Part shown: in pieces, positions 1 through 64,000 of the stretch
How the letters are laid out: every line of letters begins with the position of its first letter
How positions within the stretch are numbered: position 1 is the first letter of the stretch
IMG/VR virus record: IMGVR_UViG_3300046616_000314
Location: 310,001-374,000 of that record
Direction: 5' to 3' (one strand)
DNA length: 64,000 nucleotides
The notes under the pieces: generated by a model
What the model saw: the letters and a program-made list of their open reading frames with translations, nothing else
Database searches by the model: none
What the model was told of the DNA's origin: nothing
Program-made: the position numbers and the translations under genes

Positions 1-90
1 GGCGTTGTGCGAGAAATAGGCACCAGCAACAGCGGCGGTCAGTTCGACGGTCGAAGTCGCGGACGACACGGGTTGAGTTTGATCAGTCAT
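1..90 (-). CDS. mucR: Ros/MucR-family transcriptional regulator, N-terminal part (runs off window)
   Basis: Translates MTDQTQPVSSATSTVELTAAVAGAYFSHNA, resembling the Ros/MucR N-terminal 'VELTADIVAAYVSNN'. TTGACA-N17-TAATTT promoter lies upstream (176-181). Only 30 aa visible. Confidence 0.55.
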   Translation of the reverse strand, partial: MTDQTQPVSSATSTVELTAAVAGAYFSHNA

Positions 91-413
91 ATTCGCTCTC
101 TGTCTGTTTCACAAAAGGATGCCGCAACCATCAGCGGCGTTGGAGAGCCTTGAAATTAGTTCGCTGCTTTCAAGGTGTCAACAGCACTCATAGAGATTTT
201 TTGATTTTATGCTGTTTTGGCAAGCCTAGACACTGATTTTAGACCAACGGATACATGAGCTAGATGCAAAAGGTTTAATGAAAAAATCAATAAAATCATA
301 TAGTTATGGTGGAGGTTCCGTAGAGGCTCACCGCTTTGGGGGCTTCTGAAACTTTTTTTGCTTTTTTGCTTGGAACCAAAGCTTTTCGAAAGATATTGCG
401 CGTAAAAGGGACC

Positions 414-914
414 ATGAGTTATGATTATCAGATGACAACGAAACTTGATCTCGGCTTCAAACACGGTGGATTGGCTCGCCAGCTATCCAATCTCTACGCT
501 TACCCTTTCGTGCTCGATGGCACGCAATGCGGCTCTATTGAGGGCTTTCTTCAGGGTGTGAAATTCCAGGGCTTGGAAGAACAAGCCTTGATTGCGTCTT
601 TGCAGGGCTACGAAGCTTATAAGACCGGGCAACTAGGGAACGACTGGAAAGAAACTCAAACCCTGTGGTGGCAGGGTAAGGCTTTTCCTCGCCTTAGTAG
701 AGAGTACCATACTCTCTTAGAGCGGGCGTACGATGCGTGCTTCGATCAGAACCCGGCTTTCGTACAAGCATTGATCGACAGCGGCATTGATGTCCTGACA
801 CATTATATGGGGCATCACGATCCGCATAATTCGGTGCTCACCGAATGGGAATACATCTATCTTATGTATCGAGCGCGTACGAAGGCGTTCCAAGGGATCA
901 TGGCAGAAACTTGA
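414..914 (+). CDS. NADAR-superfamily protein (T4 gp30.3-like)
   Basis: LSN..YPFVLDG...SIEGFLQGVK, TLWWQG..F.R.S, QN, LTH.MG, SVLTE.E pattern as in T4 gp30.3. Confidence 0.8.
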   Translation: MSYDYQMTTKLDLGFKHGGLARQLSNLYAYPFVLDGTQCGSIEGFLQGVKFQGLEEQALIASLQGYEAYKTGQLGNDWKETQTLWWQGKAFPRLSREYHTLLERAYDACFDQNPAFVQALIDSGIDVLTHYMGHHDPHNSVLTEWEYIYLMYRARTKAFQGIMAET

Positions 915-964
915 CAGTGCCTTAACGAAAGTTTATAGACAGGATTCCGGTCGAGGGAATTTCT

Positions 965-1207
965 ATGTCATCTGACGAATTTGGTATTTTGTTTCTCGCT
1001 GCGGTGTGTCTTGGACCATTTGTGTTAGTTTGTTTTTTTGCCCTGAACGAAAACCGCAACAAGGGCAAGTGGGAAACCGTCAAGGATGACGGGCGTTATT
1101 CCTATCAACAACACAAGGTGACGGGTAAGCGGCGCCTTTGGGTGTCTAAAGTTGGTCTCCTTCCTGTAAATCAGGATTGGGTAGACGGCAAAACTGATAT
1201 TCTTTAG
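965..1207 (+). CDS. hypothetical membrane protein
   Basis: N-terminal hydrophobic helix; GAGG RBS; TTGACA at 911. Confidence 0.6.
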   Translation: MSSDEFGILFLAAVCLGPFVLVCFFALNENRNKGKWETVKDDGRYSYQQHKVTGKRRLWVSKVGLLPVNQDWVDGKTDIL

Positions 1208-1209
1208 GA

Positions 1210-1515
1210 ATGAAAATGACCGCTTCCGTCCGTCAGCCCGTCGTGTGGGTGAAATCCCCGGTGAAACAAGAAGAAGAAAACGCCCGATTGGCGCGTGAAA
1301 AATCTGCAATGATCGTCAAAGTGCAGGTTCCCTTCATTGAAGACGGCGAAGTGTCGGTGTATCGTGAAGGTCGAAAGGGTTTGAAGCACCAAGCCCTGAC
1401 CGTCGAAGAACAAGCCATGCTGGGCGATGACCGCAAGGCGCATTTTAAGGCGTTATGGAACGTCGATGCCGTTCGATGGGATTTGCTGAAGCGGGTTAAG
1501 GACCAAGCGTGGTAA
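1210..1515 (+). CDS. hypothetical protein
   Basis: ORF in operon, phage-like codon use. Confidence 0.6.
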   Translation: MKMTASVRQPVVWVKSPVKQEEENARLAREKSAMIVKVQVPFIEDGEVSVYREGRKGLKHQALTVEEQAMLGDDRKAHFKALWNVDAVRWDLLKRVKDQAW

Positions 1516-1826
1516 CTTCCATTAAGTGGTATGCGCGGGTAAAAGAGACCTCTGGTGGAATTTTGAAAACGATTGACTGGGTTGAAGAAAATTGCCCCGG
1601 TTGGTCGTTTTTCGATATTAAAAGCAAAGATGGTCCGCTACCTGAAATCAAAAGTATTTTGAGCTTGAGTGCGATAGATGCACCCGAGCGCAATATGGAA
1701 TATGAAATCTATTTTGTTCAAGAAGAACATTTTGCGATATTTAAGCTATATAAGTCTGAAAGGATAATTGCATCTTCGACTGTTTGGGTAAGTAATATTC
1801 CCAATCTTTCGTGGGGACCAGAATAA
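1509..1826 (+). CDS. divergent FKLKW-family small protein
   Basis: DWVEENCPGW ... IYFVQEEHFAIFKLY. Confidence 0.5.
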   Translation: MVTSIKWYARVKETSGGILKTIDWVEENCPGWSFFDIKSKDGPLPEIKSILSLSAIDAPERNMEYEIYFVQEEHFAIFKLYKSERIIASSTVWVSNIPNLSWGPE

Positions 1827-1835
1827 CCAATTATC

Positions 1836-2096
1836 ATGATTAAGATTGAGCTAGATGTTAAGAATTCCGACATGCGTTCATTGCATGTGTGGCTCGACGC
1901 CAATTGCATTGGTTGGTGCTATCAAGGTGCAGGAAACCGTTTGTCCAACGAGCTTTGGGCAAAGAAAATGAACAAAAACATCGGCGCCCGCCAGAACGAT
2001 ATGAAAATTATTTTTTATGTAAAAGTTATCGAGGACGTTGCGACGATTCGTTTAAAATACGGCGGCGTCCGCGTAATTTCCGTCGATATCAATTGA
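1836..2096 (+). CDS. divergent FKLKW-family small protein
   Basis: VWLDANCIGW ... EDVATIRLKYGG. Confidence 0.5.
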   Translation: MIKIELDVKNSDMRSLHVWLDANCIGWCYQGAGNRLSNELWAKKMNKNIGARQNDMKIIFYVKVIEDVATIRLKYGGVRVISVDIN

Positions 2097-2139
2097 TTAA
2101 CGAATTTAAATGGTGCATAGACGCCATGAGGGGGAACCC

Positions 2140-2469
2140 ATGATCGAATTACCGAAAAACAAAAACAATTTTTGGGTTGAAGCACGTGTGCTGATCGCAG
2201 CTACCTTGCATCTGATCCTTTGGAACATCTGGCATTTGAAATTTGCCATTTTTCTCGCACTCGTCACCTTTGGGTTTGCGGATGGAATGGCAAAGCAACT
2301 GATTGCCCCCTGGCAACTGTTGGTCTTGATTTCGTTTGTCGTGTTGATCGCCTACAGCGATGGCTCTACAGCCAGAGACAGTTACGAACACCACATGCGC
2401 AAGCGTGAGAATAGCAACGCAGCTAAGTTCCAGCGTAAGATGGACAAGCTCAAAGCAAAAAAGAAATAG
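2140..2469 (+). CDS. hypothetical membrane protein
   Basis: Two to three hydrophobic segments, basic tail. Confidence 0.55.
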   Translation: MIELPKNKNNFWVEARVLIAATLHLILWNIWHLKFAIFLALVTFGFADGMAKQLIAPWQLLVLISFVVLIAYSDGSTARDSYEHHMRKRENSNAAKFQRKMDKLKAKKK

Positions 2470-2471
2470 AT

Positions 2472-2990
2472 ATGAACATCATCTATAAGCACGGCGACCT
2501 AATGGCTTCGCCGGAAACATTCATCGTTCAGGGCTGTAACGCCCAAGGTGTAATGGGTTCGGGTGTCGCGAAGCTATTGCGTGACGCAGATGAAACCATT
2601 TACTCCGAATATCGACAAGTTTACGAGGACCAAGGCAATTTCCTGAAGCAAGGGCAATGCGTTTGGGTTTTCTCGAAAGTGTTGAACAAGTTCGTTATCA
2701 ACGCGATCACACAACGATTTTATGGTCGCGAACCCGGCGTGGTCTACGCGGATTACGATGCCATTGAACAAGCGTTCCGTGACATCAATGATCATTTCTA
2801 TAAGCATCGCAACGAGAATGCGACTATCCCTCAAGTGGCAATGCCTTTGATCGGAGCCGGGCTTGCTCAAGGTAAGTGGTCGATCATCGCTCAAACCATC
2901 GAAGAAAGCGCGGAGCATTTTCAGCCCGTCGTCTATCTGATGGACGGGATCATTCCCGATGGTGTTCAAGGGGAAGTCATCAATGCGTAA
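2472..2990 (+). CDS. macrodomain protein (ADP-ribose hydrolase, T4 tk.4/DarG-like)
   Basis: GDL, QGCNAQGVMGSGVAK, VINAITQ, AMPLIGAGLAQGKW motifs. Confidence 0.9.
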   Translation: MNIIYKHGDLMASPETFIVQGCNAQGVMGSGVAKLLRDADETIYSEYRQVYEDQGNFLKQGQCVWVFSKVLNKFVINAITQRFYGREPGVVYADYDAIEQAFRDINDHFYKHRNENATIPQVAMPLIGAGLAQGKWSIIAQTIEESAEHFQPVVYLMDGIIPDGVQGEVINA

Positions 2991-3234
2991 AATTATTCTA
3001 ATTGCCTTGCTGGCTCTCAGTGCGTGTGGTCGCCCGCCCGAAAAAACCAGCGAAGACACCAAATCTACCGTGACCACCGATTTTACGTTGGTGCGCAAAT
3101 GCGAGAACGGCAGCGAGCTATATCGACTAAGCAACGGAGACCTTGCGCAATACAACGCACCTAGCGAAGGTGAGGGATATTTCGTGAAGTTCGAAGGAAC
3201 AATAGAAGAATATTGCGTCGAAGCTTCTTCTTGA
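2983..3234 (+). CDS. small lipoprotein
   Basis: MRKIILIALLALSAC lipobox. Confidence 0.7.
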   Translation: MRKIILIALLALSACGRPPEKTSEDTKSTVTTDFTLVRKCENGSELYRLSNGDLAQYNAPSEGEGYFVKFEGTIEEYCVEASS

Positions 3235-3254
3235 CCAAACGAAAATAATCGTGT

Positions 3255-3288
3255 AAAAAGCCCTTTGAAACTCTCAGAGGGCTTTTTT
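3255..3288 (+). terminator. intrinsic terminator hairpin overlapping promoter and RBS of next gene
   Basis: AAAAAGCCCT...AGGGCTTTTTT. Confidence 0.6.
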
Positions 3289-3289
3289 C

Positions 3290-3523
3290 ATGAGCACGGA
3301 ATCGATTGGTGGCGCGTTGTCAGCGGAAGAACTGGGCGAAGCCCTGTCCGGTGGTAACTGGACCGTCGTGGAGACCGATCCCCGCTGGGAAGAAGAAAAT
3401 CGTCTGCGGGCGATTGAAGACGAGAACGTTCGTCGTCGCACCGCCATGAAGAATCCCATCATTGCCTTCATCCACTGGGTTTACCAGTCCGAATGGCACA
3501 AGCAAACCAAAGCCGAACGCTGA
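3290..3523 (+). CDS. hypothetical protein
   Basis: ORF after TTGACC promoter, GAGG RBS. Confidence 0.6.
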   Translation: MSTESIGGALSAEELGEALSGGNWTVVETDPRWEEENRLRAIEDENVRRRTAMKNPIIAFIHWVYQSEWHKQTKAER

Positions 3524-3723
3524 TGGGAACGCAATTTCTTCGTCAAGGGAAATACGCCAAATTGTCGGCTCGTGGCAATGATGGTGTGGAATGGGTGGAA
3601 GATCGGGTGATTAGCTCGATCCTCTACGATGACGATATCATTGAATGTATTCGGAAAATGTACCCGGATGCTACCGAAATTCAAGTTGACCCTAACGCAG
3701 ACGAATTTAAGAGATTTATTTGA
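3523..3723 (+). CDS. hypothetical protein
   Basis: TGATG-coupled ORF. Confidence 0.5.
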   Translation: MGTQFLRQGKYAKLSARGNDGVEWVEDRVISSILYDDDIIECIRKMYPDATEIQVDPNADEFKRFI

Positions 3724-4100
3724 TGGCATATTCAGGTTGGGAAATTAGCGAAAAAGATCGCGCGACACTCATGGGGATCATGGGTGCCGCTTATCCTGAC
3801 GTGATCGCTCATCATATCACCTTGCGTCCTTTTGTTCGCAAGGATGATCCCGACGAATTGCCCCCGGAAGTTGTCGCCGAAGCTGTTGGCTGGGCGGACA
3901 ACGGTGTTGGCGTACAAGCAATTGTTGTTGCGATAAACGGTTCCACCAAGCGTCCCGATGGTCGTACTTACCATATTACGTGGTCGATCAACCGCGCCGC
4001 TGGCTACAAGCCGGTGGACAGCAATCGTGTTATCGAACTAGGCTGGAATGTGCTCTTTGAGCCTGTTCCTCTGACAGTAACTCCCAAAATCTTCAGTTAG
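3720..4100 (+). CDS. 2H phosphoesterase (cyclic phosphodiesterase)
   Basis: Two HxT motifs: HHITL and YHITW. Confidence 0.75.
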   Translation: MMAYSGWEISEKDRATLMGIMGAAYPDVIAHHITLRPFVRKDDPDELPPEVVAEAVGWADNGVGVQAIVVAINGSTKRPDGRTYHITWSINRAAGYKPVDSNRVIELGWNVLFEPVPLTVTPKIFS

Positions 4101-4110
4101 GATACTCGAT

Positions 4111-5169
4111 ATGGGTTCTTGGAACCATACCTGCATGATTTCTCGGATGCCGGTACTTGATGGAGAGAAAGTGGTTTCGCTATTCCTGGCTCAACAGAGC
4201 CAAGATTATGTGAGCTTCGTTTACGCCACCGCGTTGTGGGCGCCGATCCCGTACGTGGTTCATGGTGAATATAACGATTATGGCGCCGTCCATAATTTCA
4301 CCGGCAAAAGCGACGCGCATCTGGTGGAGTATTTTAAAGAAAATGCTATCAAGATGGGCATTGGTGAAAACGAGTACCACGATATCGAAATCAGTGAAGA
4401 AAAGATTTCGAGTGATGGTCTGGAATTCATCTACAGTGCCGACCACGAAAATCGTCTGCAATTCAGCGACTATCGGAAGAACAAACTTCTGGTGAAACAC
4501 GTCGTAATCCGCGAATCCTTGTACAACAAGGTGCTCTCGGATTACAGTTTCTCGAATTATCAAATGAAGCTGGGCGCCAAGAAAACCGACAGCTACGTTT
4601 CGGAAGATCACGAATACGTTCGGGTCAATTTCGCTTACATCACGCAAGATTGGGAAAACCAATCCAAGAAAATCATCGAACTGCTTCGCGAACAACTCAG
4701 CGAAGAAAAAAATATGTTCGGAATGCGGGATGATTATCTCATTCGGACGTTGACACAAGATATTTACGACCACGAAGCCACGCTTCCTGCGCTACAATGG
4801 TTGAGCGGTGCATCGGGTGGGCGCGGCGAGTCGGCGGGATGGATGCCCCCTCTTGGCTTCTGGTCCAAGTTCAGTGGAATGTCGGACGCTGATGCGGCTG
4901 ACTACCTGTACGAATTCCTGAAGTTTGCGTGGTTCAATCGTTTCGTTTGGGATTCGCGCATCACGTGGTTCCCGTCCTGTAACGCCAGCCAAGATTCCGA
5001 TATGGACGCCCAAGTCTTCCTGGCGAACTATATGAAGGAAGAAGCTCGATCCCTCATCAAGGAACGAATCGAAGACGATTGGGAATTCGATCCCGATCAG
5101 CTTGCGGCGGTCGATTTGCTCGATTACAAGCCCGCCAACTTCGAAGATGCCACCATCGCCGAAGACTAA
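4111..5169 (+). CDS. hypothetical protein
   Basis: 352-aa ORF with RBS, followed by terminator. Confidence 0.8.
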   Translation: MGSWNHTCMISRMPVLDGEKVVSLFLAQQSQDYVSFVYATALWAPIPYVVHGEYNDYGAVHNFTGKSDAHLVEYFKENAIKMGIGENEYHDIEISEEKISSDGLEFIYSADHENRLQFSDYRKNKLLVKHVVIRESLYNKVLSDYSFSNYQMKLGAKKTDSYVSEDHEYVRVNFAYITQDWENQSKKIIELLREQLSEEKNMFGMRDDYLIRTLTQDIYDHEATLPALQWLSGASGGRGESAGWMPPLGFWSKFSGMSDADAADYLYEFLKFAWFNRFVWDSRITWFPSCNASQDSDMDAQVFLANYMKEEARSLIKERIEDDWEFDPDQLAAVDLLDYKPANFEDATIAED

Positions 5170-5317
5170 GGAAAAAGCCCCCGGAACGATCCGGGGGCTT
5201 CTTTCGTTGGTAAGGTGTCGGGTCTGGCTAGGGTCGTGAGTGGTCTCTATGGTGCGGACACAGAGACCACTCACGAATGACCAACAACGCAGGGTCGGGT
5301 CTGGGTGTGCCAGTCAC
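5170..5317 (-). ncRNA. candidate small RNA (~150 nt)
   Basis: TTGACA(5347-5352)-N17-TAAGGT promoter, perfect 15-bp hairpin (5234-5276), two CCAGACCCGAC copies, terminator with U-tract; no convincing ORF. Confidence 0.6.
5172..5204. terminator. bidirectional intrinsic terminator
   Basis: AAAAAGCCCCCGG-AACGAT-CCGGGGGCTTCTTT. Confidence 0.85.
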
Positions 5318-5406
5318 GCTTGCACCTTATAAACCATAGTTCTCTGTGTCAAATTGAATCGGACATAATGTCGCACTTTTTTATTGCATCTGTGAGTATG
5401 CACTGA

Positions 5407-5414
5407 TATAAATA
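5407..5414 (+). promoter_or_regulatory. T4-type late promoter TATAAATA upstream of tRNA
   Basis: Exact T4 late consensus 9 nt before the tRNA. Confidence 0.6.
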
Positions 5415-5423
5415 ATAACTGTT

Positions 5424-5498
5424 GCGGGTGTAGTTCAGTGGTAGAACATCAGTTTTCCAAACTGAGTGTCGCTGGTTCGATCCCAGTCACCCGCTCCA
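5424..5498 (+). tRNA. tRNA-Gly (TCC)
   Basis: GCGGGTG/CACCCGC acceptor stem, D-loop AGTGGTA, anticodon arm TCAGT-TTTCCAA-ACTGA, GGTTCGATCC T-arm, encoded CCA. Confidence 0.95.
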
Positions 5499-5503
5499 AT
5501 CCT

Positions 5504-5743
5504 TCAAATCTTTGGTGGTGCAGGCTTCTTAGGTAGAGGCTTGATGAATGCTGGATTTGTTAGCTTGTAGTGCGTGCCACACGCCGAACAATGGAAATCC
5601 AGAGTACGGAAGATCGCATTCTTGAAATGCAGTTCCGCAACTTGACCACAATCGCAACTGAATTGCAGTGGTCCCATCATCATTTTATATTGGTTAGTAG
5701 CCTCAATCTTGGGTTCTGAACCCGGAAACTTAATAATTTTCAT
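5504..5743 (-). CDS. small zinc-ribbon protein
   Basis: CxC...CxxC (FSCDCG, FHCSACG); TAAATA late-type promoter at 5788-5793. Confidence 0.7.
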   Translation of the reverse strand: MKIIKFPGSEPKIEATNQYKMMMGPLQFSCDCGQVAELHFKNAIFRTLDFHCSACGTHYKLTNPAFIKPLPKKPAPPKI

Positions 5744-5857
5744 TTTTACTGTTGTAACAAAGACCCGACCTTTGTTTCCTTTTGGAATATTTATTGGTCA
5801 GTAAAAAATTAATAAGTCCTCATATTGAATGAATGCGTTCAATCATATAGGGCAAAA

Positions 5858-7900
5858 TTATGTCACAACCAACGTAAACGTGCGGAAATTTGACGTATAA
5901 TTGTCGTTTGCCGCCAATTCGAACGTATAAGTTCCGGCTGATACTGTTCCCGATAGTAGACCGGTTGCTGACAGCGTTGTTCCAGAAGGCAACGTTCCCG
6001 AAGCCAACATATATTTTACGCCTTGACCTTCTGGGTCAGTCGCAGAGAATTGCAAGCTGTATGCGCCTGCGGAAGCCCCTGGCAACGATGCTGCGGTATT
6101 CCAGTTAGGAGCACGGTTTGTGATTTGAACAGTAAAATTATGTGGAGTGATCAAAAACCCATCCGTTGCGGCGATAGTAAAACCATAAAAGGTAGTAGCT
6201 ACATCAACAAATGGTACGGTTCCAGTAATCACACCCGTATTTCCATTGAGTGTCCAATTATTGAAACCCAAATCTACGGAGCGATAGGTAATAGTCAAAC
6301 CATCATCTGATCCTGTATTACACGTAATAGTGATAGGATCACCGCAATTGGCTTGAATAACCGCGCTATTGTTGTACCAAATAGGTCCAGCAGCGCGCTT
6401 AGTACCCAAGAAATCCGATAGGCGAATTTCTCCCGACGTTGGAATTCTTGACGTGTATGGACGATCTACCACATAGAAATTGCCCAAACCAAAAACCTTA
6501 TGTGTATACGGATTCGTGCAGGTTCGGATGCCAAGATCATCGACGTGTTCAGTCGGGCTCAATGTCCAAACGGTACCCGAACGATTATAAACACTATTAT
6601 TTCGATTGTCATAAATCTTGGTGAAACCGACACCGGGTAATGTTCCACCGGCTGCTTTGGTTACTCCAATATTGGTTGTCTGGTTGATTTGATCCCCGGT
6701 GTAGTAAGTAGAATTTCCAGTTACGGGATCAACATATGCAAAAATATTATCGTATGTATACCATTTTGCATATACGGCGCCGGGGAGGGCTGCAACAATT
6801 TGGGCATACGTTTTCGACCCAGTAAGCGTTTGCCAACCATCCGCCGCTGTCAATGCTTGGTGGATAAATTCGATTCCACCAATTTGTTTATAATTTACAT
6901 CAAAACAATATAGACCCATAATGTGATGACATGGATTGCCATTTGTTGTGGTAGGATCGGTTACTTGGCGGCGATCCATAGACATATTGTATGTCGCGCC
7001 GCTTTCTAATTTAAAATATGCCAATTCACCGTAGGATCGTGCCTGGATAATGCTACCCCAGTATTGCCCTTGTGTTTGGATGACTGGTCCCTTGGTCGGG
7101 TCAGTAACATACGTAACCTGCCCGCCGCCGGGTAGGTTTCCACGCGGGACCATCGTTCCATAGTCAGATGATAGATACAATTGACTCGTATGAACAGAGG
7201 GGTGATTACCAGCCTCCGACAGGTACATGGAATCGAATTCCCATTGTGTGTCCACAACGTTGTTCGTAATCTCAGACAGCACGGTCTTGCGATAGTAATC
7301 AGTTAGCTTGGTTGGGGTAGGTCCAACGAATTCTGTTCGAATGTCGCCCAAGCTGATTTTCGGAAGCACTTCGAATTTGAGGATTTCGTAGATGGCATCC
7401 GAAAAGGGAATACCATCAGGGGCTCCCGACCGATTTAGGCGAATACGCGGACGTGCCGCCGGATAATTTTGCGGACAAACCCACAAGCAAAGAATTTCGT
7501 ACCATTCATTGACAACCCACGATGATGTATCAATGAAATCATCGGGCGCGATCAAGCCAGGACCACTAGTCGGACCTTTAATAATAATGTTAGTTGAGTA
7601 ATCAGTGGGCGCATCGGGATAGACAATAAAACCGGGTCTCAACCACGATGTAATACCAGATGACGCCGCAATCTTCCGCATGGTGGCGCGCATAAGATAA
7701 GACCGCCCGGCTTGTGGAACAAATGCATCAATGCCAGTGAGTGATGGACCCTCACCGGTTTTAGAACGGAATACTTGCTGACCATCACCATTAGTTACCA
7801 AATACGACGGATCAATTGGAGTCGGAGACGCCGAATTTTCATTGAATGTCCAATCGTTTACGGACGTGAAGAGGGATGGGTAGTAGGGAGGTAGAGCCAT
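5858..7900 (-). CDS. virion/tail adhesin-like protein with Ig-like C-terminal repeats
   Basis: C-terminal putative Ig repeats (NRAPNW..., GTLPSGTTLSATGLLSGT); ISLGDIRTEF/LTDYYR/IPTSGEIRLSDF motifs; late promoter. Confidence 0.7.
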   Translation of the reverse strand: MALPPYYPSLFTSVNDWTFNENSASPTPIDPSYLVTNGDGQQVFRSKTGEGPSLTGIDAFVPQAGRSYLMRATMRKIAASSGITSWLRPGFIVYPDAPTDYSTNIIIKGPTSGPGLIAPDDFIDTSSWVVNEWYEILCLWVCPQNYPAARPRIRLNRSGAPDGIPFSDAIYEILKFEVLPKISLGDIRTEFVGPTPTKLTDYYRKTVLSEITNNVVDTQWEFDSMYLSEAGNHPSVHTSQLYLSSDYGTMVPRGNLPGGGQVTYVTDPTKGPVIQTQGQYWGSIIQARSYGELAYFKLESGATYNMSMDRRQVTDPTTTNGNPCHHIMGLYCFDVNYKQIGGIEFIHQALTAADGWQTLTGSKTYAQIVAALPGAVYAKWYTYDNIFAYVDPVTGNSTYYTGDQINQTTNIGVTKAAGGTLPGVGFTKIYDNRNNSVYNRSGTVWTLSPTEHVDDLGIRTCTNPYTHKVFGLGNFYVVDRPYTSRIPTSGEIRLSDFLGTKRAAGPIWYNNSAVIQANCGDPITITCNTGSDDGLTITYRSVDLGFNNWTLNGNTGVITGTVPFVDVATTFYGFTIAATDGFLITPHNFTVQITNRAPNWNTAASLPGASAGAYSLQFSATDPEGQGVKYMLASGTLPSGTTLSATGLLSGTVSAGTYTFELAANDNYTSNFRTFTLVVT

Positions 7901-7981
7901 ACCAATATTTAGCCCAAATTTTCGTTGACAAAAATTTTCAAAGTCGATAGTGGTAGGTCGGATTAACAGGAGGATTTGTTA

Positions 7982-8206
7982 ATGAGTAAGAAAGTCCCGA
8001 CCGTGTACGAATTCGTACTCTGGGGTCTGGCGGCGATTCTAACCATGCCGATTTCGATTGTCGTGGCGTCGCGTCTGTTTAACCAGAAGAACGATTTCCT
8101 TCTGGTCATCGCTGGGCTTGTTCTGATCGGCGGCGTGCTGCTGGTCATCAAGCTCGTGTCTATCATTGTTGGGAAGCTTCAGCTTCTCGCCGCGAACAAG
8201 GAATAA
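7982..8206 (+). CDS. small membrane protein
   Basis: Two TM helices; GGAGG RBS; TTGACA at 7925. Confidence 0.7.
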   Translation: MSKKVPTVYEFVLWGLAAILTMPISIVVASRLFNQKNDFLLVIAGLVLIGGVLLVIKLVSIIVGKLQLLAANKE

Positions 8207-8210
8207 CCCT

Positions 8211-9107
8211 TTGATCAAGAAGCTTATGCTGGTTGCCGCCCTGGCGGTTACTGCGCTCACTTCGACCGCCTGTGGTCAGCGCATCGACTACAACGAAGCC
8301 GCCGTGGAAATCAAGGAATGGGGCTCGGGCGCCGGTGTCCAAGACACTGAAATCGGTACCGGTCGCTACTGGCGTCCGCCGTTCTCGGGCTACTACATCG
8401 TGAAGTTCCCGAAGCCGCTGCAAACCTACAAGTTCGACGGCGCCGATGGAAGCCAACCGTGCTTCCACTTCATCAACAAGGACAAGGTTGAAGTCACCGC
8501 CTGTCTGGCTCTGACTGCCGTGATCCAAGCCGACAAGGCTTCGAACATCGTCGGCAAGTACCAAGGCGCCATCAGCAAGGGCGGCGGCTCGGACGGCTAC
8601 GTTCTGGACGACATCATTGATGGTCCGGTCGCTCGCGAAATTCAACAAGAGTTGAATTACACCGGCATCAACTACACCACCGAACAACTCTACAACGACG
8701 GTGGTCGCGCCCTGCTGGATCAAGTATCCGTCAAGGTGAAGACGATGTTCAACCCGGATGGCATCATGCTTCAGCAACTCATGTGGGCTAAGCCTCCGCG
8801 TCTGCCGGATGACATCGTTGGGTCCATCAAGGGTGCCCTGAAGGCTCAGACCGACGCCACCCGCGCCAATGCGGAACTGGCTAAGACTGTCGCCGAAGGC
8901 AACAAGCGTCGTGCCGACGCTGACGCCAACGCCTACGTCCTGCAAACGGAAGCGCGTGCTATCGCCGCCAATCCCGAAATTCTGGCTAAGCTGGAAATCG
9001 AGCGTTCGACGGGCATCTGTCCCCGTAACGCGGCGGTCTGTGTCGTGGGTGCTGACGCTCCTGCGGTGCTGAATGCGCTGGGTACGCGCCGCAAGCAAGA
9101 AGACTAA
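8211..9107 (+). CDS. SPFH/band-7 domain lipoprotein
   Basis: Lipobox TSTAC; SPFH-like core; coiled-coil AEGNKRRADADANA; TTG start after AAGGA. Confidence 0.85.
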   Translation: MIKKLMLVAALAVTALTSTACGQRIDYNEAAVEIKEWGSGAGVQDTEIGTGRYWRPPFSGYYIVKFPKPLQTYKFDGADGSQPCFHFINKDKVEVTACLALTAVIQADKASNIVGKYQGAISKGGGSDGYVLDDIIDGPVAREIQQELNYTGINYTTEQLYNDGGRALLDQVSVKVKTMFNPDGIMLQQLMWAKPPRLPDDIVGSIKGALKAQTDATRANAELAKTVAEGNKRRADADANAYVLQTEARAIAANPEILAKLEIERSTGICPRNAAVCVVGADAPAVLNALGTRRKQED

Positions 9108-9127
9108 CGTCCTCTAGCTACGGTCTA

Positions 9128-9163
9128 GAAAGAGCCCCCGTGAGCAATCGCGGGGGCTTTTTT
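9128..9163 (+). terminator. intrinsic terminator
   Basis: AGCCCCCG...CGGGGGCT-TTTTT. Confidence 0.85.
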
Positions 9164-9223
9164 GTGTCTTGATTTTTTAATGATTGCGTGTATACTTCCG
9201 AAATTACTATGCGGAGATTTGTT

Positions 9224-9553
9224 ATGCCCGAATTTCGAGCCAGCGATATCAGGACCACGAATTATTCTCACGCTTTCCAAGCGTCGATGTTCGCTGACAA
9301 AACCGAATGGACGAAAGCCAAGAGTGGCAAGGATTTCGCTCGAAAGTTTTTCGAAAAGAATCCCGATCTTTTGGAAGACCCTCGGACGTGGCAAGCCGGT
9401 CTCGGCGTCCAATTCGAAGAAGGTAAGTGGTCCTATTACCACCCTGGCGAATTCGGCTATATGATGCCCGACACGATTCGGGCTACGTTCTCGCCAGAAG
9501 TTTTGGCGGCGATGCAAAAGCTTCAGGACTTCGGTCAACCGCATGGTCTCTAA
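9224..9553 (+). CDS. hypothetical protein
   Basis: GGAG RBS; TTGATT-N17-TATACT promoter upstream. Confidence 0.65.
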   Translation: MPEFRASDIRTTNYSHAFQASMFADKTEWTKAKSGKDFARKFFEKNPDLLEDPRTWQAGLGVQFEEGKWSYYHPGEFGYMMPDTIRATFSPEVLAAMQKLQDFGQPHGL

Positions 9554-10559
9554 ACTCCTAACGCGCGAGCAATTCAGCGAGCAAGTGATTGGTCGTGCGA
9601 AGGGGAAGTGCGTCTTTTGTGGTGATCCGGCTACCGAAGCTCATCACATTATGGATCGCAAATTATTTAAGGATGGCGGATACTATCTCGATAACGGCGC
9701 GGCTGTCTGTAATACCTGCCATATGAAATGCGAAGACAACACATTCACAGTTGAAGAAGTCAGAAAAGCGGCGGGTATTACTGAAGTAATTCTTCCACTT
9801 GACTTTGACCCCGACTTACTATACGATAAGTGGGGTAATATCACACTTAGTGACGGAACAAGGGTCAAGGGACCGTTGTTTGAGGACACTGCGGTCCAAA
9901 AACTTTTGAAGAGGGAGCTTCGCATGTATGAACATCTTGTAAAGTATTCCTCGACTCCGCATCTGCCTCAGTCGCGGACGCGCACGGAAGACGACAAGGT
10001 TCTCAAGACCATCGAACATCTGTTGAAGTTCAATGGTGTTGCGACTGAAAAAATGGATGGCGAGAATGCCTCGCTGTACAACCATCACTATCACGCACGG
10101 TCGCTTGATAGTCGTCACCACGTGTCGCGTGATTGGATCAAGTCGTTCTGGGCAACCATCAAGGAAGACATTCCGGTGGGTTGGCGCGTGTGCGGCGAAA
10201 ATCTGTTCGCAGAGCATTCCATTGGTTACAACGACCTTCCGAGCTATTTCCTCGGATTTTCGGTGTGGACCGACAAGAACGAATGTTTGGGCTGGGATGA
10301 TAGCCTGGAATGGTTCGACCTTCTGGGCGTCACTCCGGTCCCGGTGCTGTATCGCGGTCCTATCTCTGAACAAGTCATCATGGACTTGATCAAGGGTATC
10401 GACATCACGGTTCAAGAGGGTTTCGTCCTTCGTAACGAAGGTTCGTTCCACTACGACGATTTTGCTTCTAATGTTGCCAAGTGGGTGCGTCCTAAGCACG
10501 TGCAAACGGACCAACATTGGATGGCGAAGGATGTCGTGCCCAACGGGCTTAGGAAGTAA
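9543..10559 (+). CDS. HNH domain fused to ATP-dependent RNA ligase
   Basis: N-terminal CxxC...AHHI...NG..VCxxCH; C-terminal TEKMDGEN (motif I), GENL, EGFVLR, AKWVR. Confidence 0.85.
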   Translation: MVSKLLTREQFSEQVIGRAKGKCVFCGDPATEAHHIMDRKLFKDGGYYLDNGAAVCNTCHMKCEDNTFTVEEVRKAAGITEVILPLDFDPDLLYDKWGNITLSDGTRVKGPLFEDTAVQKLLKRELRMYEHLVKYSSTPHLPQSRTRTEDDKVLKTIEHLLKFNGVATEKMDGENASLYNHHYHARSLDSRHHVSRDWIKSFWATIKEDIPVGWRVCGENLFAEHSIGYNDLPSYFLGFSVWTDKNECLGWDDSLEWFDLLGVTPVPVLYRGPISEQVIMDLIKGIDITVQEGFVLRNEGSFHYDDFASNVAKWVRPKHVQTDQHWMAKDVVPNGLRK

Positions 10560-10560
10560 G

Positions 10561-11538
10561 ATGCGTGCAGTAATTTTTGACATTGATGGCACGCTAGCGA
10601 ACTGCGATCACCGGTTGCACTATCTAGACAATGGTCGCAACTGGGATGGCTTCTTCGGTGATATGCATCTGGACACGCCGATTGAGGCGGTGGCTTGGCT
10701 TGCCCAATTCATCGCCTCAAACGCGCGTGCTGGCGCCTTTGACACCGATATGAAGGGCATCATGCGCGACGACCACGTTGCCGTGCTCGTTGTCACCGCG
10801 CGCCCCGATGACAAGGATTATCGCGCCGTCACTGAAAAGTGGCTGGCTGACCATGACATCGTGTACGATAAAATTTACATGCGTGCCGGTGGAGACTATC
10901 GCCCTGACCAAATCGTCAAGGGCGAAATCCTTCAGCAAATCCTTGAAGATGGCTACGATCCCTTCTTGGTGGTCGATGACCGTCCGCAAGTGGTGGATAT
11001 GTGGCGTAGCTTCGGCATCACCACGTTCCAATGTGCGGCTGATGAGAGCAAGCGTTGCCGCCCCGAAGATCAAGGCAAGCTGCTTCTGACGATGCTGGTT
11101 GGTCCCGCGTGTGCGGGTAAGAGCACCTATTGCAAGAAACACTTCAAGGCGGATGACATCATTTCGACTGATGACATTCGGGTGCAACTGTACGGGGATC
11201 GTTCAAAAGGGCATAATCCCGATGAGCTTGCGCGCACGTGGAAGTATGCTCACTCGCTGATCAAGGCACGGTTGGAGAATGGCGTATACACGGTTCTGGA
11301 CGCCACGAACCTCAAGAAGAAAGATCGCCTCAAGGTTCTGGAATCGGTTCCTTCGGGCGTGTTGGTCGAGTACGTTGTGTTGGATCGCGATTATGATACG
11401 AAGATCGCGGAACGCGGTGTGCGCTCTGTTGAACTGATTGATAAACACCATAAAACGTTTAAAAGCCAAATCAAAGAAATCCTGAATGCAGACGGGATGG
11501 GCTTTGTGATGGTGAAGGACGCGAGAGAAAAGAAATGA
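10561..11538 (+). CDS. polynucleotide 3'-phosphatase / 5'-kinase (PseT-like, reversed domain order)
   Basis: HAD FDIDGT...VTAR...DDRPQVVDMWR, then P-loop GPACAGKST...LDATN. Confidence 0.88.
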   Translation: MRAVIFDIDGTLANCDHRLHYLDNGRNWDGFFGDMHLDTPIEAVAWLAQFIASNARAGAFDTDMKGIMRDDHVAVLVVTARPDDKDYRAVTEKWLADHDIVYDKIYMRAGGDYRPDQIVKGEILQQILEDGYDPFLVVDDRPQVVDMWRSFGITTFQCAADESKRCRPEDQGKLLLTMLVGPACAGKSTYCKKHFKADDIISTDDIRVQLYGDRSKGHNPDELARTWKYAHSLIKARLENGVYTVLDATNLKKKDRLKVLESVPSGVLVEYVVLDRDYDTKIAERGVRSVELIDKHHKTFKSQIKEILNADGMGFVMVKDAREKK

Positions 11539-11852
11539 AATATTATGCGTTGCCACTAAACGGAGAGTATGACACCCGACTGTCTTACGACCAATCGGGT
11601 TTGCAATCCGTTGAGTGGCGAGATTATGCGGGTCAGTTCACACTTGAACTGACTTTGACTGAATTTTTGAATCAATATCAAAGCATTGCTGGTTGGATGG
11701 ACCGTAATGGTTTCACCGATGCTGACTTTGATGCGATTCTAGAAGTGTCCGAGAACAACCGGAGCGAAACTTGCGTTCTGGTCGCCTTCTTGGATTCGGA
11801 TCAACGTATGCTGTTCAAGATGAAGTACGGCGGCAATTTTTGGATGACTTAA
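11535..11852 (+). CDS. FKLKW-family small protein
   Basis: GWMDRNG ... VAFLDSDQRMLFKMKYG. Confidence 0.7.
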   Translation: MKYYALPLNGEYDTRLSYDQSGLQSVEWRDYAGQFTLELTLTEFLNQYQSIAGWMDRNGFTDADFDAILEVSENNRSETCVLVAFLDSDQRMLFKMKYGGNFWMT

Positions 11853-12209
11853 ATGCTATTTGATGAAGCTACGGCAAACAAAATTTGTGATCTTCTGATG
11901 CCCCTGGTCGATAACGAACACGGCATGGGCGTGCTGCAAAAGGGTTTGGGGTTCACCGTGACCCCCGAATTCCTTGAAGCCATGATGCAAGCTGACAGCT
12001 TTTGCTCTGGCTTTGTTCTATCGAGCATTGTTCCGCGTGAGCAAGCCGAAGAAGTATATAACGAGAATCTTCGTTTGAGCCTTGAAAAGGCTGATGACGA
12101 ACACAACTCGACATATGGTCCAAATACCCCGGCTCATATCGTCATGGCGCAAATCAAAGAGCGTCATAAGGACAAGTATCCCAACATGAAGTGGGGCGAC
12201 GAAGATTAG
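11853..12209 (+). CDS. hypothetical protein
   Basis: ORF contiguous with upstream gene. Confidence 0.6.
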   Translation: MLFDEATANKICDLLMPLVDNEHGMGVLQKGLGFTVTPEFLEAMMQADSFCSGFVLSSIVPREQAEEVYNENLRLSLEKADDEHNSTYGPNTPAHIVMAQIKERHKDKYPNMKWGDED

Positions 12210-12273
12210 TGCTTGACACACTAAGTAATTAGTGTACTATGCTGTTATTGATTAGCAGCATAGGCAACCGCAC

Positions 12274-12603
12274 ATGACCCGCAAGACTTTCGCTCTCGCC
12301 GCTGTCGCCGTTCTGGCTGCTGCCGCCGCCGCTGCTGGTGGTGCGATCACCGTCAATAAGTATGTCGAAGCCCGCGTGGCTGTCGCCACGAAGATCGGCT
12401 ACTACGACGGTTATTATGCCCACGACGGCTACGACATGATGAAGTCGGTTGGTCAACTGTGTGACGCGGCTGTCAAGCTTCATGTTAAGCGCGGCGAGAA
12501 TAAGGAAGCCGAAGCTCTTTTCGTGGAATGCCCGACCTATTACGCCAAGGCGGAAGATTTCAAGCCGAAGACCGATGCGTTCGGCAACGCTCTGAAGAAA
12601 TAA
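12274..12603 (+). CDS. hypothetical exported protein
   Basis: Ala-rich signal peptide; TTGACA promoter at 12213. Confidence 0.65.
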   Translation: MTRKTFALAAVAVLAAAAAAAGGAITVNKYVEARVAVATKIGYYDGYYAHDGYDMMKSVGQLCDAAVKLHVKRGENKEAEALFVECPTYYAKAEDFKPKTDAFGNALKK

Positions 12604-12645
12604 ACTGCGGACTCTTTGCCGAATTAACTGCCAATAAATATTGGC

Positions 12646-13017
12646 ATGAAATTCAATGGCGACGCCCTTCTTAAGTTCCTCAAAGCCCTCCCGGCAATCT
12701 CTTTCGCGATTATGCTGGGTGCTGGCGTTGTGGCGACTTGCTTTGCCATCTGGTATACCTACATTATTGCGTATCGTACGTGGCCCGAAAGTGCCGTTCC
12801 TCAACAATTGGGAGCCGTTACTATCGGTCTGTACATTTCGCTTGGTTTGATTGGTGCAGTTCTGTTTGTCCTGGCATTCGGCAAGATCGATAGTCTTAAG
12901 ATCACAACGGCTACCGGCATCGGTGGAGAAATCGACTTTGATGAAGATCACAGTGCGGCTCCCCAAGTTGTGACCACAACGACAACAACTGTTGCTCCTA
13001 CGCCACCAACCGTATAA
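12646..13017 (+). CDS. late membrane protein (two TM helices)
   Basis: TAAATA 5 nt before ATG; two hydrophobic helices. Confidence 0.65.
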   Translation: MKFNGDALLKFLKALPAISFAIMLGAGVVATCFAIWYTYIIAYRTWPESAVPQQLGAVTIGLYISLGLIGAVLFVLAFGKIDSLKITTATGIGGEIDFDEDHSAAPQVVTTTTTTVAPTPPTV

Positions 13018-13018
13018 T

Positions 13019-13047
13019 TTGACTTAGCCTAAGCGGCGCCATATAAT
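13019..13047 (+). promoter_or_regulatory. sigma70-type promoter (leaderless)
   Basis: TTGACT-N17-TATAAT, 6 nt before ATG 13054. Confidence 0.8.
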
Positions 13048-13053
13048 GCGCCC

Positions 13054-13746
13054 ATGGTTGATATTCTTTTCCTTGCTAGAGAGTGGGCGTCGATTCATCG
13101 CGCCGAAGAAATCCGTCCGAGTTGGATGGAATTCTTCAGAATTTTGTGGGCATATTCAAGCAAGGGTCGTTTCTATCACACCCTTAAGCATCTAGAGCAT
13201 GGCTTGCGCTTTATTGCGAACAACCATGCCAATGCCCGCGCAGTTCACATTGCCAAACTGGCATATTTTTATCATGACATCGTGTACAACGCCACGCGCG
13301 AGGATCACACGAACGAAGAAGATAGCGCAGAGGCGTTCATCGCCTATACACGCGCCGTTGGGTTCTCTTCGGATACCATCACGCATGGTGTCGCTCTGAT
13401 TTACGCGACGAAGAATCATTTCGCAGATCATTTCTCCAATCGTGCGGATGGCGGCTATTTGATTCAGTCGCTTTGGGCAATCATGAGCGACGCTGACCTG
13501 TGTATCCTGGCGTCAAACGAAGAAACCTATCTGGGCTATGCCACCAAAATTTGGCATGAGTATAAGATCGTTGGCGAAGAAAAATATATCGAAGGTCGCC
13601 TAAATTTCCTTCGCAAGGTCGCGGATAACAACGTCAAAATTTTCAAGACGCCTAAGATGATTGAGCATTTCGAACAGAAAGCTCACATGAATCTGGTGAA
13701 TGAAATTTCACGCCTGACCGTGATCCCACATTCAATCATCAAATGA
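13054..13746 (+). CDS. HD-superfamily metal-dependent phosphohydrolase
   Basis: RFYHTLKH, YFYHDIVY, NEEDSA, DADLCIL. Confidence 0.85.
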   Translation: MVDILFLAREWASIHRAEEIRPSWMEFFRILWAYSSKGRFYHTLKHLEHGLRFIANNHANARAVHIAKLAYFYHDIVYNATREDHTNEEDSAEAFIAYTRAVGFSSDTITHGVALIYATKNHFADHFSNRADGGYLIQSLWAIMSDADLCILASNEETYLGYATKIWHEYKIVGEEKYIEGRLNFLRKVADNNVKIFKTPKMIEHFEQKAHMNLVNEISRLTVIPHSIIK

Positions 13747-14009
13747 GATACGGTGCGCCTGTCCCGAATGAGTATATTCAATATACTTGGGCGGATGATG
13801 ATGAGCGATACTATCAAGGTATCGAAGATAAGGAACAGGTGAAGGAAGAACTTTACGATTGGTGCGATGACAATCTCGCTGATCCATACAAATTTTCTCT
13901 GGACCTAACGGGGTACTACCCTGGTGGGGCAATGGTATGGAAGTTAGTCACCGATAACGAGGATGACGCCACGTTTTTCATGATGAAGTGGGGCGGGCTT
14001 AATCCTTAG
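13743..14009 (+). CDS. FKLKW-family small protein
   Basis: DWCDDNL ... NEDDATFFMMKWG; ATGA overlap with upstream stop. Confidence 0.75.
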   Translation: MRYGAPVPNEYIQYTWADDDERYYQGIEDKEQVKEELYDWCDDNLADPYKFSLDLTGYYPGGAMVWKLVTDNEDDATFFMMKWGGLNP

Positions 14010-14706
14010 CCCAACGTGATTTCATGACTTCGGGTTGTTGCGTAAAATTCCCGGTCTCTTGGTTATACCATCCTGCAAATTTTGGATGGCTGGTCAGGAA
14101 TTCCAATTCTTCATCTTTCAACGGGAATGAGCCGTATGGACCATTCATCGAACTGATATAGATAGCGATCAGAAATTGATCCAAAGGCTTTACGGCGCCT
14201 TCCGCCGCTTTGAAACGTTCCCATTCGTCGCCCATGACCCGGCGGCGCAACGGGTTCGGGTTTTCGCTATCTTTCTCGTCGTCCTCGCCGTTGTATTTGT
14301 CGAGGGTTGACTTGGTGACTACGAATTCTTCGCGTTCATTTTTGTGATGATTCCCGCTGGGGATGCTGTAACCCCAATTGAATGGAATGATTTTATAGCG
14401 TTGAGCGATTTTGGCTTGATCTAGTTTGATCATGACATCGCCCCACTTCATAGCGAAGTGAGGATCGCGGGTAAGTGAGATACCTTTCATCCAATAGGAA
14501 TCTTCATATTCGGGATCATTGTCTTTGCGACGCTTGCCATCAGCCCAAAAGCGTTGGGTGGTAGTCCCGCCCATTTCGTTCTTGTTTAGGGCTGCAATAG
14601 CCTTCCAAGCGTCTCGATAGCCATGCCAAAGAGCCGCGTCGCGACCTTCCATAATCATCACGTTCTCCGGTGTGATTCCTTCGACAATGTTCATCAAATC
14701 GCGCAT
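13999..14706 (-). CDS. late protein with putative ADP-ribosyltransferase-like motifs
   Basis: LWHG ... ISLTRD ... EREE; N-terminal MRDLMNIVE; late promoter. Confidence 0.55.
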   Translation of the reverse strand: MRDLMNIVEGITPENVMIMEGRDAALWHGYRDAWKAIAALNKNEMGGTTTQRFWADGKRRKDNDPEYEDSYWMKGISLTRDPHFAMKWGDVMIKLDQAKIAQRYKIIPFNWGYSIPSGNHHKNEREEFVVTKSTLDKYNGEDDEKDSENPNPLRRRVMGDEWERFKAAEGAVKPLDQFLIAIYISSMNGPYGSFPLKDEELEFLTSHPKFAGWYNQETGNFTQQPEVMKSRWAKD

Positions 14707-14711
14707 TGAAA

Positions 14712-14728
14712 TATTTATCCACTAAATA
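14712..14728. promoter_or_regulatory. back-to-back late promoters (TAAATA on each strand)
   Basis: TATTTA 14712-14717 and TAAATA 14723-14728, each 5 nt from an ATG. Confidence 0.7.
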
Positions 14729-14733
14729 CTTTC

Positions 14734-15114
14734 ATGGACATTCCCGGTTTCGACCCAAAAGTATTCACTGATCAGCAATTACTCGACAAAGAAACCGAGT
14801 TGCATAAGCGTATCGCCTATGCCGCTCGCTTCGCGGGGGCTGATACTATTCAACAATTTCAAAATTTCCTACAGGCGATTGCGACCGAACGAATGGAACG
14901 CCTAGTTCATTCAACATGGGAAATGCGTCAAAAGATGTTCCCAGATGTTATTGAGTCTGATCCCGACATGATTGAGAAAAAAGATAGTGAAATTGAGACC
15001 AAAGATGCGGTAAGATCAGGGCGTAGAGTTGGTAGAGACCGCCTTGGAACCAAGGTGATTATGGAAAAATCTTCAACCCCTACGACTAATTTGATTACAC
15101 CAAATAAAAAGTAA
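14734..15114 (+). CDS. hypothetical late protein
   Basis: ORF after TAAATA. Confidence 0.65.
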   Translation: MDIPGFDPKVFTDQQLLDKETELHKRIAYAARFAGADTIQQFQNFLQAIATERMERLVHSTWEMRQKMFPDVIESDPDMIEKKDSEIETKDAVRSGRRVGRDRLGTKVIMEKSSTPTTNLITPNKK

Positions 15115-15124
15115 GGTATTTTTC

Positions 15125-15823
15125 ATGGGTGATGAAGATGAACTGCCCGGCGTATATACTACATATAATTTTGAACTAAAATTAATTCGCTGTCTTGAAA
15201 ACATGCTGGTTCCAACCACGCTAAAGGTCGCGGCTGAATTCATTGCTATAGAAGATGCCGATGAGGACGATATTGATTTCGCCTTCACCAAAATTCGCTA
15301 TTGGCTGGATTACGTTGTTTCCAAGAGCGTTGTTTTCTCACACGACAATTCGTCCGCAATCGAAATGTTTATTGACGAATCCACCAATTCTCGGCTGGGT
15401 AACGTCATGGTGCTAACGCCCGAAGAACCGGACGATCAGCATCTTGCGGCAATCCTCCAAGCCAAGCTTACGGCACTGGCGGGCGGTAGTCTGATTTTTG
15501 GTCCGATGGAACTGACATCGGATAACATCGTCGGCTTGACGTTTACGTTCATTGGCGATTCGAGTGCCGTTCTTCCGTCTAACGAAGAGTGGGCTGGTAC
15601 ACGAACCTATTTCGATGAACCTTGGTGGAACCGCGATGATGGTTCGACCCTGGACGTGCTTCCACCGGAAGATGCCGATCTGAGCATCAAGCCTAGCTGG
15701 GCGTTCAATTTCGATTTCCTAAAGAAAAATCGACAGAACCCGACCAAGGCTGGTATGATCGTCAGACCTGAATTTAAGCCGACCGTCATCACGGGTGGCA
15801 AGACCGAAGATAAAGATGATTGA
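15125..15823 (+). CDS. hypothetical protein
   Basis: 232-aa acidic ORF. Confidence 0.75.
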   Translation: MGDEDELPGVYTTYNFELKLIRCLENMLVPTTLKVAAEFIAIEDADEDDIDFAFTKIRYWLDYVVSKSVVFSHDNSSAIEMFIDESTNSRLGNVMVLTPEEPDDQHLAAILQAKLTALAGGSLIFGPMELTSDNIVGLTFTFIGDSSAVLPSNEEWAGTRTYFDEPWWNRDDGSTLDVLPPEDADLSIKPSWAFNFDFLKKNRQNPTKAGMIVRPEFKPTVITGGKTEDKDD

Positions 15824-16349
15824 TAACGTAACACGCAAGGTCGATGCTTGGGGTCGAATTATTGTCGATTCCAGTGCTCTTGTTGATCTCATTTACGATG
15901 GCGTCGATATCACTACTCTTCTCGTTGAGAGTAATGAAGAGACTGCTGCGTTCAATGATCTATGCAAGAAATTCGACAAAGCGGATAGCGTTCTCAGAAC
16001 ACCGGAACCGCTGGACATTGATCCAGCGGATTTCCACGCCGAAAAATCGTCTACATGGGCTATATCCAAGGATATACAGGAACTAGACGTTCGGTCGCTA
16101 TTGCTGTCTCTGTGCTCATCTGAGACGGCTACAGCACGTGTTAATATGGAAATGGATATGTTTGAAGAAAGAGGTTTGATCCCCTTGCTTCAACTCATGG
16201 TCTATCTGGTTGACCATTTCAGACAGAATAAAATCGTGTGGGGCGTCGGGCGCGGTAGTTCGGTTTCGAGCTATTGCCTGTATCTGATCGGCGTCCACAA
16301 AATCGACAGCATCCAATACGACTTGGATATCAACGATTTCTTGAAGTAG
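15816..16349 (+). CDS. DNA polymerase III alpha-subunit fragment
   Basis: RVNMEM..F, VWGVGRGSSVSS..LYLIGVHKID...YDL motif of DnaE. Confidence 0.85.
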   Translation: MIDNVTRKVDAWGRIIVDSSALVDLIYDGVDITTLLVESNEETAAFNDLCKKFDKADSVLRTPEPLDIDPADFHAEKSSTWAISKDIQELDVRSLLLSLCSSETATARVNMEMDMFEERGLIPLLQLMVYLVDHFRQNKIVWGVGRGSSVSSYCLYLIGVHKIDSIQYDLDINDFLK

Positions 16350-16674
16350 CGTTTCTGACGCCAGCCAAGAGGCTGAACTTAGAACCACTGGCGCCTTGAA
16401 TGATAGACCGGCGCATTTTCTCAAATTCTGCCAGTTCTTCAAGGGACAGGACTTCGCCACCGAACTTGATTCGGAACACGGCTGCGTCCTCGGCATTCTC
16501 GAAATAATAATCCGAGAAGTAGGCGTGATGGTGGGCAGACCAATTGCCCTGGCGACCATTCGCCTTGATGAACTTGTAATAGGTGCCGCGTTCTGGACCG
16601 TTTTCGGTCCATTCCCGAGCAACCCGCACGATATGCGGAGCGGCGATATGCTTATAATCGACATACTTACCCAT
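16330..16674 (-). CDS. FKLKW-family small protein
   Basis: GNW ... YYFENAEDAAVFRIKFG. Confidence 0.7.
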   Translation of the reverse strand: MGKYVDYKHIAAPHIVRVAREWTENGPERGTYYKFIKANGRQGNWSAHHHAYFSDYYFENAEDAAVFRIKFGGEVLSLEELAEFEKMRRSIIQGASGSKFSLLAGVRNATSRNR

Positions 16675-16886
16675 TACGGAATTTCCTTAATGCGATTGCC
16701 ACCATGCTTAAGAATGAAGAAAGTAGCATCTTCTTCATTTTCGAAATAGAAATACGAATGCCTCCGATGGCGAATACACCAATTACCCGTAAGGTTAAGG
16801 TCTTTCATCACAATCGAAAGATCACGCCTCCCCAAATCAATGAGGAAGGCGTTCTTTAGTTTAGAGTGGAGAACGTGATCTCCCAT
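16674..16886 (-). CDS. FKLKW-family small protein
   Basis: GNW ... FYFENEEDATFFILKHG. Confidence 0.7.
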   Translation of the reverse strand: MGDHVLHSKLKNAFLIDLGRRDLSIVMKDLNLTGNWCIRHRRHSYFYFENEEDATFFILKHGGNRIKEIP

Positions 16887-17497
16887 TAGTCTTCCGTCTT
16901 CGGAGCGTGCATGGCGCGAACCAGACGCATTTGATTCTTCAAGCTATGCTTGATGATTTCGTACGCGCGTTCCTGTTGCGGAAAGTTGCGTCGAGCTTGC
17001 TTCAGCATCGGAATGATATTTTCTTCCGCGAAATCGACATAGCTCAATTGCTTCGCTGGGGTGAACACGCCGACCATGGACGAGAAATTGTGATCGCGAT
17101 CAATGCCCTTGTCGAGGCTGGCGATAGGGTCATTGCTCATGCTGATGAACAATTCCTTCTCGTCGCGCTTCACACCGCGATATTCCTTCGTCATGTTCCA
17201 CACGGCGTTACCGGTCAGGTCGCCGAAGCGAGCGCGAAGGGTGGCGGGATCAACGTCGTAATCCTCGCTCACGTCGTGCAGGAGAGCCGTGCTGATGGTT
17301 TCTTCCGGGTGCATCAGATCGGGCAGAGCCCGCGCCAGATGCGCGATGCTGACCTGATGTTCGAATTCGGGCGTCACGCCATCCTTGCGAAAGCCGGTGT
17401 GCAGCGATTCGGCGAAATCCATGGCTTCCAGAGCCTTGTTGAAGCCCCGACCCAGGAGCCAATACCGAAGTGCAATACGGCGTTTTTCGAAGGACAT
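16886..17497 (-). CDS. RelA/SpoT-type HD hydrolase (small alarmone hydrolase-like)
   Basis: H.GFRKDG.TP...H, ALLHDVSED, K..DR.HN. Confidence 0.85.
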   Translation of the reverse strand: MSFEKRRIALRYWLLGRGFNKALEAMDFAESLHTGFRKDGVTPEFEHQVSIAHLARALPDLMHPEETISTALLHDVSEDYDVDPATLRARFGDLTGNAVWNMTKEYRGVKRDEKELFISMSNDPIASLDKGIDRDHNFSSMVGVFTPAKQLSYVDFAEENIIPMLKQARRNFPQQERAYEIIKHSLKNQMRLVRAMHAPKTED

Positions 17498-17608
17498 ATG
17501 AACAACCTTTCTGTCTACATAATTAGAGTAACACAGAAATATAGAGTTTCAACCAATATTATCCTAAAATGAGGATAAATAAGTATACAGAGAATGGAGA
17601 ATTAACAA

Positions 17609-17959
17609 ATGTCTAAGATCAAATCCCGTTTTGGTAGAGACCTAGATTTCGGTGCCTTGGTTGCCAAGAACCCGAACACGCCTGCGGCGGGTAATGCTTC
17701 GATGAATGCTCGCGGCGACAAAATTGGTCGCAATGGCGAAATCATCAAGACTCGCGAAGCAATTTCGCACGAATATCACGCGACTTCGCGCACCGTGCAA
17801 CAACAAGTTGCCCTGCGTAATCTGAAGTCAGAAGTCTTCCAATCCCCGGCGGAAGCACTTGCTTCGCTGGCTGCGGCGAAAACCGCCCCGGCTCCGGTGG
17901 CGGAAGTAGAGAAGACCCCTGCGAAGAAACCTCGCAAGCTGGACGACTCGGCAGAATAA
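17609..17959 (+). CDS. hypothetical late protein
   Basis: TAAATA promoter, GGAG RBS. Confidence 0.75.
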   Translation: MSKIKSRFGRDLDFGALVAKNPNTPAAGNASMNARGDKIGRNGEIIKTREAISHEYHATSRTVQQQVALRNLKSEVFQSPAEALASLAAAKTAPAPVAEVEKTPAKKPRKLDDSAE

Positions 17960-17990
17960 AGAAAAGGGCGGGGAAATCCCCGCCCTTTTC
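17960..17990. terminator. bidirectional intrinsic terminator
   Basis: GAAAAGGGCGGGGA-AA-TCCCCGCCCTTTTC. Confidence 0.85.
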
Positions 17991-18211
17991 ATTTTACAGA
18001 TTATTCGATTTCACCAATTAAGGAACCGAACCCCGTTGCCCTATGTAGAAGAACACGCCCGTCTGTAGTCGGCTGCGTTTTGCGAAGGACCATCCGCAAA
18101 TACACAATATCATGTTTCAAAAGTCTGTCAACGAAAATTTTCGTAAAAATGAAATTGCAATCTGTTAACCAAACCTGTATTCTACGTTAATCAATTAAGT
18201 ACAGGTATTTT

Positions 18212-18565
18212 ATGTCCATTTTAACCCGTGCAGAGATTAGCACATTTACACCGCTTGTTAATCATGTCTTTGTGACCGATCTGGATTCTGGTGTTCAAAA
18301 AACAAAGAATGGCATCCTAATTCCCGATGACAACATGACCAATCGTGGCGTTCGTCCGCGTTGGGGTCAAGTCTATGCAGTTGGTCCCGACGTGACCGAA
18401 CTGAAGCCGGGCGAGTGGATTTATATCGAACACGGTCGCTGGACCGAACGCATCACGCTTCAATTTGAAGACCATGAAGTCAACGTTTGGCGCGTCGATT
18501 TCCCTGCGGCTGTCATGGTTGCCTCGGAAACCGATCCACGAAATACCGACCGAACCACACTTTAA
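18212..18565 (+). CDS. groES: GroES-like co-chaperonin
   Basis: PL..HVFV, KT..GILIPD, GQVYAVGP....LKPGE. Confidence 0.85.
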   Translation: MSILTRAEISTFTPLVNHVFVTDLDSGVQKTKNGILIPDDNMTNRGVRPRWGQVYAVGPDVTELKPGEWIYIEHGRWTERITLQFEDHEVNVWRVDFPAAVMVASETDPRNTDRTTL

Positions 18566-18589
18566 AATTGGTTTTTCCGTTTCGGTCTG

Positions 18590-18605
18590 GTATGGTTAAC
18601 CATAC
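18590..18605. promoter_or_regulatory. perfect 16-bp palindrome GTATGGTTAACCATAC (candidate operator)
   Basis: Intergenic, upstream of clamp loader; near-copy at 43834-43848. Confidence 0.55.
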
Positions 18606-18630
18606 TTTGAAAATTTAGGTTTTTTGATTA

Positions 18631-19566
18631 ATGAGCGTTGAACTCTGGGTGGAAAAATACCGCCCGAATACCCTTGACGAATTCGTCTGGAAAGATACCG
18701 CGCAGCGCAAAACAGCCGAAGAATGGATCAAGCAAGGCGCCTTCCCGCACCTGATGTTCTCGGGTGTCCAGGGTTCGGGTAAGACCAGCCTTGCCAAACT
18801 TCTGCTAAAGATGCTGAACATCCCTCGGGGTGACATCTTGGAAATCAACGCTAGTCGTGAACGTCAAGTTGACGTTATCCAAGATCGCATCGTTAATTTC
18901 GTTCAGACTTGGGCTCTTGGTCCGACTGGTATTAAGTACATTATTCTTGACGAAGCTGACAGCATGAGCCAATTGGCTCAACGTGTTCTTCGCGGGGAAA
19001 TGGAAAAGTATCACGATATGTGCCGGTTTATTTTGACCTGCAACTATCCTGAACGTATCATTCCGGCTATTCACTCGCGTTGCCAGGGCTACCGTTTCGG
19101 TTCTCTGGACTCCGATGAATTCACGGCTCGGGTGGGTGAAATTCTCGTCACGGAAAACGTCAATTTCGAAGTTGACGACCTTCTGGTGTACGTGGAAAAG
19201 ACCTATCCCGACCTACGGAAGTGTATCAACCTTGCTCAACAACATTCGTCGTCGGGTACGCTCGCGCCGCTTGAAGCTGATGAGGAAGGTACAAAGGATT
19301 ACCTAGTTGATATGGTCAATCTGTTCAACTCGGGTAAGTTCTTGGAAGCTCGTAAGCTTGTTGTCGGTCAGGCGCAAGTCGAAGAGTATCCCGAAATCTT
19401 CAAGTTCATGTATCGTAACCTGAACTTGTGGGGTGCTACCGAAGACAAGCAGGATGAGGCTTTGCTTATCATCCGGCGCGGTCTGGTAAATCACGCGGTA
19501 GTAGCGGACTTTGAAATCAATCTGGCGGCGACGCTGGCTGAACTTTCGCGTCTGGCAAAATCGTAG
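18631..19566 (+). CDS. clamp loader AAA+ subunit (RFC small subunit/gp44-like)
   Basis: WVEKYRP, GVQGSGKTS, EINAS, ILDEAD, SRC motif. Confidence 0.95.
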   Translation: MSVELWVEKYRPNTLDEFVWKDTAQRKTAEEWIKQGAFPHLMFSGVQGSGKTSLAKLLLKMLNIPRGDILEINASRERQVDVIQDRIVNFVQTWALGPTGIKYIILDEADSMSQLAQRVLRGEMEKYHDMCRFILTCNYPERIIPAIHSRCQGYRFGSLDSDEFTARVGEILVTENVNFEVDDLLVYVEKTYPDLRKCINLAQQHSSSGTLAPLEADEEGTKDYLVDMVNLFNSGKFLEARKLVVGQAQVEEYPEIFKFMYRNLNLWGATEDKQDEALLIIRRGLVNHAVVADFEINLAATLAELSRLAKS

Positions 19567-19573
19567 GATAACA

Positions 19574-19753
19574 ATGATTCCTGATTTGGAAATTTATAGT
19601 GCCATTCGGCGCGCTGATGGTTCCGTTCTCGTAACTTTTAGCAATCAACGAATGGAAAAATATAGCAATCCAGTGGACATTGCAGTTATCATACAGAAAT
19701 TGAAGAGACAGCAAGAAACTCTGCCTCCTAGATTTCCTAGTTTATTATCTTAA
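19574..19753 (+). CDS. hypothetical small protein
   Basis: AGGA RBS, ATG 19574. Confidence 0.45.
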   Translation: MIPDLEIYSAIRRADGSVLVTFSNQRMEKYSNPVDIAVIIQKLKRQQETLPPRFPSLLS

Positions 19754-19756
19754 TTT

Positions 19757-20230
19757 TTGGAGAATATTTTGGACGACACTGAAAACGTTGTGACTCCGGT
19801 TGAAGCAGCCGAAGCCACCAAGAAGGCGACATATGATCGCTACTTGCGTAATCGTCCTTTCCTCGTGATCAACACGGTTCGTCGTCCTTCTTCGAAGGCT
19901 CGCACGAATAAAGCGGGTTGGGCAGAGGACGAGACGAACTGGGAAGTTTTCGAACAACCCGTTCTTGTGGACCGTGTTAATGCGGTTCACATGAGAGACG
20001 CCACCGTCATTATTGACGTTATGAAGGCAGAAGTTGTTAAGACGCGCTTCGCGGACAATAGTCCAGAGGAAGTCGTCAACTACTACCTGAATAAGTATCG
20101 CGAACAAATTTCGGAAGCGATGGGCGTTTGGCTGAACAATATGTCTAAGAAGGTTGCTGCAAATATGCGCCGCGAAGACGAATTGGCGGCTGTCGCTGCG
20201 AAGATCGACGCTACTTATAGCGCGGTCTAA
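19757..20230 (+). CDS. hypothetical protein
   Basis: ORF with phage-like codon use. Confidence 0.7.
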   Translation: MENILDDTENVVTPVEAAEATKKATYDRYLRNRPFLVINTVRRPSSKARTNKAGWAEDETNWEVFEQPVLVDRVNAVHMRDATVIIDVMKAEVVKTRFADNSPEEVVNYYLNKYREQISEAMGVWLNNMSKKVAANMRREDELAAVAAKIDATYSAV

Positions 20231-20245
20231 CTCGGAAACCATTTT

Positions 20246-20854
20246 ATGAAATACATCCTTACGGATATTGACGACACAATCTTGCGCTTTGCTGACGCTT
20301 TCCAAGATTGGGCGGAAACCAAAGGTTATATCGGCACGGATCGTTTGCGCGATACTTGCTCAATAGAAAAACTTTTGGGGTCAACGGATCGAGAGATTGT
20401 CAACAATTTTATTGACGAATTTTCGTGTGATCCGAAGTTCATGGCTAACCTTGAACCCGAACCAGACGCGCTCGTCATTCTCCCGGTATTGCATAAGATG
20501 GGTTACGAAATCGTGGCAATTTCCTCATGTTCGGATAAGCCGGGCGTGCAGGAAAGTAGAGAAGCAAACCTGAAGAAAGTTTTCGGGTTTGATTTTGCTG
20601 CGGTCCATTGTGTGGGATTGCAGCAACCGAAAAGTGCAGTGTTGAAGAATTATCCTTCATCGATTTGGGTGGAAGATAATTTTAAACACGCACTTGACGG
20701 GGCGTCCATAGGTCACAAGAGCTACCTAATGGAACGTGAGTATAACCGTGACAAAGGTTTGAGATTTGCCACGGGGCGCATGGTACCGAATTGGTACCAT
20801 ATCCACCATGATATTGTGCAACAGGGTTTTCTTTTAGATTATGCGAGTGCGTGA
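20246..20854 (+). CDS. HAD-family 5'(3')-deoxyribonucleotidase-like protein
   Basis: ILTDIDDT, R..NL, IWVEDN. Confidence 0.8.
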   Translation: MKYILTDIDDTILRFADAFQDWAETKGYIGTDRLRDTCSIEKLLGSTDREIVNNFIDEFSCDPKFMANLEPEPDALVILPVLHKMGYEIVAISSCSDKPGVQESREANLKKVFGFDFAAVHCVGLQQPKSAVLKNYPSSIWVEDNFKHALDGASIGHKSYLMEREYNRDKGLRFATGRMVPNWYHIHHDIVQQGFLLDYASA

Positions 20855-21026
20855 GCAACTTTTAGACTTGGAACGCCAACGTCGGTTAGAAATTGAACAA
20901 CGTCGTATCGGTCAGCTAAAGACCCTTCGTAATCAATTTTCCACTTCGTATAGCAAAAAAGCTATCGAATATTTGGATACCGCCATTGCCCTTCTCGAAA
21001 GCGAGAATCAATGTTCGGGAAACTAA
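20841..21026 (+). CDS. hypothetical small protein
   Basis: Overlapping operon ORF. Confidence 0.45.
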   Translation: MRVREQLLDLERQRRLEIEQRRIGQLKTLRNQFSTSYSKKAIEYLDTAIALLESENQCSGN

Positions 21027-21562
21027 CGACCATTTGCGGTCCAATGTATGCTGGTAAGACCACGGAACTTTTGAAGCGAGTCCTATGGGCTCAACAGGGT
21101 CAAAAGAAACGTGTTCTGGTAGTAAAGCCAGCATTTGATGATCGGTTCTCAACCACTAAGATCGTCTCACATGACGGTCTTTCGGTTGACGCCAAGTCAG
21201 TTACGACTTGGGATCAAGTTGCCTTAGAAGCCGCCGACTCTGAAATTGTGTTCGTAGACGAAATACAATTTTTCCAAGAGCCGCATTTCAAGGGAAATAT
21301 CATTGAGCATATTCGAGACTGTCTAATAACGGGCGCCGACGTTGTAGTTACAGGTCTCGATATGGACTGGCAAGGAGAGCCGTTTCTGAAGACGGCTCTC
21401 CTTGCCGGAATGGCAGACAGCACGATTAAGCTGAAGGCTAACTGCACCCGTTGCGGTCAGCCTGCCGCCAAGACGCATAAGAAAGTCCCCGATGGGGAGC
21501 AAATCGAACTGGGCGCGGCTGACAAATACGAAGCCCGCTGTAACGATCACTGGGGTATGTGA
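21011..21562 (+). CDS. tk: thymidine kinase
   Basis: GPMYAGKTTEL, VDEIQF, GLDMDW.G.PF, C..CG, YEARC. Confidence 0.95.
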   Translation: MFGKLTTICGPMYAGKTTELLKRVLWAQQGQKKRVLVVKPAFDDRFSTTKIVSHDGLSVDAKSVTTWDQVALEAADSEIVFVDEIQFFQEPHFKGNIIEHIRDCLITGADVVVTGLDMDWQGEPFLKTALLAGMADSTIKLKANCTRCGQPAAKTHKKVPDGEQIELGAADKYEARCNDHWGM

Positions 21563-21698
21563 TGAAAGACGCCGCGATAGGCATAATCATCCTGTCCGCG
21601 TTCTTGATCACGGGATATCTAGTGCTTCTGCGCAAGCCAGGGATTGCAATCATCTACCTATTGGTGATGACCTACATCCTCATGGCGACGATGAACAG

Positions 21699-21911
21699 CT
21701 AGAATAAAATCGAAATTTCACGAACGTTGCCATCCTTGTCACGCACGAGGATGGCTTCTTCGTTTTTACGAACAGTCTTGACCCATTCAAGAAGCTTGAG
21801 GCTGTTCTTCACGGTTTCGGTATAGGTCGAATCCGTCTCTGCAACGTGTGCATCGAGAAAATCCCACACCGACTGTGGGATAGACATATTCAAATTACGC
21901 CGCTTAACCAT
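21699..21911 (-). CDS. ribbon-helix-helix DNA-binding protein
   Basis: RNLNMSIPQSVWDFLD....S.TETVKNSLKL. Confidence 0.65.
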   Translation of the reverse strand: MVKRRNLNMSIPQSVWDFLDAHVAETDSTYTETVKNSLKLLEWVKTVRKNEEAILVRDKDGNVREISILF

Positions 21912-21952
21912 AGCATTTCTCCGATTCTGCTTAGGTATAGCACGTATTTTGG

Positions 21953-22231
21953 CTACCACCAAACGTGAATAAAGACCGGGGTTACAGCAACGTCGATGTC
22001 GTGTTGCTTCAAGAACCTCAACATCTTCCCGTCGAAATCGTCAAGCGTATCGACGCTCGGACCATCGTACTCCGGGTGATAGTAATCGCGCAGCAACGTG
22101 AGATCGATCACCGAATGCTTACGAAAAAACTCGGTACTGATGTACCGCGCCTTGATTAGAGCTTGGATGTCTTGATCGGGAATAAAGCACCAATCAAGAA
22201 CAACGGCATTCCGATGGATGAATTCGCTCAT
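21953..22231 (-). CDS. hypothetical protein
   Basis: AGGAG RBS, TTGACA promoter. Confidence 0.6.
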   Translation of the reverse strand: MSEFIHRNAVVLDWCFIPDQDIQALIKARYISTEFFRKHSVIDLTLLRDYYHPEYDGPSVDTLDDFDGKMLRFLKQHDIDVAVTPVFIHVWW

Positions 22232-22431
22232 ACAAATCTCCTGATCAATGGTGGGGATTATTGCACGCTTATATGATTTTGTCAAGAAGACAATCATTAC
22301 TAATGAATACTATTAATATCGAAGTATAGCCAAGTATTTGCTATGGTTAATAAGTGAATAGATCATGAGTAGTCAAAAATTCCCTAGATAAAACCATACT
22401 TATTTAAAAAAATCTCTACTCCTAAATATTT

Positions 22432-23253
22432 GTGAGCGGTTTTAACAAACTCAAAATGGAGGCTGAAGTGGCAAGACACCTCGCCAGAAATGCAAAACGG
22501 TCTAACAAGCCCAACCCTCGGGAAGAACGCAACTCACCCGAATATTCTCGTTCTAAGCAACGAGGCGCCAACGTCATCGACTTTGATCACGGCAAAACTC
22601 AAACCAAAATTAAGCGTGTAGAACTTACACCGCGTAACCTAGCCCAAGAAGACTACGTTGATGCTCTCGAAAACGATAGCAAGTCAGTAGTTTTCGCAAT
22701 GGGTCCAGCCGGTTGCGGTAAGACTTTGCTGGCAACACAGTATGCCATCAAGTGCTTGCAAGAAGGTTTGATTTCCAAAATCGTCATTACTCGTCCAGCC
22801 GTCTCGGTTGACGAAGAACACGGCTTCCTCCCCGGCGATCTTATCGCCAAGATGACGCCCTGGATGATGCCGATTTTGGACGTGTTCAAGGAACATTATT
22901 CGAAAGATCAAGTCTTGAAGATGTTCACTGATGAAGTAGTCGAAATCGCTCCCCTCGCGTATATGCGCGGTCGCACATTCAAAAACGCAATCATCATTGC
23001 CGACGAAATGCAAAATTCGCAAGTCAGCCAAATGAAGATGGTTCTCACCCGTATCGGTGAAAACAGTCGTATGATCGTAACTGGTGACTTGAACCAGCAT
23101 GATCGCGGTTTCAAGATCAATGGTCTTGGTGATTTTGTTGAACGTCTAGAAAAGCGTGGAAGCAAGGCGATTTCCGTCATTCGCTTCGATGCACACGACG
23201 TTGAACGTCACCCGATCATTGAAGAAATTCTTGATATCTATGGTGATGACTAA
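22432..23253 (+). CDS. phoH: PhoH-family ATPase
   Basis: GPAGCGKT, ITRPAV, GFLPG, AYMRGRTF, DEMQN, GDLNQ.D; true start may be GTG 22468. Confidence 0.95.
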   Translation: MSGFNKLKMEAEVARHLARNAKRSNKPNPREERNSPEYSRSKQRGANVIDFDHGKTQTKIKRVELTPRNLAQEDYVDALENDSKSVVFAMGPAGCGKTLLATQYAIKCLQEGLISKIVITRPAVSVDEEHGFLPGDLIAKMTPWMMPILDVFKEHYSKDQVLKMFTDEVVEIAPLAYMRGRTFKNAIIIADEMQNSQVSQMKMVLTRIGENSRMIVTGDLNQHDRGFKINGLGDFVERLEKRGSKAISVIRFDAHDVERHPIIEEILDIYGDD

Positions 23254-23300
23254 ACAACAGTATAACCGGGGCGCCGCTCACTGACCCGGATGGTTAAACT

Positions 23301-23331
23301 GAAAGCCCCGCTCTAATCAGCGGGGCTTTTG
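23301..23331. terminator. bidirectional intrinsic terminator
   Basis: AAAGCCCCGCT...AGCGGGGCTTTT between convergent genes. Confidence 0.8.
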
Positions 23332-23340
23332 AGTCCTCGG

Positions 23341-23583
23341 TTATGCAGCTTTCCTATTCATATCAACGTATTCGTCATACGCTGCTTTAAACGAAAGCCC
23401 AATATACCATCGATTGTTGTTCGGACACGTCTTAATCCACAACGTATCGTCGCGGCGATCATAGCCGAACGCTTCAATTACTTTTTCAAGTTGCTCTCGC
23501 GTCCCCTCATGCAGGGTAGACGGAAAATCATGCCCATATTCAGCAAATGCTTTGGTAACACGCCAATAAATCAAATCTGTCAT
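23341..23583 (-). CDS. hypothetical protein
   Basis: AAGGA RBS, TTGACA promoter. Confidence 0.6.
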   Translation of the reverse strand: MTDLIYWRVTKAFAEYGHDFPSTLHEGTREQLEKVIEAFGYDRRDDTLWIKTCPNNNRWYIGLSFKAAYDEYVDMNRKAA

Positions 23584-23711
23584 GAGCAATTTCCTTAGTC
23601 GGATTCCCGACAGATATCCGTGCATCTGCGCGCTGTCAAGCTACGAAAATCGGCTTGACAAATATAGGATAGACGATAATATAGCCAAATATTCGTTTAG
23701 GAGTATTTGTC

Positions 23712-24089
23712 TTGAAGCTTAAGAAAGCCCCCAAATCGGTTGCCGATATTCGTACGAAGAAGGCTCAAGGAAGCCATATGGCGCCGACAAGCTGGGACAG
23801 CTACTTGCGCACTATGAACGAGCCCAGGCGCGTTCTAACGCCCAAGGAAGCCCGCGAAGCGGGCAAGGCATACTCCGGTCCCCTCATGGACGATAAGGGC
23901 AAACTGGACGGTTCCTGCAACCGCACGGCGTGCCAATATCCGCTTAAGGGCGAGCCCCGACAGTGGTATATGGAGGACATCACGAAGAACCACTATTGCG
24001 ATCAGTGCGCTCGCATGTTCAATCGTGATGATCGCGATATGCGTCAACCCCAACGTTGTATGCCGGTGGACCGAACCCATGAAGATTAA
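23712..24089 (+). CDS. hypothetical protein with Cys-rich (zinc-binding?) C-terminus
   Basis: CNRTAC...YCDQC; AGGAG RBS. Confidence 0.65.
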   Translation: MKLKKAPKSVADIRTKKAQGSHMAPTSWDSYLRTMNEPRRVLTPKEAREAGKAYSGPLMDDKGKLDGSCNRTACQYPLKGEPRQWYMEDITKNHYCDQCARMFNRDDRDMRQPQRCMPVDRTHED

Positions 24090-24375
24090 ACTTCGCATCA
24101 CCATGCGCGCAGGCATGAACGGCGAGCTTGCTCGCAAAGGAACCCCGTATTCGGACTACGAAATCCTGTTGGTGGATGAACTTCCGACTTACTCGGAAAC
24201 CGTGCTGAATACCATCGTGGGTTATGATCGGTTCATGAGCCACGTCTACGACATCGACCAGATTCGCCAGGATGCGGTGACGTATCTGAACGAGAAGGCG
24301 AAGTTCATGCATATTCAAATCGCCGAACCGGAGATCATCATCACCGATGCCGCCAAGAAATTGATGCTGGACTAA
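24079..24375 (+). CDS. hypothetical protein
   Basis: Operon ORF. Confidence 0.55.
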   Translation: MKIKLRITMRAGMNGELARKGTPYSDYEILLVDELPTYSETVLNTIVGYDRFMSHVYDIDQIRQDAVTYLNEKAKFMHIQIAEPEIIITDAAKKLMLD

Positions 24376-24785
24376 TGTATCAAGAACTTGTTCAATTTTT
24401 TCCCAAGCGTGGAACGCTTGATATTGCTCGCGGCAAGTTTGTGCTTGCTCTAGGGAGCGATATGGATTGGTCTATCTACAAGATCATGCGGCTGGAAAAG
24501 TACGGCGACAGAGTGTTCATCGATACGGATTTTATCGATGATCCATTTCCGTTTGATACGGCGTCGTATAGCTTTCATTCGCAAGAACAATTTGAATTTC
24601 ATGATGGTGACAGTTTCATCATGAAGAAAGATATTGTTGGCGTCTTTGATACTAAGGAACAAGTCAAAGCGGTCGGTGATATGATGGACGAATTGACACA
24701 CCAATTCCGAAGGCGTACAGCCGAAATGCGCCTTGAATTTTGGATGGGAACCCAAGGTGTGATCAACACCGGCACGAGGTACTAA
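24375..24785 (+). CDS. hypothetical protein
   Basis: TAATG-coupled ORF. Confidence 0.6.
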   Translation: MYQELVQFFPKRGTLDIARGKFVLALGSDMDWSIYKIMRLEKYGDRVFIDTDFIDDPFPFDTASYSFHSQEQFEFHDGDSFIMKKDIVGVFDTKEQVKAVGDMMDELTHQFRRRTAEMRLEFWMGTQGVINTGTRY

Positions 24786-24786
24786 C

Positions 24787-25026
24787 ATGCCTTTGTATAT
24801 GGACCCGCTTGAAATGGAAATTCCGATGGAATACGTCGAATTTCCATCTGGTGATCTGAAACGTGAGCTAGTGCATTGGTGTAAAGCAAATCTCGGAACG
24901 TGTTATCACTTTGAAGAAACCGAAGCCGACAAATGGAAATTTGTTACTTTGGATGTCGAAGAAATGGCATTGTTTAAATTGAAGTGGTCCAGACAAACAA
25001 AAACGGCGGGGTTTCCCCCGCCGTAA
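24787..25026 (+). CDS. FKLKW-family small protein
   Basis: HWCKANLG ... DVEEMALFKLKWS. Confidence 0.75.
   Translation: MPLYMDPLEMEIPMEYVEFPSGDLKRELVHWCKANLGTCYHFEETEADKWKFVTLDVEEMALFKLKWSRQTKTAGFPPP
24998..25024 (-). terminator. terminator of capsid operon
   Basis: ACGGCGGGG...CCCCGCCGT with U-tract on minus strand. Confidence 0.75.
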
Positions 25027-25050
25027 TCGTTGTCTATTTCTAAGCTAGGC

Positions 25051-26265
25051 TTAGATGAAGGACAGAGTGCCGGTGTCGATTGCAACCAGACCCAGGTAGT
25101 CAGCAGCGTTGCCGAGCGACGAAGCACTGTTGGACAGTTCAACGTAGCCGTAACGTGTTTGGAAGCTAACGACTGGTTCGAAGGTTTGCGGATCGATAAC
25201 AACGCCCGAGCTTGTCAGCGGGACGTAAGGGCAGTAGAACGCAGCGGCGTCCATTTCGTTACCCTTATAACCAACCAGAACCGGAGTTGCGTCCGAAGCG
25301 TATTGGTCAACGTAAACGCGCATGGAGTTGTTCAGAGTACCGACATACTTAGTATTGGTCGGAGCTTCGAAAACGCCTTCGGTTGTACGGGCGAAAGCCG
25401 ATGTAGTTGCGGATTGCAGGATGGTCAGAGCGGTCGGCGAAACGACAACCCAGTTACCAGCACCACGGCGAGTACGCGAAGCGATCAGGTTAGCTTGACG
25501 GTTGATCAAGATAGCCAGAGCGGCGTGAACGTCACCGACGAAGGTCGGGGTACCCGAGACTTCATCTTGCTTGAAGGTCGAAGTAGCAGCACCCGGCAGA
25601 GCACGCAGCGAAACCAAGATTTCTTGGTCGATTTCTGCGGTGATTTCTTGAGCCAGGATTGCCATGATTTCTGCTTCGATGTCAATGCCTTGTTGGGCTT
25701 GAGCATCTTGGGCAGCTTCGTAAGTCCAGCGAGCCGACAGCTTGCGCGACTTAGCTTCAACGACTTCCTTCAGGATTTGGATCGACAGGCGATTACCCGG
25801 CTTTCCTTCCAGAGCGGATGTCGGTGCAGCCTTCGGGGTAGCAACGTTTTCGTTACCCGAATAGAAACGAGCGATGTCAAACGGCGACAGGGCTTCGTTA
25901 CCAGCCGAGACACCACCGCCAGCGGTCGGAACGGTATCAGCGTAACGGACGCGCAGGGTGTGGATTTGGGCAACGGGACCGGTCATCGGTTGAACGCCGA
26001 TGATTTCGTTGGCGATAACGGTAGGCATAACGCGGCGGATAACCGGCAGAATGACCTTGTTCAGAGTAGCAACCGACGCTGCGTTGGTAGCACCGGCAGT
26101 AGCCGATTCCATCAGGCGCAGTTCGCGACGGGTGTTCTCAAGAACAGTTTCCATCATCTTCTTCTTAGTTGTGTTAGGTGTACCGTCCATATTACGGGTC
26201 AGGTCTTCACCTTCGCAAAGCGTTTGCTTGATTACGCTCCACTGAGATTCAAAAAGCTTCGACAT
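25051..26265 (-). CDS. gp23: major capsid protein (T4 gp23-like)
   Basis: GVQPMTGP, AKSRKLSARWT.E.AQD, LAQEITAEID.EI, TRRGAGN, FYCPYVPL, TRYG. Confidence 0.97.
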   Translation of the reverse strand: MSKLFESQWSVIKQTLCEGEDLTRNMDGTPNTTKKKMMETVLENTRRELRLMESATAGATNAASVATLNKVILPVIRRVMPTVIANEIIGVQPMTGPVAQIHTLRVRYADTVPTAGGGVSAGNEALSPFDIARFYSGNENVATPKAAPTSALEGKPGNRLSIQILKEVVEAKSRKLSARWTYEAAQDAQAQQGIDIEAEIMAILAQEITAEIDQEILVSLRALPGAATSTFKQDEVSGTPTFVGDVHAALAILINRQANLIASRTRRGAGNWVVVSPTALTILQSATTSAFARTTEGVFEAPTNTKYVGTLNNSMRVYVDQYASDATPVLVGYKGNEMDAAAFYCPYVPLTSSGVVIDPQTFEPVVSFQTRYGYVELSNSASSLGNAADYLGLVAIDTGTLSFI

Positions 26266-26283
26266 TTTGAAAAAACTCCTTAT

Positions 26284-27531
26284 TTACTTAATACCGGCAA
26301 GGCGAATAACTTGCGCTAGTTCATGATCGATTTCGGCGTCTGTATCGGAAACCGATTCTTCAAGCCGTGCGCGGCGGTCGCCAGTGACGACGGTTCCACG
26401 CTGTTCTTGGTGGTTCTTCTTCTCTTCCATCAGAGCGGGCTTAGCCGTGGCAATTGCCGGGCGAGCCTTGCTTTCGTTCAGAACGACAGGAAGGAGACGA
26501 TTGAAGGATTCGCGGAGGTTAGGTGTTTTCACCATTTCCAGCATACCTTCCATGACTTGCTTCTTTTCACCGCGAAGGTTAGAAAGAAGTTCGTTCATGA
26601 TTTTCGTGCGAACCGCACGGTCTTCAGCCAGCTTATTCTTGCGAATAAGTGCAGCCGACGATTGTTCAGCTTCGTTCAGCTTGGACTTCAATGAAGCCAG
26701 TTCTGATTCCTTCGATTCAACGACGGTTTGCAGAGTGGCAATTTCAGTACCTTCGACTAGATAGCTAGTCATGAATTCAGCAGCGACAGCTTCGAAGATG
26801 CGACGACCGAACGAGTTCTGACGATTACGTTCTAGGTCTTCATGCAACTGGGTCATTTCACGCTTCAGCGACTCATTCACCATTTCCTCAACCTTTTTGG
26901 CAGAGTGCTTGATGAATGTAGTTTGAGTTTCCTTCAGCTTCTTACGACCTTCGGAAACCAGCTTCAGACGAGTTTCGACTAGAGCACGGTGATCTTCTTT
27001 AAATTCAACGAGTTCTTTGCTGAGATTACGCACAACAAATTCATCGATTTTTTGGACACGTTCAGCTTGTTGCTTAGCAACGCTTTCCTTCAGAGCCTTC
27101 AGGTCTTCAAGAGCCGTCTTGCGGGTCTCAACGAGAGCCGAACGGGCTTCCTTCAGCTTGATAGCTTCCTTGGAAAGTTGTTCCACGGCGAAGTTGTTTG
27201 TAAGGTCAACGTGTTCCTTCAACTTCGTCTTGTACTGAGCACGCGATTCTTTTACTGCATTACGGAATGCCTTACGGGCTTCAGCCAACTTAGCGACTTC
27301 AGCCGATTGCTTTTCCGCATGTTCTGTGACCGCTGTAGTAATCATACGGTCCATAGCTTCGACGAGTTGTCCGTGGTCATGTTCATAACGACGGGCAAAT
27401 TCTTCGCGAATCGACAGTTCTGCCTCTTCACGCGCCGCAGCCACCTTTGCATCAAAGGCTTCCTGTAGGCTTTCAACGATGTCCGAAGACAGTCCAGCCT
27501 GACCAAGAAGTTCTGCGAGAGTTTTATCCAT
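26284..27531 (-). CDS. prohead core scaffold protein (gp22-like)
   Basis: Coiled-coil protein between protease and MCP; FGRRIFEA motif. Confidence 0.85.
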   Translation of the reverse strand: MDKTLAELLGQAGLSSDIVESLQEAFDAKVAAAREEAELSIREEFARRYEHDHGQLVEAMDRMITTAVTEHAEKQSAEVAKLAEARKAFRNAVKESRAQYKTKLKEHVDLTNNFAVEQLSKEAIKLKEARSALVETRKTALEDLKALKESVAKQQAERVQKIDEFVVRNLSKELVEFKEDHRALVETRLKLVSEGRKKLKETQTTFIKHSAKKVEEMVNESLKREMTQLHEDLERNRQNSFGRRIFEAVAAEFMTSYLVEGTEIATLQTVVESKESELASLKSKLNEAEQSSAALIRKNKLAEDRAVRTKIMNELLSNLRGEKKQVMEGMLEMVKTPNLRESFNRLLPVVLNESKARPAIATAKPALMEEKKNHQEQRGTVVTGDRRARLEESVSDTDAEIDHELAQVIRLAGIK

Positions 27532-27534
27532 AGG

Positions 27535-27680
27535 ATGAGTTCTCCTTTGGGTTTAATCGGTTCTTTGACTGACGCCTAGACTTCAGTCATACTTACAAGG
27601 CAAGATGATTTCAGATCATGTTGAGCAAATCGGTCGGAACCAAAGAACGCTGCAACGTGTAAGAAACACTTGCCTATACA
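27535..27680 (-). promoter_or_regulatory. structured 5' leader of scaffold/capsid operon
   Basis: TAAATA promoter near 27685 followed by several interleaved complementary segments. Confidence 0.5.
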
Positions 27681-27751
27681 ATTATTTAGATAGACAATAA
27701 AAAAGCCCCCAGTTAAGGCGGCTTTTTCGCGTTTTTTATTCAACTAAATTG

Positions 27752-27778
27752 AAAAAGCCCTCCGAAGAGGGCTTTTTA
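27752..27778 (-). terminator. intrinsic terminator after protease gene
   Basis: AAAAAGCCCT-CCGAAG-AGGGCTTTTT. Confidence 0.8.
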
Positions 27779-27783
27779 CTGTA

Positions 27784-28425
27784 TTAGCGGAATTTTAGAT
27801 TATCGATTACTTTCAGAAGTGTCTCTTTCAAGTGCTTCTGAGCCTTGGGGTCTTCGACCATGGCATGAGCCAACTTGTCGATTTCGTAGCCCTGGCGAGA
27901 GTGCATCATCGCTTCATAGACAGCCTTCGGATAAGCATTCTGAGCCGAAGGGCGAGCAACCACGTCAACCGTGATGATTTCGAAATCCGAAACGTTACCG
28001 CTTGCATCAACGTTACCCGATCCGCGCGACGAAACGCCGAGCTTCACGCCGCTTTCCAGCAGAGTACGGATGATGTTGCCCTTCGGTGTTTCGAGGATTT
28101 GCAACTTGCCCATACCGGTGTTGCCATCCATCCACATCTTAGTAATCATGTGGGAAACGCGATCTAGGTTGATGGTCAGTTCTTCGGGGTGATCACACTC
28201 GCCGAGAACGCTTTCGCCCTTGTGCAGGGTTTCATTGATGTTATCGACCGCCTTACGAATCTCGTTAGTCGGGTAAACACGTTGGTTCAGGTTACGGACG
28301 CCACCTTGAATAAAGACGCCAGACATGAACAGCTTCTTCTTGGCGGTATCGCCTTCGCCTTCGGTCTTCGCTTCAACGATTAGTCCAGCTTGATCAAAGG
28401 TCAATTGTTCTGTAAGAAATTTCAT
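27784..28425 (-). CDS. gp21: prohead protease (T4 gp21-like)
   Basis: G.FIQ..VRN.NQRVYP, LGECDHP, LGVSSRGSG, D.V..PSA. Confidence 0.95.
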   Translation of the reverse strand: MKFLTEQLTFDQAGLIVEAKTEGEGDTAKKKLFMSGVFIQGGVRNLNQRVYPTNEIRKAVDNINETLHKGESVLGECDHPEELTINLDRVSHMITKMWMDGNTGMGKLQILETPKGNIIRTLLESGVKLGVSSRGSGNVDASGNVSDFEIITVDVVARPSAQNAYPKAVYEAMMHSRQGYEIDKLAHAMVEDPKAQKHLKETLLKVIDNLKFR

Positions 28426-28525
28426 TTGCTTATCTCAAATTTAATTACAGGCAAATTCGCCCACGTAATGTCAATATTATTTAGTCGAAACTGTACTTGC
28501 TTTATCTTCAACGTAATCTTTTCAA

Positions 28526-28554
28526 CAAAAAACCCCGGAGTTTCCTCCGGGGTC
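28526..28554 (-). terminator. intrinsic terminator
   Basis: ACCCCGGAG...CTCCGGGGT, U-tract on minus strand. Confidence 0.8.
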
Positions 28555-28580
28555 ATTGTAGTAAGTCGTTAATCTAGAAT

Positions 28581-29606
28581 TTACTTCTTGATCAGCGGCG
28601 AGACGTTGTTACCGTCCGACTTCAACTTATTGACTTCAGCAGCAGGCTTATTGCCTTCCTTGCTGATCTTTTCCATCGAAGGTGCGGTAGGCTTGTTGTT
28701 CTTGTGTTGCTTTGCAGCGGCAACGGTCGGTGCTGTTTCACGAGCGAAACCCGAGTGGTTCTTGCTCTTGATTTGAACCGGAGCACCACCCTGACGGGCT
28801 TCCTTGCTCTTTTGCGGGATAGCAGCCGACTTGTTCTGTGTGAACGAAGGACCAGTGCCGATTTCGTCGCCGTCAGTCAGAGCGATCTTGATGGCTTGCA
28901 ATTCCGACAGAACCGATTCGTTCATGTCGTCATAGTCGTCATCTAGGTCTTCGTCTTCGTTAACGTCGTCTTCGTCAGTGTCAGCCATGTCGTCTTGGAT
29001 TTCATCAGCTTCGTCTTCGTCACCTTCCGGTGCAACGTCCAGACCTTCGTCGTCGGTCGGAGCGAATTCGTCAGCCGGTTCGTCCAGAGTTTCATCGCCG
29101 TCAACGCCAGCATCAGCTTCCGCTTCGCCGTTGAATGCAGCCATAACTTGTTCGAACTTCGAAACCATGTCGTCAATCTTGCCGGTCAGTTCATCGATTT
29201 GATCTTCGACGGTTTCCGGTTCATCGTTCAGGTCGGTGTCGAGATCGTCAGCCGGTTCGCCCAGGTCATCGCCCAGTTCGCCAGCAGCATCATCAACGCC
29301 GTCAACGCCATCTTCGGCACCGAAGGCGCCAGCGTCGTCAGCAACGTCGCCCGTTTCCAGGTTTTCGTCATCAGCAACGTCATCTTCGTCGCCGTCTTCT
29401 AGGTCGGTCAGGTCTTCTTCAGTGAAGTAGTGTTCCGACGAGATTTCTTGATCCCAATTTTCTTCTAGAGCAAATTCGTCACCCGAACGGTTAGATTCGT
29501 GGATTTGACGAGCACGCTCAACGATGAAATTGTGGAAATATTCTTGGGCTTTGTCGTTCTCTTCATTAAGAAGGGCGACCAGTGCCTTTTCTAGCATAGC
29601 ACGCAT
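28581..29606 (-). CDS. highly acidic prohead core/internal head protein
   Basis: D/E-rich; lies between portal and protease; GGAG RBS; late promoter. Confidence 0.75.
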   Translation of the reverse strand: MRAMLEKALVALLNEENDKAQEYFHNFIVERARQIHESNRSGDEFALEENWDQEISSEHYFTEEDLTDLEDGDEDDVADDENLETGDVADDAGAFGAEDGVDGVDDAAGELGDDLGEPADDLDTDLNDEPETVEDQIDELTGKIDDMVSKFEQVMAAFNGEAEADAGVDGDETLDEPADEFAPTDDEGLDVAPEGDEDEADEIQDDMADTDEDDVNEDEDLDDDYDDMNESVLSELQAIKIALTDGDEIGTGPSFTQNKSAAIPQKSKEARQGGAPVQIKSKNHSGFARETAPTVAAAKQHKNNKPTAPSMEKISKEGNKPAAEVNKLKSDGNNVSPLIKK

Positions 29607-29776
29607 GTTATTAGTTCTCCCATATGGTTTTGCACGACGCCGCTCAAGCATCTGAATTATTTAGTTCTTTGAATATAAATGCTGTTGTTAACTGTAAAAA
29701 ACAGTATATTTTTTGAATAACAGCAATATGATGGGTGAAAACTAGGAGAATTTAAGACTAAATCCCCCTGAATTCA

Positions 29777-30019
29777 CTACATCGGGAAGCCACCGCCTTC
29801 ACCTTCATCGGGTGATGAGTACATCACACTGATCAAATCTTGGTGTTTCAGTTTCTCCAACTTGCGCAATGCACGCATACGCTTCAATCGGTTTAGAGCC
29901 GAAAGTGTGAGCTTGGGCTTACGAGTATCGTCCAAGTTACGTTTATTCAACGCATCCTTGGCAGGATCGTAGTAAGCTGTTTGCATATCGCGTTCATCGA
30001 CAAATTCAAAAATTTTCAT
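29777..30019 (-). CDS. hypothetical head-module protein
   Basis: Directly downstream of portal; DTRKP.LTL..LN.L..MR. Confidence 0.75.
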   Translation of the reverse strand: MKIFEFVDERDMQTAYYDPAKDALNKRNLDDTRKPKLTLSALNRLKRMRALRKLEKLKHQDLISVMYSSPDEGEGGGFPM

Positions 30020-30033
30020 ATCCCAAATCCTTC

Positions 30034-31812
30034 TTACATCGGACCCGCGCCACCACCCGGCGGGGGTGCAGCATCAGGAGCCCCACCAGGGACGCCACCA
30101 CCTTCAGGGGGTGCATCGCCGTCCAGTGCTGCTTCGTCTCCCGGTGGCAGTTCCATGTCATCACCCGGCGGGCGAATACCAACGGCGCCAAGATCGCCAT
30201 CAGGTTCGCTTTCAGCAGCCGTTGTACCGGTTGCCTTACGAACCTTGTCGGGATTCTCTTCCTTCCACAGACGCTCGTTTTCCACCATTTCGTCTTCAGA
30301 GAGGTTCAAGAAGCGGGTCAGCTTAAAGCGTTCCGACAGTTTCTTGATCCCTTGAACACCGGCATAGACTTGCGTTTGTTGTAGGTCGAGTTCGATCTGA
30401 CGATATTTAGTGAAGTTTTGGGGAGGATTAAATCGTAATTCAAATAGGCTTTGTTCGATTTCAATGCCGTTTTCCTTCAAGTAATACTTGAAGTCTTCAT
30501 CGAATTTATTAGCAAGCAAAGCTTGTTGGCGCATACAATACTTGTTGAAACGGAATTCTTGAATAACCGCTGCACCAAGCTTGCCGTCATTATATGACAC
30601 GCCTTGACCTTCATCGTCACCGATAGCCAGATACGAAGAAGGAATACGCAGACCGCGCGCCATCTTACGGCTGAAATAGCTCAAGTCGCCAATGTCACCG
30701 AGCGAATCGCCGCCCGGCAAGGTTTCGACCTTTGAGCCACGACCATCAGCCGATTGAGCAAAGTAATAGTCTTCAAGAATACCCAGAGGATTATAAGCAG
30801 CATCCATGATCGAAGACCCGCCGCCAGTGCGGTTAGGAATACGACGTTGGTGGATTTCGTTCTTGATTTGCTCAATGTGCGACTTGGCACGAACCGGAGG
30901 CATGTTACCAACGTCAATATAGAACACGCGACGTTCGGGAGCGCGCTGAACGCGATAGATGATGATCGAATCTTCAAGCAATTCTTTTTGCTTATACGTC
31001 TTGAAGATGGGTTCAAGGATAGATTTGCCGAAGGGCCAATTGGCGTCCATGCCAACTGACAAGGAAAGGTGAACAACGTGCTTGGCTTCGATGACGCTCA
31101 TTTCAACAAGCGAGTTGCCACCCTGCATGGTACGGGGATCGCGGTTTTGTCCTGCCATTTGGAAGTTCGATGAACTGGTTGTGCCACCGCCGCCAACTGG
31201 ACGGCTGTTCGGAATCAGCGAGGTACCGAACGGGGTACGATACTGAGTGGGGTCAGCAGTCTTAGTGGCAAACTTGCCTTGGAGGTTCAGGTCTAGACCA
31301 CGAACGATATACTCATCCGGCTTCTTACCTTGGGTTTCGTCAACCTTGACCATTTCAACAGCGAAGTGGTCAATCCAGAGCCATTCACCCGTTTCGGGGT
31401 CACGCAAGAAGAACTGATCGCCGTTCTTCATGGTTTGGCGGAAGATATGCCACAGGCGGCTCTTGAAATCGTTGAGCTTTACCCATTTTGTCAAGTAACT
31501 CTTGATGAGAGTTACTTCAGTTTCATTGGCTTCTTCGGTATAAAGAATATCAAACGGTTCTTCATTCTGTTCTTCAGATTGTGTACAGAAGTCAGCAATA
31601 GTGTCCAGCGCAGCATTAATATCGCTATCGCGGTCCATGTCTTCGTATTGATAGTAACGCTGAATACGGTTAGGGTGTCCAGCGTAGACTTCCGGCAGAT
31701 AGCTTGCGTATTTCGCAGAAGCAGAAGCCCCCGCACTATAGCCAGTATTGCCGCCACTAATAGGAGTGGTTGCTACCGGATTTACGACTACAAAGTGTTT
31801 TTTCCAAGACAT
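30034..31812 (-). CDS. gp20: portal protein (T4 gp20-like)
   Basis: LEDSIIIYRVQRAPERRVFYIDVGNMP, EDYYF, GRGSKVETLPGG, LRIPSS. Confidence 0.97.
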   Translation of the reverse strand: MSWKKHFVVVNPVATTPISGGNTGYSAGASASAKYASYLPEVYAGHPNRIQRYYQYEDMDRDSDINAALDTIADFCTQSEEQNEEPFDILYTEEANETEVTLIKSYLTKWVKLNDFKSRLWHIFRQTMKNGDQFFLRDPETGEWLWIDHFAVEMVKVDETQGKKPDEYIVRGLDLNLQGKFATKTADPTQYRTPFGTSLIPNSRPVGGGGTTSSSNFQMAGQNRDPRTMQGGNSLVEMSVIEAKHVVHLSLSVGMDANWPFGKSILEPIFKTYKQKELLEDSIIIYRVQRAPERRVFYIDVGNMPPVRAKSHIEQIKNEIHQRRIPNRTGGGSSIMDAAYNPLGILEDYYFAQSADGRGSKVETLPGGDSLGDIGDLSYFSRKMARGLRIPSSYLAIGDDEGQGVSYNDGKLGAAVIQEFRFNKYCMRQQALLANKFDEDFKYYLKENGIEIEQSLFELRFNPPQNFTKYRQIELDLQQTQVYAGVQGIKKLSERFKLTRFLNLSEDEMVENERLWKEENPDKVRKATGTTAAESEPDGDLGAVGIRPPGDDMELPPGDEAALDGDAPPEGGGVPGGAPDAAPPPGGGAGPM

Positions 31813-31886
31813 ATGAATCTTTTCGAATAGTTACAATAGGATATTTAGTTAATTATGCCTATTAACCACGAAGATTACAATATTTA

Positions 31887-34463
31887 CTATTTCATTCCGT
31901 CAGTTAATGTGCCGTTAGTCTTACGCAATAGATCGTTGTTTTCTTTTTGAAGACGCAGGTTTGTTTGCCCTTGTTGTTCCAACATTAGGCGCATTTGACG
32001 CATTTCTTTGGCTGTTTCATCCGATCCAGCGGATTGCTTAGGTACATAGCCAAGGTCGCCCGAGCCCAATGGTGCGCCGGGTAAAGGCTTGCCAGTCGGG
32101 GATTTAACAGTGCCCGAAGGTGCTTTCTTTCCAGACAGCTTATCGTAAGCAAAACCACCAATAGCTTCGCCGCCTTTTGCACCAGCCCATGCACCAATAG
32201 CCGAGCCAGCAGCACCGCCGATGACGGCACCAATGACCGTGCCAGGACCAGGGACGATAGAGCCCACGACGCCGCCGATCAGAGCACCGATTTGTGCGCC
32301 GCCAGCAGCACCAAGGGCGCCGCCTGCTAGCCCACCAGTGAGCTTAGCTAGTTTTTTCTTAGCCTCTTCGGGCGTGATCTTTCCACTATCGACGGCTTCT
32401 TTGATTTTCACCATATCGTTGACAGCCATACCAGCCGTGATAGCAACGCCAAGAAGACCGGCGCCCTTTGTTAAACCGGAACCGAACTTAGCTACCTTGG
32501 AACCTGCACCGGCAACTTCAAGAACACCCGTCAGACCTTTAGAGCCATATTTTTCAGCAGCCATTCCGAGCTTGCCGCCAATGCCTTTGCTTCTGAACAG
32601 GCGTTGCTCAACCGCAGCCATACGCTTTGCTGAGCCCGCGCCCTTGCGCCAGCCCTTACCACGGCGTCTGCGTCCCTTGCCTTCGACCAGATCGTCAAGG
32701 ACACCCCCGCCGCCACCACCGCCATTGACGGATGCCGCATTGATGTTAACGACACCAGCAGTGACGTGCATCTTGGAATTGCCCATCAGCATACCGAGGG
32801 CTTGCTTAGCCTTAAGGAAAGCAACCAGACCGACGAAACTAGTCACAACCAGCGATCCGGTCTCACCCAGGAAACCGAGTTGCTTATGTACAAAGCGCAG
32901 ACTATCGAGGAAGAAACCAGCGATGAATGTTCCGGCTGTAACCAGAGCCGAACCCACCTTGAACAGCATGTCCAACATCGAAGCAAAACGCTCGATATTT
33001 TGTGGTGTAACGGTTTCAGAAATGAACAAGCCGAGATTTGTTCCGAGTTTTTCGAACAGCGGCGCAAGTTTGTCGAAGGCTCCACCTTCACCCATAGCGG
33101 ATTCAATGGATTCCAGCGGCTTAAGCAATGCGTCAACGAATTTACCGCGCAAACGCTTGAACACGCTGTCAAATGCAGTAAAGAAATTCGTTACTTTCTT
33201 TTGACGTTCGATATCCGCCGAGTTTGCTTTCTTTTGCGCCGCAGTATAGACCGTAATCTCTGATCCTAATTTGATCAAAGATTTAGCAGTCGCATCACCC
33301 GTCGAAGCATTGACCTTCAGCATTTGCAGAACTTGTGGGTTCGTAAGCAATTGCTTCATCTGTGTATTGAACGACGCAGTTGCCTCATCCGGGTCCATGC
33401 CGTTCGCAATATTGTCTTGTAATTGTTGAAGGAAATCAACACCTTGACCTAAGCCTTGATCCAACAATTTCTGACCCAGATCAGAGAATTGGGGACCAAT
33501 GCCGCCCGCAGTTTCAGCAAACGCTTGGGACAACATTGTACCAGCTTGCCCGGTTTGGGCGGCAAGATCATACACAACCTTTTCGATTGCTTTGTTGTAG
33601 GTTCCCATACCGGCTTTGGTTGTTTGTTGCATGGTTGCAACAAGAACTTCAGTGTCCAATGCCGCCTTACCATCTTGAATGATTTGCTCTCTGAGCTTAC
33701 CCGTGATGACAGCCATGGACGAAACACTTAGTGCGAATTCTTGAACCGCCTTGGCTTGTGACTTGGTATTCTTAGCTGATTTGTCCCCGGTCAAACGCTG
33801 AGTATCCAAGGCGATGCCTTGGAGATCATTCATTTGTTCAAGAGTAAAGCCGTAATTACCAGCAGCATCCGTAAGCTCACGAACACGCTTGCTCAAACCG
33901 GTGAAGTCTTTCAAGCCGACGTTGGCGATAACAACACTGTTCTTCTTGATAACGGTGGCAAGTTCATCCAACGGCAAACCAGCTTGGGCAGCAGCACGAG
34001 ACATCGTGAACATGCTACCGCTGAAGGTTTGTCCATAGTTGGACAGGTCTTTCATAACCTTTGCAGACTCTTGACCGTACTTCAAGAAACTCTCAAGGAA
34101 GAAACCAGCGGTTGCCATACCGCCATAGATCATCTTGTTGTTGCTTGGGCGGTTGCCCGTCATCTTATCAACAGCATTGTCGAGACCACGAGCAAACTTG
34201 CTCATGAAGCCCGGTAGGGCATTCATCATGCTCTTAGATGACGAAGTATTTTTTAGGAACTGATCAGTGCTACTCTTTAACGCCTTGACGTGATCTTGAG
34301 TAGACTTGGTATCGTCTTGAAGGTTCTTGCGCAGGATTTGACGAGCGTTCGACTTCCCGGCAGCAGTAGCGTCGAGATTATCCGCGATTTGCTTAAGCAA
34401 ACCGGTTGACTTGTTCATCGAGTTAACAAGTTCTGCTAATGCTACGTCAGTAATGTCAGCCAT
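31887..34463 (-). CDS. tape-measure-like tail/baseplate hub protein
   Basis: Long helical A/K/L-rich protein with TM-like segments and C-terminal glycine zipper (GALIGGVVGSIVPGPGTVIG); late promoter. Confidence 0.7.
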   Translation of the reverse strand: MADITDVALAELVNSMNKSTGLLKQIADNLDATAAGKSNARQILRKNLQDDTKSTQDHVKALKSSTDQFLKNTSSSKSMMNALPGFMSKFARGLDNAVDKMTGNRPSNNKMIYGGMATAGFFLESFLKYGQESAKVMKDLSNYGQTFSGSMFTMSRAAAQAGLPLDELATVIKKNSVVIANVGLKDFTGLSKRVRELTDAAGNYGFTLEQMNDLQGIALDTQRLTGDKSAKNTKSQAKAVQEFALSVSSMAVITGKLREQIIQDGKAALDTEVLVATMQQTTKAGMGTYNKAIEKVVYDLAAQTGQAGTMLSQAFAETAGGIGPQFSDLGQKLLDQGLGQGVDFLQQLQDNIANGMDPDEATASFNTQMKQLLTNPQVLQMLKVNASTGDATAKSLIKLGSEITVYTAAQKKANSADIERQKKVTNFFTAFDSVFKRLRGKFVDALLKPLESIESAMGEGGAFDKLAPLFEKLGTNLGLFISETVTPQNIERFASMLDMLFKVGSALVTAGTFIAGFFLDSLRFVHKQLGFLGETGSLVVTSFVGLVAFLKAKQALGMLMGNSKMHVTAGVVNINAASVNGGGGGGGVLDDLVEGKGRRRRGKGWRKGAGSAKRMAAVEQRLFRSKGIGGKLGMAAEKYGSKGLTGVLEVAGAGSKVAKFGSGLTKGAGLLGVAITAGMAVNDMVKIKEAVDSGKITPEEAKKKLAKLTGGLAGGALGAAGGAQIGALIGGVVGSIVPGPGTVIGAVIGGAAGSAIGAWAGAKGGEAIGGFAYDKLSGKKAPSGTVKSPTGKPLPGAPLGSGDLGYVPKQSAGSDETAKEMRQMRLMLEQQGQTNLRLQKENNDLLRKTNGTLTDGMK

Positions 34464-34561
34464 AAAAAAGAACCCACAAATATTCAAATATATTTAGGGT
34501 CGTATTAAAGCCCGCCTTAATTGCTCCATAAATACCTATATAACTCTTTAGGAATTTTCAC

Positions 34562-35455
34562 ATGAGCGATGCGTTTGATGATTTTGATGAATCTGCAATG
34601 TTTTCACCAGCAGCGGTTTCGGGCAATCCTCTAGCCAAGTATTTCCGTCAGCCGGGCTTGCATATTGATTTGCCGACGCGCGGTGCATTCTTGCGCCCCG
34701 AACAATATAATCCGACGATGGCAGGACAAATCCCGGTCTTGCCCATGCGCGCGGCTGACGAACTATTGCTGTCGTCCCCAGATGCATTGATGAGTGGCTA
34801 TGCCATTGAAAAGTTGTTGGAATCATGTGTCCCAGACATCAAGGCGCCGCGCGCGATCTCTACGCCAGACCTAGACGTGATCTTGCTGGCTATTCGTGCT
34901 GCGACCTACGGTAACACCATGGAAATCCAGGCACGTTGCCCCAAGTGCGGTCACAATCATGAAATGGACTGTGATCTTGGTGGAATGCTGGCAGGCATGG
35001 TTCACATTGAATTGGAAGACGGTCTAGTTCGACTATCCGACGAAATTCTAGTGTATACGAAGCCGTTTGACATGGAAATCGGCACTCGAATTGCCATGGT
35101 TGCTTATGATGTCAACCGCATGATTCAAGAGATCGAAGAAGATACACCCGAGGCAGAGCGTTCGCAAATTCGAAACGCTGCACACAAGCGTCTGACCGAT
35201 CTATCGGTTCGGTCGCTGGCGGAATCGATTACTAAGGTTGTTGTGCCGAACAACACCGTGACCAAGACATCCGACATTGCTGAATTCTTGTCGAACATCC
35301 CGAAGCCTTGGTTTGAAAAGATTGAAAAGACCGTGGATAGCATGAATTCCAAGGGTCTCGACAAGGGCGTCAACGTCCAGTGCGAAGCTTGCCAGCACGA
35401 GTGGAAGTCGGACGTGGAGTTTGACCCTTCTAGTTTTTTCGCCAAGGGCTCTTGA
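34562..35455 (+). CDS. baseplate hub/tail assembly chaperone (T4 gp26-like)
   Basis: NPL..YFRQP, PM...DEL, D.D.ILLAIRAATYG, two CxxC, ends FDPSSFF. Confidence 0.8.
   Translation: MSDAFDDFDESAMFSPAAVSGNPLAKYFRQPGLHIDLPTRGAFLRPEQYNPTMAGQIPVLPMRAADELLLSSPDALMSGYAIEKLLESCVPDIKAPRAISTPDLDVILLAIRAATYGNTMEIQARCPKCGHNHEMDCDLGGMLAGMVHIELEDGLVRLSDEILVYTKPFDMEIGTRIAMVAYDVNRMIQEIEEDTPEAERSQIRNAAHKRLTDLSVRSLAESITKVVVPNNTVTKTSDIAEFLSNIPKPWFEKIEKTVDSMNSKGLDKGVNVQCEACQHEWKSDVEFDPSSFFAKGS
35434..35440 (+). other. -1 ribosomal frameshift slippery heptamer T TTT TTC
   Basis: X XXY YYZ heptamer in the correct phase; -1 frame reads directly into ORF 35452-35673. Confidence 0.65.
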
Positions 35456-35673
35456 GGATCACTGATCGTCAAGAGCTAGGTCAATTCTTGAAAGAATATG
35501 CAGTCGGTACAAAGAAATTGATTTTAGATATTCATGAAATCATGTGGTACATGCGCGGTTCGGTTTCGCGAGAAGAAGCATGGACACTATGCTTTGAAGA
35601 ACGCGAAGCTATTAAAGAAATGATCGCGGAGAAAGTCAAAAACGTAGAGAAATCGGGACTACCGATCCTATGA
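35452..35673 (+). CDS. tail/baseplate chaperone C-terminal part (gp51-like; probably expressed as frameshift fusion)
   Basis: WYMRG.VSREEAW.L..EER; only a TTG start. Confidence 0.7.
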   Translation: MRITDRQELGQFLKEYAVGTKKLILDIHEIMWYMRGSVSREEAWTLCFEEREAIKEMIAEKVKNVEKSGLPIL

Positions 35674-35996
35674 GCGAGTTTTCCGAAACTTGTACGTTCT
35701 TCGGTGTTCGTGCTTTGAACGAAGTGAATTACTTTGTGCTTCGCATGATCGCCGAAGATCATTCCCGCCCGGCGTGGCTGAACGGCAAGCACAAGCTTGA
35801 ACTGTTGCCACGCTGGAATGAAGCCGTTCGCGGAACTGGCAACCTTTATCCAACCCAAAGCGTCGCGGGATACAAAGTCGCCCGGCGTTTGTTATGGCTT
35901 GTCGAGAATTTACAGGGTGGATGGTGTTTAGACGTAGCCGGTATTCATTTCGAAACCGATGACGATCTCGTACACTTCAGACTGAAATTTAGCTAG
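35670..35996 (+). CDS. FKLKW-family small protein
   Basis: LWLVENLQGGW ... IHFETDDDLVHFRLKFS; ATGA overlap. Confidence 0.7.
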   Translation: MSEFSETCTFFGVRALNEVNYFVLRMIAEDHSRPAWLNGKHKLELLPRWNEAVRGTGNLYPTQSVAGYKVARRLLWLVENLQGGWCLDVAGIHFETDDDLVHFRLKFS

Positions 35997-36216
35997 TACC
36001 GAGTATCCACTTGCCGAGCTTATAGCAGATCGAGACACCGACAAGGGTGAGGGCGGCATACAGAACCCACATTAGGTGTGAGATCGCGTAGATTAGAAAC
36101 AAGACGAATAGAGATATCAAACAAACCGAGATTGCAATAGCCGCCGCGCCAGCGATGACGTGGAAACACATATCGCATATAATCTTGATGATATCGGATA
36201 AAGTGTTTTCTCTCAA
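35989..36216 (-). CDS. small membrane protein
   Basis: Hydrophobic; overlaps RNase H stop. Confidence 0.5.
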   Translation of the reverse strand: MRENTLSDIIKIICDMCFHVIAGAAAIAISVCLISLFVLFLIYAISHLMWVLYAALTLVGVSICYKLGKWILGTS

Positions 36217-36581
36217 TTCAAGTCCTCGATATATTGCCCCGCGAGGTTATCGTTCCGGCGGACATGCAACAAAGTCAGACGCGGAAGCCGCGCTTTGACT
36301 TGATCGAAACAAGCCTTGTAGGTCTTCAGTTCCGGGGCGTTGACCTTCCACTTCCCAAGAGCTTGCTGAATGACCAGATTCGAGTCACCGAGGATGGTGA
36401 TGTCTTGGTCTTTATAGTGATCAGCTAGTTCGACCGCCGCCAGGAAAGCAATCCATTCAGCTTCGTTGTTTGTGCCGTCATGAATGCGTTGGTGAAAGCG
36501 CACGGACCCGCATTCGGAAACCACCGCGATTTCCATCTTGCCAGGGTTCGGCTTACATCCACCATCGAAATAAATTTTCAT
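36213..36581 (-). CDS. rnhA: ribonuclease HI
   Basis: IYFDGG...NPG, TNNEAE, GDSNLV, RRNDN.A. Confidence 0.92.
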   Translation of the reverse strand: MKIYFDGGCKPNPGKMEIAVVSECGSVRFHQRIHDGTNNEAEWIAFLAAVELADHYKDQDITILGDSNLVIQQALGKWKVNAPELKTYKACFDQVKARLPRLTLLHVRRNDNLAGQYIEDLN

Positions 36582-36889
36582 TTCATACGCCACAAACACT
36601 CCGACCAGCGGAGCAAAAACAAAGGAATAATTTCCGTATCGGTAAAGAATATCACATTTGAGCCGTAACCCCAACCGTGAACTTCGGTATGTTCCAACGA
36701 TAAATCAGCGGGATCATCCGACGACAGCCACATGGGTTCCCCGTGTTCTTTCGTCATCCAATCTATAATGCGTTGAGTAGTTTCCGAACGGAAGAACAGA
36801 TTGCCATCCGCAATTTGGAAGGCATAGAGGATCGGAAACTTTGGGTTGTTGCTGTCGAACTGCGCGACGTGACAAGAATACGTCTTCAT
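36578..36889 (-). CDS. FKLKW-family small protein
   Basis: DWMTKEHG ... IFFTDTEIIPLFLLRWS. Confidence 0.65.
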   Translation of the reverse strand: MKTYSCHVAQFDSNNPKFPILYAFQIADGNLFFRSETTQRIIDWMTKEHGEPMWLSSDDPADLSLEHTEVHGWGYGSNVIFFTDTEIIPLFLLRWSECLWRMK

Positions 36890-37155
36890 CAGTCGTCTCG
36901 GAACGAAACGAAATCTGACCACCGTAACTTGAACTGCACAAACTGTTCATGATTAGGGAAATAGAGGATAGTTCCCGTACGAGCCCATTGGGTAGGAACA
37001 GCATCATCCGGTTTCAGCCCGTGCAAAATTGCGGGAGCACCGAACGTCGTGGTCATCCACTTTATAATATCACAGAAGTAATCAGTAGGTATTAGCCCAC
37101 CATCTTTGTCCAAGATGCTGGCAATCACCGGACCATCTTCTAAGATCATCATCAT
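36889..37155 (-). CDS. FKLKW-family small protein
   Basis: KWMTTTFG ... LYFPNHEQFVQFKLRWS. Confidence 0.7.
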   Translation of the reverse strand: MMMILEDGPVIASILDKDGGLIPTDYFCDIIKWMTTTFGAPAILHGLKPDDAVPTQWARTGTILYFPNHEQFVQFKLRWSDFVSFRDD

Positions 37156-37394
37156 ATGCGGTAGAATTTCTTCTTGCGCTTCGTTTTGTAGACGACTTTC
37201 CCATCATGATCGACATACATGCCGACCAGAACATCTTCTTCGGGGGCTTCACGATACTCGCGAATCATTTCGTGCCCGTGGCGAATCAAATCATAGACAA
37301 CCCGAAGGGTTGCGGCGGCGATCAGAGCCATGAACGTGACGCCCACGAATTGCATGACAATGCCGATCCCGCCTAGAATTTCTTCAATGCTCAT
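37152..37394 (-). CDS. small membrane protein
   Basis: N-terminal TM; ATGA coupling. Confidence 0.55.
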   Translation of the reverse strand: MSIEEILGGIGIVMQFVGVTFMALIAAATLRVVYDLIRHGHEMIREYREAPEEDVLVGMYVDHDGKVVYKTKRKKKFYRI

Positions 37395-37684
37395 GACAGT
37401 ATCGCAAACGCAACCATCCCCAGAAGCAGTTCTATACCAAGAACCATGAAGATTGTCCCGTAAATTATACGACGAACGGTAACTTTTCGGCGATCTTTCC
37501 TAACGGGCTTGGCTTGTTCAACTTGTCGTATAGGTGAACCATCCGGCTTTCGTTTCAGGACATATACACCCGAGGGAGCCCGGTCACAGGCGGCAGTAAT
37601 CGCAGAATAGCTTCCATACTCCGCAAGAAGGGCGCGCATGTCCATCATCTTAGTCGGTTGCTGATGGCGTCGATCTAGCTTCAT
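37391..37684 (-). CDS. hypothetical membrane-anchored protein
   Basis: C-terminal TM; ATGA coupling. Confidence 0.5.
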   Translation of the reverse strand: MKLDRRHQQPTKMMDMRALLAEYGSYSAITAACDRAPSGVYVLKRKPDGSPIRQVEQAKPVRKDRRKVTVRRIIYGTIFMVLGIELLLGMVAFAILS

Positions 37685-37980
37685 CGGCGGCGGGCCTTGT
37701 TGGCGGCGACCTGTTTCTTACGTCCCTCACGTGCTCCCACCATTTGACGCTCTTGGACAGACCCATTGTAGGAACGTAAAACACGCGAGTAGAGGGCGTC
37801 AACCATCTGATCCAGTTCATCGGGCGATTTTGTAGGATTGCCCCGGATAAGGTTGGCTCGCAAAGTCTTTCTAATCTGATATGACGTGTATGATTTGGTT
37901 TCTTCCCGATTTTCTCGGATCATACGCTTGCTGATTTCAGTAACAGCCGAGTGATAGTTTGTAGAGGTAAGATACGCCAT
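37681..37980 (-). CDS. hypothetical basic protein (leaderless)
   Basis: TTGAGA-N17-TATATT 6 nt before ATG. Confidence 0.6.
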   Translation of the reverse strand: MAYLTSTNYHSAVTEISKRMIRENREETKSYTSYQIRKTLRANLIRGNPTKSPDELDQMVDALYSRVLRSYNGSVQERQMVGAREGRKKQVAANKARRR

Positions 37981-38063
37981 ATAGTTAATATATACGAATT
38001 ATTCCTAACTCTCAATTTTTAGTTCGCTAAATATGTATGTAGTTTATTCGGGAATTTTCATAC

Positions 38064-38558
38064 ATGGCGGTCCAAAGCAAAAACAAAGGGAACACTTTCG
38101 AACGAAAGATTTCAAATCTTTTATCAAAGCGTTTCGCTGAGATTACTGGAATTGAGACGGCTTTCCGCCGGAACATCGATTCGGGATCGTTCTTCGGAGG
38201 CAAGAACCAACAGCGCACGGTTACGCACAATCTTGAAACCGCGACGTTTGGTGATATCGTTTGCCCATCGAATTTTAAATTTTCGCTAGAGTGCAAGCAC
38301 TACAAATCGGCGCCATCTTTTGCGTTGCTGATCAATCAGAACTGGAAAGAATTGGATAGTTGGATTGAACAGGCTTCCCAGGATGCCGCCAATGGCGATA
38401 AGGCTCTTGCGGTCATCGTCAAGTACAACAACGTCCCTGAGATCGTCGTTCTCGATAAACTCCCCGCAGGTTTGACAGCTATCGTCAACTACAAGCAATA
38501 TTTTGTATTGCCTCTGGCTGCATGGCTTGCTCTACCAGATACAGAATTTTTCGATTGA
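38064..38558 (+). CDS. PD-(D/E)XK Holliday-junction resolvase-like nuclease
   Basis: KGNTFER, GDI, LECKHY, W.EQA. Confidence 0.8.
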   Translation: MAVQSKNKGNTFERKISNLLSKRFAEITGIETAFRRNIDSGSFFGGKNQQRTVTHNLETATFGDIVCPSNFKFSLECKHYKSAPSFALLINQNWKELDSWIEQASQDAANGDKALAVIVKYNNVPEIVVLDKLPAGLTAIVNYKQYFVLPLAAWLALPDTEFFD

Positions 38559-38572
38559 GAAAAGAATAGACT

Positions 38573-38962
38573 ATGTTAGATTGTGGTATGGTTTTTAATC
38601 CGATCACCGCTACGAACAAATCTAATAAGATGAAGAAACGCAACCGGCGAAATGTCGGAACTGCGACCAAGCATCGTAAGAAAGAACGTCCCGAGGGCGT
38701 AACTTTCAACTATGAGATCGTTCTTCAACGGGCTTCAAACCCCAATTACAGCTACCAGGGCTCGCCGAAAGAGATCGAGCGACGTAGGATGGTGGATGCC
38801 GTGATCGCCGCGACTAAGCGGATGCCGCAATTCAAAGTCATTGAAAATCCCAGTTATCGTTGGGCGATGACAACTAAGCTCTATGTTATGTCGGAAGACG
38901 AAGTGATCTTCCTGACGCTCATGGCAAAGGATGTGATTTTCCGCGTCTACAAATATTCTTAG
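38573..38962 (+). CDS. hypothetical protein (weak FKLKW-family resemblance)
   Basis: LYVMSEDEVIFLTL near C-terminus. Confidence 0.55.
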   Translation: MLDCGMVFNPITATNKSNKMKKRNRRNVGTATKHRKKERPEGVTFNYEIVLQRASNPNYSYQGSPKEIERRRMVDAVIAATKRMPQFKVIENPSYRWAMTTKLYVMSEDEVIFLTLMAKDVIFRVYKYS

Positions 38963-39246
38963 TAGATGCCGTACTTGAGCCGCATCAGACAAGCGGCTTC
39001 AATCGTTTTGAATTTGAGCGTAGTTTTGTCGTACGACCGAAGACCGAGGGTTGGTAAATCCCCGTCTAAATTATCTTCCATCCATTTTGTTACTTCCGGT
39101 GTGAACTGTGTAATTTGTTTCCCGGTACCATCCCTATAATCATTGTATAGAATATCGTGCGAAACAACGACCATTCGCATTCCGAATTCAGGGTCTTTCA
39201 AATTTTTGGCAAGTTTAGCCAGGATTTCCGTCACAGCCGCGTCCAT
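38959..39246 (-). CDS. FKLKW-family small protein
   Basis: EVTKWMEDNL ... LKFKTIEAACLMRLKYG. Confidence 0.7.
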   Translation of the reverse strand: MDAAVTEILAKLAKNLKDPEFGMRMVVVSHDILYNDYRDGTGKQITQFTPEVTKWMEDNLDGDLPTLGLRSYDKTTLKFKTIEAACLMRLKYGIY

Positions 39247-39248
39247 AT

Positions 39249-39545
39249 CTAAAGCCATTTGAGTTTGAACATCGTTAGGTCTTCTTCCGTGGCGAAGACG
39301 ACTTGGCTGTAACCGGTGTACGGATATTTCGATGCACCACTATGGCAGCGGACAGGATGCATTTCCACGTCATTCTTTTCGCACCATTCATCAATGTCGC
39401 CTCTAAGGCGCATGGTGGACATCGGGTCTGCCAAATCGAATTGACTTATGACAAACGCATACGGAACCCGGATGACCAACGGTAATTGCTCACCCCGGCG
39501 GGCTTGCAATCGAATTTCGTTTAGGTCGCCCGGTTGGATTATCAT
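39249..39545 (-). CDS. FKLKW-family small protein
   Basis: EWCEKND ... VFATEEDLTMFKLKWL. Confidence 0.8.
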   Translation of the reverse strand: MIIQPGDLNEIRLQARRGEQLPLVIRVPYAFVISQFDLADPMSTMRLRGDIDEWCEKNDVEMHPVRCHSGASKYPYTGYSQVVFATEEDLTMFKLKWL

Positions 39546-39742
39546 CGGAAATAAGTCGAGATTGCGTTGATCGCCATGCGCAACGCACTGAGGTTCAGCA
39601 GCAGGAAGCCAGACCAAAACATGATGGTCTGAGTCATGATTTCCTTGGGATCGAGATCGGGAAGCTTATCCAGAATCTTACCAGCCATGACAAAGGCTGT
39701 CGCCAGGGCAAGAAATCCCGCAACGGTCCAGATGCTAATCAT
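39542..39742 (-). CDS. small membrane protein
   Basis: Two TM helices. Confidence 0.5.
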   Translation of the reverse strand: MISIWTVAGFLALATAFVMAGKILDKLPDLDPKEIMTQTIMFWSGFLLLNLSALRMAINAISTYFR

Positions 39743-40124
39743 CTTTTTTATTATACCAGTAATGAACCGAGCCGTTGGCATCCTTGTAGGATTTCTCGTA
39801 ATCAATACTGATTACCTTAGCGAGCCAAGGTGTAATGATTCGATAGTGCTGGGGATGACGTTCTTGATCCATCGTATAGGAAGACATTTTTATAGCCTTC
39901 ACTGTACGCTTGCCCGTGGGGGTTTCATACAAATCCCAACGCCACATGACGCCGCTACTAGTTTCACCAAGTACCGTATGCTTAAACACAGGAGTACGTG
40001 CATAAATCGCGTCAGCCTTCAACGCCCGCTTGGCTTCTCGCCAGCGGAAGAATTCGACATACCAACGGACTAAGAAAAAACTCTTGTCCTCGATTTTAGT
40101 CAGAGTAGTCATGTAACCTATCAT
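39735..40124 (-). CDS. hypothetical protein
   Basis: Operon ORF. Confidence 0.55.
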   Translation of the reverse strand: MIGYMTTLTKIEDKSFFLVRWYVEFFRWREAKRALKADAIYARTPVFKHTVLGETSSGVMWRWDLYETPTGKRTVKAIKMSSYTMDQERHPQHYRIITPWLAKVISIDYEKSYKDANGSVHYWYNKKDD

Positions 40125-40530
40125 GCCACTTCATTTTGTAGAGCACAAGATTTTCTTCAGTGTTAAACATAATAAATGCAGGCGGAAGCTTAAACCCGTG
40201 GTTCGCCTTGAAGGTGTCAAATTCGGTGCTATCTGGGAAAGCGATCAAGTCCCAATTGAACTTTCCGACCGTCTCATCAAGCCATTTCTTGATTGACGAG
40301 CCGCCTACCGAAAAATGCCATTCATCGGTCCAGCCGTAATAGACTTGGATGTTGTCGGGCGTGGGAGCACGCCATTCTGACCACACATGCCCAATCGTGG
40401 CTCCGCTATGGGGCGGATTGCTACTAGTGCCCGGTTGCCCCCATCGATAGCTTGAGGGATGGATCATGTAGCCTTTATCAATCGGTCCCATGAATTTAGA
40501 AGTGGCTACGTTCAATATCACGTTTGCCAC
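40096..40530 (-). CDS. FKLKW-family protein
   Basis: KWLDETVG ... IMFNTEENLVLYKMKWH. Confidence 0.7.
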   Translation of the reverse strand: MANVILNVATSKFMGPIDKGYMIHPSSYRWGQPGTSSNPPHSGATIGHVWSEWRAPTPDNIQVYYGWTDEWHFSVGGSSIKKWLDETVGKFNWDLIAFPDSTEFDTFKANHGFKLPPAFIMFNTEENLVLYKMKWHDRLHDYSD

Positions 40531-40792
40531 CCATGAATGCCATAGTCAGAATGTCTTCGAACAATTCGGCACGCACACACCGAGCGGGCATGTTGCGAAA
40601 CATAGCACGATTGAAAATCATCGTGTCCACTTCGTTACGCGGGCACTTCAAGACGGTCAGATTGCCTTTCTCATTATATGAGACGAGCAATGGATGCGTA
40701 GGATCACCCCGGAAGAATACGACGACCGGAGTGTTGTCATGCGGGATCGGAAGATAGTCACCTTCCTCCACAATTTTATCCAGAAAGCTCAT
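40496..40792 (-). CDS. hypothetical protein
   Basis: Operon ORF. Confidence 0.5.
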   Translation of the reverse strand: MSFLDKIVEEGDYLPIPHDNTPVVVFFRGDPTHPLLVSYNEKGNLTVLKCPRNEVDTMIFNRAMFRNMPARCVRAELFEDILTMAFMGGKRDIERSHF

Positions 40793-41095
40793 TTAGCCGA
40801 CCTTAAGTTTTACGAACGCGGCTTCCTCTTCAGTCGCGCACGGAATTAACAGCAGTGTATCATGTTCTCGGATAGCCACGATAAGTTTTTTACTGTTGCC
40901 ATTCATATACGTCCATAGCTTTTCGCTGACGCGATTGACTGGGAATTCGAAAACGACAAAATATGCCTCAAGGTTCAAATCAACCCTGGCGCCGACCGAA
41001 GGTACTTCTAAACGATTTACGTTCGACACGCTTGGGCGCACGTAAGTAGAGTGCCGTGGATTTTCACCAATAAGATCGCGAAGGCATTGCTTCAC
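40793..41095 (-). CDS. FKLKW-family small protein (paralogue of 41092-41397)
   Basis: YV.PSVS..NR, LWTYMN, PCATEEEAAFVKLK. Confidence 0.7.
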   Translation of the reverse strand: MKQCLRDLIGENPRHSTYVRPSVSNVNRLEVPSVGARVDLNLEAYFVVFEFPVNRVSEKLWTYMNGNSKKLIVAIREHDTLLLIPCATEEEAAFVKLKVG

Positions 41096-41397
41096 TGGCT
41101 TGCCTTGATTTTCAAGAATGTTGCATCTTCTTCTGATGCGCAGGGGACGTGCAATACCAGCCGGTCATTTGTTGTGACTTCCACAACACAGAATTCATTC
41201 ATATTATTCATATGCGCCCACAAGTAATCACTAATGAAATTGTCATTAAGATGAAATGTAGCGAAATATCCGGTCGCCGCCAAATTCACCAATCCACTAT
41301 TAGCACGGGAGAATCTGTTCATATATGATACACTAGGTGTCACATATAAAAGTTCACGCCAATTCTCACTGACAATAGAGCTAAGCTGTTGCATCAT
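41092..41397 (-). CDS. FKLKW-family small protein
   Basis: YV.PSVS..NR, LWAHMN, PCASEEDATFLKIK. Confidence 0.7.
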   Translation of the reverse strand: MMQQLSSIVSENWRELLYVTPSVSYMNRFSRANSGLVNLAATGYFATFHLNDNFISDYLWAHMNNMNEFCVVEVTTNDRLVLHVPCASEEDATFLKIKASQ

Positions 41398-41738
41398 CCA
41401 AACCTTAGTTTGAAATCAATCATGGCATCTGTATGCTGACCCAGAAAGTCAACAATTAGCATTGCTTTGCTATGAACTATGTAGCGAGCCCCGTAAATCA
41501 AGAAATAATCATTTGTCGTATCGCATAGATAATCAATGATTTTGTCGTGCCGGGGTGTTCTCACGTGGTAGGAGAACGGGAGAATGACTGGATTGTGGAC
41601 CAGAGCATGATGAGCCTCTTCGGTTTTATAGTACCGTTCGGCAACCAAGGTCTTGAACGCGCCATAGTCTACAGGCTTTAGGAATTCGAGACGAACCCGT
41701 TCCGAATCTTCTCCTAAAGCCTGTAGCAGGGTCATCAT
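41394..41738 (-). CDS. FKLKW-family small protein
   Basis: VDF...TDAMIDFKLRFG; ATGA overlap with gp46 stop. Confidence 0.6.
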   Translation of the reverse strand: MMTLLQALGEDSERVRLEFLKPVDYGAFKTLVAERYYKTEEAHHALVHNPVILPFSYHVRTPRHDKIIDYLCDTTNDYFLIYGARYIVHSKAMLIVDFLGQHTDAMIDFKLRFG

Positions 41739-43801
41739 ATCGAAGCGTCGTCCTCTAGACGGGTGAAGCCGTTTTCCTTCTTCACCAACATAATTCGGTC
41801 GATGCGTCCGATCAGTTCTTCGCGGTGACTGATCAAGAACACGTTCTTGCCACGGTCACGCGCGAGGCTTTTCAAGACCGCTAGCGCACTTTCCACACCG
41901 TATTGGTCTAGCCCATTATCGATAAGTTCGTCAACGAAAAATAAATTGACGGTATCGTTGAGGCTTTCCCAAACGTCACGGAACGACCAAGATGTTGCCA
42001 TGATAACACGGTTCATTTCGCCGCGCGACAACTGTTCAAAGTCGAAGTCTCGACCCAACATCGTAATATCAACCGAGAGATCGGATTGGAACTTAACTTC
42101 GTGCGGTAGACCTAACTTGTCGAGATAGTGGTTGACACGTTGGTTCAGGTACGAAAGGTTCTGATCAATGATCTTCTTACGGATGAACGAGTCTTTGGAC
42201 GTGAGAAGCTTCCACAGGAAATCTTGGTGCTGGAACAAGCTCGTATAGTCGTTGATCTTCGCGTAATCAATTTCCTGCAACGTGCCACGCAACGTATCGG
42301 CTTGGGTATTAAAGGGATTTCCCTTTTGACCTTCGACTTCCAATTCCTTCACCAGAGCGTCGAACAGTTGCTTGGCGCGATAAACTTCATCCTTAGAATT
42401 GAATAAAGTTTCCGGCTTGGAGGCTTGGTGATCGTGCGAGAGAACCCGATAGTTCTCCAAGCTTTCCTGATGCGTGCTTAGAGCCAGGACCAACTTTTCC
42501 AATGCGGCTTCCTTGACCGCAGCCTTTTCAGCAGCTTCGGTTTGACGCTTACCAACTTCCGATTGGAGAGTTTCGATTTCTGTTTGAACAGCATCGATAC
42601 TTTTTTCCAATGCAACAATCGTATCCTGAAGCTTGGTGATTTCAGTATTGTGCTTGGTTTGTTGGGTACGCAAGCGTTCAAGCATGTCTTCTAGGTGTTT
42701 AGTATCCTTGAGACCTTGACCACATGACAAACACGAATGAGCATCCGGGTTGGCTAGATCACTTTCGACCTTAGCTAACTTGGACTGTTCGTGGCTGATA
42801 GAATGTTCAATATTGGTAATGCTATCACGAGTACGCTTTATTTCAGATTTGAGACGTGCGACTTGCGAGGATGCGTCAGCAGATGCTTCTTTGGTATATC
42901 GAGAGATATCTGACTGTAGAGAAACCATTTCGCGACGAAGATGGGAGATTTCCCGCTCCGACTCATCCATACTGACACGATATTCACGTTCTTGCCCCGA
43001 CCACAACTCAAGGGCATCAAACTTGATGATTTCTGAGTCATAGTCGATGTCGCGCATTGTCGCAATCTCGTCTGCCAGCGTTGCTAGCGTACGATCATGG
43101 CTACGTTGCCAGGATTCAGCTTGGGCAATCGCGGCGCCAATAGCCGTCTCAATCCGAGTGTTGGCTTCGGTATGAGCCTTGATCATTGATTCTTCGTCGC
43201 GAATCAAATCCTTGGTATTGTCGCGTAGGATTTTCAGCGCAGCAGCACGGGTGCTGATTTGCGTGACGCCCAACAGTTCTTCAATGATTTCTCGCTGATC
43301 GCTGACCTTCATACGCAGGAAAGGTTCGGTATAGGTTGTCATGGCAACAATGTGTTGGAACATTGCGCTAGACATGCCGAAGACTTTGTTGATCTCTGCT
43401 TGTGTGTGACGGTTCTCACCCAAGGCGTCATTCTGATCAACCGCATATTTTTGTTCTTTGTTATTCACATAGAACTTCAGAACGTCAGGCTTCTTGCCGC
43501 GCTCGATACGATACTTGACCCCATCCTTTTCAATATCAATCGTCACCAGCATGTTCTTGCCGTTGATGTTATTGATTAGATTGGGGATTTTGATCTTGCT
43601 GATTGGCTTACCGAAGATACCATAGCTGATGGCTTGCGCCAACGTAGTCTTGCCTGCACCGTTCTTAGTGATGCCGCCATTGGTGTCAGTATTATGACCC
43701 AGGACGAGTGTAAGACCATTCTTATCTAGGTTTACAGCTTGGGTAACGGCACCCGTAGAGAGAAAATTCTTTAGAGTAATATTCGTAATCTTAAGCATCA
43801 A
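41735..43801 (-). CDS. gp46: recombination endonuclease subunit (gp46/SbcC/Rad50-like SMC ATPase)
   Basis: KNFLS.G, NGAGKTT, zinc hook CLSCGQ, LSRGE signature, FVDE, LISH. Confidence 0.95.
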   Translation of the reverse strand: MMLKITNITLKNFLSTGAVTQAVNLDKNGLTLVLGHNTDTNGGITKNGAGKTTLAQAISYGIFGKPISKIKIPNLINNINGKNMLVTIDIEKDGVKYRIERGKKPDVLKFYVNNKEQKYAVDQNDALGENRHTQAEINKVFGMSSAMFQHIVAMTTYTEPFLRMKVSDQREIIEELLGVTQISTRAAALKILRDNTKDLIRDEESMIKAHTEANTRIETAIGAAIAQAESWQRSHDRTLATLADEIATMRDIDYDSEIIKFDALELWSGQEREYRVSMDESEREISHLRREMVSLQSDISRYTKEASADASSQVARLKSEIKRTRDSITNIEHSISHEQSKLAKVESDLANPDAHSCLSCGQGLKDTKHLEDMLERLRTQQTKHNTEITKLQDTIVALEKSIDAVQTEIETLQSEVGKRQTEAAEKAAVKEAALEKLVLALSTHQESLENYRVLSHDHQASKPETLFNSKDEVYRAKQLFDALVKELEVEGQKGNPFNTQADTLRGTLQEIDYAKINDYTSLFQHQDFLWKLLTSKDSFIRKKIIDQNLSYLNQRVNHYLDKLGLPHEVKFQSDLSVDITMLGRDFDFEQLSRGEMNRVIMATSWSFRDVWESLNDTVNLFFVDELIDNGLDQYGVESALAVLKSLARDRGKNVFLISHREELIGRIDRIMLVKKENGFTRLEDDASI

Positions 43802-43942
43802 TCACAACTTTTTGTGCGAACTTATCTGTTCGTCATGGTTAACAATACCCTAATTGCGCTATAAAAGTCAAAATACTTCTGCTATGGGCTTGACATTATC
43901 TGAGAGTATGCGAAGTTAGGAACATAATTTTTGGAGCCATTC

Positions 43943-44284
43943 ATGAGCGGTCTTGAAATCATCCCCGATCTGTTGAAGGTTGACATGAACCGCATCAGGA
44001 TCGATTGCACCGGTCAACGCGACACCTTGGCGACGCTGGGCAACCTGATGTTCATGTGCGGTCTCAACGGTATCAACCCCCTAGAACTGGTCATCGTGGA
44101 TCAAGCTGGGAAGCTGACTGCTGACCAAACTGTCGGGCTGACGGTTATCCAGCGACCGGACAACGGCTGGTATACGGACGTGTTCTGCGCTCAAGAAGAT
44201 AAAATTTTTATCATTCTGGATCGCGCCAACATCGTTCCCGAATTTGTTCGCAATCGCTGCTACAACATTCACGCGGACGGGTAA
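43943..44284 (+). CDS. hypothetical protein
   Basis: GGAG RBS; TTGACA upstream. Confidence 0.65.
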   Translation: MSGLEIIPDLLKVDMNRIRIDCTGQRDTLATLGNLMFMCGLNGINPLELVIVDQAGKLTADQTVGLTVIQRPDNGWYTDVFCAQEDKIFIILDRANIVPEFVRNRCYNIHADG

Positions 44285-44347
44285 TGCTGACTTGACAGCT
44301 AGAGAATAGCTGCTAGTATTCAGTATATTCTTTTTGGAGATTGTTTC

Positions 44348-44557
44348 ATGCACGACCCCGCGCTGACCAACGTCACTTTTTCTGAAACGTTTGCTGGCTC
44401 GGATTTTGCCAAGCAACGCGGGCGTGACATCAACACTCTGATTTCCAACAAGATCAAGCTGGGGCATTTCGCACCCGGTCAGAATTTTCTCGACTTCGGC
44501 GACGTGATTGCCGACCTGATGGCGCAAGCCTACGAAATGGGCAGGGAAGACAATTAA
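44348..44557 (+). CDS. hypothetical protein
   Basis: GGAG RBS; TTGACA at 44292. Confidence 0.6.
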   Translation: MHDPALTNVTFSETFAGSDFAKQRGRDINTLISNKIKLGHFAPGQNFLDFGDVIADLMAQAYEMGREDN

Positions 44558-44558
44558 T

Positions 44559-44867
44559 ATGGATTTCATTCAAAACGTTTTCGGTTTCTGTCGCCGGGTC
44601 AAGAACGACCGGACCATTCTCGACGCCTTCAATCACATGCTGGGCGAGTGCGTCGAACTGAAGGACGAAATCAAGAAGGTCGAAGCCGGTGAAACCGAAG
44701 GCGATGACGGCATTGTCGGCGAAGCTATCGACGTGATGGCTTGCGCCCTGGACATCATCTGGCAGCATCGTCCCGACATCACGTCGGAAGAACTGAACGC
44801 CATCATGACCCGCAAGTGCGAAAAGTGGGAGCGCAAGGTTGCCGAGAAAGCGGCGCAATCCGCATGA
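44559..44867 (+). CDS. MazG-like nucleotide pyrophosphohydrolase
   Basis: GECVELKDEI ... GEAIDVMACALD ... K.EKW. Confidence 0.75.
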   Translation: MDFIQNVFGFCRRVKNDRTILDAFNHMLGECVELKDEIKKVEAGETEGDDGIVGEAIDVMACALDIIWQHRPDITSEELNAIMTRKCEKWERKVAEKAAQSA

Positions 44868-45271
44868 CCTATATGTGGAACGTTGACGGCTTCATGGAGA
44901 AGGCGACCGATAAAGGTTATCTGGTCAACGCCGCGCTCGCGAAGCATTTCGGCTGGACCAAGCCCATCTTGACTGCAAAGTCGGCGCCGGAATACGTCAC
45001 GACTTCCAACGCGAGTCCGCGAGGCGCAGCCGTCTTGGTGTACTTCCCCGACCACGCGGGTAACATGCGCAAGCTCGCGTTTGAGTATGACTATTCCAAG
45101 ATGGTCTTTACTGTTATCGAATTCGTTCCTTCCACGGCTACGACGCCCATGACGACGAAGACGTTGATTACTTTTTCGCCCTGGATTTATCCTGGCGAAA
45201 CCAACTGGTTCATGCAGCCAAGTCACACCGTCGATATTGGTTGGGTGCTTGAACAGATTTATCCGAGGTAG
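44864..45271 (+). CDS. hypothetical protein
   Basis: ATGA-coupled ORF. Confidence 0.6.
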   Translation: MTYMWNVDGFMEKATDKGYLVNAALAKHFGWTKPILTAKSAPEYVTTSNASPRGAAVLVYFPDHAGNMRKLAFEYDYSKMVFTVIEFVPSTATTPMTTKTLITFSPWIYPGETNWFMQPSHTVDIGWVLEQIYPR

Positions 45272-45274
45272 ATC

Positions 45275-45787
45275 ATGACCGCTGTCTTTATTATCAACAA
45301 CGACGGTACGCACGAATTCCTTGACGGCGTGGAATATACTCCGACGTATGCGCGCTTCCCTGACCGGAGATACTATCGCATCAAGGAAATGCGGACGGCT
45401 ATCGGAGAACAAGGCTGGAACGTCTATCGTGGCAAGACCGTGGTTGGGCAAGCCTACCGGGATTCGTGCGCTCAAGGTATCTTCGCGGACAAGTATCACG
45501 AATGGCTGTACACCACGCATAAGGGCATCGTGGCTCAGAACGAGACCATCAAAGCCACGACCGGGCACTATGATCTCAATTTTAGCCTGTTCCAAATCTT
45601 CCTTGGGCGCATCCTCTGGGGATATAAGGACAAGACCACGGCTGGTGAAAAGATCGACTCTGATCTGTATTTTGCAAAGAGTTTCGCGGACGTTGGACCC
45701 ACTGACGGGGAAGTTCATCAGAAGCGTATTCGTGAACGCGATTTGATGCAAAAAATTAAAAATCATTTCGACAATTTCGAGCACTGA
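45275..45787 (+). CDS. hypothetical protein
   Basis: GAGG RBS. Confidence 0.65.
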   Translation: MTAVFIINNDGTHEFLDGVEYTPTYARFPDRRYYRIKEMRTAIGEQGWNVYRGKTVVGQAYRDSCAQGIFADKYHEWLYTTHKGIVAQNETIKATTGHYDLNFSLFQIFLGRILWGYKDKTTAGEKIDSDLYFAKSFADVGPTDGEVHQKRIRERDLMQKIKNHFDNFEH

Positions 45788-45788
45788 C

Positions 45789-46070
45789 ATGGCAGGCGGA
45801 ACCTACGCGGCTGTAGAGCCTACGAAAACTTACCCGGTTTACATTCCGTTGGCATGTGATCTTAAGAACTCGGTGTTTCGGAATTACACTTGGGCTGGGT
45901 TCTCGTTTGGCGATGCGACCCATGTTCACCAGTGGTGCATGAGCAAGTTCGGCTATTCTCCGGTCATTTATTTTGCTGATCATGACGACGACTATTGCTT
46001 CGATATCCGAATGCATTCCGAAGAGGATGTAGCCATGTTTAAACTTAAGTGGTCCGAACTAATGACATGA
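45789..46070 (+). CDS. FKLKW-family small protein
   Basis: QWCMSKFGYSP ... HSEEDVAMFKLKWS. Confidence 0.8.
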   Translation: MAGGTYAAVEPTKTYPVYIPLACDLKNSVFRNYTWAGFSFGDATHVHQWCMSKFGYSPVIYFADHDDDYCFDIRMHSEEDVAMFKLKWSELMT

Positions 46071-46318
46071 CCGGAATTTATACGGCTTATTTTCCAAGTC
46101 ATGCAAACATTGCGAAATCATTATTTCGCAACTGGAATAACGAATTGGGGTTCCCTTCGAAAACCCCTGTTTATCAGTGGTGCATGAAACAATTCGGCTA
46201 TTCTCCCAGAGTGGTTGCCACCGTAGATGTTACACTGGGAAATAATATCAATTACGGATTTGACGCCGAATTGAAATCAGAAAATGATGCCATGATGTTT
46301 AGACTCAAGTGGTGCTAA
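46067..46318 (+). CDS. FKLKW-family small protein
   Basis: QWCMKQFGYSP ... KSENDAMMFRLKWC. Confidence 0.8.
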   Translation: MTGIYTAYFPSHANIAKSLFRNWNNELGFPSKTPVYQWCMKQFGYSPRVVATVDVTLGNNINYGFDAELKSENDAMMFRLKWC

Positions 46319-46378
46319 ATGTCTTGACAGTCTAGTATTCCATGGTATGTTCTCTATATTCTTTATGGAGATCAAGTC

Positions 46379-46891
46379 ATGGAATATCAACGCCTCCCGG
46401 CTAAGAACGGCTTCCTTCTGGTTGATGGCGTTCGTCTGGACGAAATTGATCTCGACAGCTTTAAGTCGTTTCAAACGTTCCACAAATTCTGTGACGATTT
46501 CTGGACTGCCTACGACGCCCACTATGGCGCCGATGGTATGCAACATGAAGATCAAATCTTCGATCAAGCCTACTGCGCTGCGCTGAACGCGACGCGCCAA
46601 CGGCTGTCGGCTGAACGCGCCGCCCAAGACATCGCTACCGAAATGGCGACTCCGATGAACATCGGTGGTGAGAGCTATAATCGCCTTGCCCGCTGCTCGG
46701 TCGCCCATGTTGGCTGGGAATCGGACAACACCGCCTGGATCGTTGAAAAGGACGGCAAGCGTTTTGTGGCTTCGACCGATCACGGACAACAAGCCCTGTC
46801 GAACGAAGACTATCTGAAGGGCAAGCTCGCGGAATATCAAAAGCTGATCCTCGAAACCGAAGACGCTCTGTGGGTGCTCAATGCCCGCTAA
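46379..46891 (+). CDS. hypothetical early protein
   Basis: TTGACA at 46324; GGAG RBS. Confidence 0.7.
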   Translation: MEYQRLPAKNGFLLVDGVRLDEIDLDSFKSFQTFHKFCDDFWTAYDAHYGADGMQHEDQIFDQAYCAALNATRQRLSAERAAQDIATEMATPMNIGGESYNRLARCSVAHVGWESDNTAWIVEKDGKRFVASTDHGQQALSNEDYLKGKLAEYQKLILETEDALWVLNAR

Positions 46892-47084
46892 GAGCCTCAA
46901 GGAACGCATTCTCGACGCCGATGTACGCGCCAGCACTTACCTTGGCGACTACAACGAGCTTGTCGAGCGCGGCTATCCCGAGAGCGGTCCCAAGGCTCAA
47001 ACCTTGTTCCGCAAGGCTCAATTCTGGCTTGATCGCCATACCCTTCTGACCAATCAGGGCGATAAGCCCGCGCCGAAAGAATAA
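46881..47084 (+). CDS. hypothetical protein
   Basis: Operon ORF. Confidence 0.55.
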   Translation: MPAKSLKERILDADVRASTYLGDYNELVERGYPESGPKAQTLFRKAQFWLDRHTLLTNQGDKPAPKE

Positions 47085-47086
47085 TT

Positions 47087-47287
47087 ATGAAGACCTTGAC
47101 CGCAAACGTCCCCGCTGATCTTGTCGATAAGATCGCCCGTGTTGAAGGTCTGGTTCGGGCTGCGGATGAATCGCGGCTGGTGTTCCAGCGGCGTTGCCTG
47201 ATGCTCTATGATATTTCGATGGGGCGCACCACCTATATCGCCACGCGCAAGCCTACACCCGTAGGGGAAGTGGTGCTAGATGCATAA
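47087..47287 (+). CDS. hypothetical protein
   Basis: Operon ORF. Confidence 0.5.
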   Translation: MKTLTANVPADLVDKIARVEGLVRAADESRLVFQRRCLMLYDISMGRTTYIATRKPTPVGEVVLDA

Positions 47288-47513
47288 ACACAAATGCTTT
47301 CGTCAGCGAGAAGCAACACTGTTAACTTATGGCGAAGACCTGAGTTTACAGGAAGACGTTGTTGCGTGGATGAAAGCAAATAACGTTCACTTGACCTTCA
47401 GTAATGTCGGTGGGCGTAGTTATGGGCGGGGCGATGATACTGGTGTACCTATCGTCGTCTATACTTTCGAAGATACCGAACAAGCGTTTTTGTTTAGGCT
47501 CAAGTGGCTCTGA
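47280..47513 (+). CDS. FKLKW-family small protein
   Basis: AWMKANN ... YTFEDTEQAFLFRLKWL. Confidence 0.8.
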   Translation: MHKHKCFRQREATLLTYGEDLSLQEDVVAWMKANNVHLTFSNVGGRSYGRGDDTGVPIVVYTFEDTEQAFLFRLKWL

Positions 47514-47764
47514 TGGCAAAACTCACCTATCTGTCTTGCGAAGACAGAACCATATATGTCTATTCGAATACTATGCAGTGGTGGACACCGCAAATGATGG
47601 CGTGGATGAACGAACATAAATTCAAACCATACGCTGCACTGTCGCCCAAATATCCCACGACGGGCTCGCGATTTGGCGAGACGATTCCCTATGATGCCGT
47701 TTGTCTTTCGTTTACATTCGAGAACGAAGATCAAATGATGATGTTCAGGATCAAATGGCTATGA
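47513..47764 (+). CDS. FKLKW-family small protein
   Basis: AWMNEH ... FTFENEDQMMMFRIKWL. Confidence 0.8.
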   Translation: MAKLTYLSCEDRTIYVYSNTMQWWTPQMMAWMNEHKFKPYAALSPKYPTTGSRFGETIPYDAVCLSFTFENEDQMMMFRIKWL

Positions 47765-48129
47765 AACCTCCTATGCTTATTGGCATCCATGAATGGCAAA
47801 AATTCTGTGAAGAATATGGCGCCGTTGCGTTGATACCCGATGCTATCTGTTCTTCGCAATTCATCATGCGTCGGGAATTGACGAGAATTTCCAACAGTAC
47901 AAATTTCAAACATTTTGTAACTCTGGGTCCAACGATCAATCATGGTCGCTATGAAATGTTTGATATTTTTCAAACGTGGCGACCCGAGGGACCATGGGCA
48001 TATGTTCAAACGCCCGATTATGATCCCGTTACAAATAAATCGTCAACTGTGTTCAGATTGTACTTTACATCTGAGGAAGATGCTGTAGTATTCAAGATGA
48101 AATTTTCATCTTATAATTACGGGATTTGA
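47761..48129 (+). CDS. FKLKW-family protein
   Basis: LYFTSEEDAVVFKMKFS. Confidence 0.75.
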   Translation: MKPPMLIGIHEWQKFCEEYGAVALIPDAICSSQFIMRRELTRISNSTNFKHFVTLGPTINHGRYEMFDIFQTWRPEGPWAYVQTPDYDPVTNKSSTVFRLYFTSEEDAVVFKMKFSSYNYGI

Positions 48130-48521
48130 TCATGCTGTATAAGACTCGTTGGGGTACCCATATCGATCTGTCGAAGATCGTGGCGATCACTGCCGAAACG
48201 ACCTACAAGTCGGTCTCTGTCACGGCACAACTACTCAACGAACCGATGAAGTTCCATCTGCAACATGCAGCGGACAATCAATACGGCGAAGACTGCGACA
48301 AGCGTGCCCAAGCTCTTGCCGCCGAAGGCAAGGACAAAAATGAAGCCTACGCCAACTACGCCGTTGGATGCGATGCGCTTCGCATCGAATGGGTCAACGA
48401 CCTGATGCAAGCCTGGACCGACTACAAGGCTTCGCGCGCCGCTCGACTCGACGCTTTGCTGACCCGCCTGGACGGCTCGTCGGACAAGGACGCCGTTGCC
48501 CTCATCAACGCTCTGTCGTAA
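48126..48521 (+). CDS. hypothetical protein
   Basis: Operon ORF, GC-rich codons. Confidence 0.6.
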   Translation: MIMLYKTRWGTHIDLSKIVAITAETTYKSVSVTAQLLNEPMKFHLQHAADNQYGEDCDKRAQALAAEGKDKNEAYANYAVGCDALRIEWVNDLMQAWTDYKASRAARLDALLTRLDGSSDKDAVALINALS

Positions 48522-48531
48522 GGTTCAAATC

Positions 48532-48714
48532 ATGATCGGCATCGTTGACACGCTCGCTACCCTGAAGAAGTTCAGTGACAAGCTTGTTGCTGAACGTATC
48601 GCCGAAGCTCGCGCCCAAATGCCCGAGTGGATGGCGGCTTCGTTCTCTGACCAAGATGTCGAGAACTGGATCACCGAACAACGCCTGCGCGCGGCTGTCG
48701 TCGCCACGGCGTAA
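48532..48714 (+). CDS. hypothetical protein
   Basis: AAGG RBS. Confidence 0.5.
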   Translation: MIGIVDTLATLKKFSDKLVAERIAEARAQMPEWMAASFSDQDVENWITEQRLRAAVVATA

Positions 48715-48974
48715 TGTCTACTGTGGAAATCATAACGACCGATGCGGGTCCGAATGATTGCTTGGTTTACACGACCAAGGTTCATATCGATACCACCAGG
48801 GACAAAGTGTATGTCCCTGGCGCGAATCAGTTGATTCCAGAAATATATGACTTCCTAAATGCGCGTGGCTGTCGTAGTTGGTCGCATCAAAGTAACGGTA
48901 CTTTTGAAGTACGTTTCGTCTTCTACAATATGCAAGAAGATGATCTAGTCATGTTCAAACTAAAATTCATTTGA
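48714..48974 (+). CDS. FKLKW-family small protein
   Basis: EIYDFLNARG ... QEDDLVMFKLKFI. Confidence 0.75.
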   Translation: MSTVEIITTDAGPNDCLVYTTKVHIDTTRDKVYVPGANQLIPEIYDFLNARGCRSWSHQSNGTFEVRFVFYNMQEDDLVMFKLKFI

Positions 48975-49027
48975 CAGAATAAAACTCTGTGGTAGCTTAT
49001 GTATATAAGCACTTCGGAGATTCTTTG

Positions 49028-49180
49028 ATGTCTAAGCAAACGCAAGAGAGCTACGTTGGTCCGCGTCCTGCGGGTCCGCAAGCGCAAGCGTATTGGATTC
49101 AGATTACCGAAGCGCGTTGTAAGGCGGCGTGGTACTCCAAGTACCGCACCTATCGTCAACTCGTGAAGCGGGGCGTCTGA
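49028..49180 (+). CDS. hypothetical small protein
   Basis: GGAG RBS; TTGACA promoter upstream. Confidence 0.5.
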   Translation: MSKQTQESYVGPRPAGPQAQAYWIQITEARCKAAWYSKYRTYRQLVKRGV

Positions 49181-49182
49181 TC

Positions 49183-49452
49183 ATGGAAACCAAGCGTTAC
49201 AGGGCGTTCAAGACTGCGGGTCAATCCCTGGCGGCTCTGAACCGGGCTATGCTCAAGGGCGAAATCCCCTCGGACAATGCCGAACACAAGCGTCTGACTG
49301 ATGAGCATATCGCGTACGTCGGTTCGTTTGAATACGCGCTGTTGCTCTGCTATGAGCAAATCCAGCGCGGTAATCCGTGGGGCGTGATGACGACTCTCGG
49401 TTGGCATATCGAACAACGTTTTATCGCCCTTTGTGATGCGGTGAGGAAGTAA
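49183..49452 (+). CDS. hypothetical protein
   Basis: Operon ORF. Confidence 0.55.
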   Translation: METKRYRAFKTAGQSLAALNRAMLKGEIPSDNAEHKRLTDEHIAYVGSFEYALLLCYEQIQRGNPWGVMTTLGWHIEQRFIALCDAVRK

Positions 49453-49455
49453 GCC

Positions 49456-50322
49456 ATGACCGTCAACATCACCGTCATCGACAAGGACTTTGACTGGTCC
49501 AAGGCTCCCGAGCGTGTGGGCGGAAGCGTGAATTCGTGGTATCAGGATGATCGGAGGTTTTTCGAGAATCCTAAGAGCTTGGCGAAAGCCAAGGCTGTTC
49601 TTGAAGCACGCGGCTTGGACTTCGACATTTTCATCACTCCCGGTAAGCCGCTGGGTAACGGTGATATGGCTAAGATTGGCATCAAGCCGACTGCTGGGCG
49701 GACGACCATTGTCTTCACCAACAACGTGTCGCAGCCGTGGAATTGGAAGCCGCTGAACGCCTGGATCATCTGTCACCGTCTGGGGCATGTCTTCCAAGGC
49801 GGGACGACGGCTAATGGAATGCCGCATCGGGATCGGTCGGCGTTGCAGGCTATGGATTCTGGCATCCTGAATGCGATTGCTGGCTTGTGGAATGCTGGAA
49901 CTGTTTCCAACGGTGGTATGTGCCAGTATACTAAGCACACCAGCAATCTATCATCCATGGGTGCTAGTGATGATCTCATGGTGTTCTCGAATTTTATCTT
50001 CACGATGAAGAGTGCTCGCGAACACGCCATCGCTAACCCGCTGGACATTACGGCGGAATTGTTGGCGCAATTCCTCATCACCGGTTCCGTTAAGTTCAAA
50101 CGTTTCGAGGAATGGAATTTCCCCACGAAATTCGAAGTCGATGATCGGGAACTGATTGATAAAATTCGTCGTCCACCCCGTAGGCGCATGATGAGTGCCA
50201 TGGCGAATCCCGATGCCAACGTTGACGAAATGAACCGGTTGATATCCGCCACTGAGCAACGTATAAACGAAATTATTCCGCCTGCGATGGAGAGCATCAA
50301 GGGCGGCGTCTACCTCTTCTAA
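49456..50322 (+). CDS. hypothetical protein with zincin-like HRLGH motif
   Basis: WIICHRLGH ... AELLAQF. Confidence 0.7.
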   Translation: MTVNITVIDKDFDWSKAPERVGGSVNSWYQDDRRFFENPKSLAKAKAVLEARGLDFDIFITPGKPLGNGDMAKIGIKPTAGRTTIVFTNNVSQPWNWKPLNAWIICHRLGHVFQGGTTANGMPHRDRSALQAMDSGILNAIAGLWNAGTVSNGGMCQYTKHTSNLSSMGASDDLMVFSNFIFTMKSAREHAIANPLDITAELLAQFLITGSVKFKRFEEWNFPTKFEVDDRELIDKIRRPPRRRMMSAMANPDANVDEMNRLISATEQRINEIIPPAMESIKGGVYLF

Positions 50323-50334
50323 AGTGAGTGCGTC

Positions 50335-51075
50335 ATGCAACCCCTGTTCAACGTCAACGGTCTAATGTTCTGGAATGCGAAGCAGATCAAGCTTCGTAAT
50401 ACATTTAAAGAATATTTCGCTGACGGAATGCAAGCCGCACTGATCGCAGCTAACCCGGCTTGGCGTTTCGAGGAAATCGAGGCGCCGTTGCTGACCCCGC
50501 GTGATCTTCTGAACGTGAACTACACCGAAGAAGACATCTGGGTTCAAGGTGGCGAGGAAGCCCGTGAATTGGCTCTACGCCCCGAAACGACCCCTGGCAG
50601 CTACGTCTATGCCCAAAGCCTGTTAAACGGTCACACGGGCTTTAAACCGCCTCTGGTGGTGTGGCAGGCGGGTAAGTCGTTCCGGCGGGAGCAAGATCAA
50701 GTCACCAAGAACATGCGTCTCAAGGAATTCTATCAACAAGAATTCCAATGCATCTTCACGGCTGACACCCTGAACGATTATCACTCGTACATCCTTGAGC
50801 CCGTGCGCAAGATGATTGGCGACATGATCGGTCTGCCGACTCGTCTGGTGGAATCGGATCGTCTGCCGTCTTACAGTAAGATCACCATGGATGTCGAAGT
50901 TGATAACGGCGACAAGTGGATGGAAGTGTGCAGCATTTCTCTTCGCACGGACTTCCCTGACAAGGCTCGCTTTGCGGGCAAGGGTAGCGTGCAAATTGAA
51001 AAAGATTTGCTGGTACTTGAAGTCGCGATTGGTCTGGATCGCTGCGTTTACAATTGGGAGCAAGCTCACAAATGA
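50335..51075 (+). CDS. class II aminoacyl-tRNA synthetase catalytic core (GlyRS-like), no anticodon domain
   Basis: LRPETT.G, QAGKSFRRE, MRLKEFYQQEFQ (motif 2), EVCSIS.R.DF, EVAIGLDR (motif 3). Confidence 0.85.
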   Translation: MQPLFNVNGLMFWNAKQIKLRNTFKEYFADGMQAALIAANPAWRFEEIEAPLLTPRDLLNVNYTEEDIWVQGGEEARELALRPETTPGSYVYAQSLLNGHTGFKPPLVVWQAGKSFRREQDQVTKNMRLKEFYQQEFQCIFTADTLNDYHSYILEPVRKMIGDMIGLPTRLVESDRLPSYSKITMDVEVDNGDKWMEVCSISLRTDFPDKARFAGKGSVQIEKDLLVLEVAIGLDRCVYNWEQAHK

Positions 51076-51446
51076 GTAAGAGCGATCATATCAAGGATGC
51101 TCTCTGTAATTGGGTAAAGGCAGCGAGCTATTCGGTTCTTACCAACGTAGTAGACGATTGCGCGCATGACTCTACCGGTAAGCTAGTCCATATTGGGTAC
51201 GCTTATTCGTCGGGTGAGCAAGCATCACATTGGAAGCGTCGTTCCAAGCGGGTTCTTCCCGATGGATCGATTGAGCGCATCTTCGCTTTGCAACACGGCA
51301 TGAAGAAAATCGCACCGGGTATGGTTCTGCGCGTGATTCCCGATCATCTACATACGATTGAACACTCGGATGGGTCAGTCGTCGTTTCTGAGATCGATGA
51401 CAATGCGGCGATGAAAACCCCTGGCTATCGCCATTCTTGGGAATAG
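51072..51446 (+). CDS. hypothetical protein
   Basis: ATGA-coupled ORF. Confidence 0.55.
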   Translation: MSKSDHIKDALCNWVKAASYSVLTNVVDDCAHDSTGKLVHIGYAYSSGEQASHWKRRSKRVLPDGSIERIFALQHGMKKIAPGMVLRVIPDHLHTIEHSDGSVVVSEIDDNAAMKTPGYRHSWE

Positions 51447-51464
51447 TGTTTAACATTGACAATG

Positions 51465-51507
51465 AAAAACTCCGTGCTATACATGAAATATAGTCACGGA
51501 GTTTTTT
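51465..51507 (+). terminator. hairpin overlapping promoter -10 and RBS
   Basis: AAAAACTCCGTG...CACGGAGTTTTT. Confidence 0.6.
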
Positions 51508-51508
51508 A

Positions 51509-51757
51509 ATGTCTAATGACCTGAAGAAATATGATCGTGTGCGAATTTTGCATGGTTCGCAGACCTTTCACGGTCAGGTCGATAGCATTCGCAAGGGCTA
51601 TTCCAGCCAGTACGCCGATGATCGGCACTACACCGAAGATCGCCTTCTGATTTCCTTCATGCATGACGGGCAGAAGCGTTTCTTCTATCGGAACGATTTC
51701 TACGAGACTGAAGCGGGCTTGGAAGTTCTCTTCGAAAACGCTCTCAATACGATCTAA
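51509..51757 (+). CDS. hypothetical protein
   Basis: GGAG RBS; TTGACA at 51456. Confidence 0.6.
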   Translation: MSNDLKKYDRVRILHGSQTFHGQVDSIRKGYSSQYADDRHYTEDRLLISFMHDGQKRFFYRNDFYETEAGLEVLFENALNTI

Positions 51758-52167
51758 ATAAATTTCAGCGAAAAGAATACTGCGCTATCGTGGTCAAAGA
51801 AACTGACCCGATAGTGCATTAACACGTCTCCGTTTTGGGAATGTTCCCGAATCAAACGGATCGACCATTTTCCCGTAATATTTTCATTCGCAACGATTTC
51901 GTCAGCGATCTTGACGAAAGTATCCGCGAGTTTGAGCGACGAGTTTTCGATCTTGACTTGAACAACATTGCGGCATTCGCCATGCTGAAAATTAGCAAAC
52001 CGTTCACTTCTTAGATTCTTATCATCCCAGGTGATGGATGGATGTTCAAGTCTAAAATAGCTGATAGAGGTTGAATCCGTATGTGGGATTACAAACGCTA
52101 GACCTACGCCGTCACGTCGAAGTGATCCAGATGCAATACTCTTGAAAGTTTCAGAAGCTATACTCAT
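51754..52167 (-). CDS. FKLKW-family protein
   Basis: GKW ... VSFFDHDSAVFFSLKFI. Confidence 0.65.
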   Translation of the reverse strand: MSIASETFKSIASGSLRRDGVGLAFVIPHTDSTSISYFRLEHPSITWDDKNLRSERFANFQHGECRNVVQVKIENSSLKLADTFVKIADEIVANENITGKWSIRLIREHSQNGDVLMHYRVSFFDHDSAVFFSLKFI

Positions 52168-52249
52168 ACTCTAATTTAACACATAATTACTCTTGACGAA
52201 TATTAAAAGCGTGGTACTTTACATTATTCTTTGATGTTTAGGACCCCAC

Positions 52250-52765
52250 ATGGCTAAGATCACCATCAAGACCCGAAGCAAGTACGATTCCATTAAGGAA
52301 GTGCTTCGGGATGGTGTGTTGGTTGCCGAATTCGCGTGGTCGCGTCAAAAGGTCCGTTGCATCGGTCGCCCTGATGAAATCCAATGCAAGGGCACGCTCT
52401 ACGACATCAAGACGGCTACGCATTCGAGCCTGAATGGCTTTGCTTGGTTTAGCGATGTCGTCAAGCATATCAACTCCATCTACGACAACCCTGACAAAGT
52501 GAAGTTCACGTTCGTTGGAAATGATTATAGCCGTCGCGAAGGTCGCCGCGACTATAGCCCGGTTTGGAAAGCTATCGGTCTGCATGGCTGGGGTAAGCTT
52601 GAAGGCGAAGTGGGTGAATGGTGCATCCAAAATTTTGGATACGCCCCGGAAACCCGTCCAGATGCGGCAAATACAAATAGGCTTCAGCGCGGCGCCGCCT
52701 TCAACTATATCTTCATCTTCCGTTGCGATGACGATTTTGTCGCGTTTAAGATGCGGTGGCTCTGA
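52250..52765 (+). CDS. FKLKW-family domain fused to unrelated N-terminal region
   Basis: EWCIQNFGY.P ... RCDDDFVAFKMRWL; AGGA RBS; TTGACG promoter at 52193. Confidence 0.8.
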   Translation: MAKITIKTRSKYDSIKEVLRDGVLVAEFAWSRQKVRCIGRPDEIQCKGTLYDIKTATHSSLNGFAWFSDVVKHINSIYDNPDKVKFTFVGNDYSRREGRRDYSPVWKAIGLHGWGKLEGEVGEWCIQNFGYAPETRPDAANTNRLQRGAAFNYIFIFRCDDDFVAFKMRWL

Positions 52766-53016
52766 TGGCGACGATCACGGCTCCCATATCTCGCTGTCTT
52801 GACGCGGTATATAAAAGCGTCGGTTGGAACGCCGTATTACCAGATACGGTGGTTGGTCTATGGTGCGTTCAACATTTGGGTTATCTTCCGAGTGTTCAAT
52901 ACAATTCGGGTTTCCCTTCCGAAAAGAATTGGCAATGCCACGCTGAAATGTTTGTTGAGTTTCGCAGCGAAGATGATGCCGTTGTCTTCAAAATGAAGTG
53001 GAGCGGGCGAGGATGA
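52765..53016 (+). CDS. FKLKW-family small protein
   Basis: WCVQHLGYLP ... RSEDDAVVFKMKWS. Confidence 0.8.
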   Translation: MATITAPISRCLDAVYKSVGWNAVLPDTVVGLWCVQHLGYLPSVQYNSGFPSEKNWQCHAEMFVEFRSEDDAVVFKMKWSGRG

Positions 53017-53240
53017 CCATGCTCTACATTCCCTATGACGACACGCACCCGGTGTACAATTCGATCCATTCGGTGATCGGAGGTTTCGCCATGAGATCGA
53101 CTGGACCTGTCGCCGAGTGGTGCATGAAAAACATCGGCTATCGTCCCTGGATTTATGCCAGGGGCGGACGCGATTACGGTTTCGAGATCGAGTTTCGTAA
53201 TGACACGGCGGCTGCACTCTTCAAGGTGAAGTGGCTATGA
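53013..53240 (+). CDS. FKLKW-family small protein
   Basis: WCMKNIGYRP ... AALFKVKWL. Confidence 0.8.
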   Translation: MTMLYIPYDDTHPVYNSIHSVIGGFAMRSTGPVAEWCMKNIGYRPWIYARGGRDYGFEIEFRNDTAAALFKVKWL

Positions 53241-53464
53241 AAATGTTTATTTCCTATGCCGATGCTAAGCGTCATGATTTCTATAATCAAATGGCGGCTA
53301 GGGGTGGCTTGCATTTCATTTTTCTATCGCCGTTGTGGATATGGTGCAATGAAGTTCTAGATTACCAACCATTCATCAGTCTTCGGGTTGGTATTGATTC
53401 TGGTTTGGATGTAGAATTCCAGACGGACGAAGATGCGCTATTGTTCAGGATGAAATGGCTATGA
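53237..53464 (+). CDS. FKLKW-family small protein
   Basis: WCNEVLDYQP ... TDEDALLFRMKWL. Confidence 0.8.
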   Translation: MKMFISYADAKRHDFYNQMAARGGLHFIFLSPLWIWCNEVLDYQPFISLRVGIDSGLDVEFQTDEDALLFRMKWL

Positions 53465-53661
53465 TAACACTCACCGTTTCTCGTGAAAAATATGTCAAAG
53501 TCGAAGGCTGGTACGTCAAGCCATATAAGGGTGATTACTTTTATGTTTGGTGTATTGAAAATCTAGGGTATTATCCAAAGACTTCGGCGTTCCTTGATTC
53601 AGTATCCGTTAGTTTCAAAACCGAGGAAGATGCAGGGGTGTTCACAATAAAATGGCTATGA
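53461..53661 (+). CDS. FKLKW-family small protein
   Basis: GWY ... WCIENLGYYP ... EEDAGVFTIKWL. Confidence 0.8.
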   Translation: MITLTVSREKYVKVEGWYVKPYKGDYFYVWCIENLGYYPKTSAFLDSVSVSFKTEEDAGVFTIKWL

Positions 53662-53867
53662 TGGTAGTAACGAAAGTTTCGATGACCGAAGCGCAGTATA
53701 CGAAGTTGCTCGCACTTGACGAGAACTGCCGGAATGCGTGCGTCGATTGGTTTCACGATTCGTTGGGCTATCGTCCTTACACACATAGCGAATGGGGTAG
53801 CCACATTTTCGAAATGACGTTCCTGTCTGAAGAAGATGCGGCATTGTTCAAGATAAAGTTTCTCTGA
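53658..53867 (+). CDS. FKLKW-family small protein
   Basis: WFHDSLGYRP ... EEDAALFKIKFL. Confidence 0.8.
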   Translation: MMVVTKVSMTEAQYTKLLALDENCRNACVDWFHDSLGYRPYTHSEWGSHIFEMTFLSEEDAALFKIKFL

Positions 53868-54463
53868 TGTTGACCTATTATCGTGATCCCATGACGTACA
53901 ACGTCATCTGGTGCCATGAAATCCCCTCGTGCGTGCTTGGGGAAACGCGGGATGTTATCGATATTCAAGTGTTCTTCAATGGACGGTTGGTTCATACCAC
54001 TCGTACTCAAGTCAAAAGCTTGAGACGCGCGCAGGCTCAAAAATTCTTTGAAGTTCGCGTGGCTCCGCTTATGTCGGACATCGGTACGCCGTTGACGAAG
54101 CGTATCAGCGATATCGAAGGCTATAACGACCGCGATTGGATCAACCGGGCACGGACCTTCCGCTATTTCGTCCATGTCGTTGCCTGGAACGAAACGGTCA
54201 TCAAGGAAGAATTCAAGGTCTGGAAATACGGTGTGTTCCTGCCGATCCACGTGCGCGACACGGAAATCCGTTCGAAGGAAATGGCGGTGATGAACGAGTA
54301 CGTCGCAGCCCAGTTCCAAAAAGATGCGGCTGTCGGCTTCACGATCACACAATTTGGTCACACCGAAAATAAAACCGTGGTATACCCTTTTGGTTTCATG
54401 AGCGAGGACGATGCCATGCTCATGATGCTGAAATTCAATGGTTTTAAGATGATTAAGTTATGA
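53867..54463 (+). CDS. FKLKW-family domain with N-terminal extension
   Basis: FMSEDDAMLMMLKF. Confidence 0.7.
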   Translation: MLTYYRDPMTYNVIWCHEIPSCVLGETRDVIDIQVFFNGRLVHTTRTQVKSLRRAQAQKFFEVRVAPLMSDIGTPLTKRISDIEGYNDRDWINRARTFRYFVHVVAWNETVIKEEFKVWKYGVFLPIHVRDTEIRSKEMAVMNEYVAAQFQKDAAVGFTITQFGHTENKTVVYPFGFMSEDDAMLMMLKFNGFKMIKL

Positions 54464-54780
54464 CAGATGGTGAGACAGATTTCCCAGTGAAGGCGACCGC
54501 TGATCAGTATTTTCGGATCGGCGGCTGGTATACCAAAAGTGCCATGGCGCCCGAATTGTTGATGGAACATCCAAATATGGATCAACCATTTCTTGTGTGG
54601 TGTCGGGAGGTCTTGGGTTATTATCCGCACACAGTGGACGTGTGGGAACAACAGTACGATATCTGGGAAAAGACACACGCCAATAACAATATCGATGAGG
54701 TTCCGCGTCTTGAAATCGGTTATATCGCGTACATGCGGACGGCTGAAGACGCAGTAGAATTCAAGCTGAAGTGGTTGTGA
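54460..54780 (+). CDS. FKLKW-family small protein
   Basis: GWY ... WCREVLGYYP ... AEDAVEFKLKWL. Confidence 0.8.
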   Translation: MTDGETDFPVKATADQYFRIGGWYTKSAMAPELLMEHPNMDQPFLVWCREVLGYYPHTVDVWEQQYDIWEKTHANNNIDEVPRLEIGYIAYMRTAEDAVEFKLKWL

Positions 54781-55055
54781 TGGAACTTCTCGACTACACC
54801 ACTAAAAATAAACTGACCGCGAGCGAAGACACCTACATGGCTATTGACGGCTGGTTCGTCAATTCCATCTTGGGTGATTCCGATACGTTGGAAGACGAGA
54901 TTTACAACGAAAACAAATTCGTCATCTGGTGCAGAGACCATTTGGGATACTACCCGTATTCGGTGACACGCGGCGAAGACGACAATGAATGTTATGTTGC
55001 GGTCTATTTCAAGAAAAGAGATCACGCCGCTTTGTTCAGACTACGGTGGCTCTGA
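54780..55055 (+). CDS. FKLKW-family small protein
   Basis: GWF ... WCRDHLGYYP ... HAALFRLRWL. Confidence 0.8.
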   Translation: MELLDYTTKNKLTASEDTYMAIDGWFVNSILGDSDTLEDEIYNENKFVIWCRDHLGYYPYSVTRGEDDNECYVAVYFKKRDHAALFRLRWL

Positions 55056-55339
55056 TGGAAATTTTGGACAAGGCAACGCGCCACAAATTGATTGCGCCAT
55101 ATGACAAGTACATGGCAACCGATGGTTGGTTTGCTAAGACAATCATGGTCCCAAGTATGGAAGGTGTCGAACGATACGACGACGCTCTAGGGATTCCTTT
55201 CATCGGGTGGTGTGAACAAGAACTGGGTTACTATCCGTACACAAAACTAATTTCCGCACGCGCGACCAATTTTCAACACATGGTGGTCTATTTTAAAAAA
55301 GCCGAACACGCTGCCATATTCAAATTAAAATGGTGCTAG
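55055..55339 (+). CDS. FKLKW-family small protein
   Basis: GWF ... WCEQELGYYP ... HAAIFKLKWC. Confidence 0.8.
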   Translation: MEILDKATRHKLIAPYDKYMATDGWFAKTIMVPSMEGVERYDDALGIPFIGWCEQELGYYPYTKLISARATNFQHMVVYFKKAEHAAIFKLKWC

Positions 55340-55621
55340 ATGGATATCATGCTCCATCAAACGCCGCATAGTGTTGACGTATCAACATCACAGTACGTTC
55401 AAACGTCTGGTTGGTATGTGACCACGTGTTTCAAGCATTGTGGCTATGACGTGTTCCATAATCCTATATATGCAGAACTTAATTCGTATGAATTTGTCAA
55501 ATGGTGCAAAGAAAAACTTGGCTACTATCCTCTCTCCGAAGATTCAAAGACGGAAGAGGTCATAACCACGTATTTCAAAACTGCCGCCGACTTACTTCAT
55601 TTTCGGTTGAAATGGCTATGA
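55340..55621 (+). CDS. FKLKW-family small protein
   Basis: GWY ... WCKEKLGYYP ... DLLHFRLKWL. Confidence 0.8.
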   Translation: MDIMLHQTPHSVDVSTSQYVQTSGWYVTTCFKHCGYDVFHNPIYAELNSYEFVKWCKEKLGYYPLSEDSKTEEVITTYFKTAADLLHFRLKWL

Positions 55622-55908
55622 CATTTCCACAAGATCGCCACGTCGATTTGTACGATCCTGCAATCTATACGCATTCAATGTTCTTGACGAACCGCGAGTA
55701 TGAGAGTGTGGAGGGATGGTTCCGCGATCCCGAAGACGCTAGCTATGAGTTTTATGAATGGTGCGTCAGCACCTTGGGGTATTATCCCATCGTCACGCAT
55801 GATTATCTGTCACCCGCGAGAAGGCTACGGGCTTCGGGGGTTAAGAGCACGTGCGGAAATTTTAAAAGTGAAGAAGATGCCATTCTGTTTAGGCTGAAAT
55901 GGCTATGA
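55618..55908 (+). CDS. FKLKW-family small protein
   Basis: GWF ... WCVSTLGYYP ... EEDAILFRLKWL. Confidence 0.8.
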   Translation: MTFPQDRHVDLYDPAIYTHSMFLTNREYESVEGWFRDPEDASYEFYEWCVSTLGYYPIVTHDYLSPARRLRASGVKSTCGNFKSEEDAILFRLKWL

Positions 55909-56183
55909 AAAAAACCAACAGCATGTCTTCCACGGTATTAGGCAACGATGTCGTGTATTTTGAGACACCGGGTTGGTACACCGAATGCGACCTTGCGTCG
56001 TATTCAGAAGAAAATAATATGAAACGCTATTACCACGTGATCGACACCAAGTATGAATACGTGCGTTGGTGTCTCGACCACCTTGGCTACTATCCAACTA
56101 CTCGTCTGAGCGATACCAACGAATTCATCATCTATTTGGATAGTGATGAAGACGCTACTCTATTCAAGTTGAAATGGTTATGA
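55905..56183 (+). CDS. FKLKW-family small protein
   Basis: GWY ... WCLDHLGYYP ... DEDATLFKLKWL. Confidence 0.8.
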   Translation: MKKTNSMSSTVLGNDVVYFETPGWYTECDLASYSEENNMKRYYHVIDTKYEYVRWCLDHLGYYPTTRLSDTNEFIIYLDSDEDATLFKLKWL

Positions 56184-56449
56184 AATATATTCAGCTACGC
56201 AAACCTACCAAGCATTGTCTTACGGCAAAATACCATCAGTACATTTTGACTGATGGATGGTTCACGTACGAAATTGCCATAGATGTCGGGCGCGAGCACG
56301 CTGAGCTTCATCCCTTTGTACAATGGTGCTTTGTTAATCTAGGGTACTATCCGTATTCTGAAGACTCCCGCGCGCATGTCGAAGATTTGATAAACATCTA
56401 TTTTCGATCCCAAGCCGACGCCGCTATGTTCAAGATGAAGTGGCTCTAG
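56180..56449 (+). CDS. FKLKW-family small protein
   Basis: GWF ... WCFVNLGYYP ... ADAAMFKMKWL. Confidence 0.8.
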   Translation: MKYIQLRKPTKHCLTAKYHQYILTDGWFTYEIAIDVGREHAELHPFVQWCFVNLGYYPYSEDSRAHVEDLINIYFRSQADAAMFKMKWL

Positions 56450-56450
56450 A

Positions 56451-56672
56451 ATGGGCTACATCATGACCATCCCGCGCCTAGAATACGAAGACGTTCCCGG
56501 CTGGTACGTCAATCCTAATTTGCTTGTGGGCGAATATCGGGAATGGTGTGATCTTCATCTTGGTTATTATCCGTTCACCGAACATAGTGATATTGGTGAC
56601 GTGGATGGAAAAACGTACGTCATGTTTGAGTCTGAAGAAGATTCACTTTTGTTCAAGTTGAAATGGTTATGA
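56451..56672 (+). CDS. FKLKW-family small protein
   Basis: GWY ... WCDLHLGYYP ... EEDSLLFKLKWL. Confidence 0.8.
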   Translation: MGYIMTIPRLEYEDVPGWYVNPNLLVGEYREWCDLHLGYYPFTEHSDIGDVDGKTYVMFESEEDSLLFKLKWL

Positions 56673-56905
56673 AGACTTACCCAGTATCGATATGGAAGTA
56701 TTACGATACTGACGGTTGGTTGATAACCGAAACCCGTGATGAGATATTGCCGGATATTGTTCTGCATTCAGAATACCATGAATGGTGCATGAAACATCTT
56801 GGCTATTACCCAATGACGTTATATACTGATTCGTCAGACGATTATGTTGACGTGGAATTTGAAACGGACGACCACGCGGCATTGTTTATATTGAAGTGGG
56901 GATAA
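56669..56905 (+). CDS. FKLKW-family small protein
   Basis: GWL ... WCMKHLGYYP ... DHAALFILKWG. Confidence 0.8.
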   Translation: MKTYPVSIWKYYDTDGWLITETRDEILPDIVLHSEYHEWCMKHLGYYPMTLYTDSSDDYVDVEFETDDHAALFILKWG

Positions 56906-57177
56906 TGCCGCCTATCGACGTGACATACATTCACCGAGACCTTCCGCATCTTATGGTGTGGAAGAAGGCGGATGATATCACCCGTGGCGGCGGAATAAGC
57001 ACGGAATTTGTCATGTCCGATTATTTCCGCCAATGGTGCATGGAAAACGTCGGCTATCTTCCCGAAGTGTGGATGGATAACCTTCGACTACGTAATTCGA
57101 TGGATGAGCATTTCTGGGTGAAGTTCATCTTCGATGATCCAGAGCACGCTATGTTGTTCAGGTTCAAATTCCAATGA
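56905..57177 (+). CDS. FKLKW-family small protein
   Basis: WCMENVGYLP ... EHAMLFRFKFQ. Confidence 0.8.
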   Translation: MPPIDVTYIHRDLPHLMVWKKADDITRGGGISTEFVMSDYFRQWCMENVGYLPEVWMDNLRLRNSMDEHFWVKFIFDDPEHAMLFRFKFQ

Positions 57178-57428
57178 CCCGCAACGAAACGATCTACTTC
57201 AACCCAGAGCAAACGCCGTTTCGGTATAGCCGTAAGCGGGCTCTTGTCATTGGGCTAGCCAGCCACAATGCATCGCGGTTTGGGCACCTTACAGATGAAG
57301 CCAATGCCATTACGAAATGGATGGATACCAATGGCATCATGTGGTGGTGGCGTGGGATGCTGGGGAATTACACCACGATTGGAATTTATGAAAAAGACTT
57401 TCCTTATTTCAAATTGAAATGGCTATGA
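57174..57428 (+). CDS. FKLKW-family small protein
   Basis: KWMDTNGI ... EKDFPYFKLKWL. Confidence 0.75.
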   Translation: MTRNETIYFNPEQTPFRYSRKRALVIGLASHNASRFGHLTDEANAITKWMDTNGIMWWWRGMLGNYTTIGIYEKDFPYFKLKWL

Positions 57429-57658
57429 CCGAACTAGTGATCGAATATGACACCTTCATGGATGTCGATGGCTGGTTCATCGACCCACGGTATCGGCGTA
57501 ACGATCCGTTCACGTCATGGTGCATGGAAAATCTTGGCTATTATCCCAAGGCAGAAATGCGCTCTACGGCACCGCCGACCGAGAGTTATTCTACCGGAGT
57601 GGTTGGACATTTCCTAAGCGACGATCATGCCGCCATGTTCAAGTTGAAATGGCTATGA
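57425..57658 (+). CDS. FKLKW-family small protein
   Basis: GWF ... WCMENLGYYP ... DHAAMFKLKWL. Confidence 0.8.
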   Translation: MTELVIEYDTFMDVDGWFIDPRYRRNDPFTSWCMENLGYYPKAEMRSTAPPTESYSTGVVGHFLSDDHAAMFKLKWL

Positions 57659-57879
57659 TTACTGTCCCGGTTGAATATCACGTGTATTATGAGATTGAAG
57701 GCTGGTACGTCAATCAACATGAGCCGGATACTGAGGACGACGCCCATTTTAGCAAATGGTGTATGAACACTCTTGGTTATTATCCATGGATTCACTACTC
57801 ACGAAGCGGCTTCGGTGAGCTTACCGCAAATTTCGAGACTGCCGAAGACGCAGCAGTATTCAGGTTGAAATGGCTATGA
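57655..57879 (+). CDS. FKLKW-family small protein
   Basis: GWY ... WCMNTLGYYP ... EDAAVFRLKWL. Confidence 0.8.
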   Translation: MITVPVEYHVYYEIEGWYVNQHEPDTEDDAHFSKWCMNTLGYYPWIHYSRSGFGELTANFETAEDAAVFRLKWL

Positions 57880-58106
57880 CCAGTATTCTCGTTCGGTATG
57901 GGACCTATGCACGAGTCGATGGCTGGTACATGGATTGGGAATTTTCAAAGCCCGAAGAGGCTTTTGTACTCTGGTGCGATAAGCATCTAGGTTATTATCC
58001 CAAAACTACATCTGTTCGCAACACATTGAATGGCAGTACGGAATTTGTTAGAGTAGAATTAGAAAACGATGACCATGCAATGTTGTTCAAGTTGAAGTGG
58101 CTATGA
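57876..58106 (+). CDS. FKLKW-family small protein
   Basis: GWY ... WCDKHLGYYP ... DHAMLFKLKWL. Confidence 0.8.
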   Translation: MTSILVRYGTYARVDGWYMDWEFSKPEEAFVLWCDKHLGYYPKTTSVRNTLNGSTEFVRVELENDDHAMLFKLKWL

Positions 58107-58474
58107 GAATTCGTCAGCTTTCCTTCCCGGTTGTGAACAGCAAAGAGGTTGTCACCTTCTATTTTGCTGCGATCCCCACGCGCCTAATCTTCGGCGACGT
58201 GAACGCCCAGGATTGGTTGAGACAGAACTGTGGGTTTTGTAATACTGAACTGATTTTCAATCCCGTTGAGCGTGCCATTCGTAAAGACTTCTACGAAAGC
58301 AATGTCATGTGGGGTTTGATTATAGACGCAAACGATACAGAAACATCGGGCTATGGGCGTATGTTCTATAAATTGTGTGAGCCTGATATGTCCGAATATC
58401 TCACGCGCAGTTATTGCATTTGGTTTCGGCGCGAAGAAGATGCGGCAATGTTCAAGATGAAATATCATGGATAG
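58103..58474 (+). CDS. FKLKW-family protein
   Basis: DWLRQNCG ... WFRREEDAAMFKMKY. Confidence 0.8.
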   Translation: MRIRQLSFPVVNSKEVVTFYFAAIPTRLIFGDVNAQDWLRQNCGFCNTELIFNPVERAIRKDFYESNVMWGLIIDANDTETSGYGRMFYKLCEPDMSEYLTRSYCIWFRREEDAAMFKMKYHG

Positions 58475-58994
58475 AATTACGATCATGGGTCCGACCGAGA
58501 CCCACGAGCTTTCCGGGTATTCCCTGAATCACGCGATTGCCTATGTCTCCAATTTCATATCGCTTCGCGAACACGTTATCAAATGGTTGAACACCTATCA
58601 GATCAACGTGACCGTTCAAGTTATCGCTTCGCAGCAATACAACGCCAAGAAAGAGCGGCTTGATGCACGTAACCAAGGCTATGACAAAATCGGACGTAAG
58701 ATCATCTTGCGTTTCGAGCGTGATTCCGAAGCGTTGCTATTCTGGTATCACCATGATCTGAAACACACGGTTCATTTTTGCGACAAGTTGGGTCAGCACA
58801 TTCATTATGGTGATCGCCGGTATTATTTCACCGCACATATTGAAGACTGGATTGCGGAAAATGATATCCTTGTCCCGCTGATTGATCGAACAGCGAAGAC
58901 ATTTCAAGAAGGCGTGACCGAAGTCGGATATCACTATGATATCTGGTTTGCTAAGGACGAACATGCTACAATGTTTAAATTGAAATGGGGCTGA
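58467..58994 (+). CDS. FKLKW-family protein, two tandem domains
   Basis: KWLNTY..LRFERDSEALLF; DWIAEND..IWFAKDEHATMFKLKWG. Confidence 0.8.
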   Translation: MDRITIMGPTETHELSGYSLNHAIAYVSNFISLREHVIKWLNTYQINVTVQVIASQQYNAKKERLDARNQGYDKIGRKIILRFERDSEALLFWYHHDLKHTVHFCDKLGQHIHYGDRRYYFTAHIEDWIAENDILVPLIDRTAKTFQEGVTEVGYHYDIWFAKDEHATMFKLKWG

Positions 58995-58996
58995 AG

Positions 58997-59311
58997 ATGT
59001 TCGTTGATTACGAAAAAATCGGCACGTACTTGATGATTATGGCTGGCATTGGGATGCTGTTCCTTGTGCCTCTCATCTTCATCGCAGGCGACCAATCCTT
59101 TGACGATGCCGTTGCAAAGCAAATGGTCGTTGATCGCGGCTACACCAGTGTTCGAATCGACCAACCGGCGCCTATGCAATGCGCTGGACGCTATCAGACC
59201 AACTCACGCTATTTTGTGGCGAAGCGTACAGATGGACGATGGGCACGGGGTGTATTATGCGCCGGAACGTTCAATCAGAACGTCGATGTCAAAGAATACA
59301 AAGTCTACTAG
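58997..59311 (+). CDS. membrane-anchored protein
   Basis: N-terminal TM, two Cys; sits at the convergence point of the two arrays. Confidence 0.65.
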   Translation: MFVDYEKIGTYLMIMAGIGMLFLVPLIFIAGDQSFDDAVAKQMVVDRGYTSVRIDQPAPMQCAGRYQTNSRYFVAKRTDGRWARGVLCAGTFNQNVDVKEYKVY

Positions 59312-59523
59312 CCGTACTTCAGCTTCAGCATAGCCGCTGCATCTTCGTTCTTATGATACATCTGTATTCTGAGCATTCGGGGATCGCCGAAGCTATAGCC
59401 CCAACGTGTTCCAAAATTTGACGCCATGAACTGATATAGTTCATCGGTCAACATGAAATCGTCTGCATTGCCTGCCATTGGCAAATACACGGTGTGGAAA
59501 CACTCGTCAGTAGCGGTTTTCAT
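59308..59523 (-). CDS. FKLKW-family small protein
   Basis: ELYQFMASNFG ... NEDAAAMLKLKYG. Confidence 0.75.
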   Translation of the reverse strand: MKTATDECFHTVYLPMAGNADDFMLTDELYQFMASNFGTRWGYSFGDPRMLRIQMYHKNEDAAAMLKLKYG

Positions 59524-59876
59524 TGCGTAACCCATAGTAAGCGCATAAGCGTCATATCTTCTTCACTAGTGAAGAAAAACCGATGTAGTTTCGGATGAAT
59601 CGGGTCTTCAGCCATGATGAAATACGTCCAAGGCTGAAACGTAATCTTTTTCGGGACAATATTCAACATATTATCGAGAAAGCTTTTGTTGCTGGTATGG
59701 TATTCGATATCAAACGTGAATAGTTCTTTGTGTTCAAGCATGTCATTAATATACGACATGATCCAATCTATGTTTTCATTCGTGGCGGTAATGTAATGGA
59801 AGCTCAAGCGTCGCAAACCTTGTTCGGCGGCGCGAGCATATACTTCATCAAGGTCTTTGGAGGTTATTTTAGGCAT
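59520..59876 (-). CDS. FKLKW-family protein
   Basis: FFFTSEEDMTLMRLLW. Confidence 0.7.
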   Translation of the reverse strand: MPKITSKDLDEVYARAAEQGLRRLSFHYITATNENIDWIMSYINDMLEHKELFTFDIEYHTSNKSFLDNMLNIVPKKITFQPWTYFIMAEDPIHPKLHRFFFTSEEDMTLMRLLWVTQ

Positions 59877-60109
59877 CAGCCGAACTTCATCTTTACAAGC
59901 GCAATGTCATCATCCGTGCCCGCAAAAGTGCTGATGGTGATGATTTTGGTCAAAGGATTCATCGAATAGCTCCAAGCTAATTCGAACGTTTGGCTCATAT
60001 ACATATACAGTTCGTAAGACAAGAACATGGTTCTGCTATGCCGAGTGTCGGTTGTGCGCTCACTGAACGCCAGTTCGATCTTACGGGTATTGATAATGTG
60101 ATACTTCAT
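59876..60109 (-). CDS. FKLKW-family small protein
   Basis: ELYMYMSQTF ... TDDDIALVKMKFG. Confidence 0.7.
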   Translation of the reverse strand: MKYHIINTRKIELAFSERTTDTRHSRTMFLSYELYMYMSQTFELAWSYSMNPLTKIITISTFAGTDDDIALVKMKFG

Positions 60110-60348
60110 AGGAATTTCAGCTTGAATAGCATCGCGATCTCTTCATCATTGAAGTTGATGATGAAACGTTTGCGGTTCGACAATAGCAATCCCGTCACGA
60201 ATTGAAACCCTGGTGGGGCAATGCCGTGGTCGTTGAACCATTCCAGCACGTGCGGACGGTATTCCCAACGCGCAGACGGTCCAACGATGAAAATCTTATC
60301 ATCGGTGTCTGACGCCCATTTGCGGGCTGATTCGTGAATGACCTTCAT
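60106..60348 (-). CDS. FKLKW-family small protein
   Basis: EWFNDHGI.PP ... DEEIAMLFKLKFL. Confidence 0.8.
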   Translation of the reverse strand: MKVIHESARKWASDTDDKIFIVGPSARWEYRPHVLEWFNDHGIAPPGFQFVTGLLLSNRKRFIINFNDEEIAMLFKLKFL

Positions 60349-60560
60349 AGCCATTTCATCTTGAATGCAACGGCTTCTTCACTCGATAAGAATTCGAGGA
60401 CGATCATGTCTTTGGTGGCACTTTTAGTGATAGATGGAAGGCTGATGCCATTGGCATTGCACCATTGCTTCACTTCGCCCGAAAGTCTCGCCTGCCACGA
60501 ATTGTAGTAGACGATTTCTTTGGCGGCGGGCAAATGATAGGAAAAGGCGATTGTCTTCAT
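60345..60560 (-). CDS. FKLKW-family small protein
   Basis: QWCNANGI.LP ... SEEAVAFKMKWL. Confidence 0.8.
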   Translation of the reverse strand: MKTIAFSYHLPAAKEIVYYNSWQARLSGEVKQWCNANGISLPSITKSATKDMIVLEFLSSEEAVAFKMKWL

Positions 60561-60790
60561 AGGAATTTCAGCTTGAACATGGCTGCATCGTCCTCACTAG
60601 CGAACGTCAACACAAAGCCGTTTGCAGTCTTACCAGTATACCGAAGTTCTCGAAAACAAATCAATTTAATTCCGGCGGCGAGAAGTTGCGTTCTCCCCTC
60701 CCTGGTAAGACGGCGATTGTAGGACCCATGTTCGACGCTCAAAAAAGTGAATTCAATGAACTGCGAATATGTAACAGTAAGGTCGCTCAT
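60557..60790 (-). CDS. FKLKW-family small protein
   Basis: LTFASEDDAAMFKLKFL. Confidence 0.8.
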   Translation of the reverse strand: MSDLTVTYSQFIEFTFLSVEHGSYNRRLTREGRTQLLAAGIKLICFRELRYTGKTANGFVLTFASEDDAAMFKLKFL

Positions 60791-61035
60791 GACCATTTCA
60801 TCTTGAACATCATGGCATCCTCATCCGTATAAAATGAGAATACGTACATATAGGACAACACCACTTCGCCGGGAAAGTGTGCAGCGTTGAATGCTGTCGT
60901 GTTGATACGCGGTTCTCGCGCCAAATTCTTTCCACACCAGATGCGAATGTCTTTGCGCAAAACATCGTGATCGTGCGATTGGATATTAATGTAATCGCGA
61001 ATGTTGTACGGGTGGATATAGACACAATTACTCAT
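60787..61035 (-). CDS. FKLKW-family small protein
   Basis: IWCGKNL ... TDEDAMMFKMKWS. Confidence 0.8.
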   Translation of the reverse strand: MSNCVYIHPYNIRDYINIQSHDHDVLRKDIRIWCGKNLAREPRINTTAFNAAHFPGEVVLSYMYVFSFYTDEDAMMFKMKWS

Positions 61036-61718
61036 GACGCCCATTTCATCTTGTAGATAAGGCGGGCTTCGTCCGTGGGGAGGAAGAGGAAGTTTTCTTT
61101 GCTATTCCAATTCCAAATGAATTCGCATTTGTGTTGGATGATGAGATCGTAAAGGGCGCCGTCGAACGCTTTGTCAGGCGTATTATATTCCGACTGTTCC
61201 TTGATCCAACTCGACGTACACCGGGTTGGGTCTAGTAGCGGCGTGGGGACGTATTCGAAGCCGATTCTATTCCACGTGTATTGCCCTGGACGTTCACCGT
61301 AGCCGAGACGTTGAACAAGATCGTAGGTCAGGTGAACATACGTTTCACCAAATGCTTCATCGTATTTTGCCAAGAAGGCGCACTGATCCGGTGTGACCGG
61401 ATTGGCGAATTCAAGATGGAAAATGGTGACGTGTTTTGGATTCTTGCGGTTCAGGGGACGATTGATGTTCGTCCGACGCAGCAACGGCAATTGCCCGAAG
61501 TGTTCAAGAAACCACGCTTGATAATCGGGTGCGATCTGCGACCAATACCAATTGGTGCTCCCGATGTCGATTCGTTCGTCGTCATGCCCGGCATGTTCAC
61601 CGAACCAGAAAGCGGCGAGATTATTCGAGATAAGAATCTCTACCGTAGGCTTAACTTCAGGCAAGCGCGTATGATTGCTGCCTACCTTGATGACCGTGAT
61701 ATTGGTAAGTTTTCCCAT
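61032..61718 (-). CDS. FKLKW-family protein, probably two domains (leaderless)
   Basis: AWFLEHFG..P; PTDEARLIYKMKW; TAGACA-N17-TATTGT 6 nt before ATG. Confidence 0.75.
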   Translation of the reverse strand: MGKLTNITVIKVGSNHTRLPEVKPTVEILISNNLAAFWFGEHAGHDDERIDIGSTNWYWSQIAPDYQAWFLEHFGQLPLLRRTNINRPLNRKNPKHVTIFHLEFANPVTPDQCAFLAKYDEAFGETYVHLTYDLVQRLGYGERPGQYTWNRIGFEYVPTPLLDPTRCTSSWIKEQSEYNTPDKAFDGALYDLIIQHKCEFIWNWNSKENFLFLPTDEARLIYKMKWAS

Positions 61719-61750
61719 GCGTAGACAATAAACGAAAATACGTTCGTTGT

Positions 61751-62080
61751 CTAGTGCAAGTATACGTGCAAGAACTTCATCTTGAACATCGCCGCCATGT
61801 CTTCATCGGGAAAAGGAATGACGTATGTAATAGGGTGCTTTACTTTAGTACCATTGATTCGAGCCAACTGGTCTGCAAAGGCTGTCTCGCCCGTATCGGG
61901 TTCTTCGATGCCCAGTGATGCCAGAACCTCTTCGGACTGTTCTGGGGGCACTTCAGCAATCTCTACACCCCGTTCGTCGCACCATTCTTGCACGGTGCGA
62001 TAAAGCTCGCGACGTTTCGCCCAACCGTTGAAGTGGGTCAGCTTGAATACTTGTTCTTCTGTGAGATAGAGATAAAACAT
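61751..62080 (-). CDS. FKLKW-family small protein
   Basis: EWCDERGV ... PDEDMAAMFKMKFL. Confidence 0.8.
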   Translation of the reverse strand: MFYLYLTEEQVFKLTHFNGWAKRRELYRTVQEWCDERGVEIAEVPPEQSEEVLASLGIEEPDTGETAFADQLARINGTKVKHPITYVIPFPDEDMAAMFKMKFLHVYLH

Positions 62081-62087
62081 GAGATAT

Positions 62088-62348
62088 TTATAGCCATTTC
62101 AATTTGAACAATGTCGCGTCATCTTCAGATTGGAATTCAATACTGTAGCTATTGATAGTTTTGTCTTCGGGGTCTTCATCAGACCAATTAAGGTGCGTGG
62201 TGATCTTGATGTCATATCCCAGGTTGTCGAGACACCATTCACAAACTTCTTTGCCATGGATAGCAGGACGATAGTCGCGACCAATATAGCTCCATTCACA
62301 GAGTAAGGTGTAGCCCTTCTCTTTGGTCAAATGCAATCGCGAAGTCAT
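62088..62348 (-). CDS. FKLKW-family small protein
   Basis: EWCLDNLGY ... SEDDATLFKLKWL. Confidence 0.8.
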   Translation of the reverse strand: MTSRLHLTKEKGYTLLCEWSYIGRDYRPAIHGKEVCEWCLDNLGYDIKITTHLNWSDEDPEDKTINSYSIEFQSEDDATLFKLKWL

Positions 62349-62665
62349 AGCCATTTCATCTTGAACATCAGTAGATCGGCTGCGGTCTTGAATTTCAAAG
62401 AATAGTAATGGGTGGCGTCCGAATGTTTGGGAGCTTTGTGACGCAGAAATAGCGGAACAAGTTCTAGATTTTGATCACACCATTCTTCAATATTTGCGGC
62501 TAGTCTATAGCTATTGCACAAACGGTTGCCGACCATGCGAAAAACAAAATAGTCTCGCCAGTTCGCGCTTGGAACATCGATGGTAATTTTGTTTCGCACT
62601 GATATTGGCACCTTGATTACGTGCTTCAGGTCTGATGCGCGAAGGTTTCTGGGATACTCAGTCAT
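62345..62665 (-). CDS. FKLKW-family small protein
   Basis: EWCDQNL ... TAADLLMFKMKWL. Confidence 0.8.
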   Translation of the reverse strand: MTEYPRNLRASDLKHVIKVPISVRNKITIDVPSANWRDYFVFRMVGNRLCNSYRLAANIEEWCDQNLELVPLFLRHKAPKHSDATHYYSLKFKTAADLLMFKMKWL

Positions 62666-62931
62666 AGAAATTTCAACTTGAACTGGACCAATTGTTCGTC
62701 AGTGGAATCAGGCAAACAAATCAGCCATTCGTTACCAATCATTCCGCTATTACACGTGATGTACGGAAGGGGATCGAACCCGGCGATCTTACACCATTCG
62801 ATTTCATCTGGCTTGGTGATGTTGTACTCAAGTTCTTTCCCCTTCAGAACCGAGACACCATAGGGCGACCACGTTGCGAAACGAGTGAGCAACTGAGTAA
62901 TGTCGATGTCGATATAGCGATCTTGTTTCAT
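62662..62931 (-). CDS. FKLKW-family small protein
   Basis: EWCKIAGF ... TDEQLVQFKLKFL. Confidence 0.8.
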   Translation of the reverse strand: MKQDRYIDIDITQLLTRFATWSPYGVSVLKGKELEYNITKPDEIEWCKIAGFDPLPYITCNSGMIGNEWLICLPDSTDEQLVQFKLKFL

Positions 62932-63179
62932 AGCCACTTCAACTTGAACAGGGTCGCATCTTCTTCAGATCGAAATACCAGCTTGAGTTTTCCTACGTCT
63001 GGTTGATCAGCTTCTTGAATCCGGGGCGTAGCAATCTTGTTTTCAACACACCATTTTTTGATAGGAGGTACCCAACGGTATATGAAATATGGATTCCCCT
63101 CACTGGGATGATAATCAGGATTATGCTCTGAAAGGGTCAGAGGAATCAATGCGATATATTGACAAACGAGTGCAGTCAT
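62928..63179 (-). CDS. FKLKW-family small protein
   Basis: KWCVENKI.TP ... SEEDATLFKLKWL. Confidence 0.8.
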   Translation of the reverse strand: MTALVCQYIALIPLTLSEHNPDYHPSEGNPYFIYRWVPPIKKWCVENKIATPRIQEADQPDVGKLKLVFRSEEDATLFKLKWL

Positions 63180-63394
63180 AGCCACTTCATCTTGAACATC
63201 AACGCGGTTTCTTCGTCATCGAACACCAGTCGGAATTCTTCGTCGTCCCAGGACAGAGCGGGCATGGTAATCTTGTTGGTGGCGCACCATGACGCGACTT
63301 GCGGTCTCCAATTACACACATAGTTACCGTCTTGTGGGTAAGCGTCGATAACCAATTTAAATATCTGCATTTGTGGATAAAGATATTCAGTCAT
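63176..63394 (-). CDS. FKLKW-family small protein
   Basis: SWCATNKI.MP ... DEETALMFKMKWL. Confidence 0.8.
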   Translation of the reverse strand: MTEYLYPQMQIFKLVIDAYPQDGNYVCNWRPQVASWCATNKITMPALSWDDEEFRLVFDDEETALMFKMKWL

Positions 63395-63609
63395 AGCCAC
63401 TTCAGCTTGAATAACGTTGCGTCTTCATCGTTGCGATATCCTATCCGAAACTCTTGATCGTCTATTATGCTTTGGCGCAAGTATGGGATGATGATATCGT
63501 TGGCGATACACCACTTACTGACAGCCTCGTGCCAATACCACATGCCTGAAGGTCTATTACAGCGGCATAGGTCTTTCAGTTGCGTGTATGTGTAGTAGAT
63601 GAGGATCAT
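63391..63609 (-). CDS. FKLKW-family small protein
   Basis: KWCIANDI.IP ... DEDATLFKLKWL. Confidence 0.8.
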   Translation of the reverse strand: MILIYYTYTQLKDLCRCNRPSGMWYWHEAVSKWCIANDIIIPYLRQSIIDDQEFRIGYRNDEDATLFKLKWL

Positions 63610-63833
63610 CGCCATTTCAGTTTGAAGAGTGCCGCTTCTTCTTCGGTGTCGATAAACATATCATGAACCCAATCTGTAATATAGCCCACACGACTATAAA
63701 TTGGACAAGAATCTATATTATATACTATGCGATTATCGAAGCACCATTTCTCCATTTCGGGAAGCAACTCCCATTCATTCCAATCAAATTGGGTGACTTC
63801 GCGGTCGTATAGACTGATACGGGTACGGACCAT
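63606..63833 (-). CDS. FKLKW-family small protein
   Basis: KWCFDNRI ... TEEEAALFKLKWR. Confidence 0.8.
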   Translation of the reverse strand: MVRTRISLYDREVTQFDWNEWELLPEMEKWCFDNRIVYNIDSCPIYSRVGYITDWVHDMFIDTEEEAALFKLKWR

Positions 63834-63988
63834 CACACACCGGGTATGTGTCTAGAGTGATATTCCCGTTGATAATCGCTACACTGATCAAAATAGCCCG
63901 TCATGCAGATGGGACATTCGGGTTGATAATGTTCCTCTTCTTGCGAAGACCCTTGCCACCAATTCCAGATAGCCTTGAGAATTTTCAT
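63833..63988 (-). CDS. 51-aa non-family protein embedded in the array
   Basis: MKILKAIWNWW...ECPIC...; ATGA-coupled to an upstream ...FKWL* end and TGATG-coupled to the next gene. Confidence 0.55.
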   Translation of the reverse strand: MKILKAIWNWWQGSSQEEEHYQPECPICMTGYFDQCSDYQREYHSRHIPGV

Positions 63989-64000
63989 AGCCATTTGAAC

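What the first reader, a model, noticed from the sequence alone, without database searches (positions are those of the whole stretch)
5170..5793. Candidate antisense sRNA with two seed copies matching a hairpin loop in the neighbouring gene's leader
Seen: a minus-strand unit with TTGACA-N17-TAAGGT (5352-5324) and a terminator (5172-5204) gives a ~150-nt RNA. It has a perfect 15-bp stem (5234-5248/5262-5276) flanked by two CCAGACCCGAC copies (5217-5227, 5294-5304). The leader of the zinc-ribbon gene (5504-5743, minus strand, late TAAATA promoter) forms AACAAAG-GUCGGGU-CUUUGUU (5756-5776) about 13 nt before the AUG. Its loop and 3' arm (GGUCGGGUCU) are exactly complementary to the sRNA motif AGACCCGACC. 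Knowledge: loop-initiated pairing is typical of antisense and type I toxin-antitoxin control. Inference: an early sRNA controls a late zinc-ribbon protein across the tRNA gene; alternatively the motif is a protein-binding site.
Basis: partly seen in the sequence, partly recalled or inferred. Interest (0 to 1): 0.72.

Follow-up and report, generated by a model that had tools for sequence, protein, structure and literature searches.

The report
Candidate small RNA in a megaphage
A 561-kb uncultivated phage has a promoter-to-terminator unit that looks like a 146-nt small RNA whose duplicated motif can pair with the leader of the neighbouring late gene, but there is no expression data and no conserved relative, so it remains a reasonable, unproven prediction.

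Summary
The window lies in a 561,116-bp phage record.

On the minus strand, TTGACA-N17-TAAGGT (5352-5324) and a strong terminator (5203-5172) bracket about 146 nt. This stretch has no plausible ORF, an 18-bp hairpin and two CCAGACCCGAC copies.

- TTGACA/TAnnnT sites are 6.5-fold enriched in intergenic DNA.
- nTAAATA is the most enriched upstream 8-mer. It precedes the zinc-ribbon gene in all 19 usable of the 22 related loci.

The 21-nt leader hairpin is a lineage-specific insert. It sits between a conserved AAAGGAAAC purine tract and the AUG.

Scanning the RNA body against 907 leaders puts the neighbour's leader 2nd by perfect match and 4th by helix energy. First place goes to a ribonucleotide-reductase leader that hits the same seed.

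Weaknesses:
- No RNA run holds the region, there is no homologue of it, and no covariation can be tested.
- The -10 spacing is atypical for this phage.
- The terminator is shared with the convergent 352-aa gene.
- The same stretch may simply be the late mRNA's 3'UTR.
- A 10-mer complement alone is not rare (P about 0.09).

Type I toxin-antitoxin is not supported. Verdict: a plausible orphan sRNA, or 3'UTR element, of a known kind.

The parts
5347..5352 (-). -35 hexamer TTGACA of the candidate sRNA promoter
   Evidence: Seen. TTGACA-N16-18-TAnnnT occurs 68 times in the genome, 38 of them in the 8.6% that is intergenic.
5324..5329 (-). -10 hexamer TAAGGT, 17 nt after the -35; predicted start near 5317
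   Evidence: Seen. It keeps T1, A2 and T6. The same TAAGGT at 17 nt follows a TTGACA upstream of tRNA-Met/Phe at genome 4773. The family prefers 16 nt, in 27 of 37 cases, so this is an atypical member.
5172..5317 (-). Predicted 146-nt noncoding RNA, either independent or the 3' end of the late transcript
   Evidence: Fold -71.8 kcal/mol, z = -8.0. No ORF of 30 aa or more starts and ends within it on the minus strand. No Rfam family reaches threshold.
5294..5304 (-). Seed copy 1, CCAGACCCGAC. AGACCCGACC (5302-5293) gives 10 bp with the leader.
   Evidence: Hybrid -19.0 kcal/mol, opening cost 5.05.
5232..5278 (-). Central hairpin, 18 pairs (15 perfect), 7-nt loop
   Evidence: The stem sequence is unique in the genome.
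5217..5227 (-). Seed copy 2, CCAGACCCGAC, in the single-stranded linker before the terminator
   Evidence: Opening cost 1.09 kcal/mol and 9-bp hybrid -15.7. Four further pairs (5227-5230 with 5758-5755) appear in the read-through fold.
5172..5203 (.). Bidirectional intrinsic terminator, shared with the + strand 352-aa ORF that ends at 5169
   Evidence: On the minus strand, 14 pairs then UUUUU. On the plus strand, 11 pairs then CUUUCGUU.
5424..5498 (+). tRNA-Gly(UCC), lying between the RNA unit and its proposed target on the opposite strand
   Evidence: ARAGORN. Rfam tRNA 70.6 bits. TATAAATA at 5407-5414 lies just upstream.
5504..5743 (-). 79-aa four-cysteine zinc-ribbon gene, the proposed target
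   Evidence: 66 homologues. C30, C32, C52, C55 and N63 are invariant, and the N-terminus MKII.FP is conserved, which confirms the start codon. The AF2 model has pLDDT 83 and four strands. No Pfam, PHROG or PDB match.
5756..5776 (-). Leader hairpin AACAAAG-GUCGGGU-CUUUGUU. Positions 5770-5761 are complementary to the seed.
   Evidence: unique in the genome. It is absent from all homologous leaders: the TAAATA-to-start distance is 44 nt here against 22-41 nt elsewhere.
5788..5795 (-). AATAAATA promoter-like motif of the zinc-ribbon gene
   Evidence: nTAAATA 8-mers are about 10-fold enriched in the 100 nt upstream of genes. The motif is present upstream of this gene in all 19 usable of the 22 related loci.

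Best explanation
The 5172-5352 minus-strand unit most likely specifies a structured noncoding RNA of about 146 nt. I propose it is made from a host-sigma-70-type promoter, and probably also as the tail of the late transcript that reads through the antisense of the tRNA gene. In both cases it ends at the intrinsic terminator.

Its duplicated, largely single-stranded motif (C)CAGACCCGAC(C) can pair with GGUCGGGUCU. That sequence forms the loop and the top of the 3' arm of a 21-nt hairpin in the leader of the adjacent TAAATA-driven zinc-ribbon gene.

The hairpin sits between the conserved purine tract AAAGGAAAC and the AUG. Folded, it leaves the tract about 12 nt from the AUG; unfolded, 33 nt.

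My proposal is that pairing melts the hairpin, pulls the ribosome-binding tract away from the start codon, and so lowers or delays synthesis of the protein. A ribonucleotide-reductase leader with an 11-nt match to the same seed may be a second target.

Shown here:
- the sequence elements themselves;
- the promoter-family statistics;
- the fold energies;
- the genome-wide ranks;
- the lineage-specific origin of the hairpin.

Inferred only:
- that the RNA is made;
- that the pairing occurs in cells;
- the direction of any effect.

The confidence given (0.22) is for the whole statement, that is, an independent trans-acting sRNA that regulates the neighbour. That some minus-strand noncoding RNA ends at 5172 I put at about 0.6. 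That the motif-leader pairing is functional, in trans or in cis, I put at about 0.3.
For: Transcription signals:
- The promoter and terminator bracket 146 nt with no gene; the next minus-strand ORF is 1.6 kb away.
- 56% of TTGACA/TAnnnT sites are intergenic against 8.6% expected.
- TAAGGT at 17 nt is used again upstream of a tRNA cluster.

Structure and pairing:
- The fold has z = -8.0.
- Seed copy 2 is cheap to open, at 1.09 kcal/mol.
- Co-folding the two RNAs gains 11.9 kcal/mol.

Genome-wide ranking:
- The longest perfect complement across 908 leaders ranks the neighbour 2nd.
- Contiguous-helix energy ranks it 4th of 907, z = -3.8. Ranks 2 and 3 use the buried stem.
- Rank 1 in both scans is the RNR leader, on the same seed and 16 nt after a CTAAATA.
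- 5 of the 8 genomic copies of the 9-mer are intergenic.

The hairpin as an insert:
- All 19 usable of the 22 homologous loci keep TAAATA at 22-41 nt from the start, while the window has 44 nt.
- L257 and L258 carry the same AAAGGAAAC only 4 nt from the ATG.
Against: - No RNA-seq run was listed, and only DNA contigs could be laid on the region.
- No homologue of the RNA region exists in the phage, viral-contig or metagenome collections, so conservation and covariation cannot be tested.
- Relatives of the target gene have no hairpin, no adjacent tRNA, and no leader-to-flank complementarity above shuffles.
- The -10 sits at 17 nt rather than the family's 16 nt and lacks the TG extension. The generic scan does not call it.
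- The terminator is needed anyway for the 352-aa gene.
- With an unrestricted duplex model the neighbour's leader ranks only 77th and 218th.
- A 10-nt complement to some part of a 3.2-kb flank occurs in 9% of shuffles.
- The leader hairpin is weak, z = -0.9.
- Shine-Dalgarno-like tracts are rare in this phage, which weakens the split-RBS step.
Confidence: 0.22

Rival explanations
1. There is no separate regulatory RNA. The region is simply the long 3'UTR of the late operon (680-aa gene and zinc-ribbon gene), ending at the first available terminator. Pairing between motif and leader, if it occurs, is intramolecular: 5'-3' end pairing within one mRNA that affects its stability or translation.
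For: - No terminator-like site lies between the zinc-ribbon stop (5504) and 5203 on the minus strand.
- In a fold of the 610-nt read-through RNA (5781 to 5172), the leader site pairs with seed copy 2 at probability about 0.99, extended by 4 more pairs.
- The -10 element is atypical.
Against: - A perfect TTGACA with a TAnnnT 17 nt downstream lies just upstream of the structured region, and such pairs are strongly enriched in intergenic DNA.
- Read-through would have to cross 75 nt antisense to an actively transcribed tRNA gene.
- Long-range pairs in a minimum-energy model of a translated mRNA are unreliable.
Confidence: 0.2
2. The three copies of the motif are double-stranded DNA sites for a phage or host DNA-binding protein that acts just downstream of transcription starts, as an operator or roadblock. 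RNA pairing is irrelevant.
For: - The motif begins 16-21 bp after the -10-like element in four places. These are the candidate sRNA promoter, the zinc-ribbon TAAATA, the RNR-leader TAAATA, and the TTGACA promoter at genome 120023.
- It occurs in both orientations.
- The core reads as tandem GGGTC/GACCC pentamers.
- 5 of the 8 exact copies are intergenic.
- A superficially similar repeat-plus-hairpin layout in an unrelated phage (L024) is an iteron-like array.
Against: - One-mismatch variants are not enriched in intergenic DNA: 11 of 106, equal to background.
- Copy 2 (5217-5227) is not near any promoter.
- GGGTC and GACCC are not enriched in upstream regions.
- No candidate binding protein was identified.
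- The numbers are very small.
Confidence: 0.12
3. The pattern is coincidence or neutral history. The terminator belongs to the 352-aa gene, and the hairpin and 11-nt repeat are non-functional spacer sequence at a synteny breakpoint. The 21-nt leader palindrome is a neutral insertion, for example by template switching, whose loop happens to match or was copied from the nearby motif.
For: - My estimate is that such a cluster arises in about 1 of 200 windows, so some are expected in a large scan.
- The 10-mer complement alone has P of about 0.09.
- There is no conservation of anything but the gene and its TAAATA.
- The locus is a rearrangement point relative to the gene order in L234, L235 and L243.
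Against: - The fold z-score is -8.
- A perfect -35 hexamer sits in the right place.
- The same seed gives the best leader match genome-wide at a second TAAATA-driven leader.
- The exact motif is enriched in intergenic DNA.
Confidence: 0.3

Closest known systems
c4 antisense RNA of phages P1 and P7 (Rfam C4)
   Same: It is a phage-encoded RNA of about 77 nt. It represses a nearby phage operon in trans through two short complementary segments: loops a' and b' pair with the target leader, and b' occludes the ribosome-binding site (described in PMC5320573, read).
   Different: - c4 is cut out of the target's own upstream transcript by RNase P.
- It uses two different loop sequences.
- It serves lysogenic immunity.
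- Here there are two identical, mostly linear seeds, a separate promoter, a tRNA gene in between and a large phage in which I did not look for lysogeny genes.
- No Rfam model, C4 included, matched even at E up to 10.
3'UTR-derived sRNAs that share the mRNA terminator (examples recalled from memory: DapZ, MicL, CpxQ; a phage-related case, CisR, appeared, PMC13250501, abstract only)
   Same: The RNA occupies the 3' end of a transcription unit, shares its terminator, and may have its own internal promoter.
   Different: Here the proposed target is the leader of the parental mRNA itself, and a tRNA gene on the opposite strand lies inside the putative 3'UTR.
Type I toxin-antitoxin pairs (hok/sok, tisB/istR-1; from memory)
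   Same: A small RNA is encoded next to a small ORF and has short complementarity to a structured leader.
   Different: - The ORF product is a hydrophilic, conserved zinc ribbon, not a short hydrophobic membrane peptide.
- It has a conserved TAAATA promoter.
- Its family is widespread, and none of the 21 homologue loci examined has such an RNA.
Split ribosome-binding sites in T4 genes 38 and 25 (from memory, not checked here)
   Same: A hairpin between the Shine-Dalgarno tract and the AUG brings the two within working distance.
   Different: In T4 no trans-acting RNA is known to open the hairpin. Here the role of the hairpin is inferred only from its position and from leaders of homologues.
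RcsR1 sRNA of Rhizobiaceae (Rfam RF02552)
   Same: It gives a weak structural match: a stem-loop followed by a terminator.
   Different: The score is 23.2 bits against a gathering score of 60, so this RNA is not a member.

Membership tests
Any Rfam 15 family (including C4 antisense RNA, RcsR1, ctRNA, RNAI) | A covariance-model score at or above the family's gathering threshold | tested here: not met
   Only the tRNA passes. The best sub-threshold hits over 5165-5308 are RcsR1 at 23.2 of 60 bits and His_leader at 22 of 49 bits. C4 does not appear at E up to 10.
Base-pairing small RNA gene (generic kind) | Its own promoter | tested here: inconclusive
   There is a perfect -35 and TAAGGT at 17 nt. 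The family is real in this phage, but its usual spacing is 16 nt with a TG extension.
Base-pairing small RNA gene (generic kind) | An intrinsic terminator at the 3' end | tested here: met
   A 14-pair stem followed by U5 on the minus strand. It is shared with the convergent gene.
Base-pairing small RNA gene (generic kind) | A transcript detectable on the predicted strand | not testable with these tools
   No RNA run was listed for the region. Only two DNA runs hold it.
Base-pairing small RNA gene (generic kind) | An accessible seed complementary to a target translation-initiation region, better than background | tested here: inconclusive
   The neighbour's leader ranks 2nd of 908 by perfect match and 4th of 907 by helix energy, but 77th and 218th with unrestricted duplexes. 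The site ends 17 nt before the AUG, not on it.
Base-pairing small RNA gene (generic kind) | Conservation or covariation of seed and target | not testable with these tools
   No homologue of the RNA region was found. Homologues of the target gene lack the hairpin.
Type I toxin-antitoxin | A small hydrophobic membrane-active toxin peptide | tested here: not met
   The product is a 79-aa hydrophilic protein with four invariant cysteines and a four-strand zinc-ribbon model.
Type I toxin-antitoxin | Toxin and antitoxin RNA co-inherited as a module | tested here: not met
   The 21 homologous loci fetched have no equivalent RNA region and no leader complementarity.
T4-type late promoter (TATAAATA class) | The motif is enriched upstream of genes and conserved upstream of orthologues | tested here: met
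   About 10-fold enrichment of nTAAATA 8-mers, and 19 of 19 usable orthologous loci. Whether transcription from it is actually late was not tested.

The most novel reading that the evidence does not exclude
A megaphage uses one small RNA with a duplicated seed to hold back a small regulon of TAAATA-driven phage mRNAs, at least the zinc-ribbon gene and ribonucleotide reductase. The RNA would be made from a host-type promoter before the TAAATA genes switch on, and again as the tail of the late transcript. It would pair near the 5' ends of these mRNAs. That would be a phage-internal post-transcriptional timer acting on the phage's own genes rather than on host genes.
Probability: 0.12. Interest if true: 0.65.

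Novelty: new member of a known kind. Interest (0 to 1): 0.38.

Why it matters
As far as I know, and this rests on my own knowledge with only a limited literature check, few phage-encoded base-pairing RNAs have been shown to regulate the phage's own lytic genes, and none in phages above 400 kb.

If the prediction holds, it would give three things:
- a compact, testable example of RNA-based timing in a megaphage;
- a defined seed;
- two candidate targets.

Two results stand regardless of the RNA:
- This phage clade uses two clear promoter classes.
- The TAAATA motif is conserved in front of a small zinc-ribbon gene across many huge phages. That is useful for annotating them.

Tried and rejected
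- **Close relatives.** Megablast, blastn and tblastn against GenBank phages found only tRNA matches and proteins at or below 48% identity.
- **Pattern scans.** I scanned viral and metagenome contigs for the stem and for the motif pair. This gave 103 and at least 120 hits. All were unrelated: tandem repeats, CRISPR repeats, and an iteron-like array in L024. None resembled this hairpin.
- **Homologues of the 352-aa neighbour.** They are about 33% identical and have no shared gene order.
- **Sequencing runs.** One DNA run holds the window and is probably its source. A second holds low-depth scraps that do not cover 5170-5375. No RNA run was listed.
- **Miniature transposon with target duplication.** Rejected because the inverted repeat is not at the ends of the repeat-bounded unit, and the element is single-copy.
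- **Replication origin or terminus.** Rejected because cumulative GC skew rises monotonically with no extremum near 315 kb, and the site is a convergent transcription point.
- **Hidden tmRNA or other stable RNA beside the tRNA.** ARAGORN and Rfam found none in the window or genome.
- **Small protein in the spacer.** There are only 30-33-aa GTG frames on the + strand, plus a 160-aa frame antisense to the 352-aa gene.
- **Unrestricted duplexfold ranking.** Uninformative, because long internal loops inflate the background.
- **Function of the zinc-ribbon protein.** No Pfam, PHROG, PDB-sequence or PDB-fold match.
- **Double 12-mer match to the RNA body inside a 633-aa ORF** (genome 479360 and 479384). 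The order of the two segments does not fit one antiparallel duplex, so I treat it as chance.

Full report
**Where the window lies.** The window is positions 310,001-374,000 of a 561,116-bp virus record estimated 97% complete. The genome is 48% G+C and has 36 tRNA genes. One rhizosphere DNA run holds the stretch completely. A watershed run holds low-depth scraps of a near-identical phage. No GenBank phage is close.

**The observation.**
- On the minus strand, TTGACA (5352-5347) is followed after 17 nt by TAAGGT (5329-5324).
- About 146 nt further on there is a 14-pair G+C-rich stem followed by UUUUU (5203-5172).
- Between them lie two CCAGACCCGAC copies (5304-5294 and 5227-5217).
- The copies flank a hairpin whose 15 perfect pairs extend to 18.
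- The predicted RNA folds at -71.8 kcal/mol, against -40.0 +/- 4.0 for shuffles.
- The leader of the 79-aa ORF (5743-5504) contains AACAAAG-GUCGGGU-CUUUGUU (5776-5756). Positions 5770-5761 are the exact complement of AGACCCGACC.

Four corrections are needed.
- The tRNA-Gly(UCC) gene (5424-5498) is on the + strand, and TATAAATA sits 9 nt upstream of it.
- The terminator is bidirectional and begins 3 nt after the stop of the convergent 352-aa ORF.
- The leader hairpin is weak: -5.5 kcal/mol, z = -0.9.
- The generic sigma-70 scan does not call the promoter.

**Is it more than chance?**
- The 9-mer occurs 8 times in the genome against about 3.8 expected. Three copies lie within 553 bp here, and the 11-mer occurs only here.
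- By my arithmetic, an 11-nt repeat inside one 254-nt spacer has P of about 0.008.
- A 9- or 10-nt reverse-complement copy of that particular motif in the 115-nt leader region has P of about 0.001.
- Against this, any 10-nt complement between the leader and 3.2 kb of flank arises in 9% of shuffles.
- The cluster as a whole should turn up by chance in roughly one window in 200.

The pattern deserves an explanation but does not prove function.

**The phage's own promoters.** I made crude gene calls: 908 ORFs covering 91% of the genome.
- The most enriched upstream 8-mers all contain TAAATA, at about 10-fold. For example, 26 of the 33 genomic ATAAATAA copies lie in sense orientation within 100 nt upstream of a gene.
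- TTGACA-N16-18-TAnnnT occurs 68 times, 38 of them in the 8.6% of the genome that is intergenic.
- Aligned, this second family reads TTGACA-N13-TG-N-TAnnnT with a 16-nt spacer in 27 of 37 cases.

'Early' and 'late' remain analogies with T4.

The candidate sRNA promoter has a perfect -35 but a 17-nt spacer and no TG. The identical TAAGGT at 17 nt follows a TTGACA 160 nt upstream of tRNA-Met/Phe. The next minus-strand ORF downstream of the candidate promoter is 1.6 kb away, beyond the terminator. I rate the promoter as plausible, not established.

**The target gene and its leader.** A full HMMER scan found 66 homologues of the 79-aa protein. I fetched 22 loci, of which 21 are distinct. Many come from phages of 417-543 kb.
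- Alignments show invariant C30, C32, C52, C55 and N63 and a conserved MKII.FP N-terminus. This fixes the start codon at 5743.
- The AlphaFold model (pLDDT 83) is a four-strand zinc ribbon. It has no significant Pfam, PHROG or PDB match.
- All 19 usable of the 22 loci have TAAATA 22-41 nt before the start, whereas the window has 44 nt. The other three fell out for these reasons: in L254 and L256 the match starts at residue 17, and L242 duplicates L241.
- The extra length equals the 21-nt hairpin, which no relative has.
- Most relatives carry a purine tract 2-8 nt from the start. L257 and L258 have the same AAAGGAAAC as the window, but only 4 nt from the ATG.

In the window, then, a lineage-specific palindrome has been inserted between the ancestral ribosome-binding tract and the AUG. 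Folded, it leaves about 12 nt between them; unfolded, 33 nt.

None of the relatives has the motif, an adjacent tRNA, or leader-to-flank complementarity above shuffles.

**Pairing.**
- Hybrid energies are -19.0 kcal/mol (copy 1, 10 bp) and -15.7 (copy 2, 9 bp).
- Opening costs are 5.05 and 1.09 for the RNA and 2.6 and 2.3 for the leader. The net is about -11 to -12 kcal/mol, matching the co-fold gain of 11.9.
- I scanned the RNA body against the leaders of all ORFs. The longest perfect complement ranks the neighbour 2nd of 908.
- Contiguous-helix stacking energy ranks it 4th of 907 (-23.4 kcal/mol, z = -3.8). Ranks 2 and 3 use the buried central stem.
- Rank 1 in both scans is an 11-nt match of the same seed, 16 nt after a CTAAATA. 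It lies in the leader of a gene I confirmed as ribonucleotide reductase large subunit.
- With unrestricted duplexfold the neighbour is unexceptional, at 77th and 218th.

**The 3'UTR alternative.** No terminator-like site lies on the minus strand between the zinc-ribbon stop and 5203. Late transcripts may therefore run antisense through the tRNA gene and end at the same terminator. In a fold of that 610-nt RNA, the leader site pairs with seed copy 2 at probability about 0.99, extended by four more pairs. The region may thus be a 3'UTR, an independent sRNA, or both.

**The DNA-site alternative.** The exact 9-mer is intergenic in 5 of its 8 copies. In four places it begins 16-21 bp after a -10-like element. 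This would suit an operator. However, one-mismatch variants show no intergenic enrichment, copy 2 is far from any promoter, and GGGTC/GACCC are not enriched upstream of genes.

**Comparison with known systems.**
- The nearest functional analogue is the c4 RNA of P1 and P7, which uses two short complementary segments against a nearby leader (PMC5320573). No Rfam model matches, so this is not a member.
- Type I toxin-antitoxin fails on the nature of the protein and on its distribution.
- 3'UTR-derived sRNAs and the split ribosome-binding sites of T4 genes 38 and 25 are useful analogies. The T4 cases are cited from memory.

**Verdict.** The feature is a plausible orphan small RNA or 3'UTR element of a known kind, with a concrete, testable pairing model and a possible second target. 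There is no expression or evolutionary evidence.

My probabilities:

| Claim | Probability |
|---|---|
| A minus-strand noncoding RNA ends at 5172 | about 0.6 |
| The motif-leader pairing is functional, in trans or in cis | about 0.3 |
| It acts as an independent trans-acting sRNA, as stated in the best explanation | about 0.22 |

Noticed in passing
Genome 61,790-61,870 (locus L003:1487-1567), outside the window: The leader of a ribonucleotide-reductase large-subunit gene (ATP-cone, Ribonuc_red_lgN and lgC domains) carries TCGGGTCTGGG 16 nt after a CTAAATA. This is the best match in the genome to the candidate RNA's seed: 11 bp, and -32.6 kcal/mol with its flanks.
   Followed up: partly
Whole genome; for example window 7903-7914 upstream of the 680-aa ORF: In 45 of the 100 genes with an nTAAATA motif within 80 nt upstream, the motif ends only 0-9 nt before the start codon. 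Shine-Dalgarno-like tracts are rare (AGGA in 79 of 907 upstream regions). Many of this phage's mRNAs may therefore be leaderless or nearly so.
   Followed up: partly
L246:1762-2095 (IMGVR_UViG_3300021979_000001, 457 kb): A related huge phage carries a bona fide permuted, alphaproteobacterial-type tmRNA gene (Rfam 137.6 and 134.5 bits; tag peptide ANDNVASNMAVAA). It is convergent with, and overlaps the 3' end of, the zinc-ribbon homologue. This mirrors the convergent tRNA-Gly in the window and hints at alphaproteobacterial hosts for this clade.
   Followed up: partly
Genome 119,760-120,030 minus strand (L004:1300-1560): A TTGACA-N16-TAGAGT promoter is followed by a structured leader of about 230 nt (z = -3.2). 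The leader ends in a 15-pair hairpin plus a U-rich tract immediately before the RBS of a 135-aa ORF, which looks like an attenuator or riboswitch-like leader. It contains AGACCCGAC about 20 nt from its 5' end. There is no Rfam match.
   Followed up: partly
About 28 sites across the genome (for example genome 3063, 3625, 5312, 366165, 366654): Many small genes end in a shared C-terminal peptide, roughly (E/D)ED-x-(L/M)FKLKW, followed by a stop that overlaps the next ATG (TTCAAGTTGAAATGGCTATGA). This points to a large paralogous family, or a recurring gene-junction cassette.
   Followed up: no
Window 5362-5372: An 11-bp palindrome, GACATAATGTC, lies between the divergent candidate sRNA promoter and the tRNA-Gly TATAAATA. 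It could be a protein-binding site shared by both.
   Followed up: no
Genome 479,360-479,395 (L007:1502-1537), inside a 633-aa ORF: Two 12-mers that are complementary to the candidate RNA (identical to its + strand DNA) lie 12 nt apart. The chance of this is about 0.003. Their order does not fit a single antiparallel duplex, so it is probably coincidence.
   Followed up: partly
Window 5858-7900 and loci L239, L243: A 620-680-aa protein with a C-terminal He_PIG Ig-like domain sits immediately upstream of the zinc-ribbon gene in three phages. The small zinc-ribbon protein may therefore be functionally linked to this protein, which I take to be a fibre or adhesin because of its Ig-like domain.
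   Followed up: no

What the first reader, a model, noticed from the sequence alone, without database searches (positions are those of the whole stretch)
50335..51075. Stand-alone class II aaRS (GlyRS-like) catalytic core, with a tRNA-Gly in the same window
Seen: 246 aa with LRPET, motif 2 (FRRE...RLKEF.Q.E) and motif 3 (GLDR), but no anticodon-binding domain; tRNA-Gly(TCC) at 5424-5498. Knowledge: these motifs match alpha2-type GlyRS, whereas most proteobacteria use the alpha2beta2 type; truncated aaRS paralogues can ligate amino acids to proteins or make Ap4A. Inference: anticodon-independent charging (useful if anticodons are cleaved by host defences) or a non-translational glycyl-transfer role.
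Basis: partly seen in the sequence, partly recalled or inferred. Interest (0 to 1): 0.6.

Follow-up and report, generated by a model that had tools for sequence, protein, structure and literature searches.

The report
Minimal stand-alone GlyRS core of jumbo phages
A 561-kb phage encodes a 246-residue protein that is just the catalytic core of a glycyl-tRNA synthetase, with every catalytic residue kept and the anticodon-reading domain gone; it belongs to a large, uncharacterised, virus-only family that probably activates glycine, though what it transfers the glycine to is still unknown.

Summary
Window 50335-51075 (+) encodes a 246-aa class II aaRS catalytic core whose nearest relatives by sequence and by fold are dimeric (alpha2) GlyRS. 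It keeps motifs 1, 2 and 3 and the three glutamates of the GlyRS glycine pocket. It lacks GlyRS insertion 1 and the whole anticodon-binding domain.

It is not a fragment. It belongs to one well-supported, virus-only clade (at least 130 clusters at 50% identity, members 210-350 aa, never fused to another domain). That clade occurs in jumbo and mega-phages, including cultured Sinorhizobium, Xanthomonas, Caulobacter and Brevundimonas phages. It is predicted to form the canonical class II homodimer.

No anticodon-binding partner, GlyQ/GlyS or carrier protein is encoded in the 561-kb genome, and no protein neighbour is conserved. The one recurrent neighbour is tRNA genes (15 of 41 loci within 500 bp, about 5% expected), but of mixed identity. 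In one clade the neighbour is an amber-suppressor tRNA(CUA).

Most likely this is a minimal, anticodon-blind glycine-activating synthetase that acts on tRNA acceptor ends. The acceptor is inferred, not shown.

The parts
50335..51075 (+). Gene for the 246-aa stand-alone GlyRS-type class II catalytic core (P0001); the end coordinate includes the stop codon
   Evidence: ORF list and translation; Pfam PF00587 above cut-off; GlyRS is the best match in NCBIfam, PDB sequences and folds
50356..50376 (+). Residues 8-14 (NGLMFWN): family-specific conserved N-terminal segment, predicted to be part of the dimer interface
   Evidence: N8, G9, L10, F12 and W13 are invariant among close relatives; residues 10-15 are in the predicted homodimer interface
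50461..50502 (+). Motif 1 (residues 43-56, WRFEEIEAPLLTPR): class II dimer-interface strand with its conserved proline, P55 (invariant among the close relatives of A1)
   Evidence: Alignment A1; residues 46-54 form the core of the predicted homodimer interface
50569..50604 (+). LALRPETTPGSY loop (residues 79-90). E84 aligns with Glu188 of T. thermophilus GlyRS, the first glutamate of the glycine pocket
   Evidence: P83, E84, T85 and T86 are invariant down to 38% identity; the offset to 1ati numbering comes; segment conservation is 0.86 against a protein mean of 0.63
50650..50754 (+). Motif 2 (residues 106-140): two strands plus the loop QDQVTKNM. R117 aligns with Arg220 and E136 with Glu239 of T. 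thermophilus GlyRS
   Evidence: K114, S115, R117, E119, E131, F132, Q134, E136 and F137 are invariant; the alignment to GlyRS chains keeps the same loop length; conservation is 0.85-0.90 in the strands and 0.69 in the loop
50851..50958 (+). GlyRS-signature strands (residues 173-208): SDRLPSYS..T.DVE...WMEVCSISLRTDFP
   Evidence: Aligns with the ...LSHYS.RTVDIEY...WGEL.GIANRTDFDL block of actinobacterial GlyRS; S174, R176, L177, P178, Y180, S181, T184, D186, E197, S200, S202, R204 and D206 are invariant
51007..51054 (+). Motif 3 (residues 225-240, LLVLEVAIGLDRCVYN). E229 aligns with the third pocket glutamate (Glu359 of T. thermophilus GlyRS) and R236 is the motif 3 arginine. The protein ends 10 residues later, so there is no anticodon-binding domain
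   Evidence: E229, G233, D235 and R236 are invariant; aligns with VIEPAxGLTR / IEPSLGADR of full-length GlyRS, which continue for about 120 more residues
5424..5498 (+). tRNA-Gly(UCC), with bacterial-type acceptor stem (G1-C72, C2-G71, G3-C70) and U73. A candidate substrate only; not specifically linked to the gene
   Evidence: ARAGORN; 45 kb from the gene, one of 36 tRNAs and one of two tRNA-Gly in the genome; sequence

Best explanation
The gene encodes a homodimeric, virus-specific, minimal enzyme derived from alpha2-type glycyl-tRNA synthetase.

Shown: the fold, all class II catalytic motifs, the acidic glycine pocket of GlyRS, strong purifying selection on these residues, and the absence of any anticodon-binding module in cis or detectable in trans.

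Inferred, step 1 (about 0.8): it binds ATP and glycine and forms glycyl-adenylate.

Inferred, step 2 (about 0.45 for the statement as a whole): it transfers glycine to the 3' end of tRNA. It would recognise the tRNA only through the acceptor end and motif 2 loop, not the anticodon. The likeliest substrates are the phage and host tRNA-Gly, which carry the standard G1-C72, C2-G71, G3-C70, U73 acceptor identity. This would give the phage a GlyRS activity independent of the host's unrelated alpha2beta2 enzyme during infection.
For: Catalytic core and glycine pocket:
- The invariant columns across 27 members, down to 38% identity, are exactly the catalytic positions: E84, K114, R117, E119, E131, Q134, E136, D186, E197, S200, S202, R204, E229, G233, R236.
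- E84, R117 and E136 fall on residues 188, 220 and 239 of T. thermophilus GlyRS by the offsets. E229 falls on the IEP glutamate before motif 3. By my recollection of Arnez et al. 1999, these are the glycine-pit glutamates and the motif 2 arginine.
- A231 matches the Ala found at that position in real actinobacterial GlyRS.
- GlyRS is the top fold match: Z 23.5 and 21.9 over 231-234 of 246 residues; Foldseek E 2e-15.

Dimer:
- Homodimer prediction ipSAE 0.85 against a best control of 0.00. That mark was reached by 21 of 30 solved homo-pairs and 0 of 23 single chains. The three runs agree in at least 88% of contacts, and the partner pLDDT is at least 85. The interface lies on motif 1.

Family:
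- About 1,900 word-search hits and 130 clusters at E <= 1e-30, all 352 aa or shorter.
- One clade, SH-aLRT 100.
- The nearest cellular relatives are full-length GlyRS at 26-35% identity, median open frame 481 aa.

Link to tRNA:
- Homologues lie within 500 bp of a tRNA gene in 15 of 41 de-duplicated loci, against about 5% expected from the own genome's tRNA density. Within 2 kb the figures are 23 of 41 against about 11%. The flanking isotypes differ, so the arrangements are independent.
- In the Phosso clade the gene sits in a CysRS ... peptidyl-tRNA hydrolase cluster.
- A second catalytic-core-only aaRS in the same genome (HisRS-like, 145 aa) lies 14 nt from tRNA-His, and also lies near tRNA-His in Phosso.
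- Huge phages are reported to carry many aaRSs, and one phage carries a CRISPR spacer against the host GlyRS gene (PMC7162821).
Against: - No biochemical evidence exists, and no RNA run holds the locus.
- GlyRS normally needs anticodon bases C35 and C36 and insertion domains to bind tRNA (established knowledge). This protein lacks both.
- The family is acidic (median pI 5.45, net charge -6) and has no added RNA-binding module.
- The motif 2 loop is only moderately conserved: 0.69 against 0.63 overall.
- The nearest tRNA is rarely tRNA-Gly: it was the nearest in 1 of 24 loci, and tRNA-Gly made up 11 of 108 flanking tRNAs.
- In the window's own genome, and in the Caulobacter and Brevundimonas phages, no tRNA is nearby.
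- The clade sits on a very long stem branch of 2.3 substitutions per site, which is compatible with a change of function.
- It scores far below the GlyRS equivalog cut-offs: 58.7 against 312 bits.
Confidence: 0.45

Rival explanations
1. It activates glycine (or another very small amino acid), but the acceptor is not tRNA. It could be a protein side chain, a carrier protein thiol, a small molecule or a nucleic-acid base. This would resemble other truncated class II paralogues: amino acid:carrier-protein ligases, EpmA/PoxA and AsnA.
For: - It has the stand-alone core architecture with no tRNA-body-binding domain.
- The aa:carrier-protein ligase Bll0957 (3mey) is a strong fold match, Z 20.5, and is of similar size.
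- The protein is acidic.
- The long stem branch suggests neofunctionalisation.
- There is no consistent pairing with tRNA-Gly.
Against: - No PP-binding carrier protein is encoded in the genome.
- No protein neighbour is conserved in 45 loci, so no candidate acceptor or partner is visible.
- Sequence affinity is to GlyRS, not to the SerRS-like ligases.
- The cysteines at positions 139 and 199 are not invariant, which argues against a ligase-type zinc site.
- The only enriched neighbours are tRNA genes.
Confidence: 0.2
2. It is the dedicated synthetase of a non-standard phage tRNA that host enzymes cannot charge because they read the anticodon. The prime candidate is the amber-suppressor tRNA(CUA) encoded just upstream of the homologue in the Phosso-like clade. 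That would make a natural orthogonal pair that inserts glycine at UAG.
For: - A real tRNA with anticodon CUA (Rfam 64-73 bits) lies 53-1,875 bp upstream on the same strand in 9 loci, including cultured phage Phosso. It also lies 1.7 kb downstream in the divergent locus L044.
- Lack of an anticodon-binding domain is exactly what such an enzyme would need.
- The own genome has a tRNA with CTA in an irregular anticodon loop.
Against: - The 9 loci are one syntenic clade, so they count as roughly one evolutionary event.
- In the own genome the odd tRNA is 165 kb from the gene.
- The CUA tRNAs show no tRNA-Gly affinity. Best matches to Lys, His, Ile and Gly are all about 0.7. The discriminator is G in the five copies predicted with a CCA end and A in L044, not U, and the acceptor stems vary.
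- TAG is an ordinary stop in the own genome, ending 139 of 599 long frames, with no excess of in-frame junctions.
- No coding-strand gene in the 45 loci needs TAG read-through.
- Most family members have no CUA tRNA nearby.
Confidence: 0.1
3. It makes a nucleotide product rather than an aminoacyl product, for example Ap4A or a related dinucleotide made by condensing ATP in the GlyRS-type active site. This would tune or jam host stress or defence signalling.
For: - Intact ATP-binding motifs 2 and 3.
- Human GlyRS is known to synthesise Ap4A by direct ATP condensation (my recollection of Guo et al. 2009; not checked here).
- A core without tRNA-binding parts would suit such a role.
Against: - All three glycine-pocket glutamates are invariant, which this chemistry would not require.
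- There is no association with nucleotide-signalling genes, and no PADLOC match.
- tRNA-gene proximity is unexplained by this reading.
Confidence: 0.07
4. It is a non-catalytic pseudo-synthetase, that is a regulatory or scaffolding subunit like HisZ or the DNA polymerase gamma accessory subunit, or else a decaying gene remnant.
For: - HisZ and Pol gamma B are good fold matches, Z 17-19.
- Truncation is typical of such paralogues.
- One homologue (L045) carries an in-frame TGA.
Against: - Every catalytic residue is invariant across the family, whereas pseudo-synthetases lose them.
- The family is large and its length is conserved.
- The model is confident and compact, not a fragment.
- There is no conserved partner gene.
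Confidence: 0.05

Closest known systems
Dimeric (alpha2) glycyl-tRNA synthetase, e.g. T. thermophilus, M. tuberculosis, N. equitans and human GlyRS (PDB 1ati, 8t5n, 5z5e, 2pme)
   Same: - Class IIa catalytic fold (Z 21.9-23.5).
- Motifs 1, 2 and 3; the RPET loop; the same motif 2 loop length; the D-x-E / W-x-E / RTDF strands.
- The three pocket glutamates and both arginines.
- Predicted motif 1 homodimer.
   Different: - Half the size: 246 aa against about 460-500 aa.
- No C-terminal anticodon-binding domain, no insertion 1, a shortened pre-motif-3 insertion, and no first ~25 residues.
- 58.7 bits against a 312-bit equivalog cut-off.
- A separate virus-only clade on a long branch.
Amino acid:[carrier protein] ligases (Bll0957 / Atu2573 type, PDB 3mey)
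   Same: - Stand-alone class II core of about 300 aa without a tRNA-binding domain. Some of these activate glycine (my recollection of Mocibob et al. 2010).
- Strong fold match, Z 20.5.
   Different: - Those are SerRS-derived, zinc-dependent, and encoded next to a carrier protein.
- This family is GlyRS-derived, has no invariant cysteines, and has no carrier protein in the genome or neighbourhood.
Full-size aaRSs of huge phages and giant viruses (Al-Shayeb et al. 2020, PMC7162821)
   Same: - Encoded by very large phage genomes together with many tRNAs, often beside tRNA arrays.
- The same genome also has ThrRS, SerRS and CysRS.
   Different: - Those are reported as related to host enzymes, and no domain loss is mentioned.
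- This one is a core-only form with no cellular counterpart of its size.
Engineered aaRS 'urzymes' and minimal catalytic domains (e.g. PMC12033045)
   Same: A drastically reduced synthetase that keeps only the catalytic core.
   Different: - Urzymes are laboratory excerpts of about 130 aa.
- This is a natural, conserved, dimer-competent 246-aa core under purifying selection.
HisZ, the regulatory subunit of ATP phosphoribosyltransferase
   Same: A truncated class IIa paralogue without an anticodon domain (fold Z 17-18.6).
   Different: - HisZ has lost its aminoacylation residues and works with HisG.
- Here the catalytic residues are invariant and there is no conserved partner.

Membership tests
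Class II aminoacyl-tRNA synthetase catalytic domain (Pfam PF00587, class IIa) | Antiparallel-sheet catalytic fold with motifs 1, 2 and 3 | tested here: met
   PF00587 scores 39.5 bits against a 29.3 cut-off. The motifs are located in alignments A1 and A2. The model has pLDDT 92 and matches class IIa enzymes at Z 19-23.5.
alpha2 glycyl-tRNA synthetase (glycine--tRNA ligase) | GlyRS-specific active site: three glutamates forming the glycine pit, plus the motif 2 and motif 3 arginines | tested here: met
   E84, E136, E229, R117 and R236 are invariant. They map to T. thermophilus GlyRS residues 188, 239, 359, 220 and 366 through the alignments. The residue roles are from my recollection of Arnez et al. 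1999; a literature search for them found nothing.
alpha2 glycyl-tRNA synthetase (glycine--tRNA ligase) | C-terminal HGTP-type anticodon-binding domain | tested here: not met
   The protein ends 10 residues after motif 3. There is no PF03129 match in it. The genome's only PF03129 domain is in ThrRS. None of the best 150 family members exceeds 352 aa.
alpha2 glycyl-tRNA synthetase (glycine--tRNA ligase) | Score above the curated equivalog cut-off (NF003211 / TIGR00389) | tested here: not met
   58.7 bits against 312, and 30.7 against 243.3.
alpha2 glycyl-tRNA synthetase (glycine--tRNA ligase) | Homodimer through motif 1 | tested here: met
   Prediction only: ipSAE 0.85 against a best control of 0.00. 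The mark was reached by 21 of 30 solved homo-pairs and 0 of 23 single chains. The interface includes residues 46-54. The pass may partly reflect resemblance to solved aaRS dimers.
alpha2 glycyl-tRNA synthetase (glycine--tRNA ligase) | Glycine-dependent ATP-PPi exchange and aminoacylation of tRNA-Gly | not testable with these tools
   Biochemical assay needed.
alpha2beta2 GlyRS (GlyQ/GlyS) | Match to the GlyQ (PF02091) or GlyS (PF02092) families, or presence of a GlyS partner | tested here: not met
   The protein does not match PF02091. Neither family is found in the genome, while the control genomes are positive.
Amino acid:[carrier protein] ligase | SerRS-like core with a zinc site, and a phosphopantetheinyl carrier protein as acceptor (usually adjacent) | tested here: not met
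   Sequence affinity is to GlyRS. There are no invariant cysteines. PF00550 is absent from the genome. No neighbour is conserved. A host carrier protein cannot be excluded.
Pseudo-synthetase regulators (HisZ, Pol gamma B) | Loss of the catalytic and amino-acid-binding residues; an obligate partner enzyme | tested here: not met
   The catalytic residues are invariant, and there is no conserved partner gene.
Dedicated suppressor-tRNA synthetase (natural orthogonal pair, PylRS-like logic) | Consistent co-occurrence with a cognate tRNA(CUA), and in-frame UAG codons that need it | tested here: inconclusive
   A tRNA(CUA) is adjacent in 10 of 46 loci, but 9 of these are one syntenic clade. It is not adjacent in the own genome. 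No in-frame TAG was found in coding-strand genes of the loci. TAG is a normal stop in the own genome.

The most novel reading that the evidence does not exclude
The compact enzyme is a natural anticodon-blind synthetase. It forms an orthogonal pair with phage tRNAs that host synthetases cannot charge. The clearest candidate is the amber-suppressor tRNA(CUA) encoded directly upstream in the Phosso-like phages. This would let the phage insert glycine at UAG, or keep anticodon-loop-altered, defence-evading tRNAs charged, independently of the host.
Probability: 0.1. Interest if true: 0.85.

Novelty: new variant of a known kind. Interest (0 to 1): 0.55.

Why it matters
If this family is an active synthetase, it would be among the smallest natural class II aaRSs. 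It would be a roughly 245-residue dimeric core working without any anticodon-binding or insertion domain. That bears on three things:
- how much of a synthetase is needed for tRNA charging, which is the question behind the 'urzyme' and minimal-aaRS work;
- how jumbo phages make translation independent of the host, here by replacing an unrelated alpha2beta2 host GlyRS;
- the search for compact, anticodon-blind scaffolds for genetic-code expansion.

If the acceptor is not tRNA, the family would be a new phage-specific glycyl-transfer enzyme.

The family is abundant and occurs in at least four groups of cultured phages (Sinorhizobium Phosso, Xanthomonas XbC2, the Caulobacter Bertelyvirus phages and Brevundimonas vB_BpoS). 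The question is therefore directly testable at the bench. Databases currently label it inconsistently as 'glycyl-', 'serine-' or generic 'aminoacyl-tRNA synthetase', or as 'hypothetical protein'.

Tried and rejected
- **Split GlyRS with a partner in trans: rejected.** The only HGTP anticodon domain is in ThrRS. There is no GlyQ or GlyS, no conserved neighbour and no fused forms.
- **Two-gene module with the upstream 288-aa ORF: rejected as weak.** A distant paralogue (pairwise E 5e-6) also flanks the mini-HisRS. But a third copy sits among tail-fibre and baseplate-like genes. The ORF has no homologue next to mini-GlyRS in other phages and no Pfam or PADLOC family.
- **Specific linkage to tRNA-Gly: not supported.** tRNA-Gly made up 11 of 108 flanking tRNAs and was the nearest tRNA in only one locus.
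- **TAG recoding: not supported.** There is none in the own genome and no read-through genes in the related loci. The first version of that scan was noise from antisense shadow ORFs.
- **Isotype origin of the CUA tRNAs: no clear answer**.
- **Megablast of the region against phage records:** no match.
- **PHROGs:** no family.
- **Literature:** searches for a prior description of truncated phage GlyRS found none. The search for the GlyRS pocket residues found nothing, so that mapping rests on alignment offsets plus my recollection.
- **Expression:** only DNA runs hold the locus. The single full holder is a rhizosphere metagenome that is probably the source.
- **Tree placement:** the attachment point of the family relative to bacterial and archaeal GlyRS is unresolved because of long branches. 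Two cellular rows (L065, L075) behaved as outliers, probably from wrong ORF calls.
Full report
**1. The observation**

The ORF at window 50335-51075 (+) is real and encodes 246 residues. It follows the preceding same-strand ORF after 12 nt, so it is probably co-transcribed with it. A simple promoter and terminator scan showed nothing notable.

The protein passes the Pfam threshold for the class II aaRS core shared by the Gly, His, Pro, Ser and Thr enzymes: PF00587, 39.5 bits against a 29.3 cut-off. Its best NCBIfam match is dimeric GlyRS, E 4.6e-16, but far below the equivalog cut-off. Its best PDB sequence matches are bacterial and archaeal alpha2 GlyRS. tRNA-Gly(UCC) at 5424-5498 is also real.

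**2. The genome**

The window is bases 310001-374000 of a single 561,116-bp virus contig, estimated 97% complete. It comes from a rhizosphere metagenome.

ARAGORN finds 36 tRNAs in it, including a second tRNA-Gly(GCC). The tRNA-Gly lying 45 kb from the gene is therefore not a specific association.

TAG behaves as an ordinary stop: it ends 139 of 599 long frames, and in-frame long-long junctions show no excess at TAG. No alternative genetic code is indicated.

The genome's other aaRS-type genes are:
- a ThrRS of 421 aa that keeps its anticodon domain but lacks the N-terminal part;
- a complete SerRS;
- a CysRS;
- a 145-aa HisRS-like core.

**3. Anatomy**

I aligned the protein with full-length GlyRS from Mycobacterium leprae and other cellular genomes.

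The protein keeps:
- motif 1 (residues 43-56);
- the RPET loop (79-90);
- motif 2 (106-140, with the same loop length as GlyRS);
- the GlyRS-typical D-x-E / W-x-E / RTDF strands (173-208);
- motif 3 (225-240).

The protein lacks:
- the first ~25 residues;
- the ~40-50-residue insertion 1 between motif 1 and RPET;
- part of the insertion before motif 3;
- the whole anticodon-binding domain of about 120 residues.

Some relatives carry an insertion of about 80 residues at exactly the insertion 1 site, so that site is plastic.

Across 27 members, down to 38% identity, the invariant columns are the catalytic ones. By the coordinate offsets, E84, R117 and E136 fall on T. thermophilus GlyRS residues 188, 220 and 239. 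In one search, E229 and R236 fall on the IEP glutamate and the motif 3 arginine. From my recollection of the GlyRS structural literature (Arnez et al. 1999), these are the three glutamates of the 'negatively charged pit' for glycine and the two ATP/carboxylate arginines. A literature search did not retrieve a source for this.

A231 replaces the serine of the T. thermophilus enzyme, but real actinobacterial GlyRS also have alanine at that position.

**4. Structure**

The AlphaFold model is confident: pLDDT 92.1, pTM 0.90.

The best structural matches are N. equitans GlyRS (Z 23.5, rmsd 2.4 A, 234 residues aligned) and human GlyRS (Z 21.9). Next come:
- ProRS and ThrRS, about Z 20.6;
- the stand-alone amino acid:carrier-protein ligase Bll0957, Z 20.5;
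- SerRS and HisRS;
- Pol gamma B, Z 19.1;
- HisZ, Z 17-18.6.

A homodimer prediction passes its controls: ipSAE 0.85 against a best control of 0.00. That mark was reached by 21 of 30 solved homo-pairs and 0 of 23 single chains. The runs agree in at least 88% of contacts, and the partner pLDDT is at least 85. The interface is formed by residues 10-18, the motif 1 strand 46-54 and motif 2 residues, which is the canonical class II arrangement. Because aaRS dimers are well represented among solved structures, this shows likeness rather than proof.

**5. The family**

Homologues at 38-67% identity, and of the same length, occur in:
- Sinorhizobium phage Phosso (469 kb);
- two uncultured phages of about 635 kb;
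- Xanthomonas phage XbC2 (368 kb);
- five Brevundimonas jumbo phages;
- the Caulobacter Bertelyvirus phages.

These records annotate it variously as serine-tRNA synthetase, RNA synthetase class II, aminoacyl-tRNA synthetase or hypothetical protein.

The word search found 1,941 proteins, the best 120 of them 237-331 aa long. Many lie on contigs of 200-560 kb, and JGI names them glycyl-tRNA synthetase.

The exhaustive profile search of 1.84 billion representatives found 130 clusters at E <= 1e-30. None of the best 150 hits is longer than 352 aa, so no member is fused to an anticodon-binding or other large domain.

In about 185,000 prokaryotic species genomes, the nearest relatives are full-length alpha2 GlyRS at 26-35% identity, with a median open frame of 481 aa.

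In a maximum-likelihood tree the compact proteins form one clade (SH-aLRT 100) on a stem of 2.3 substitutions per site. Where that clade attaches is unresolved.

**6. Context**

No protein neighbour of the window's gene recurs next to homologues in 45 other loci.

One clade of nine loci, including Phosso, shares this gene order: CysRS - hypothetical - tRNA(CUA) - small ORF - mini-GlyRS - phosphatase ... peptidyl-tRNA hydrolase. In the own genome these genes are scattered, or in the case of Pth not found.

tRNA genes are the only recurrent neighbours. 15 of 41 de-duplicated loci have a tRNA within 500 bp, and 23 of 41 have one within 2 kb. The own genome's tRNA density predicts about 5% and 11%. 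The nearest tRNA differs between loci (Thr, Ala, Tyr, Arg, Ser, Val, Cys, Gly, CUA), so the arrangements are independent. tRNA-Gly is not preferred.

In the Caulobacter and Brevundimonas phages, and in the window itself, no tRNA is adjacent.

The genome encodes no GlyQ or GlyS and no phosphopantetheine carrier protein. The protein matches no defence-system model.

**7. The suppressor lead**

The CUA tRNAs are real tRNAs, scoring 64-73 bits in Rfam. Several points weigh against a dedicated pairing:
- They show no clear isotype affinity.
- Their discriminator is G in the five copies predicted with a CCA end, and A in L044, not the U73 of the phage tRNA-Gly genes.
- Their acceptor stems vary.
- No coding-strand gene in the related loci contains an in-frame TAG supported by homologues.

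The idea of a dedicated suppressor/synthetase pair therefore rests on adjacency within essentially one clade. It remains a low-probability but attractive reading.

**8. Interpretation**

The conservation pattern is that of an active enzyme, not a pseudo-synthetase. Glycine plus ATP giving glycyl-adenylate is the best-supported first step.

The second step is inferred. tRNA-array proximity favours a tRNA acceptor end. So does the parallel case of a HisRS-like mini-core lying beside tRNA-His in two genomes. The general practice of huge phages carrying their own aaRSs points the same way, as does one reported case of a phage targeting the host GlyRS gene (PMC7162821).

Against efficient tRNA charging:
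- the elements GlyRS normally uses to hold tRNA are missing;
- the protein is acidic;
- the branch leading to the family is long.

The main rival is transfer to a non-tRNA acceptor, but no such acceptor is visible in the genome or neighbourhood.

**9. Verdict**

- The identification as a stand-alone alpha2-GlyRS-type core is correct.
- The split-enzyme alternative was tested and not found.
- The link to the window's tRNA-Gly and the anticodon-cleavage rationale are not supported.

This is a new, virus-specific variant of a known kind of enzyme. It is abundant, uncharacterised and directly testable in cultured phages.

Noticed in passing
window 47701-54463: At least ten small ORFs (68-198 aa), mostly head-to-tail on the + strand on both sides of the mini-GlyRS gene, share a C-terminal motif (..EEDA..F-K/R-x-K-W/F-L/I), in several of them preceded by a conserved LGY.P segment. 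This is a tandem paralogue array with no Pfam family.
   Followed up: partly
L006 1321-1758 (-), about G000:C1:201133-201570, outside the window: A second catalytic-core-only synthetase: a 145-aa HisRS-like ORF (TIGR00442 E 7e-32, far below cut-off). It ends 14 nt before tRNA-His on the same strand. It is conserved at 73% identity in phage Phosso, where it lies about 280 bp from tRNA-His, and in two uncultured phages of 630-640 kb.
   Followed up: partly
L001 5594-5669; L008-L011, L014, L021, L022, L024 upstream of position 4001; L044 6427-6502 (-): An amber-suppressor tRNA (anticodon CUA, Rfam 64-73 bits) lies next to the mini-GlyRS homologue in the Phosso-like clade. It is annotated 'tRNA-OTHER' in Phosso. 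Its isotype origin is unclear, and no in-frame TAG was found in the neighbouring genes.
   Followed up: yes
L052 3101-3176, = G000:C1:195100-195175: The own genome has a tRNA whose anticodon arm is irregular: a 6-bp stem with a 6-nt loop CCCTAA, or an 8-nt loop if the closing G-C is opened. The loop contains CTA. ARAGORN cannot assign it, and Rfam gives 47.6 bits. It may be a degenerate or non-canonical suppressor.
   Followed up: partly
L052 2504-2610, = G000:C1:194503-194609: A tRNA-like gene (Rfam 51.9 bits) with 41 nt where the anticodon loop should be. ARAGORN reads it either as tRNA-Thr(CGT) with a 21-nt intron or as having a long extra arm. It was missed in the intron-free scan.
   Followed up: no
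window 49456-50322 (+); L006 168-1112; L051 2611-3540 (-): The 288-aa ORF directly upstream of the gene belongs to a three-copy family in this genome (shared H-x-x-x-H and KSAR motifs) with no Pfam family. One copy flanks the mini-HisRS and another lies beside tail-fibre and baseplate-like genes.
   Followed up: partly
L045 4487 (homologue of the gene): One homologue carries an in-frame TGA at a position where 44 relatives have mostly Leu or Gly. It is either a broken copy, a sequencing error, or a phage with TGA recoding.
   Followed up: no
proteins P0035, P0041, P0067, P0076, P0079, P0096 (alignment A3): A subset of the family has an insertion of about 80 residues exactly at the site of GlyRS insertion 1, between motif 1 and the RPET loop. 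P0110 has a different insertion in the D-x-E hairpin.
   Followed up: no
L003 1168-2433 (+), = G000:C1:264204-265469: The phage ThrRS (421 aa) matches the thrS model only from position 169 onwards. It keeps the catalytic and anticodon domains but lacks the N-terminal (editing-side) part. This is another trimmed synthetase in the same genome.
   Followed up: no
L133 86-2688 (CcrSC); L002 608-2453 (XbC2): In two unrelated cultured jumbo phages the homologue lies 1-5 kb downstream of NAD-salvage genes: NadM and NAMPT in CcrSC, NadR and PnuC in XbC2. This may be coincidence.
   Followed up: no

Follow-up and report, generated by a model that had tools for sequence, protein, structure and literature searches.

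An expansion of small, anciently diverged paralogs in a T4-superfamily jumbo phage

A 561-kb soil-type jumbo phage carries at least 174 very different copies of one previously undescribed, essentially phage-only protein of about 80 residues, 79 of them in a single pair of head-on gene arrays, which appears to be the largest gene-family expansion reported for a phage. The analysis started from a 64,000-nucleotide stretch of IMG/VR record IMGVR_UViG_3300046616_000314 (positions 310,001 to 374,000; hereafter, the window), for which the original prediction described about 60 small paralogs with variable N-termini and loops and a constant C-terminal helix, forming two convergent arrays. That observation is confirmed, with corrections to the number of scattered copies, the size of the minus-strand array, and the nature of the sequence variation. 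The source contig (561,116 bp) belongs to a T4-superfamily jumbo phage close to Sinorhizobium phage Phosso, as indicated by a T4-type portal, a prohead protease, and a Gp23 capsid protein that is 81% identical to that of Phosso and 67% identical to that of Atu_ph07. The count of 174 distinct members comes from the 29% of the contig that was sampled and is, therefore, a lower bound.

Two convergent arrays and their scattered relatives

A profile HMM built and iterated on the ORFs of the window, many of them back-to-back small ORFs ending in ..EEDAxxFKLKWL, finds 58 ORFs (60 domains) at E<0.01, namely, 23 consecutive plus-strand genes (52250-58994), 16 minus-strand genes (59308-63836), and 19 scattered between 1.5 and 49 kb. 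Three or four more are borderline (51754-52167, 40793-41095, 41092-41397), compared with the about 24 scattered copies initially proposed. The matches are not due to chance, given that the E-values range from 1e-8 to 1e-24, in one frame only, and that there are hundreds of homologs elsewhere. The profile reproduces the motifs noted in the original prediction, W42-C/M43-x-x-N46-[LF]47-G48..P51, [ILV]68-x-F70, and [ST]72-E-E-D-A-x-[LM]-F-[KR]-[LM]-K-[WF], and the arrays converge at 59308-59311, as predicted.

The plus-strand array includes longer members with N-terminal extensions (52250-52765, 53867-54463) and a two-domain member (58467-58994); the longer members yielded no Pfam domain in their extensions and thus no informative fusion. 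The last gene of the plus-strand unit, at the convergence point, is a non-family ORF of 108 aa (58985-59311, +) with one strongly hydrophobic, membrane-like segment (maximum Kyte-Doolittle 19-residue window 2.6) and no hit to the family HMM, Pfam, or PHROGs. The 16 minus-strand genes of the window, among them the two-domain 61032-61718, are only the promoter-distal part of an array that continues upstream past the window end to 56 consecutive family genes over about 15.8 kb, so that the convergent pair jointly spans 22.8 kb. Embedded in the minus array is a 53-aa Cys-rich non-family ORF (63833-63994, -; ..CPIC..C..), without an HMM hit, whose start overlaps the stop codon of the upstream member. 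Of the 19 scattered members, six form a loose cluster at 45789-48974 on the plus strand (45789-46070, 46049-46318, 47280-47513, 47504-47764, 47701-48129, and 48714-48974; E-values 1e-8 to 1e-17), and six lie among baseplate and recombination genes at 35670-40530: 35670-35996(+), 36578-36922(-), 36889-37155(-), 38959-39258(-), 39249-39617(-), and 40096-40530(-). The remaining seven are spread over 1509-25026: 1509-1826(+), 1836-2096(+), 11535-11852(+), 13743-14009(+), 16330-16674(-), 16674-16886(-), and 24787-25026(+), the last of these next to the major capsid gene.

Genes within the arrays are joined by stop/start overlaps. Of the 22 plus-array junctions, 14 are ATGA overlaps, 5 are of the TGATG type, and 3 carry a Shine-Dalgarno (SD)-like 4-mer, whereas of 53 minus-array junctions, 33 are ATGA overlaps and 1 has an SD-like 4-mer; taken together, 57 of 75 junctions are ATGA- or TGATG-type and 4 of 75 are SD-like, whereas the capsid and scaffold-position genes have AAGGAG. 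The array genes are therefore probably translated by termination-reinitiation along very long polycistronic mRNAs, although re-initiation through 56 genes would have to be very efficient, or else unseen internal starts must exist. The recurrent 'MAM' N-terminus is a by-product of the overlap with the upstream ..K-W-L-stop (AAATGGCTATGA). Promoter-like and terminator-like sites are not enriched in 51-64 kb (24 found against 25.0 expected, and 8 against 10.7, respectively). The 52138-52249 region, which comprises the 82-bp gap before the plus array (52168-52249) and the last 30 bases of the preceding minus-strand ORF (51754-52167), holds two sigma-70-like candidates (52142-52170, 52176-52204) and a repeated ACTCTTGA box but, given that promoter-like sites are not enriched over shuffles, it is no more than a candidate promoter region. 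Neither the T4 late-promoter motif TATAAATA nor the ACTCTTGA box showed useful enrichment.

Predicted fold, divergence, and distribution of the family

We modeled two different members with AlphaFold, and both give the same beta-alpha-beta-beta-alpha core at pLDDT 82-96. For the 79-aa representative encoded at 57419-57658 (+), AlphaFold2 with the paralog alignment gave pLDDT 86.3 and pTM 0.72, with a strand at residues 4-9, helices at 10-15 and 30-39, strands at 44-49 and 59-65, and a helix at 68-78. In the model of a two-domain member, the C-terminal domain is confident (pLDDT 82-96), but domain packing was not resolved (pTM 0.47, with the N-terminal half below pLDDT 50). The common unit appears as a soluble, mildly acidic domain (median pI 5.5, net negative charge, no membrane segments), in which about 55 residues (alpha1-beta2-beta3-alpha2) form the conserved core, preceded by a poorly conserved beta1 and short helix, whereas insertions, deletions, and sequence variation are concentrated in the loop before alpha1, the beta2-beta3 hairpin, and the N-terminus. 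Judging by residue type and the secondary structure of the model alone, in the absence of coordinates, the conserved positions look like a hydrophobic core (W42, C43, L47, F70, A76, F79, L81, W83), turn residues (G48, P51), and a helix cap ([ST]72-E-E-D).

No characterized family accounts for the expansion. Searches of Pfam-A, PHROGs v4, NCBIfam 20, and PADLOC 2 returned only scattered single hits at E>=0.003; in particular, there was no Pfam hit, to RRM or any other model, at E<=1 for 10 window members or at E<=0.1 for 64 diverse members. The profile search against PDB sequences gave a best, spurious E of 0.046, and Foldseek recovered only uncharacterized phage proteins at prob 0.94-0.99, with no PDB hit at E<=0.001. 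The best PDB hit had E 0.44, and TM did not exceed 0.48, including to ferredoxin-like proteins; KH domains top this weak list (best E 0.44, TM 0.42). The predicted order of elements matches a ferredoxin/RRM-like fold lacking its last strand (three strands, no beta4), so that the resemblance to the RRM beta3-alpha2 junction holds only as predicted topology, and beta-alpha-alpha-beta-beta-alpha also equals the order of a type I KH domain, but the GXXG loop that such a domain has between helices 1 and 2 is absent, with only a single conserved G in a G-W-[YF] segment.

The paralogs are anciently diverged (median 24%, maximum 44-49% identity) rather than hypervariable, as had been proposed. Six ortholog pairs from other phage contigs show dN/dS of 0.06-0.19, indicative of purifying selection, and third codon positions vary freely at conserved residues, so the constraint is on the protein. 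A diversity-generating mechanism was rejected because there are no near-identical copies and orthologs are under purifying selection. A trace of tandem duplication remains, the most similar paralog being adjacent more often than expected by chance (16% against 4%), and the arrays lie where synteny with Phosso breaks.

Outside this genome, the profile search recovered 515 representative clusters in metagenomes; four long repeat proteins in that search are spurious or match helix 1 only. Tandem arrays occur in other IMG/VR contigs and in a 201-kb T4-like contig, and the first 50 kb of Phosso contain at least 21 copies, whereas the first 50 kb of Atu_ph07 have only one borderline member. Only 1 true hit was found in 120 pattern-matched loci of bacterial and archaeal genomes. 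The paralogs are too diverged for BLAST at database scale: megablast of the region and tblastn of three single members against 50,697 phage records found nothing or only the query itself, and a word-indexed protein search was nearly blind to the family, so that per-genome HMM scans were needed. DNA patterns for the C-terminal motif located further loci, although most matches to the shorter pattern were due to chance, with only 32 of 110 loci holding members. The literature on Atu_ph07, AP-J-162, and jumbo phages does not mention the family.

Possible functions and comparison with known systems

The interpretation offered in the original prediction, a conserved mini-scaffold with variable surfaces acting as a phage-encoded library of binders, decoys, or adaptors, is only partly supported: the single predicted scaffold, the concentration of diversity in two loops and the N-terminal segment, the lack of a characterized family, and the analogy in predicted topology hold, whereas RRM or KH homology was not detected, and most residues of the constant helix are hydrophobic or helix-capping, so that, judging by residue type and the modeled helix, they look like fold determinants rather than a proven docking tail. 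What the analysis itself establishes is the existence of a phage-specific family of real genes, its common domain and variable segments as modeled, its ancient amplification, partly by tandem duplication, in the variable regions of a Phosso/Atu_ph07-like genome, its maintenance under purifying selection, and the organization of the arrays; any binding or other function is inferred. Tentatively, we favor a repertoire of small cytoplasmic binding modules, in which each paralog would use its own loops and N-terminus to bind a different target, as host-takeover or counter-defense accessory proteins typical of the variable regions of T4-like phages. There is, however, no direct evidence of a binding partner, expression, or timing behind this reading, and 174 distinct host targets is a lot for one phage. 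The conserved charges (E73-E74-D75, K80, K82), if exposed, may form a shared interface but might be purely structural salt bridges. The lack of signs of recent diversifying selection among the paralogs fits stable sub-functions but not a fast arms race.

Two alternatives, both unlikely on present evidence, deserve consideration. The constant C-terminal helix could dock every paralog on one shared machine, for example, a phage or host ClpXP protease or RNA polymerase, with the variable part recruiting different substrates, as in F-box or BTB expansions. In agreement with this possibility, the domain is always C-terminal, most members stop one residue after the conserved W, K82 is the most conserved charged residue (52 of 57), and relatives encode Clp subunits (ClpP in Phosso, a Clp ATPase in Atu_ph07). 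Yet most conserved helix residues look core-forming by residue type, the exact C-terminal stop is also explained by the ATGA overlap, the first 50 kb of Atu_ph07, which hold its Clp ATPase gene, have only one borderline member, phage RIO-1 has a member but no annotated Clp gene in the 6 kb examined, and no partner has been identified. In its boldest and still improbable form, this hypothesis envisages a genome-encoded combinatorial repertoire of more than 170 stable paralogs acting as substrate-specific adaptors or inhibitors and plugging into one hub, such as a phage or host Clp-type protease or another central machine, whereby one jumbo phage could neutralize or re-route a very large set of host proteins, including toxin-antitoxin and defense systems, a bacterial-virus counterpart of the F-box or BTB expansions of eukaryotes and giant viruses. 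Alternatively, because the predicted three-stranded sheet with helices on one face would be half of a ferredoxin-like sandwich, members might pair as homo- or heterodimers, perhaps with operon neighbors, and work combinatorially. Natural two-domain members exist in the window and in other phages (three proteins), coupled translation of neighbors would favor co-assembly, and the weak Foldseek neighbors include oligomeric ferredoxin-like proteins such as PII/GlnK and the papillomavirus E2 DNA-binding domain; however, two-domain forms are rare, and the modeled one showed no confident inter-domain packing.

The remaining possibilities seem more doubtful still. RNA or ssDNA binding of a KH/RRM-like type, regulating phage or host transcripts, is suggested by the order of elements, the [ILV]xF-x-S-E-E-D-A junction, the weak KH matches, and the location of distant single-copy relatives, RIO-1 gp29 and Atu_ph07 gp038, among nuclease and replication genes, but is weakened by the absence of GXXG or RNP motifs, the negative charge, and the lack of Pfam or significant structural matches. 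Mostly dispensable or selfish duplicates, persisting because the conserved gene junction promotes unequal recombination, would be compatible with the conserved junction sequence, the excess of adjacent nearest paralogs, and the location in a region non-syntenic with Phosso, but hardly with the fact that all copies found are intact ORFs despite at most 49% identity, with the low dN/dS, with the free third positions where amino acids are fixed, or with the absence of recent duplicates. Least likely, members could be packaged, internal or ejected, virion proteins like the polymorphic internal proteins of T-even phages, given that jumbo and T4-like phages package many small proteins and that a gp21-type prohead protease is encoded nearby (27784-28425); the conserved part, however, is a predicted folded C-terminal domain rather than an N-terminal capsid-targeting peptide, no virion proteomics links exist, the copy number is very large, and the context is operon-like.

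If the counts hold for the whole genome, this is by far the largest paralog expansion reported for a phage, involving a predicted fold with no characterized relative. It could account for part of why this genome is about 90 kb larger than its cultured relative, given that the 174 members already encode roughly 45 kb (our estimate, at about 85 residues each). The family also offers a natural library of more than 500 sequence-diverse variants of one tiny scaffold that could be used to discover host-takeover or anti-defense targets, or as a binder scaffold, and, with at least 21 members in Phosso, which infects a harmless laboratory host, its role is open to direct testing.

Several known systems invite comparison. 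Ferredoxin-like, RRM, and type I KH domains are two-layer alpha/beta sandwiches with the same order of elements as in the models, in which a strand ending in an aromatic residue is followed by an acidic helix cap, but the modeled domain has no fourth strand, no RNP or GXXG motif, and no significant sequence or structure match to them. The multigene families of large eukaryotic viruses, such as the ankyrin, BTB, and F-box families or ASFV MGFs, likewise comprise dozens to hundreds of diverged paralogs in terminal or variable genome regions and are presumed to interface with host pathways, whereas here the virus is bacterial and the domain, for which there is as yet no host-interaction evidence, is unrelated and far smaller. 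The hyperplastic ('ORFanage') regions of T4-like phages and their PeSL cassettes (PMC2839356, PMC4122927, PMC4503421) are similar in that blocks of small genes of unknown function, variable between relatives and thought to be host-adaptation accessories, lie between conserved core modules of a T4-superfamily genome. Here, however, nearly all the small genes belong to one family and, instead of each carrying its own early promoter and stem-loop cassette, overlap by 1-4 nt in largely SD-less operons of 23 and 56 genes. Finally, in Bacillus phage G, a zinc ribbon underwent a lineage-specific expansion to about 35 copies, called 'unprecedented' in a review of 224 jumbo phages (PMC7824862); there, too, one small domain is massively amplified in one jumbo phage and its function is only guessed, but the family described here has a different predicted fold without metal ligands, is at least five times more numerous, and is shared with many uncultivated phages and with Phosso.

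Gene Arrays and the Extent of the Expansion

Between positions 52250 and 64000, the window is filled, almost without gaps, by small ORFs ending in the motif [ST]-E-E-D-A-x-x-F-K-L-K-W-L. A profile built from these ORFs and iterated over all six-frame ORFs of the window converged on 58 ORFs (60 domains) at E<0.01, namely, 23 consecutive genes on the plus strand (52250-58994), 16 genes on the minus strand (59308-63836), and 19 genes scattered between 1.5 and 49 kb, and this profile shows the motifs that had been described from the sequence alone. The observation behind the original prediction, about 60 small paralogues with a constant C-terminal motif in two convergent arrays, is therefore confirmed, including the copy number. 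Four further small ORFs, at 40793-41738 (minus strand) and 51754-52167 (minus strand), end in degenerate versions of the motif (FVKLKVG, FLKIKASQ, DFKLRFG, and FFSLKFI) and fall at or below the profile threshold; these are probably highly diverged members. Two non-family ORFs are located within the cluster. One of these (58985-59311, plus strand) encodes 108 amino acids with one strongly hydrophobic, membrane-like N-terminal segment, closes the plus-strand unit exactly where the two arrays converge, and overlaps the stop codon of the last minus-strand gene by 4 nt. The other (63833-63994, minus strand) is a Cys-rich ORF of 53 amino acids (ECPICMTGYFDQC) that is embedded in the minus array and joined to the upstream family member by the same ATGA-type overlap. 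Among the scattered members, the one next to the major capsid gene (24787-25026, plus strand) ends in an 11-residue tail that overlaps a G+C-rich hairpin (GGCGGGGTTTCCCCCGCC), which lies between the two convergent genes and is probably a bidirectional terminator.

The window, which corresponds to positions 310,001-374,000 of the 561,116-bp IMG/VR contig IMGVR_UViG_3300046616_000314 (= Ga0495668_0000005), encodes a T4-type portal and Gp23 capsid protein as well as a prohead protease, a baseplate protein, and PhoH. The capsid protein is 81% identical to that of Sinorhizobium phage Phosso (469 kb), a cultured relative, and 67% identical to that of Agrobacterium phage Atu_ph07. Synteny with Phosso holds for window positions 34.5-43.8 kb and then breaks, and the corresponding Phosso stretch has no arrays. 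Other genes in the window include an HNH endonuclease domain fused to an RNA ligase domain (9543-10559, plus strand; Pfam RNA_ligase 3.9e-28, HNH 6.5e-4), an architecture noted for some jumbo-phage Rnl2 ligases (PMC7824862), a single tRNA-Gly(tcc) gene (5424-5498, plus strand), and, just upstream of the plus array, a 246-aa protein (50335-51075, plus strand) that matches only the class II aminoacyl-tRNA synthetase core (tRNA-synt_2b, 7.9e-10); Phosso annotates a short "histidyl-tRNA synthetase" elsewhere.

Examination of the adjacent parts of the contig showed that the minus array continues past the end of the window to 56 consecutive family genes spanning 15.8 kb, so that, together with the 23-gene plus array, there is a convergent cluster of 79 family genes in about 22.8 kb. 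Further clusters lie at contig positions 1-15 kb, 90-110 kb, and 540-560 kb, and in the roughly 164 kb (29%) of the genome that we examined, there are 174 distinct members. Other genes encoded in two of these parts of the genome (90,169-110,633 and 539,502-559,756) include an ART-PolyVal-type ADP-ribosyltransferase domain protein (528 aa), split RF-1/PCRF fragments, a NUMOD3 protein, a collagen-repeat protein, and a Peptidase_C93 protein.

Protein-Level Selection, Gene Organization, and the Predicted Fold

The paralogues are old, with a median identity of 24% and a maximum of 44% in the window, or 49% when the array extension is included. The most similar paralogue lies within two genes in 16% of cases, against 4% expected, which is a faint trace of tandem duplication. 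At the conserved C-terminal residues, the third codon positions are essentially free, with the four Ala codons used about equally, as are both Phe, both Lys, and both Asp codons, so that the constraint is on the protein and not on a DNA signal. The one exception is the last codon, which is biased to CTA such that CTA-TGA creates the ATGA start/stop overlap. Six orthologous pairs between related uncultivated phages gave dN/dS of 0.06-0.19, whereas a seventh pair was saturated at synonymous sites. The description of the family as "hypervariable" in the original prediction is thus incorrect: these are stably maintained, anciently diverged copies.

Of the 75 intra-array junctions, 47 are ATGA overlaps and 10 are TGATG/TAATG overlaps, and only 4 have an SD-like 4-mer upstream; by contrast, the capsid gene and the neighboring scaffold-position gene have AAGGAG. 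Sigma-70-like promoters and intrinsic terminators are not enriched inside the arrays. The recurrent "MAM" N-terminus is simply the +2-frame reading of AAA-TGG-CTA-TGA. The simplest reading of this organization, inferred from sequence alone, is that the arrays are expressed as long polycistronic mRNAs translated by termination-reinitiation.

AlphaFold2, run with the paralogue alignment, gave a confident model for the 79-aa member at 57419-57658 (pLDDT 86.3, pTM 0.72), with the predicted elements being strand 4-9, short helix 10-15, helix 30-39, strand 44-49, strand 59-65, and helix 68-78. The C-terminal domain of a second, 175-aa member shows the same beta-alpha-beta-beta-alpha core at pLDDT 82-96, and the FKLKW segment is helical in both models. 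Judging by residue type, the conserved residues look like core positions (W42, C43, L47, F70, A76, F79, L81, and W83), turn residues (G48 and P51), or a helix cap ([ST]-E-E-D), whereas the conserved E73, E74, D75, K80, and K82 are merely candidates for an exposed common surface. Insertions cluster after profile columns 31 and 60, that is, in the loop before alpha1 and in the beta2-beta3 hairpin, and the first 30 columns are missing or unalignable in 45-70% of the members. By hydrophobicity, the members are soluble, with only 1 of 98 reaching the cut-off, and that marginally, and they are mildly acidic, with a median pI of 5.5.

A Phage-Specific Family

An exhaustive profile search of 1.84 billion representative proteins recovered 515 proteins at E<=1e-3. 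Of the best 149 of these, 52 come from this one genome, and nearly all the rest are proteins of 57-200 aa that end in the same motif. Two long eukaryote-like repeat proteins recovered in the profile search (P0026 and P0048), with units containing DWCAQHGGSLPK, hit the profile only over helix 1 (W-C-x-x-x-G-x-x-P); we treated this motif resemblance as spurious. Other IMG/VR contigs (415, 252, 78, 75, 69, and 35 kb) and a 201-kb T4-like contig carry tandem arrays with the same overlap architecture. The first 50 kb of Phosso contains 21 members, all annotated as hypothetical proteins and interleaved with many tRNA genes, with adjacent CDSs overlapping by 4 nt as in the window, whereas the first 50 kb of Atu_ph07 contains one borderline member. 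Among 50,697 deposited phage records, a consensus query found only Phosso and one protein of Pseudoalteromonas phage RIO-1, gp29, which lies among nuclease and replication genes. Of 120 pattern-matched loci in bacterial and archaeal genomes, one holds a true member, on a 2.7-kb contig binned in a Bacteroidetes MAG that carries an orthologue of a member from the IMG/VR contigs. The family is therefore phage-specific.

Functional Interpretation and Comparison with Known Systems

The statements on structure, evolution, and gene organization rest on the results of the computational analyses, with the fold known from predicted models, whereas the function, including any binding activity, is inferred. 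We tentatively favor the view that the family is a repertoire of small cytoplasmic binding modules, that is, accessory host-takeover or counter-defense proteins. The reasons are the constant scaffold with variable loops, the location in variable regions of a T4-like genome, the phage-only distribution, the lack of enzyme-like or nucleic-acid-binding features, and the stable retention of many distinct copies. The interpretation given in the original prediction, a conserved mini-scaffold with variable surfaces that behaves like a binder library, was partly supported: the scaffold and the variable loops are borne out by the models and the profile, whereas the binding role remains a hypothesis.

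Several alternatives are conceivable but appear less likely. The members could be hub adaptors that dock through the constant helix or, with about the same low likelihood, self-associating half-sandwich units, although the model of the two-domain member that might have informed the latter possibility was not confident. KH/RRM-like nucleic-acid binders seem more doubtful still, and selfish or neutral duplicates are comparably improbable, whereas packaged virion proteins are the least likely of these possibilities.

No member hits Pfam-A, PHROGs, NCBIfam, or PADLOC, and a profile search of PDB sequences gave only spurious hits. A Foldseek search against PDB returned no hit better than E 0.44 and TM 0.48, with the weak neighbors being KH domains, PII/GlnK, and the papillomavirus E2 DNA-binding domain, whereas a search against BFVD found only uncharacterized proteins of uncultured tailed phages at prob 0.94-0.99. 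The predicted order of elements equals that of a type I KH domain, or of a ferredoxin/RRM fold without its last strand, but the defining motifs are absent; we treat this as a topological resemblance rather than membership. With respect to scale, a comparative study of 224 jumbo phages describes a zinc-ribbon expansion of about 35 copies in Bacillus phage G as "unprecedented" (PMC7824862). Lineage-specific multigene families are already known from the variable regions of large viruses, and the present case, a real and very large expansion of an undescribed, phage-only mini-domain, stands apart in its exceptional copy number and in the unusual architecture of its SD-less operons.
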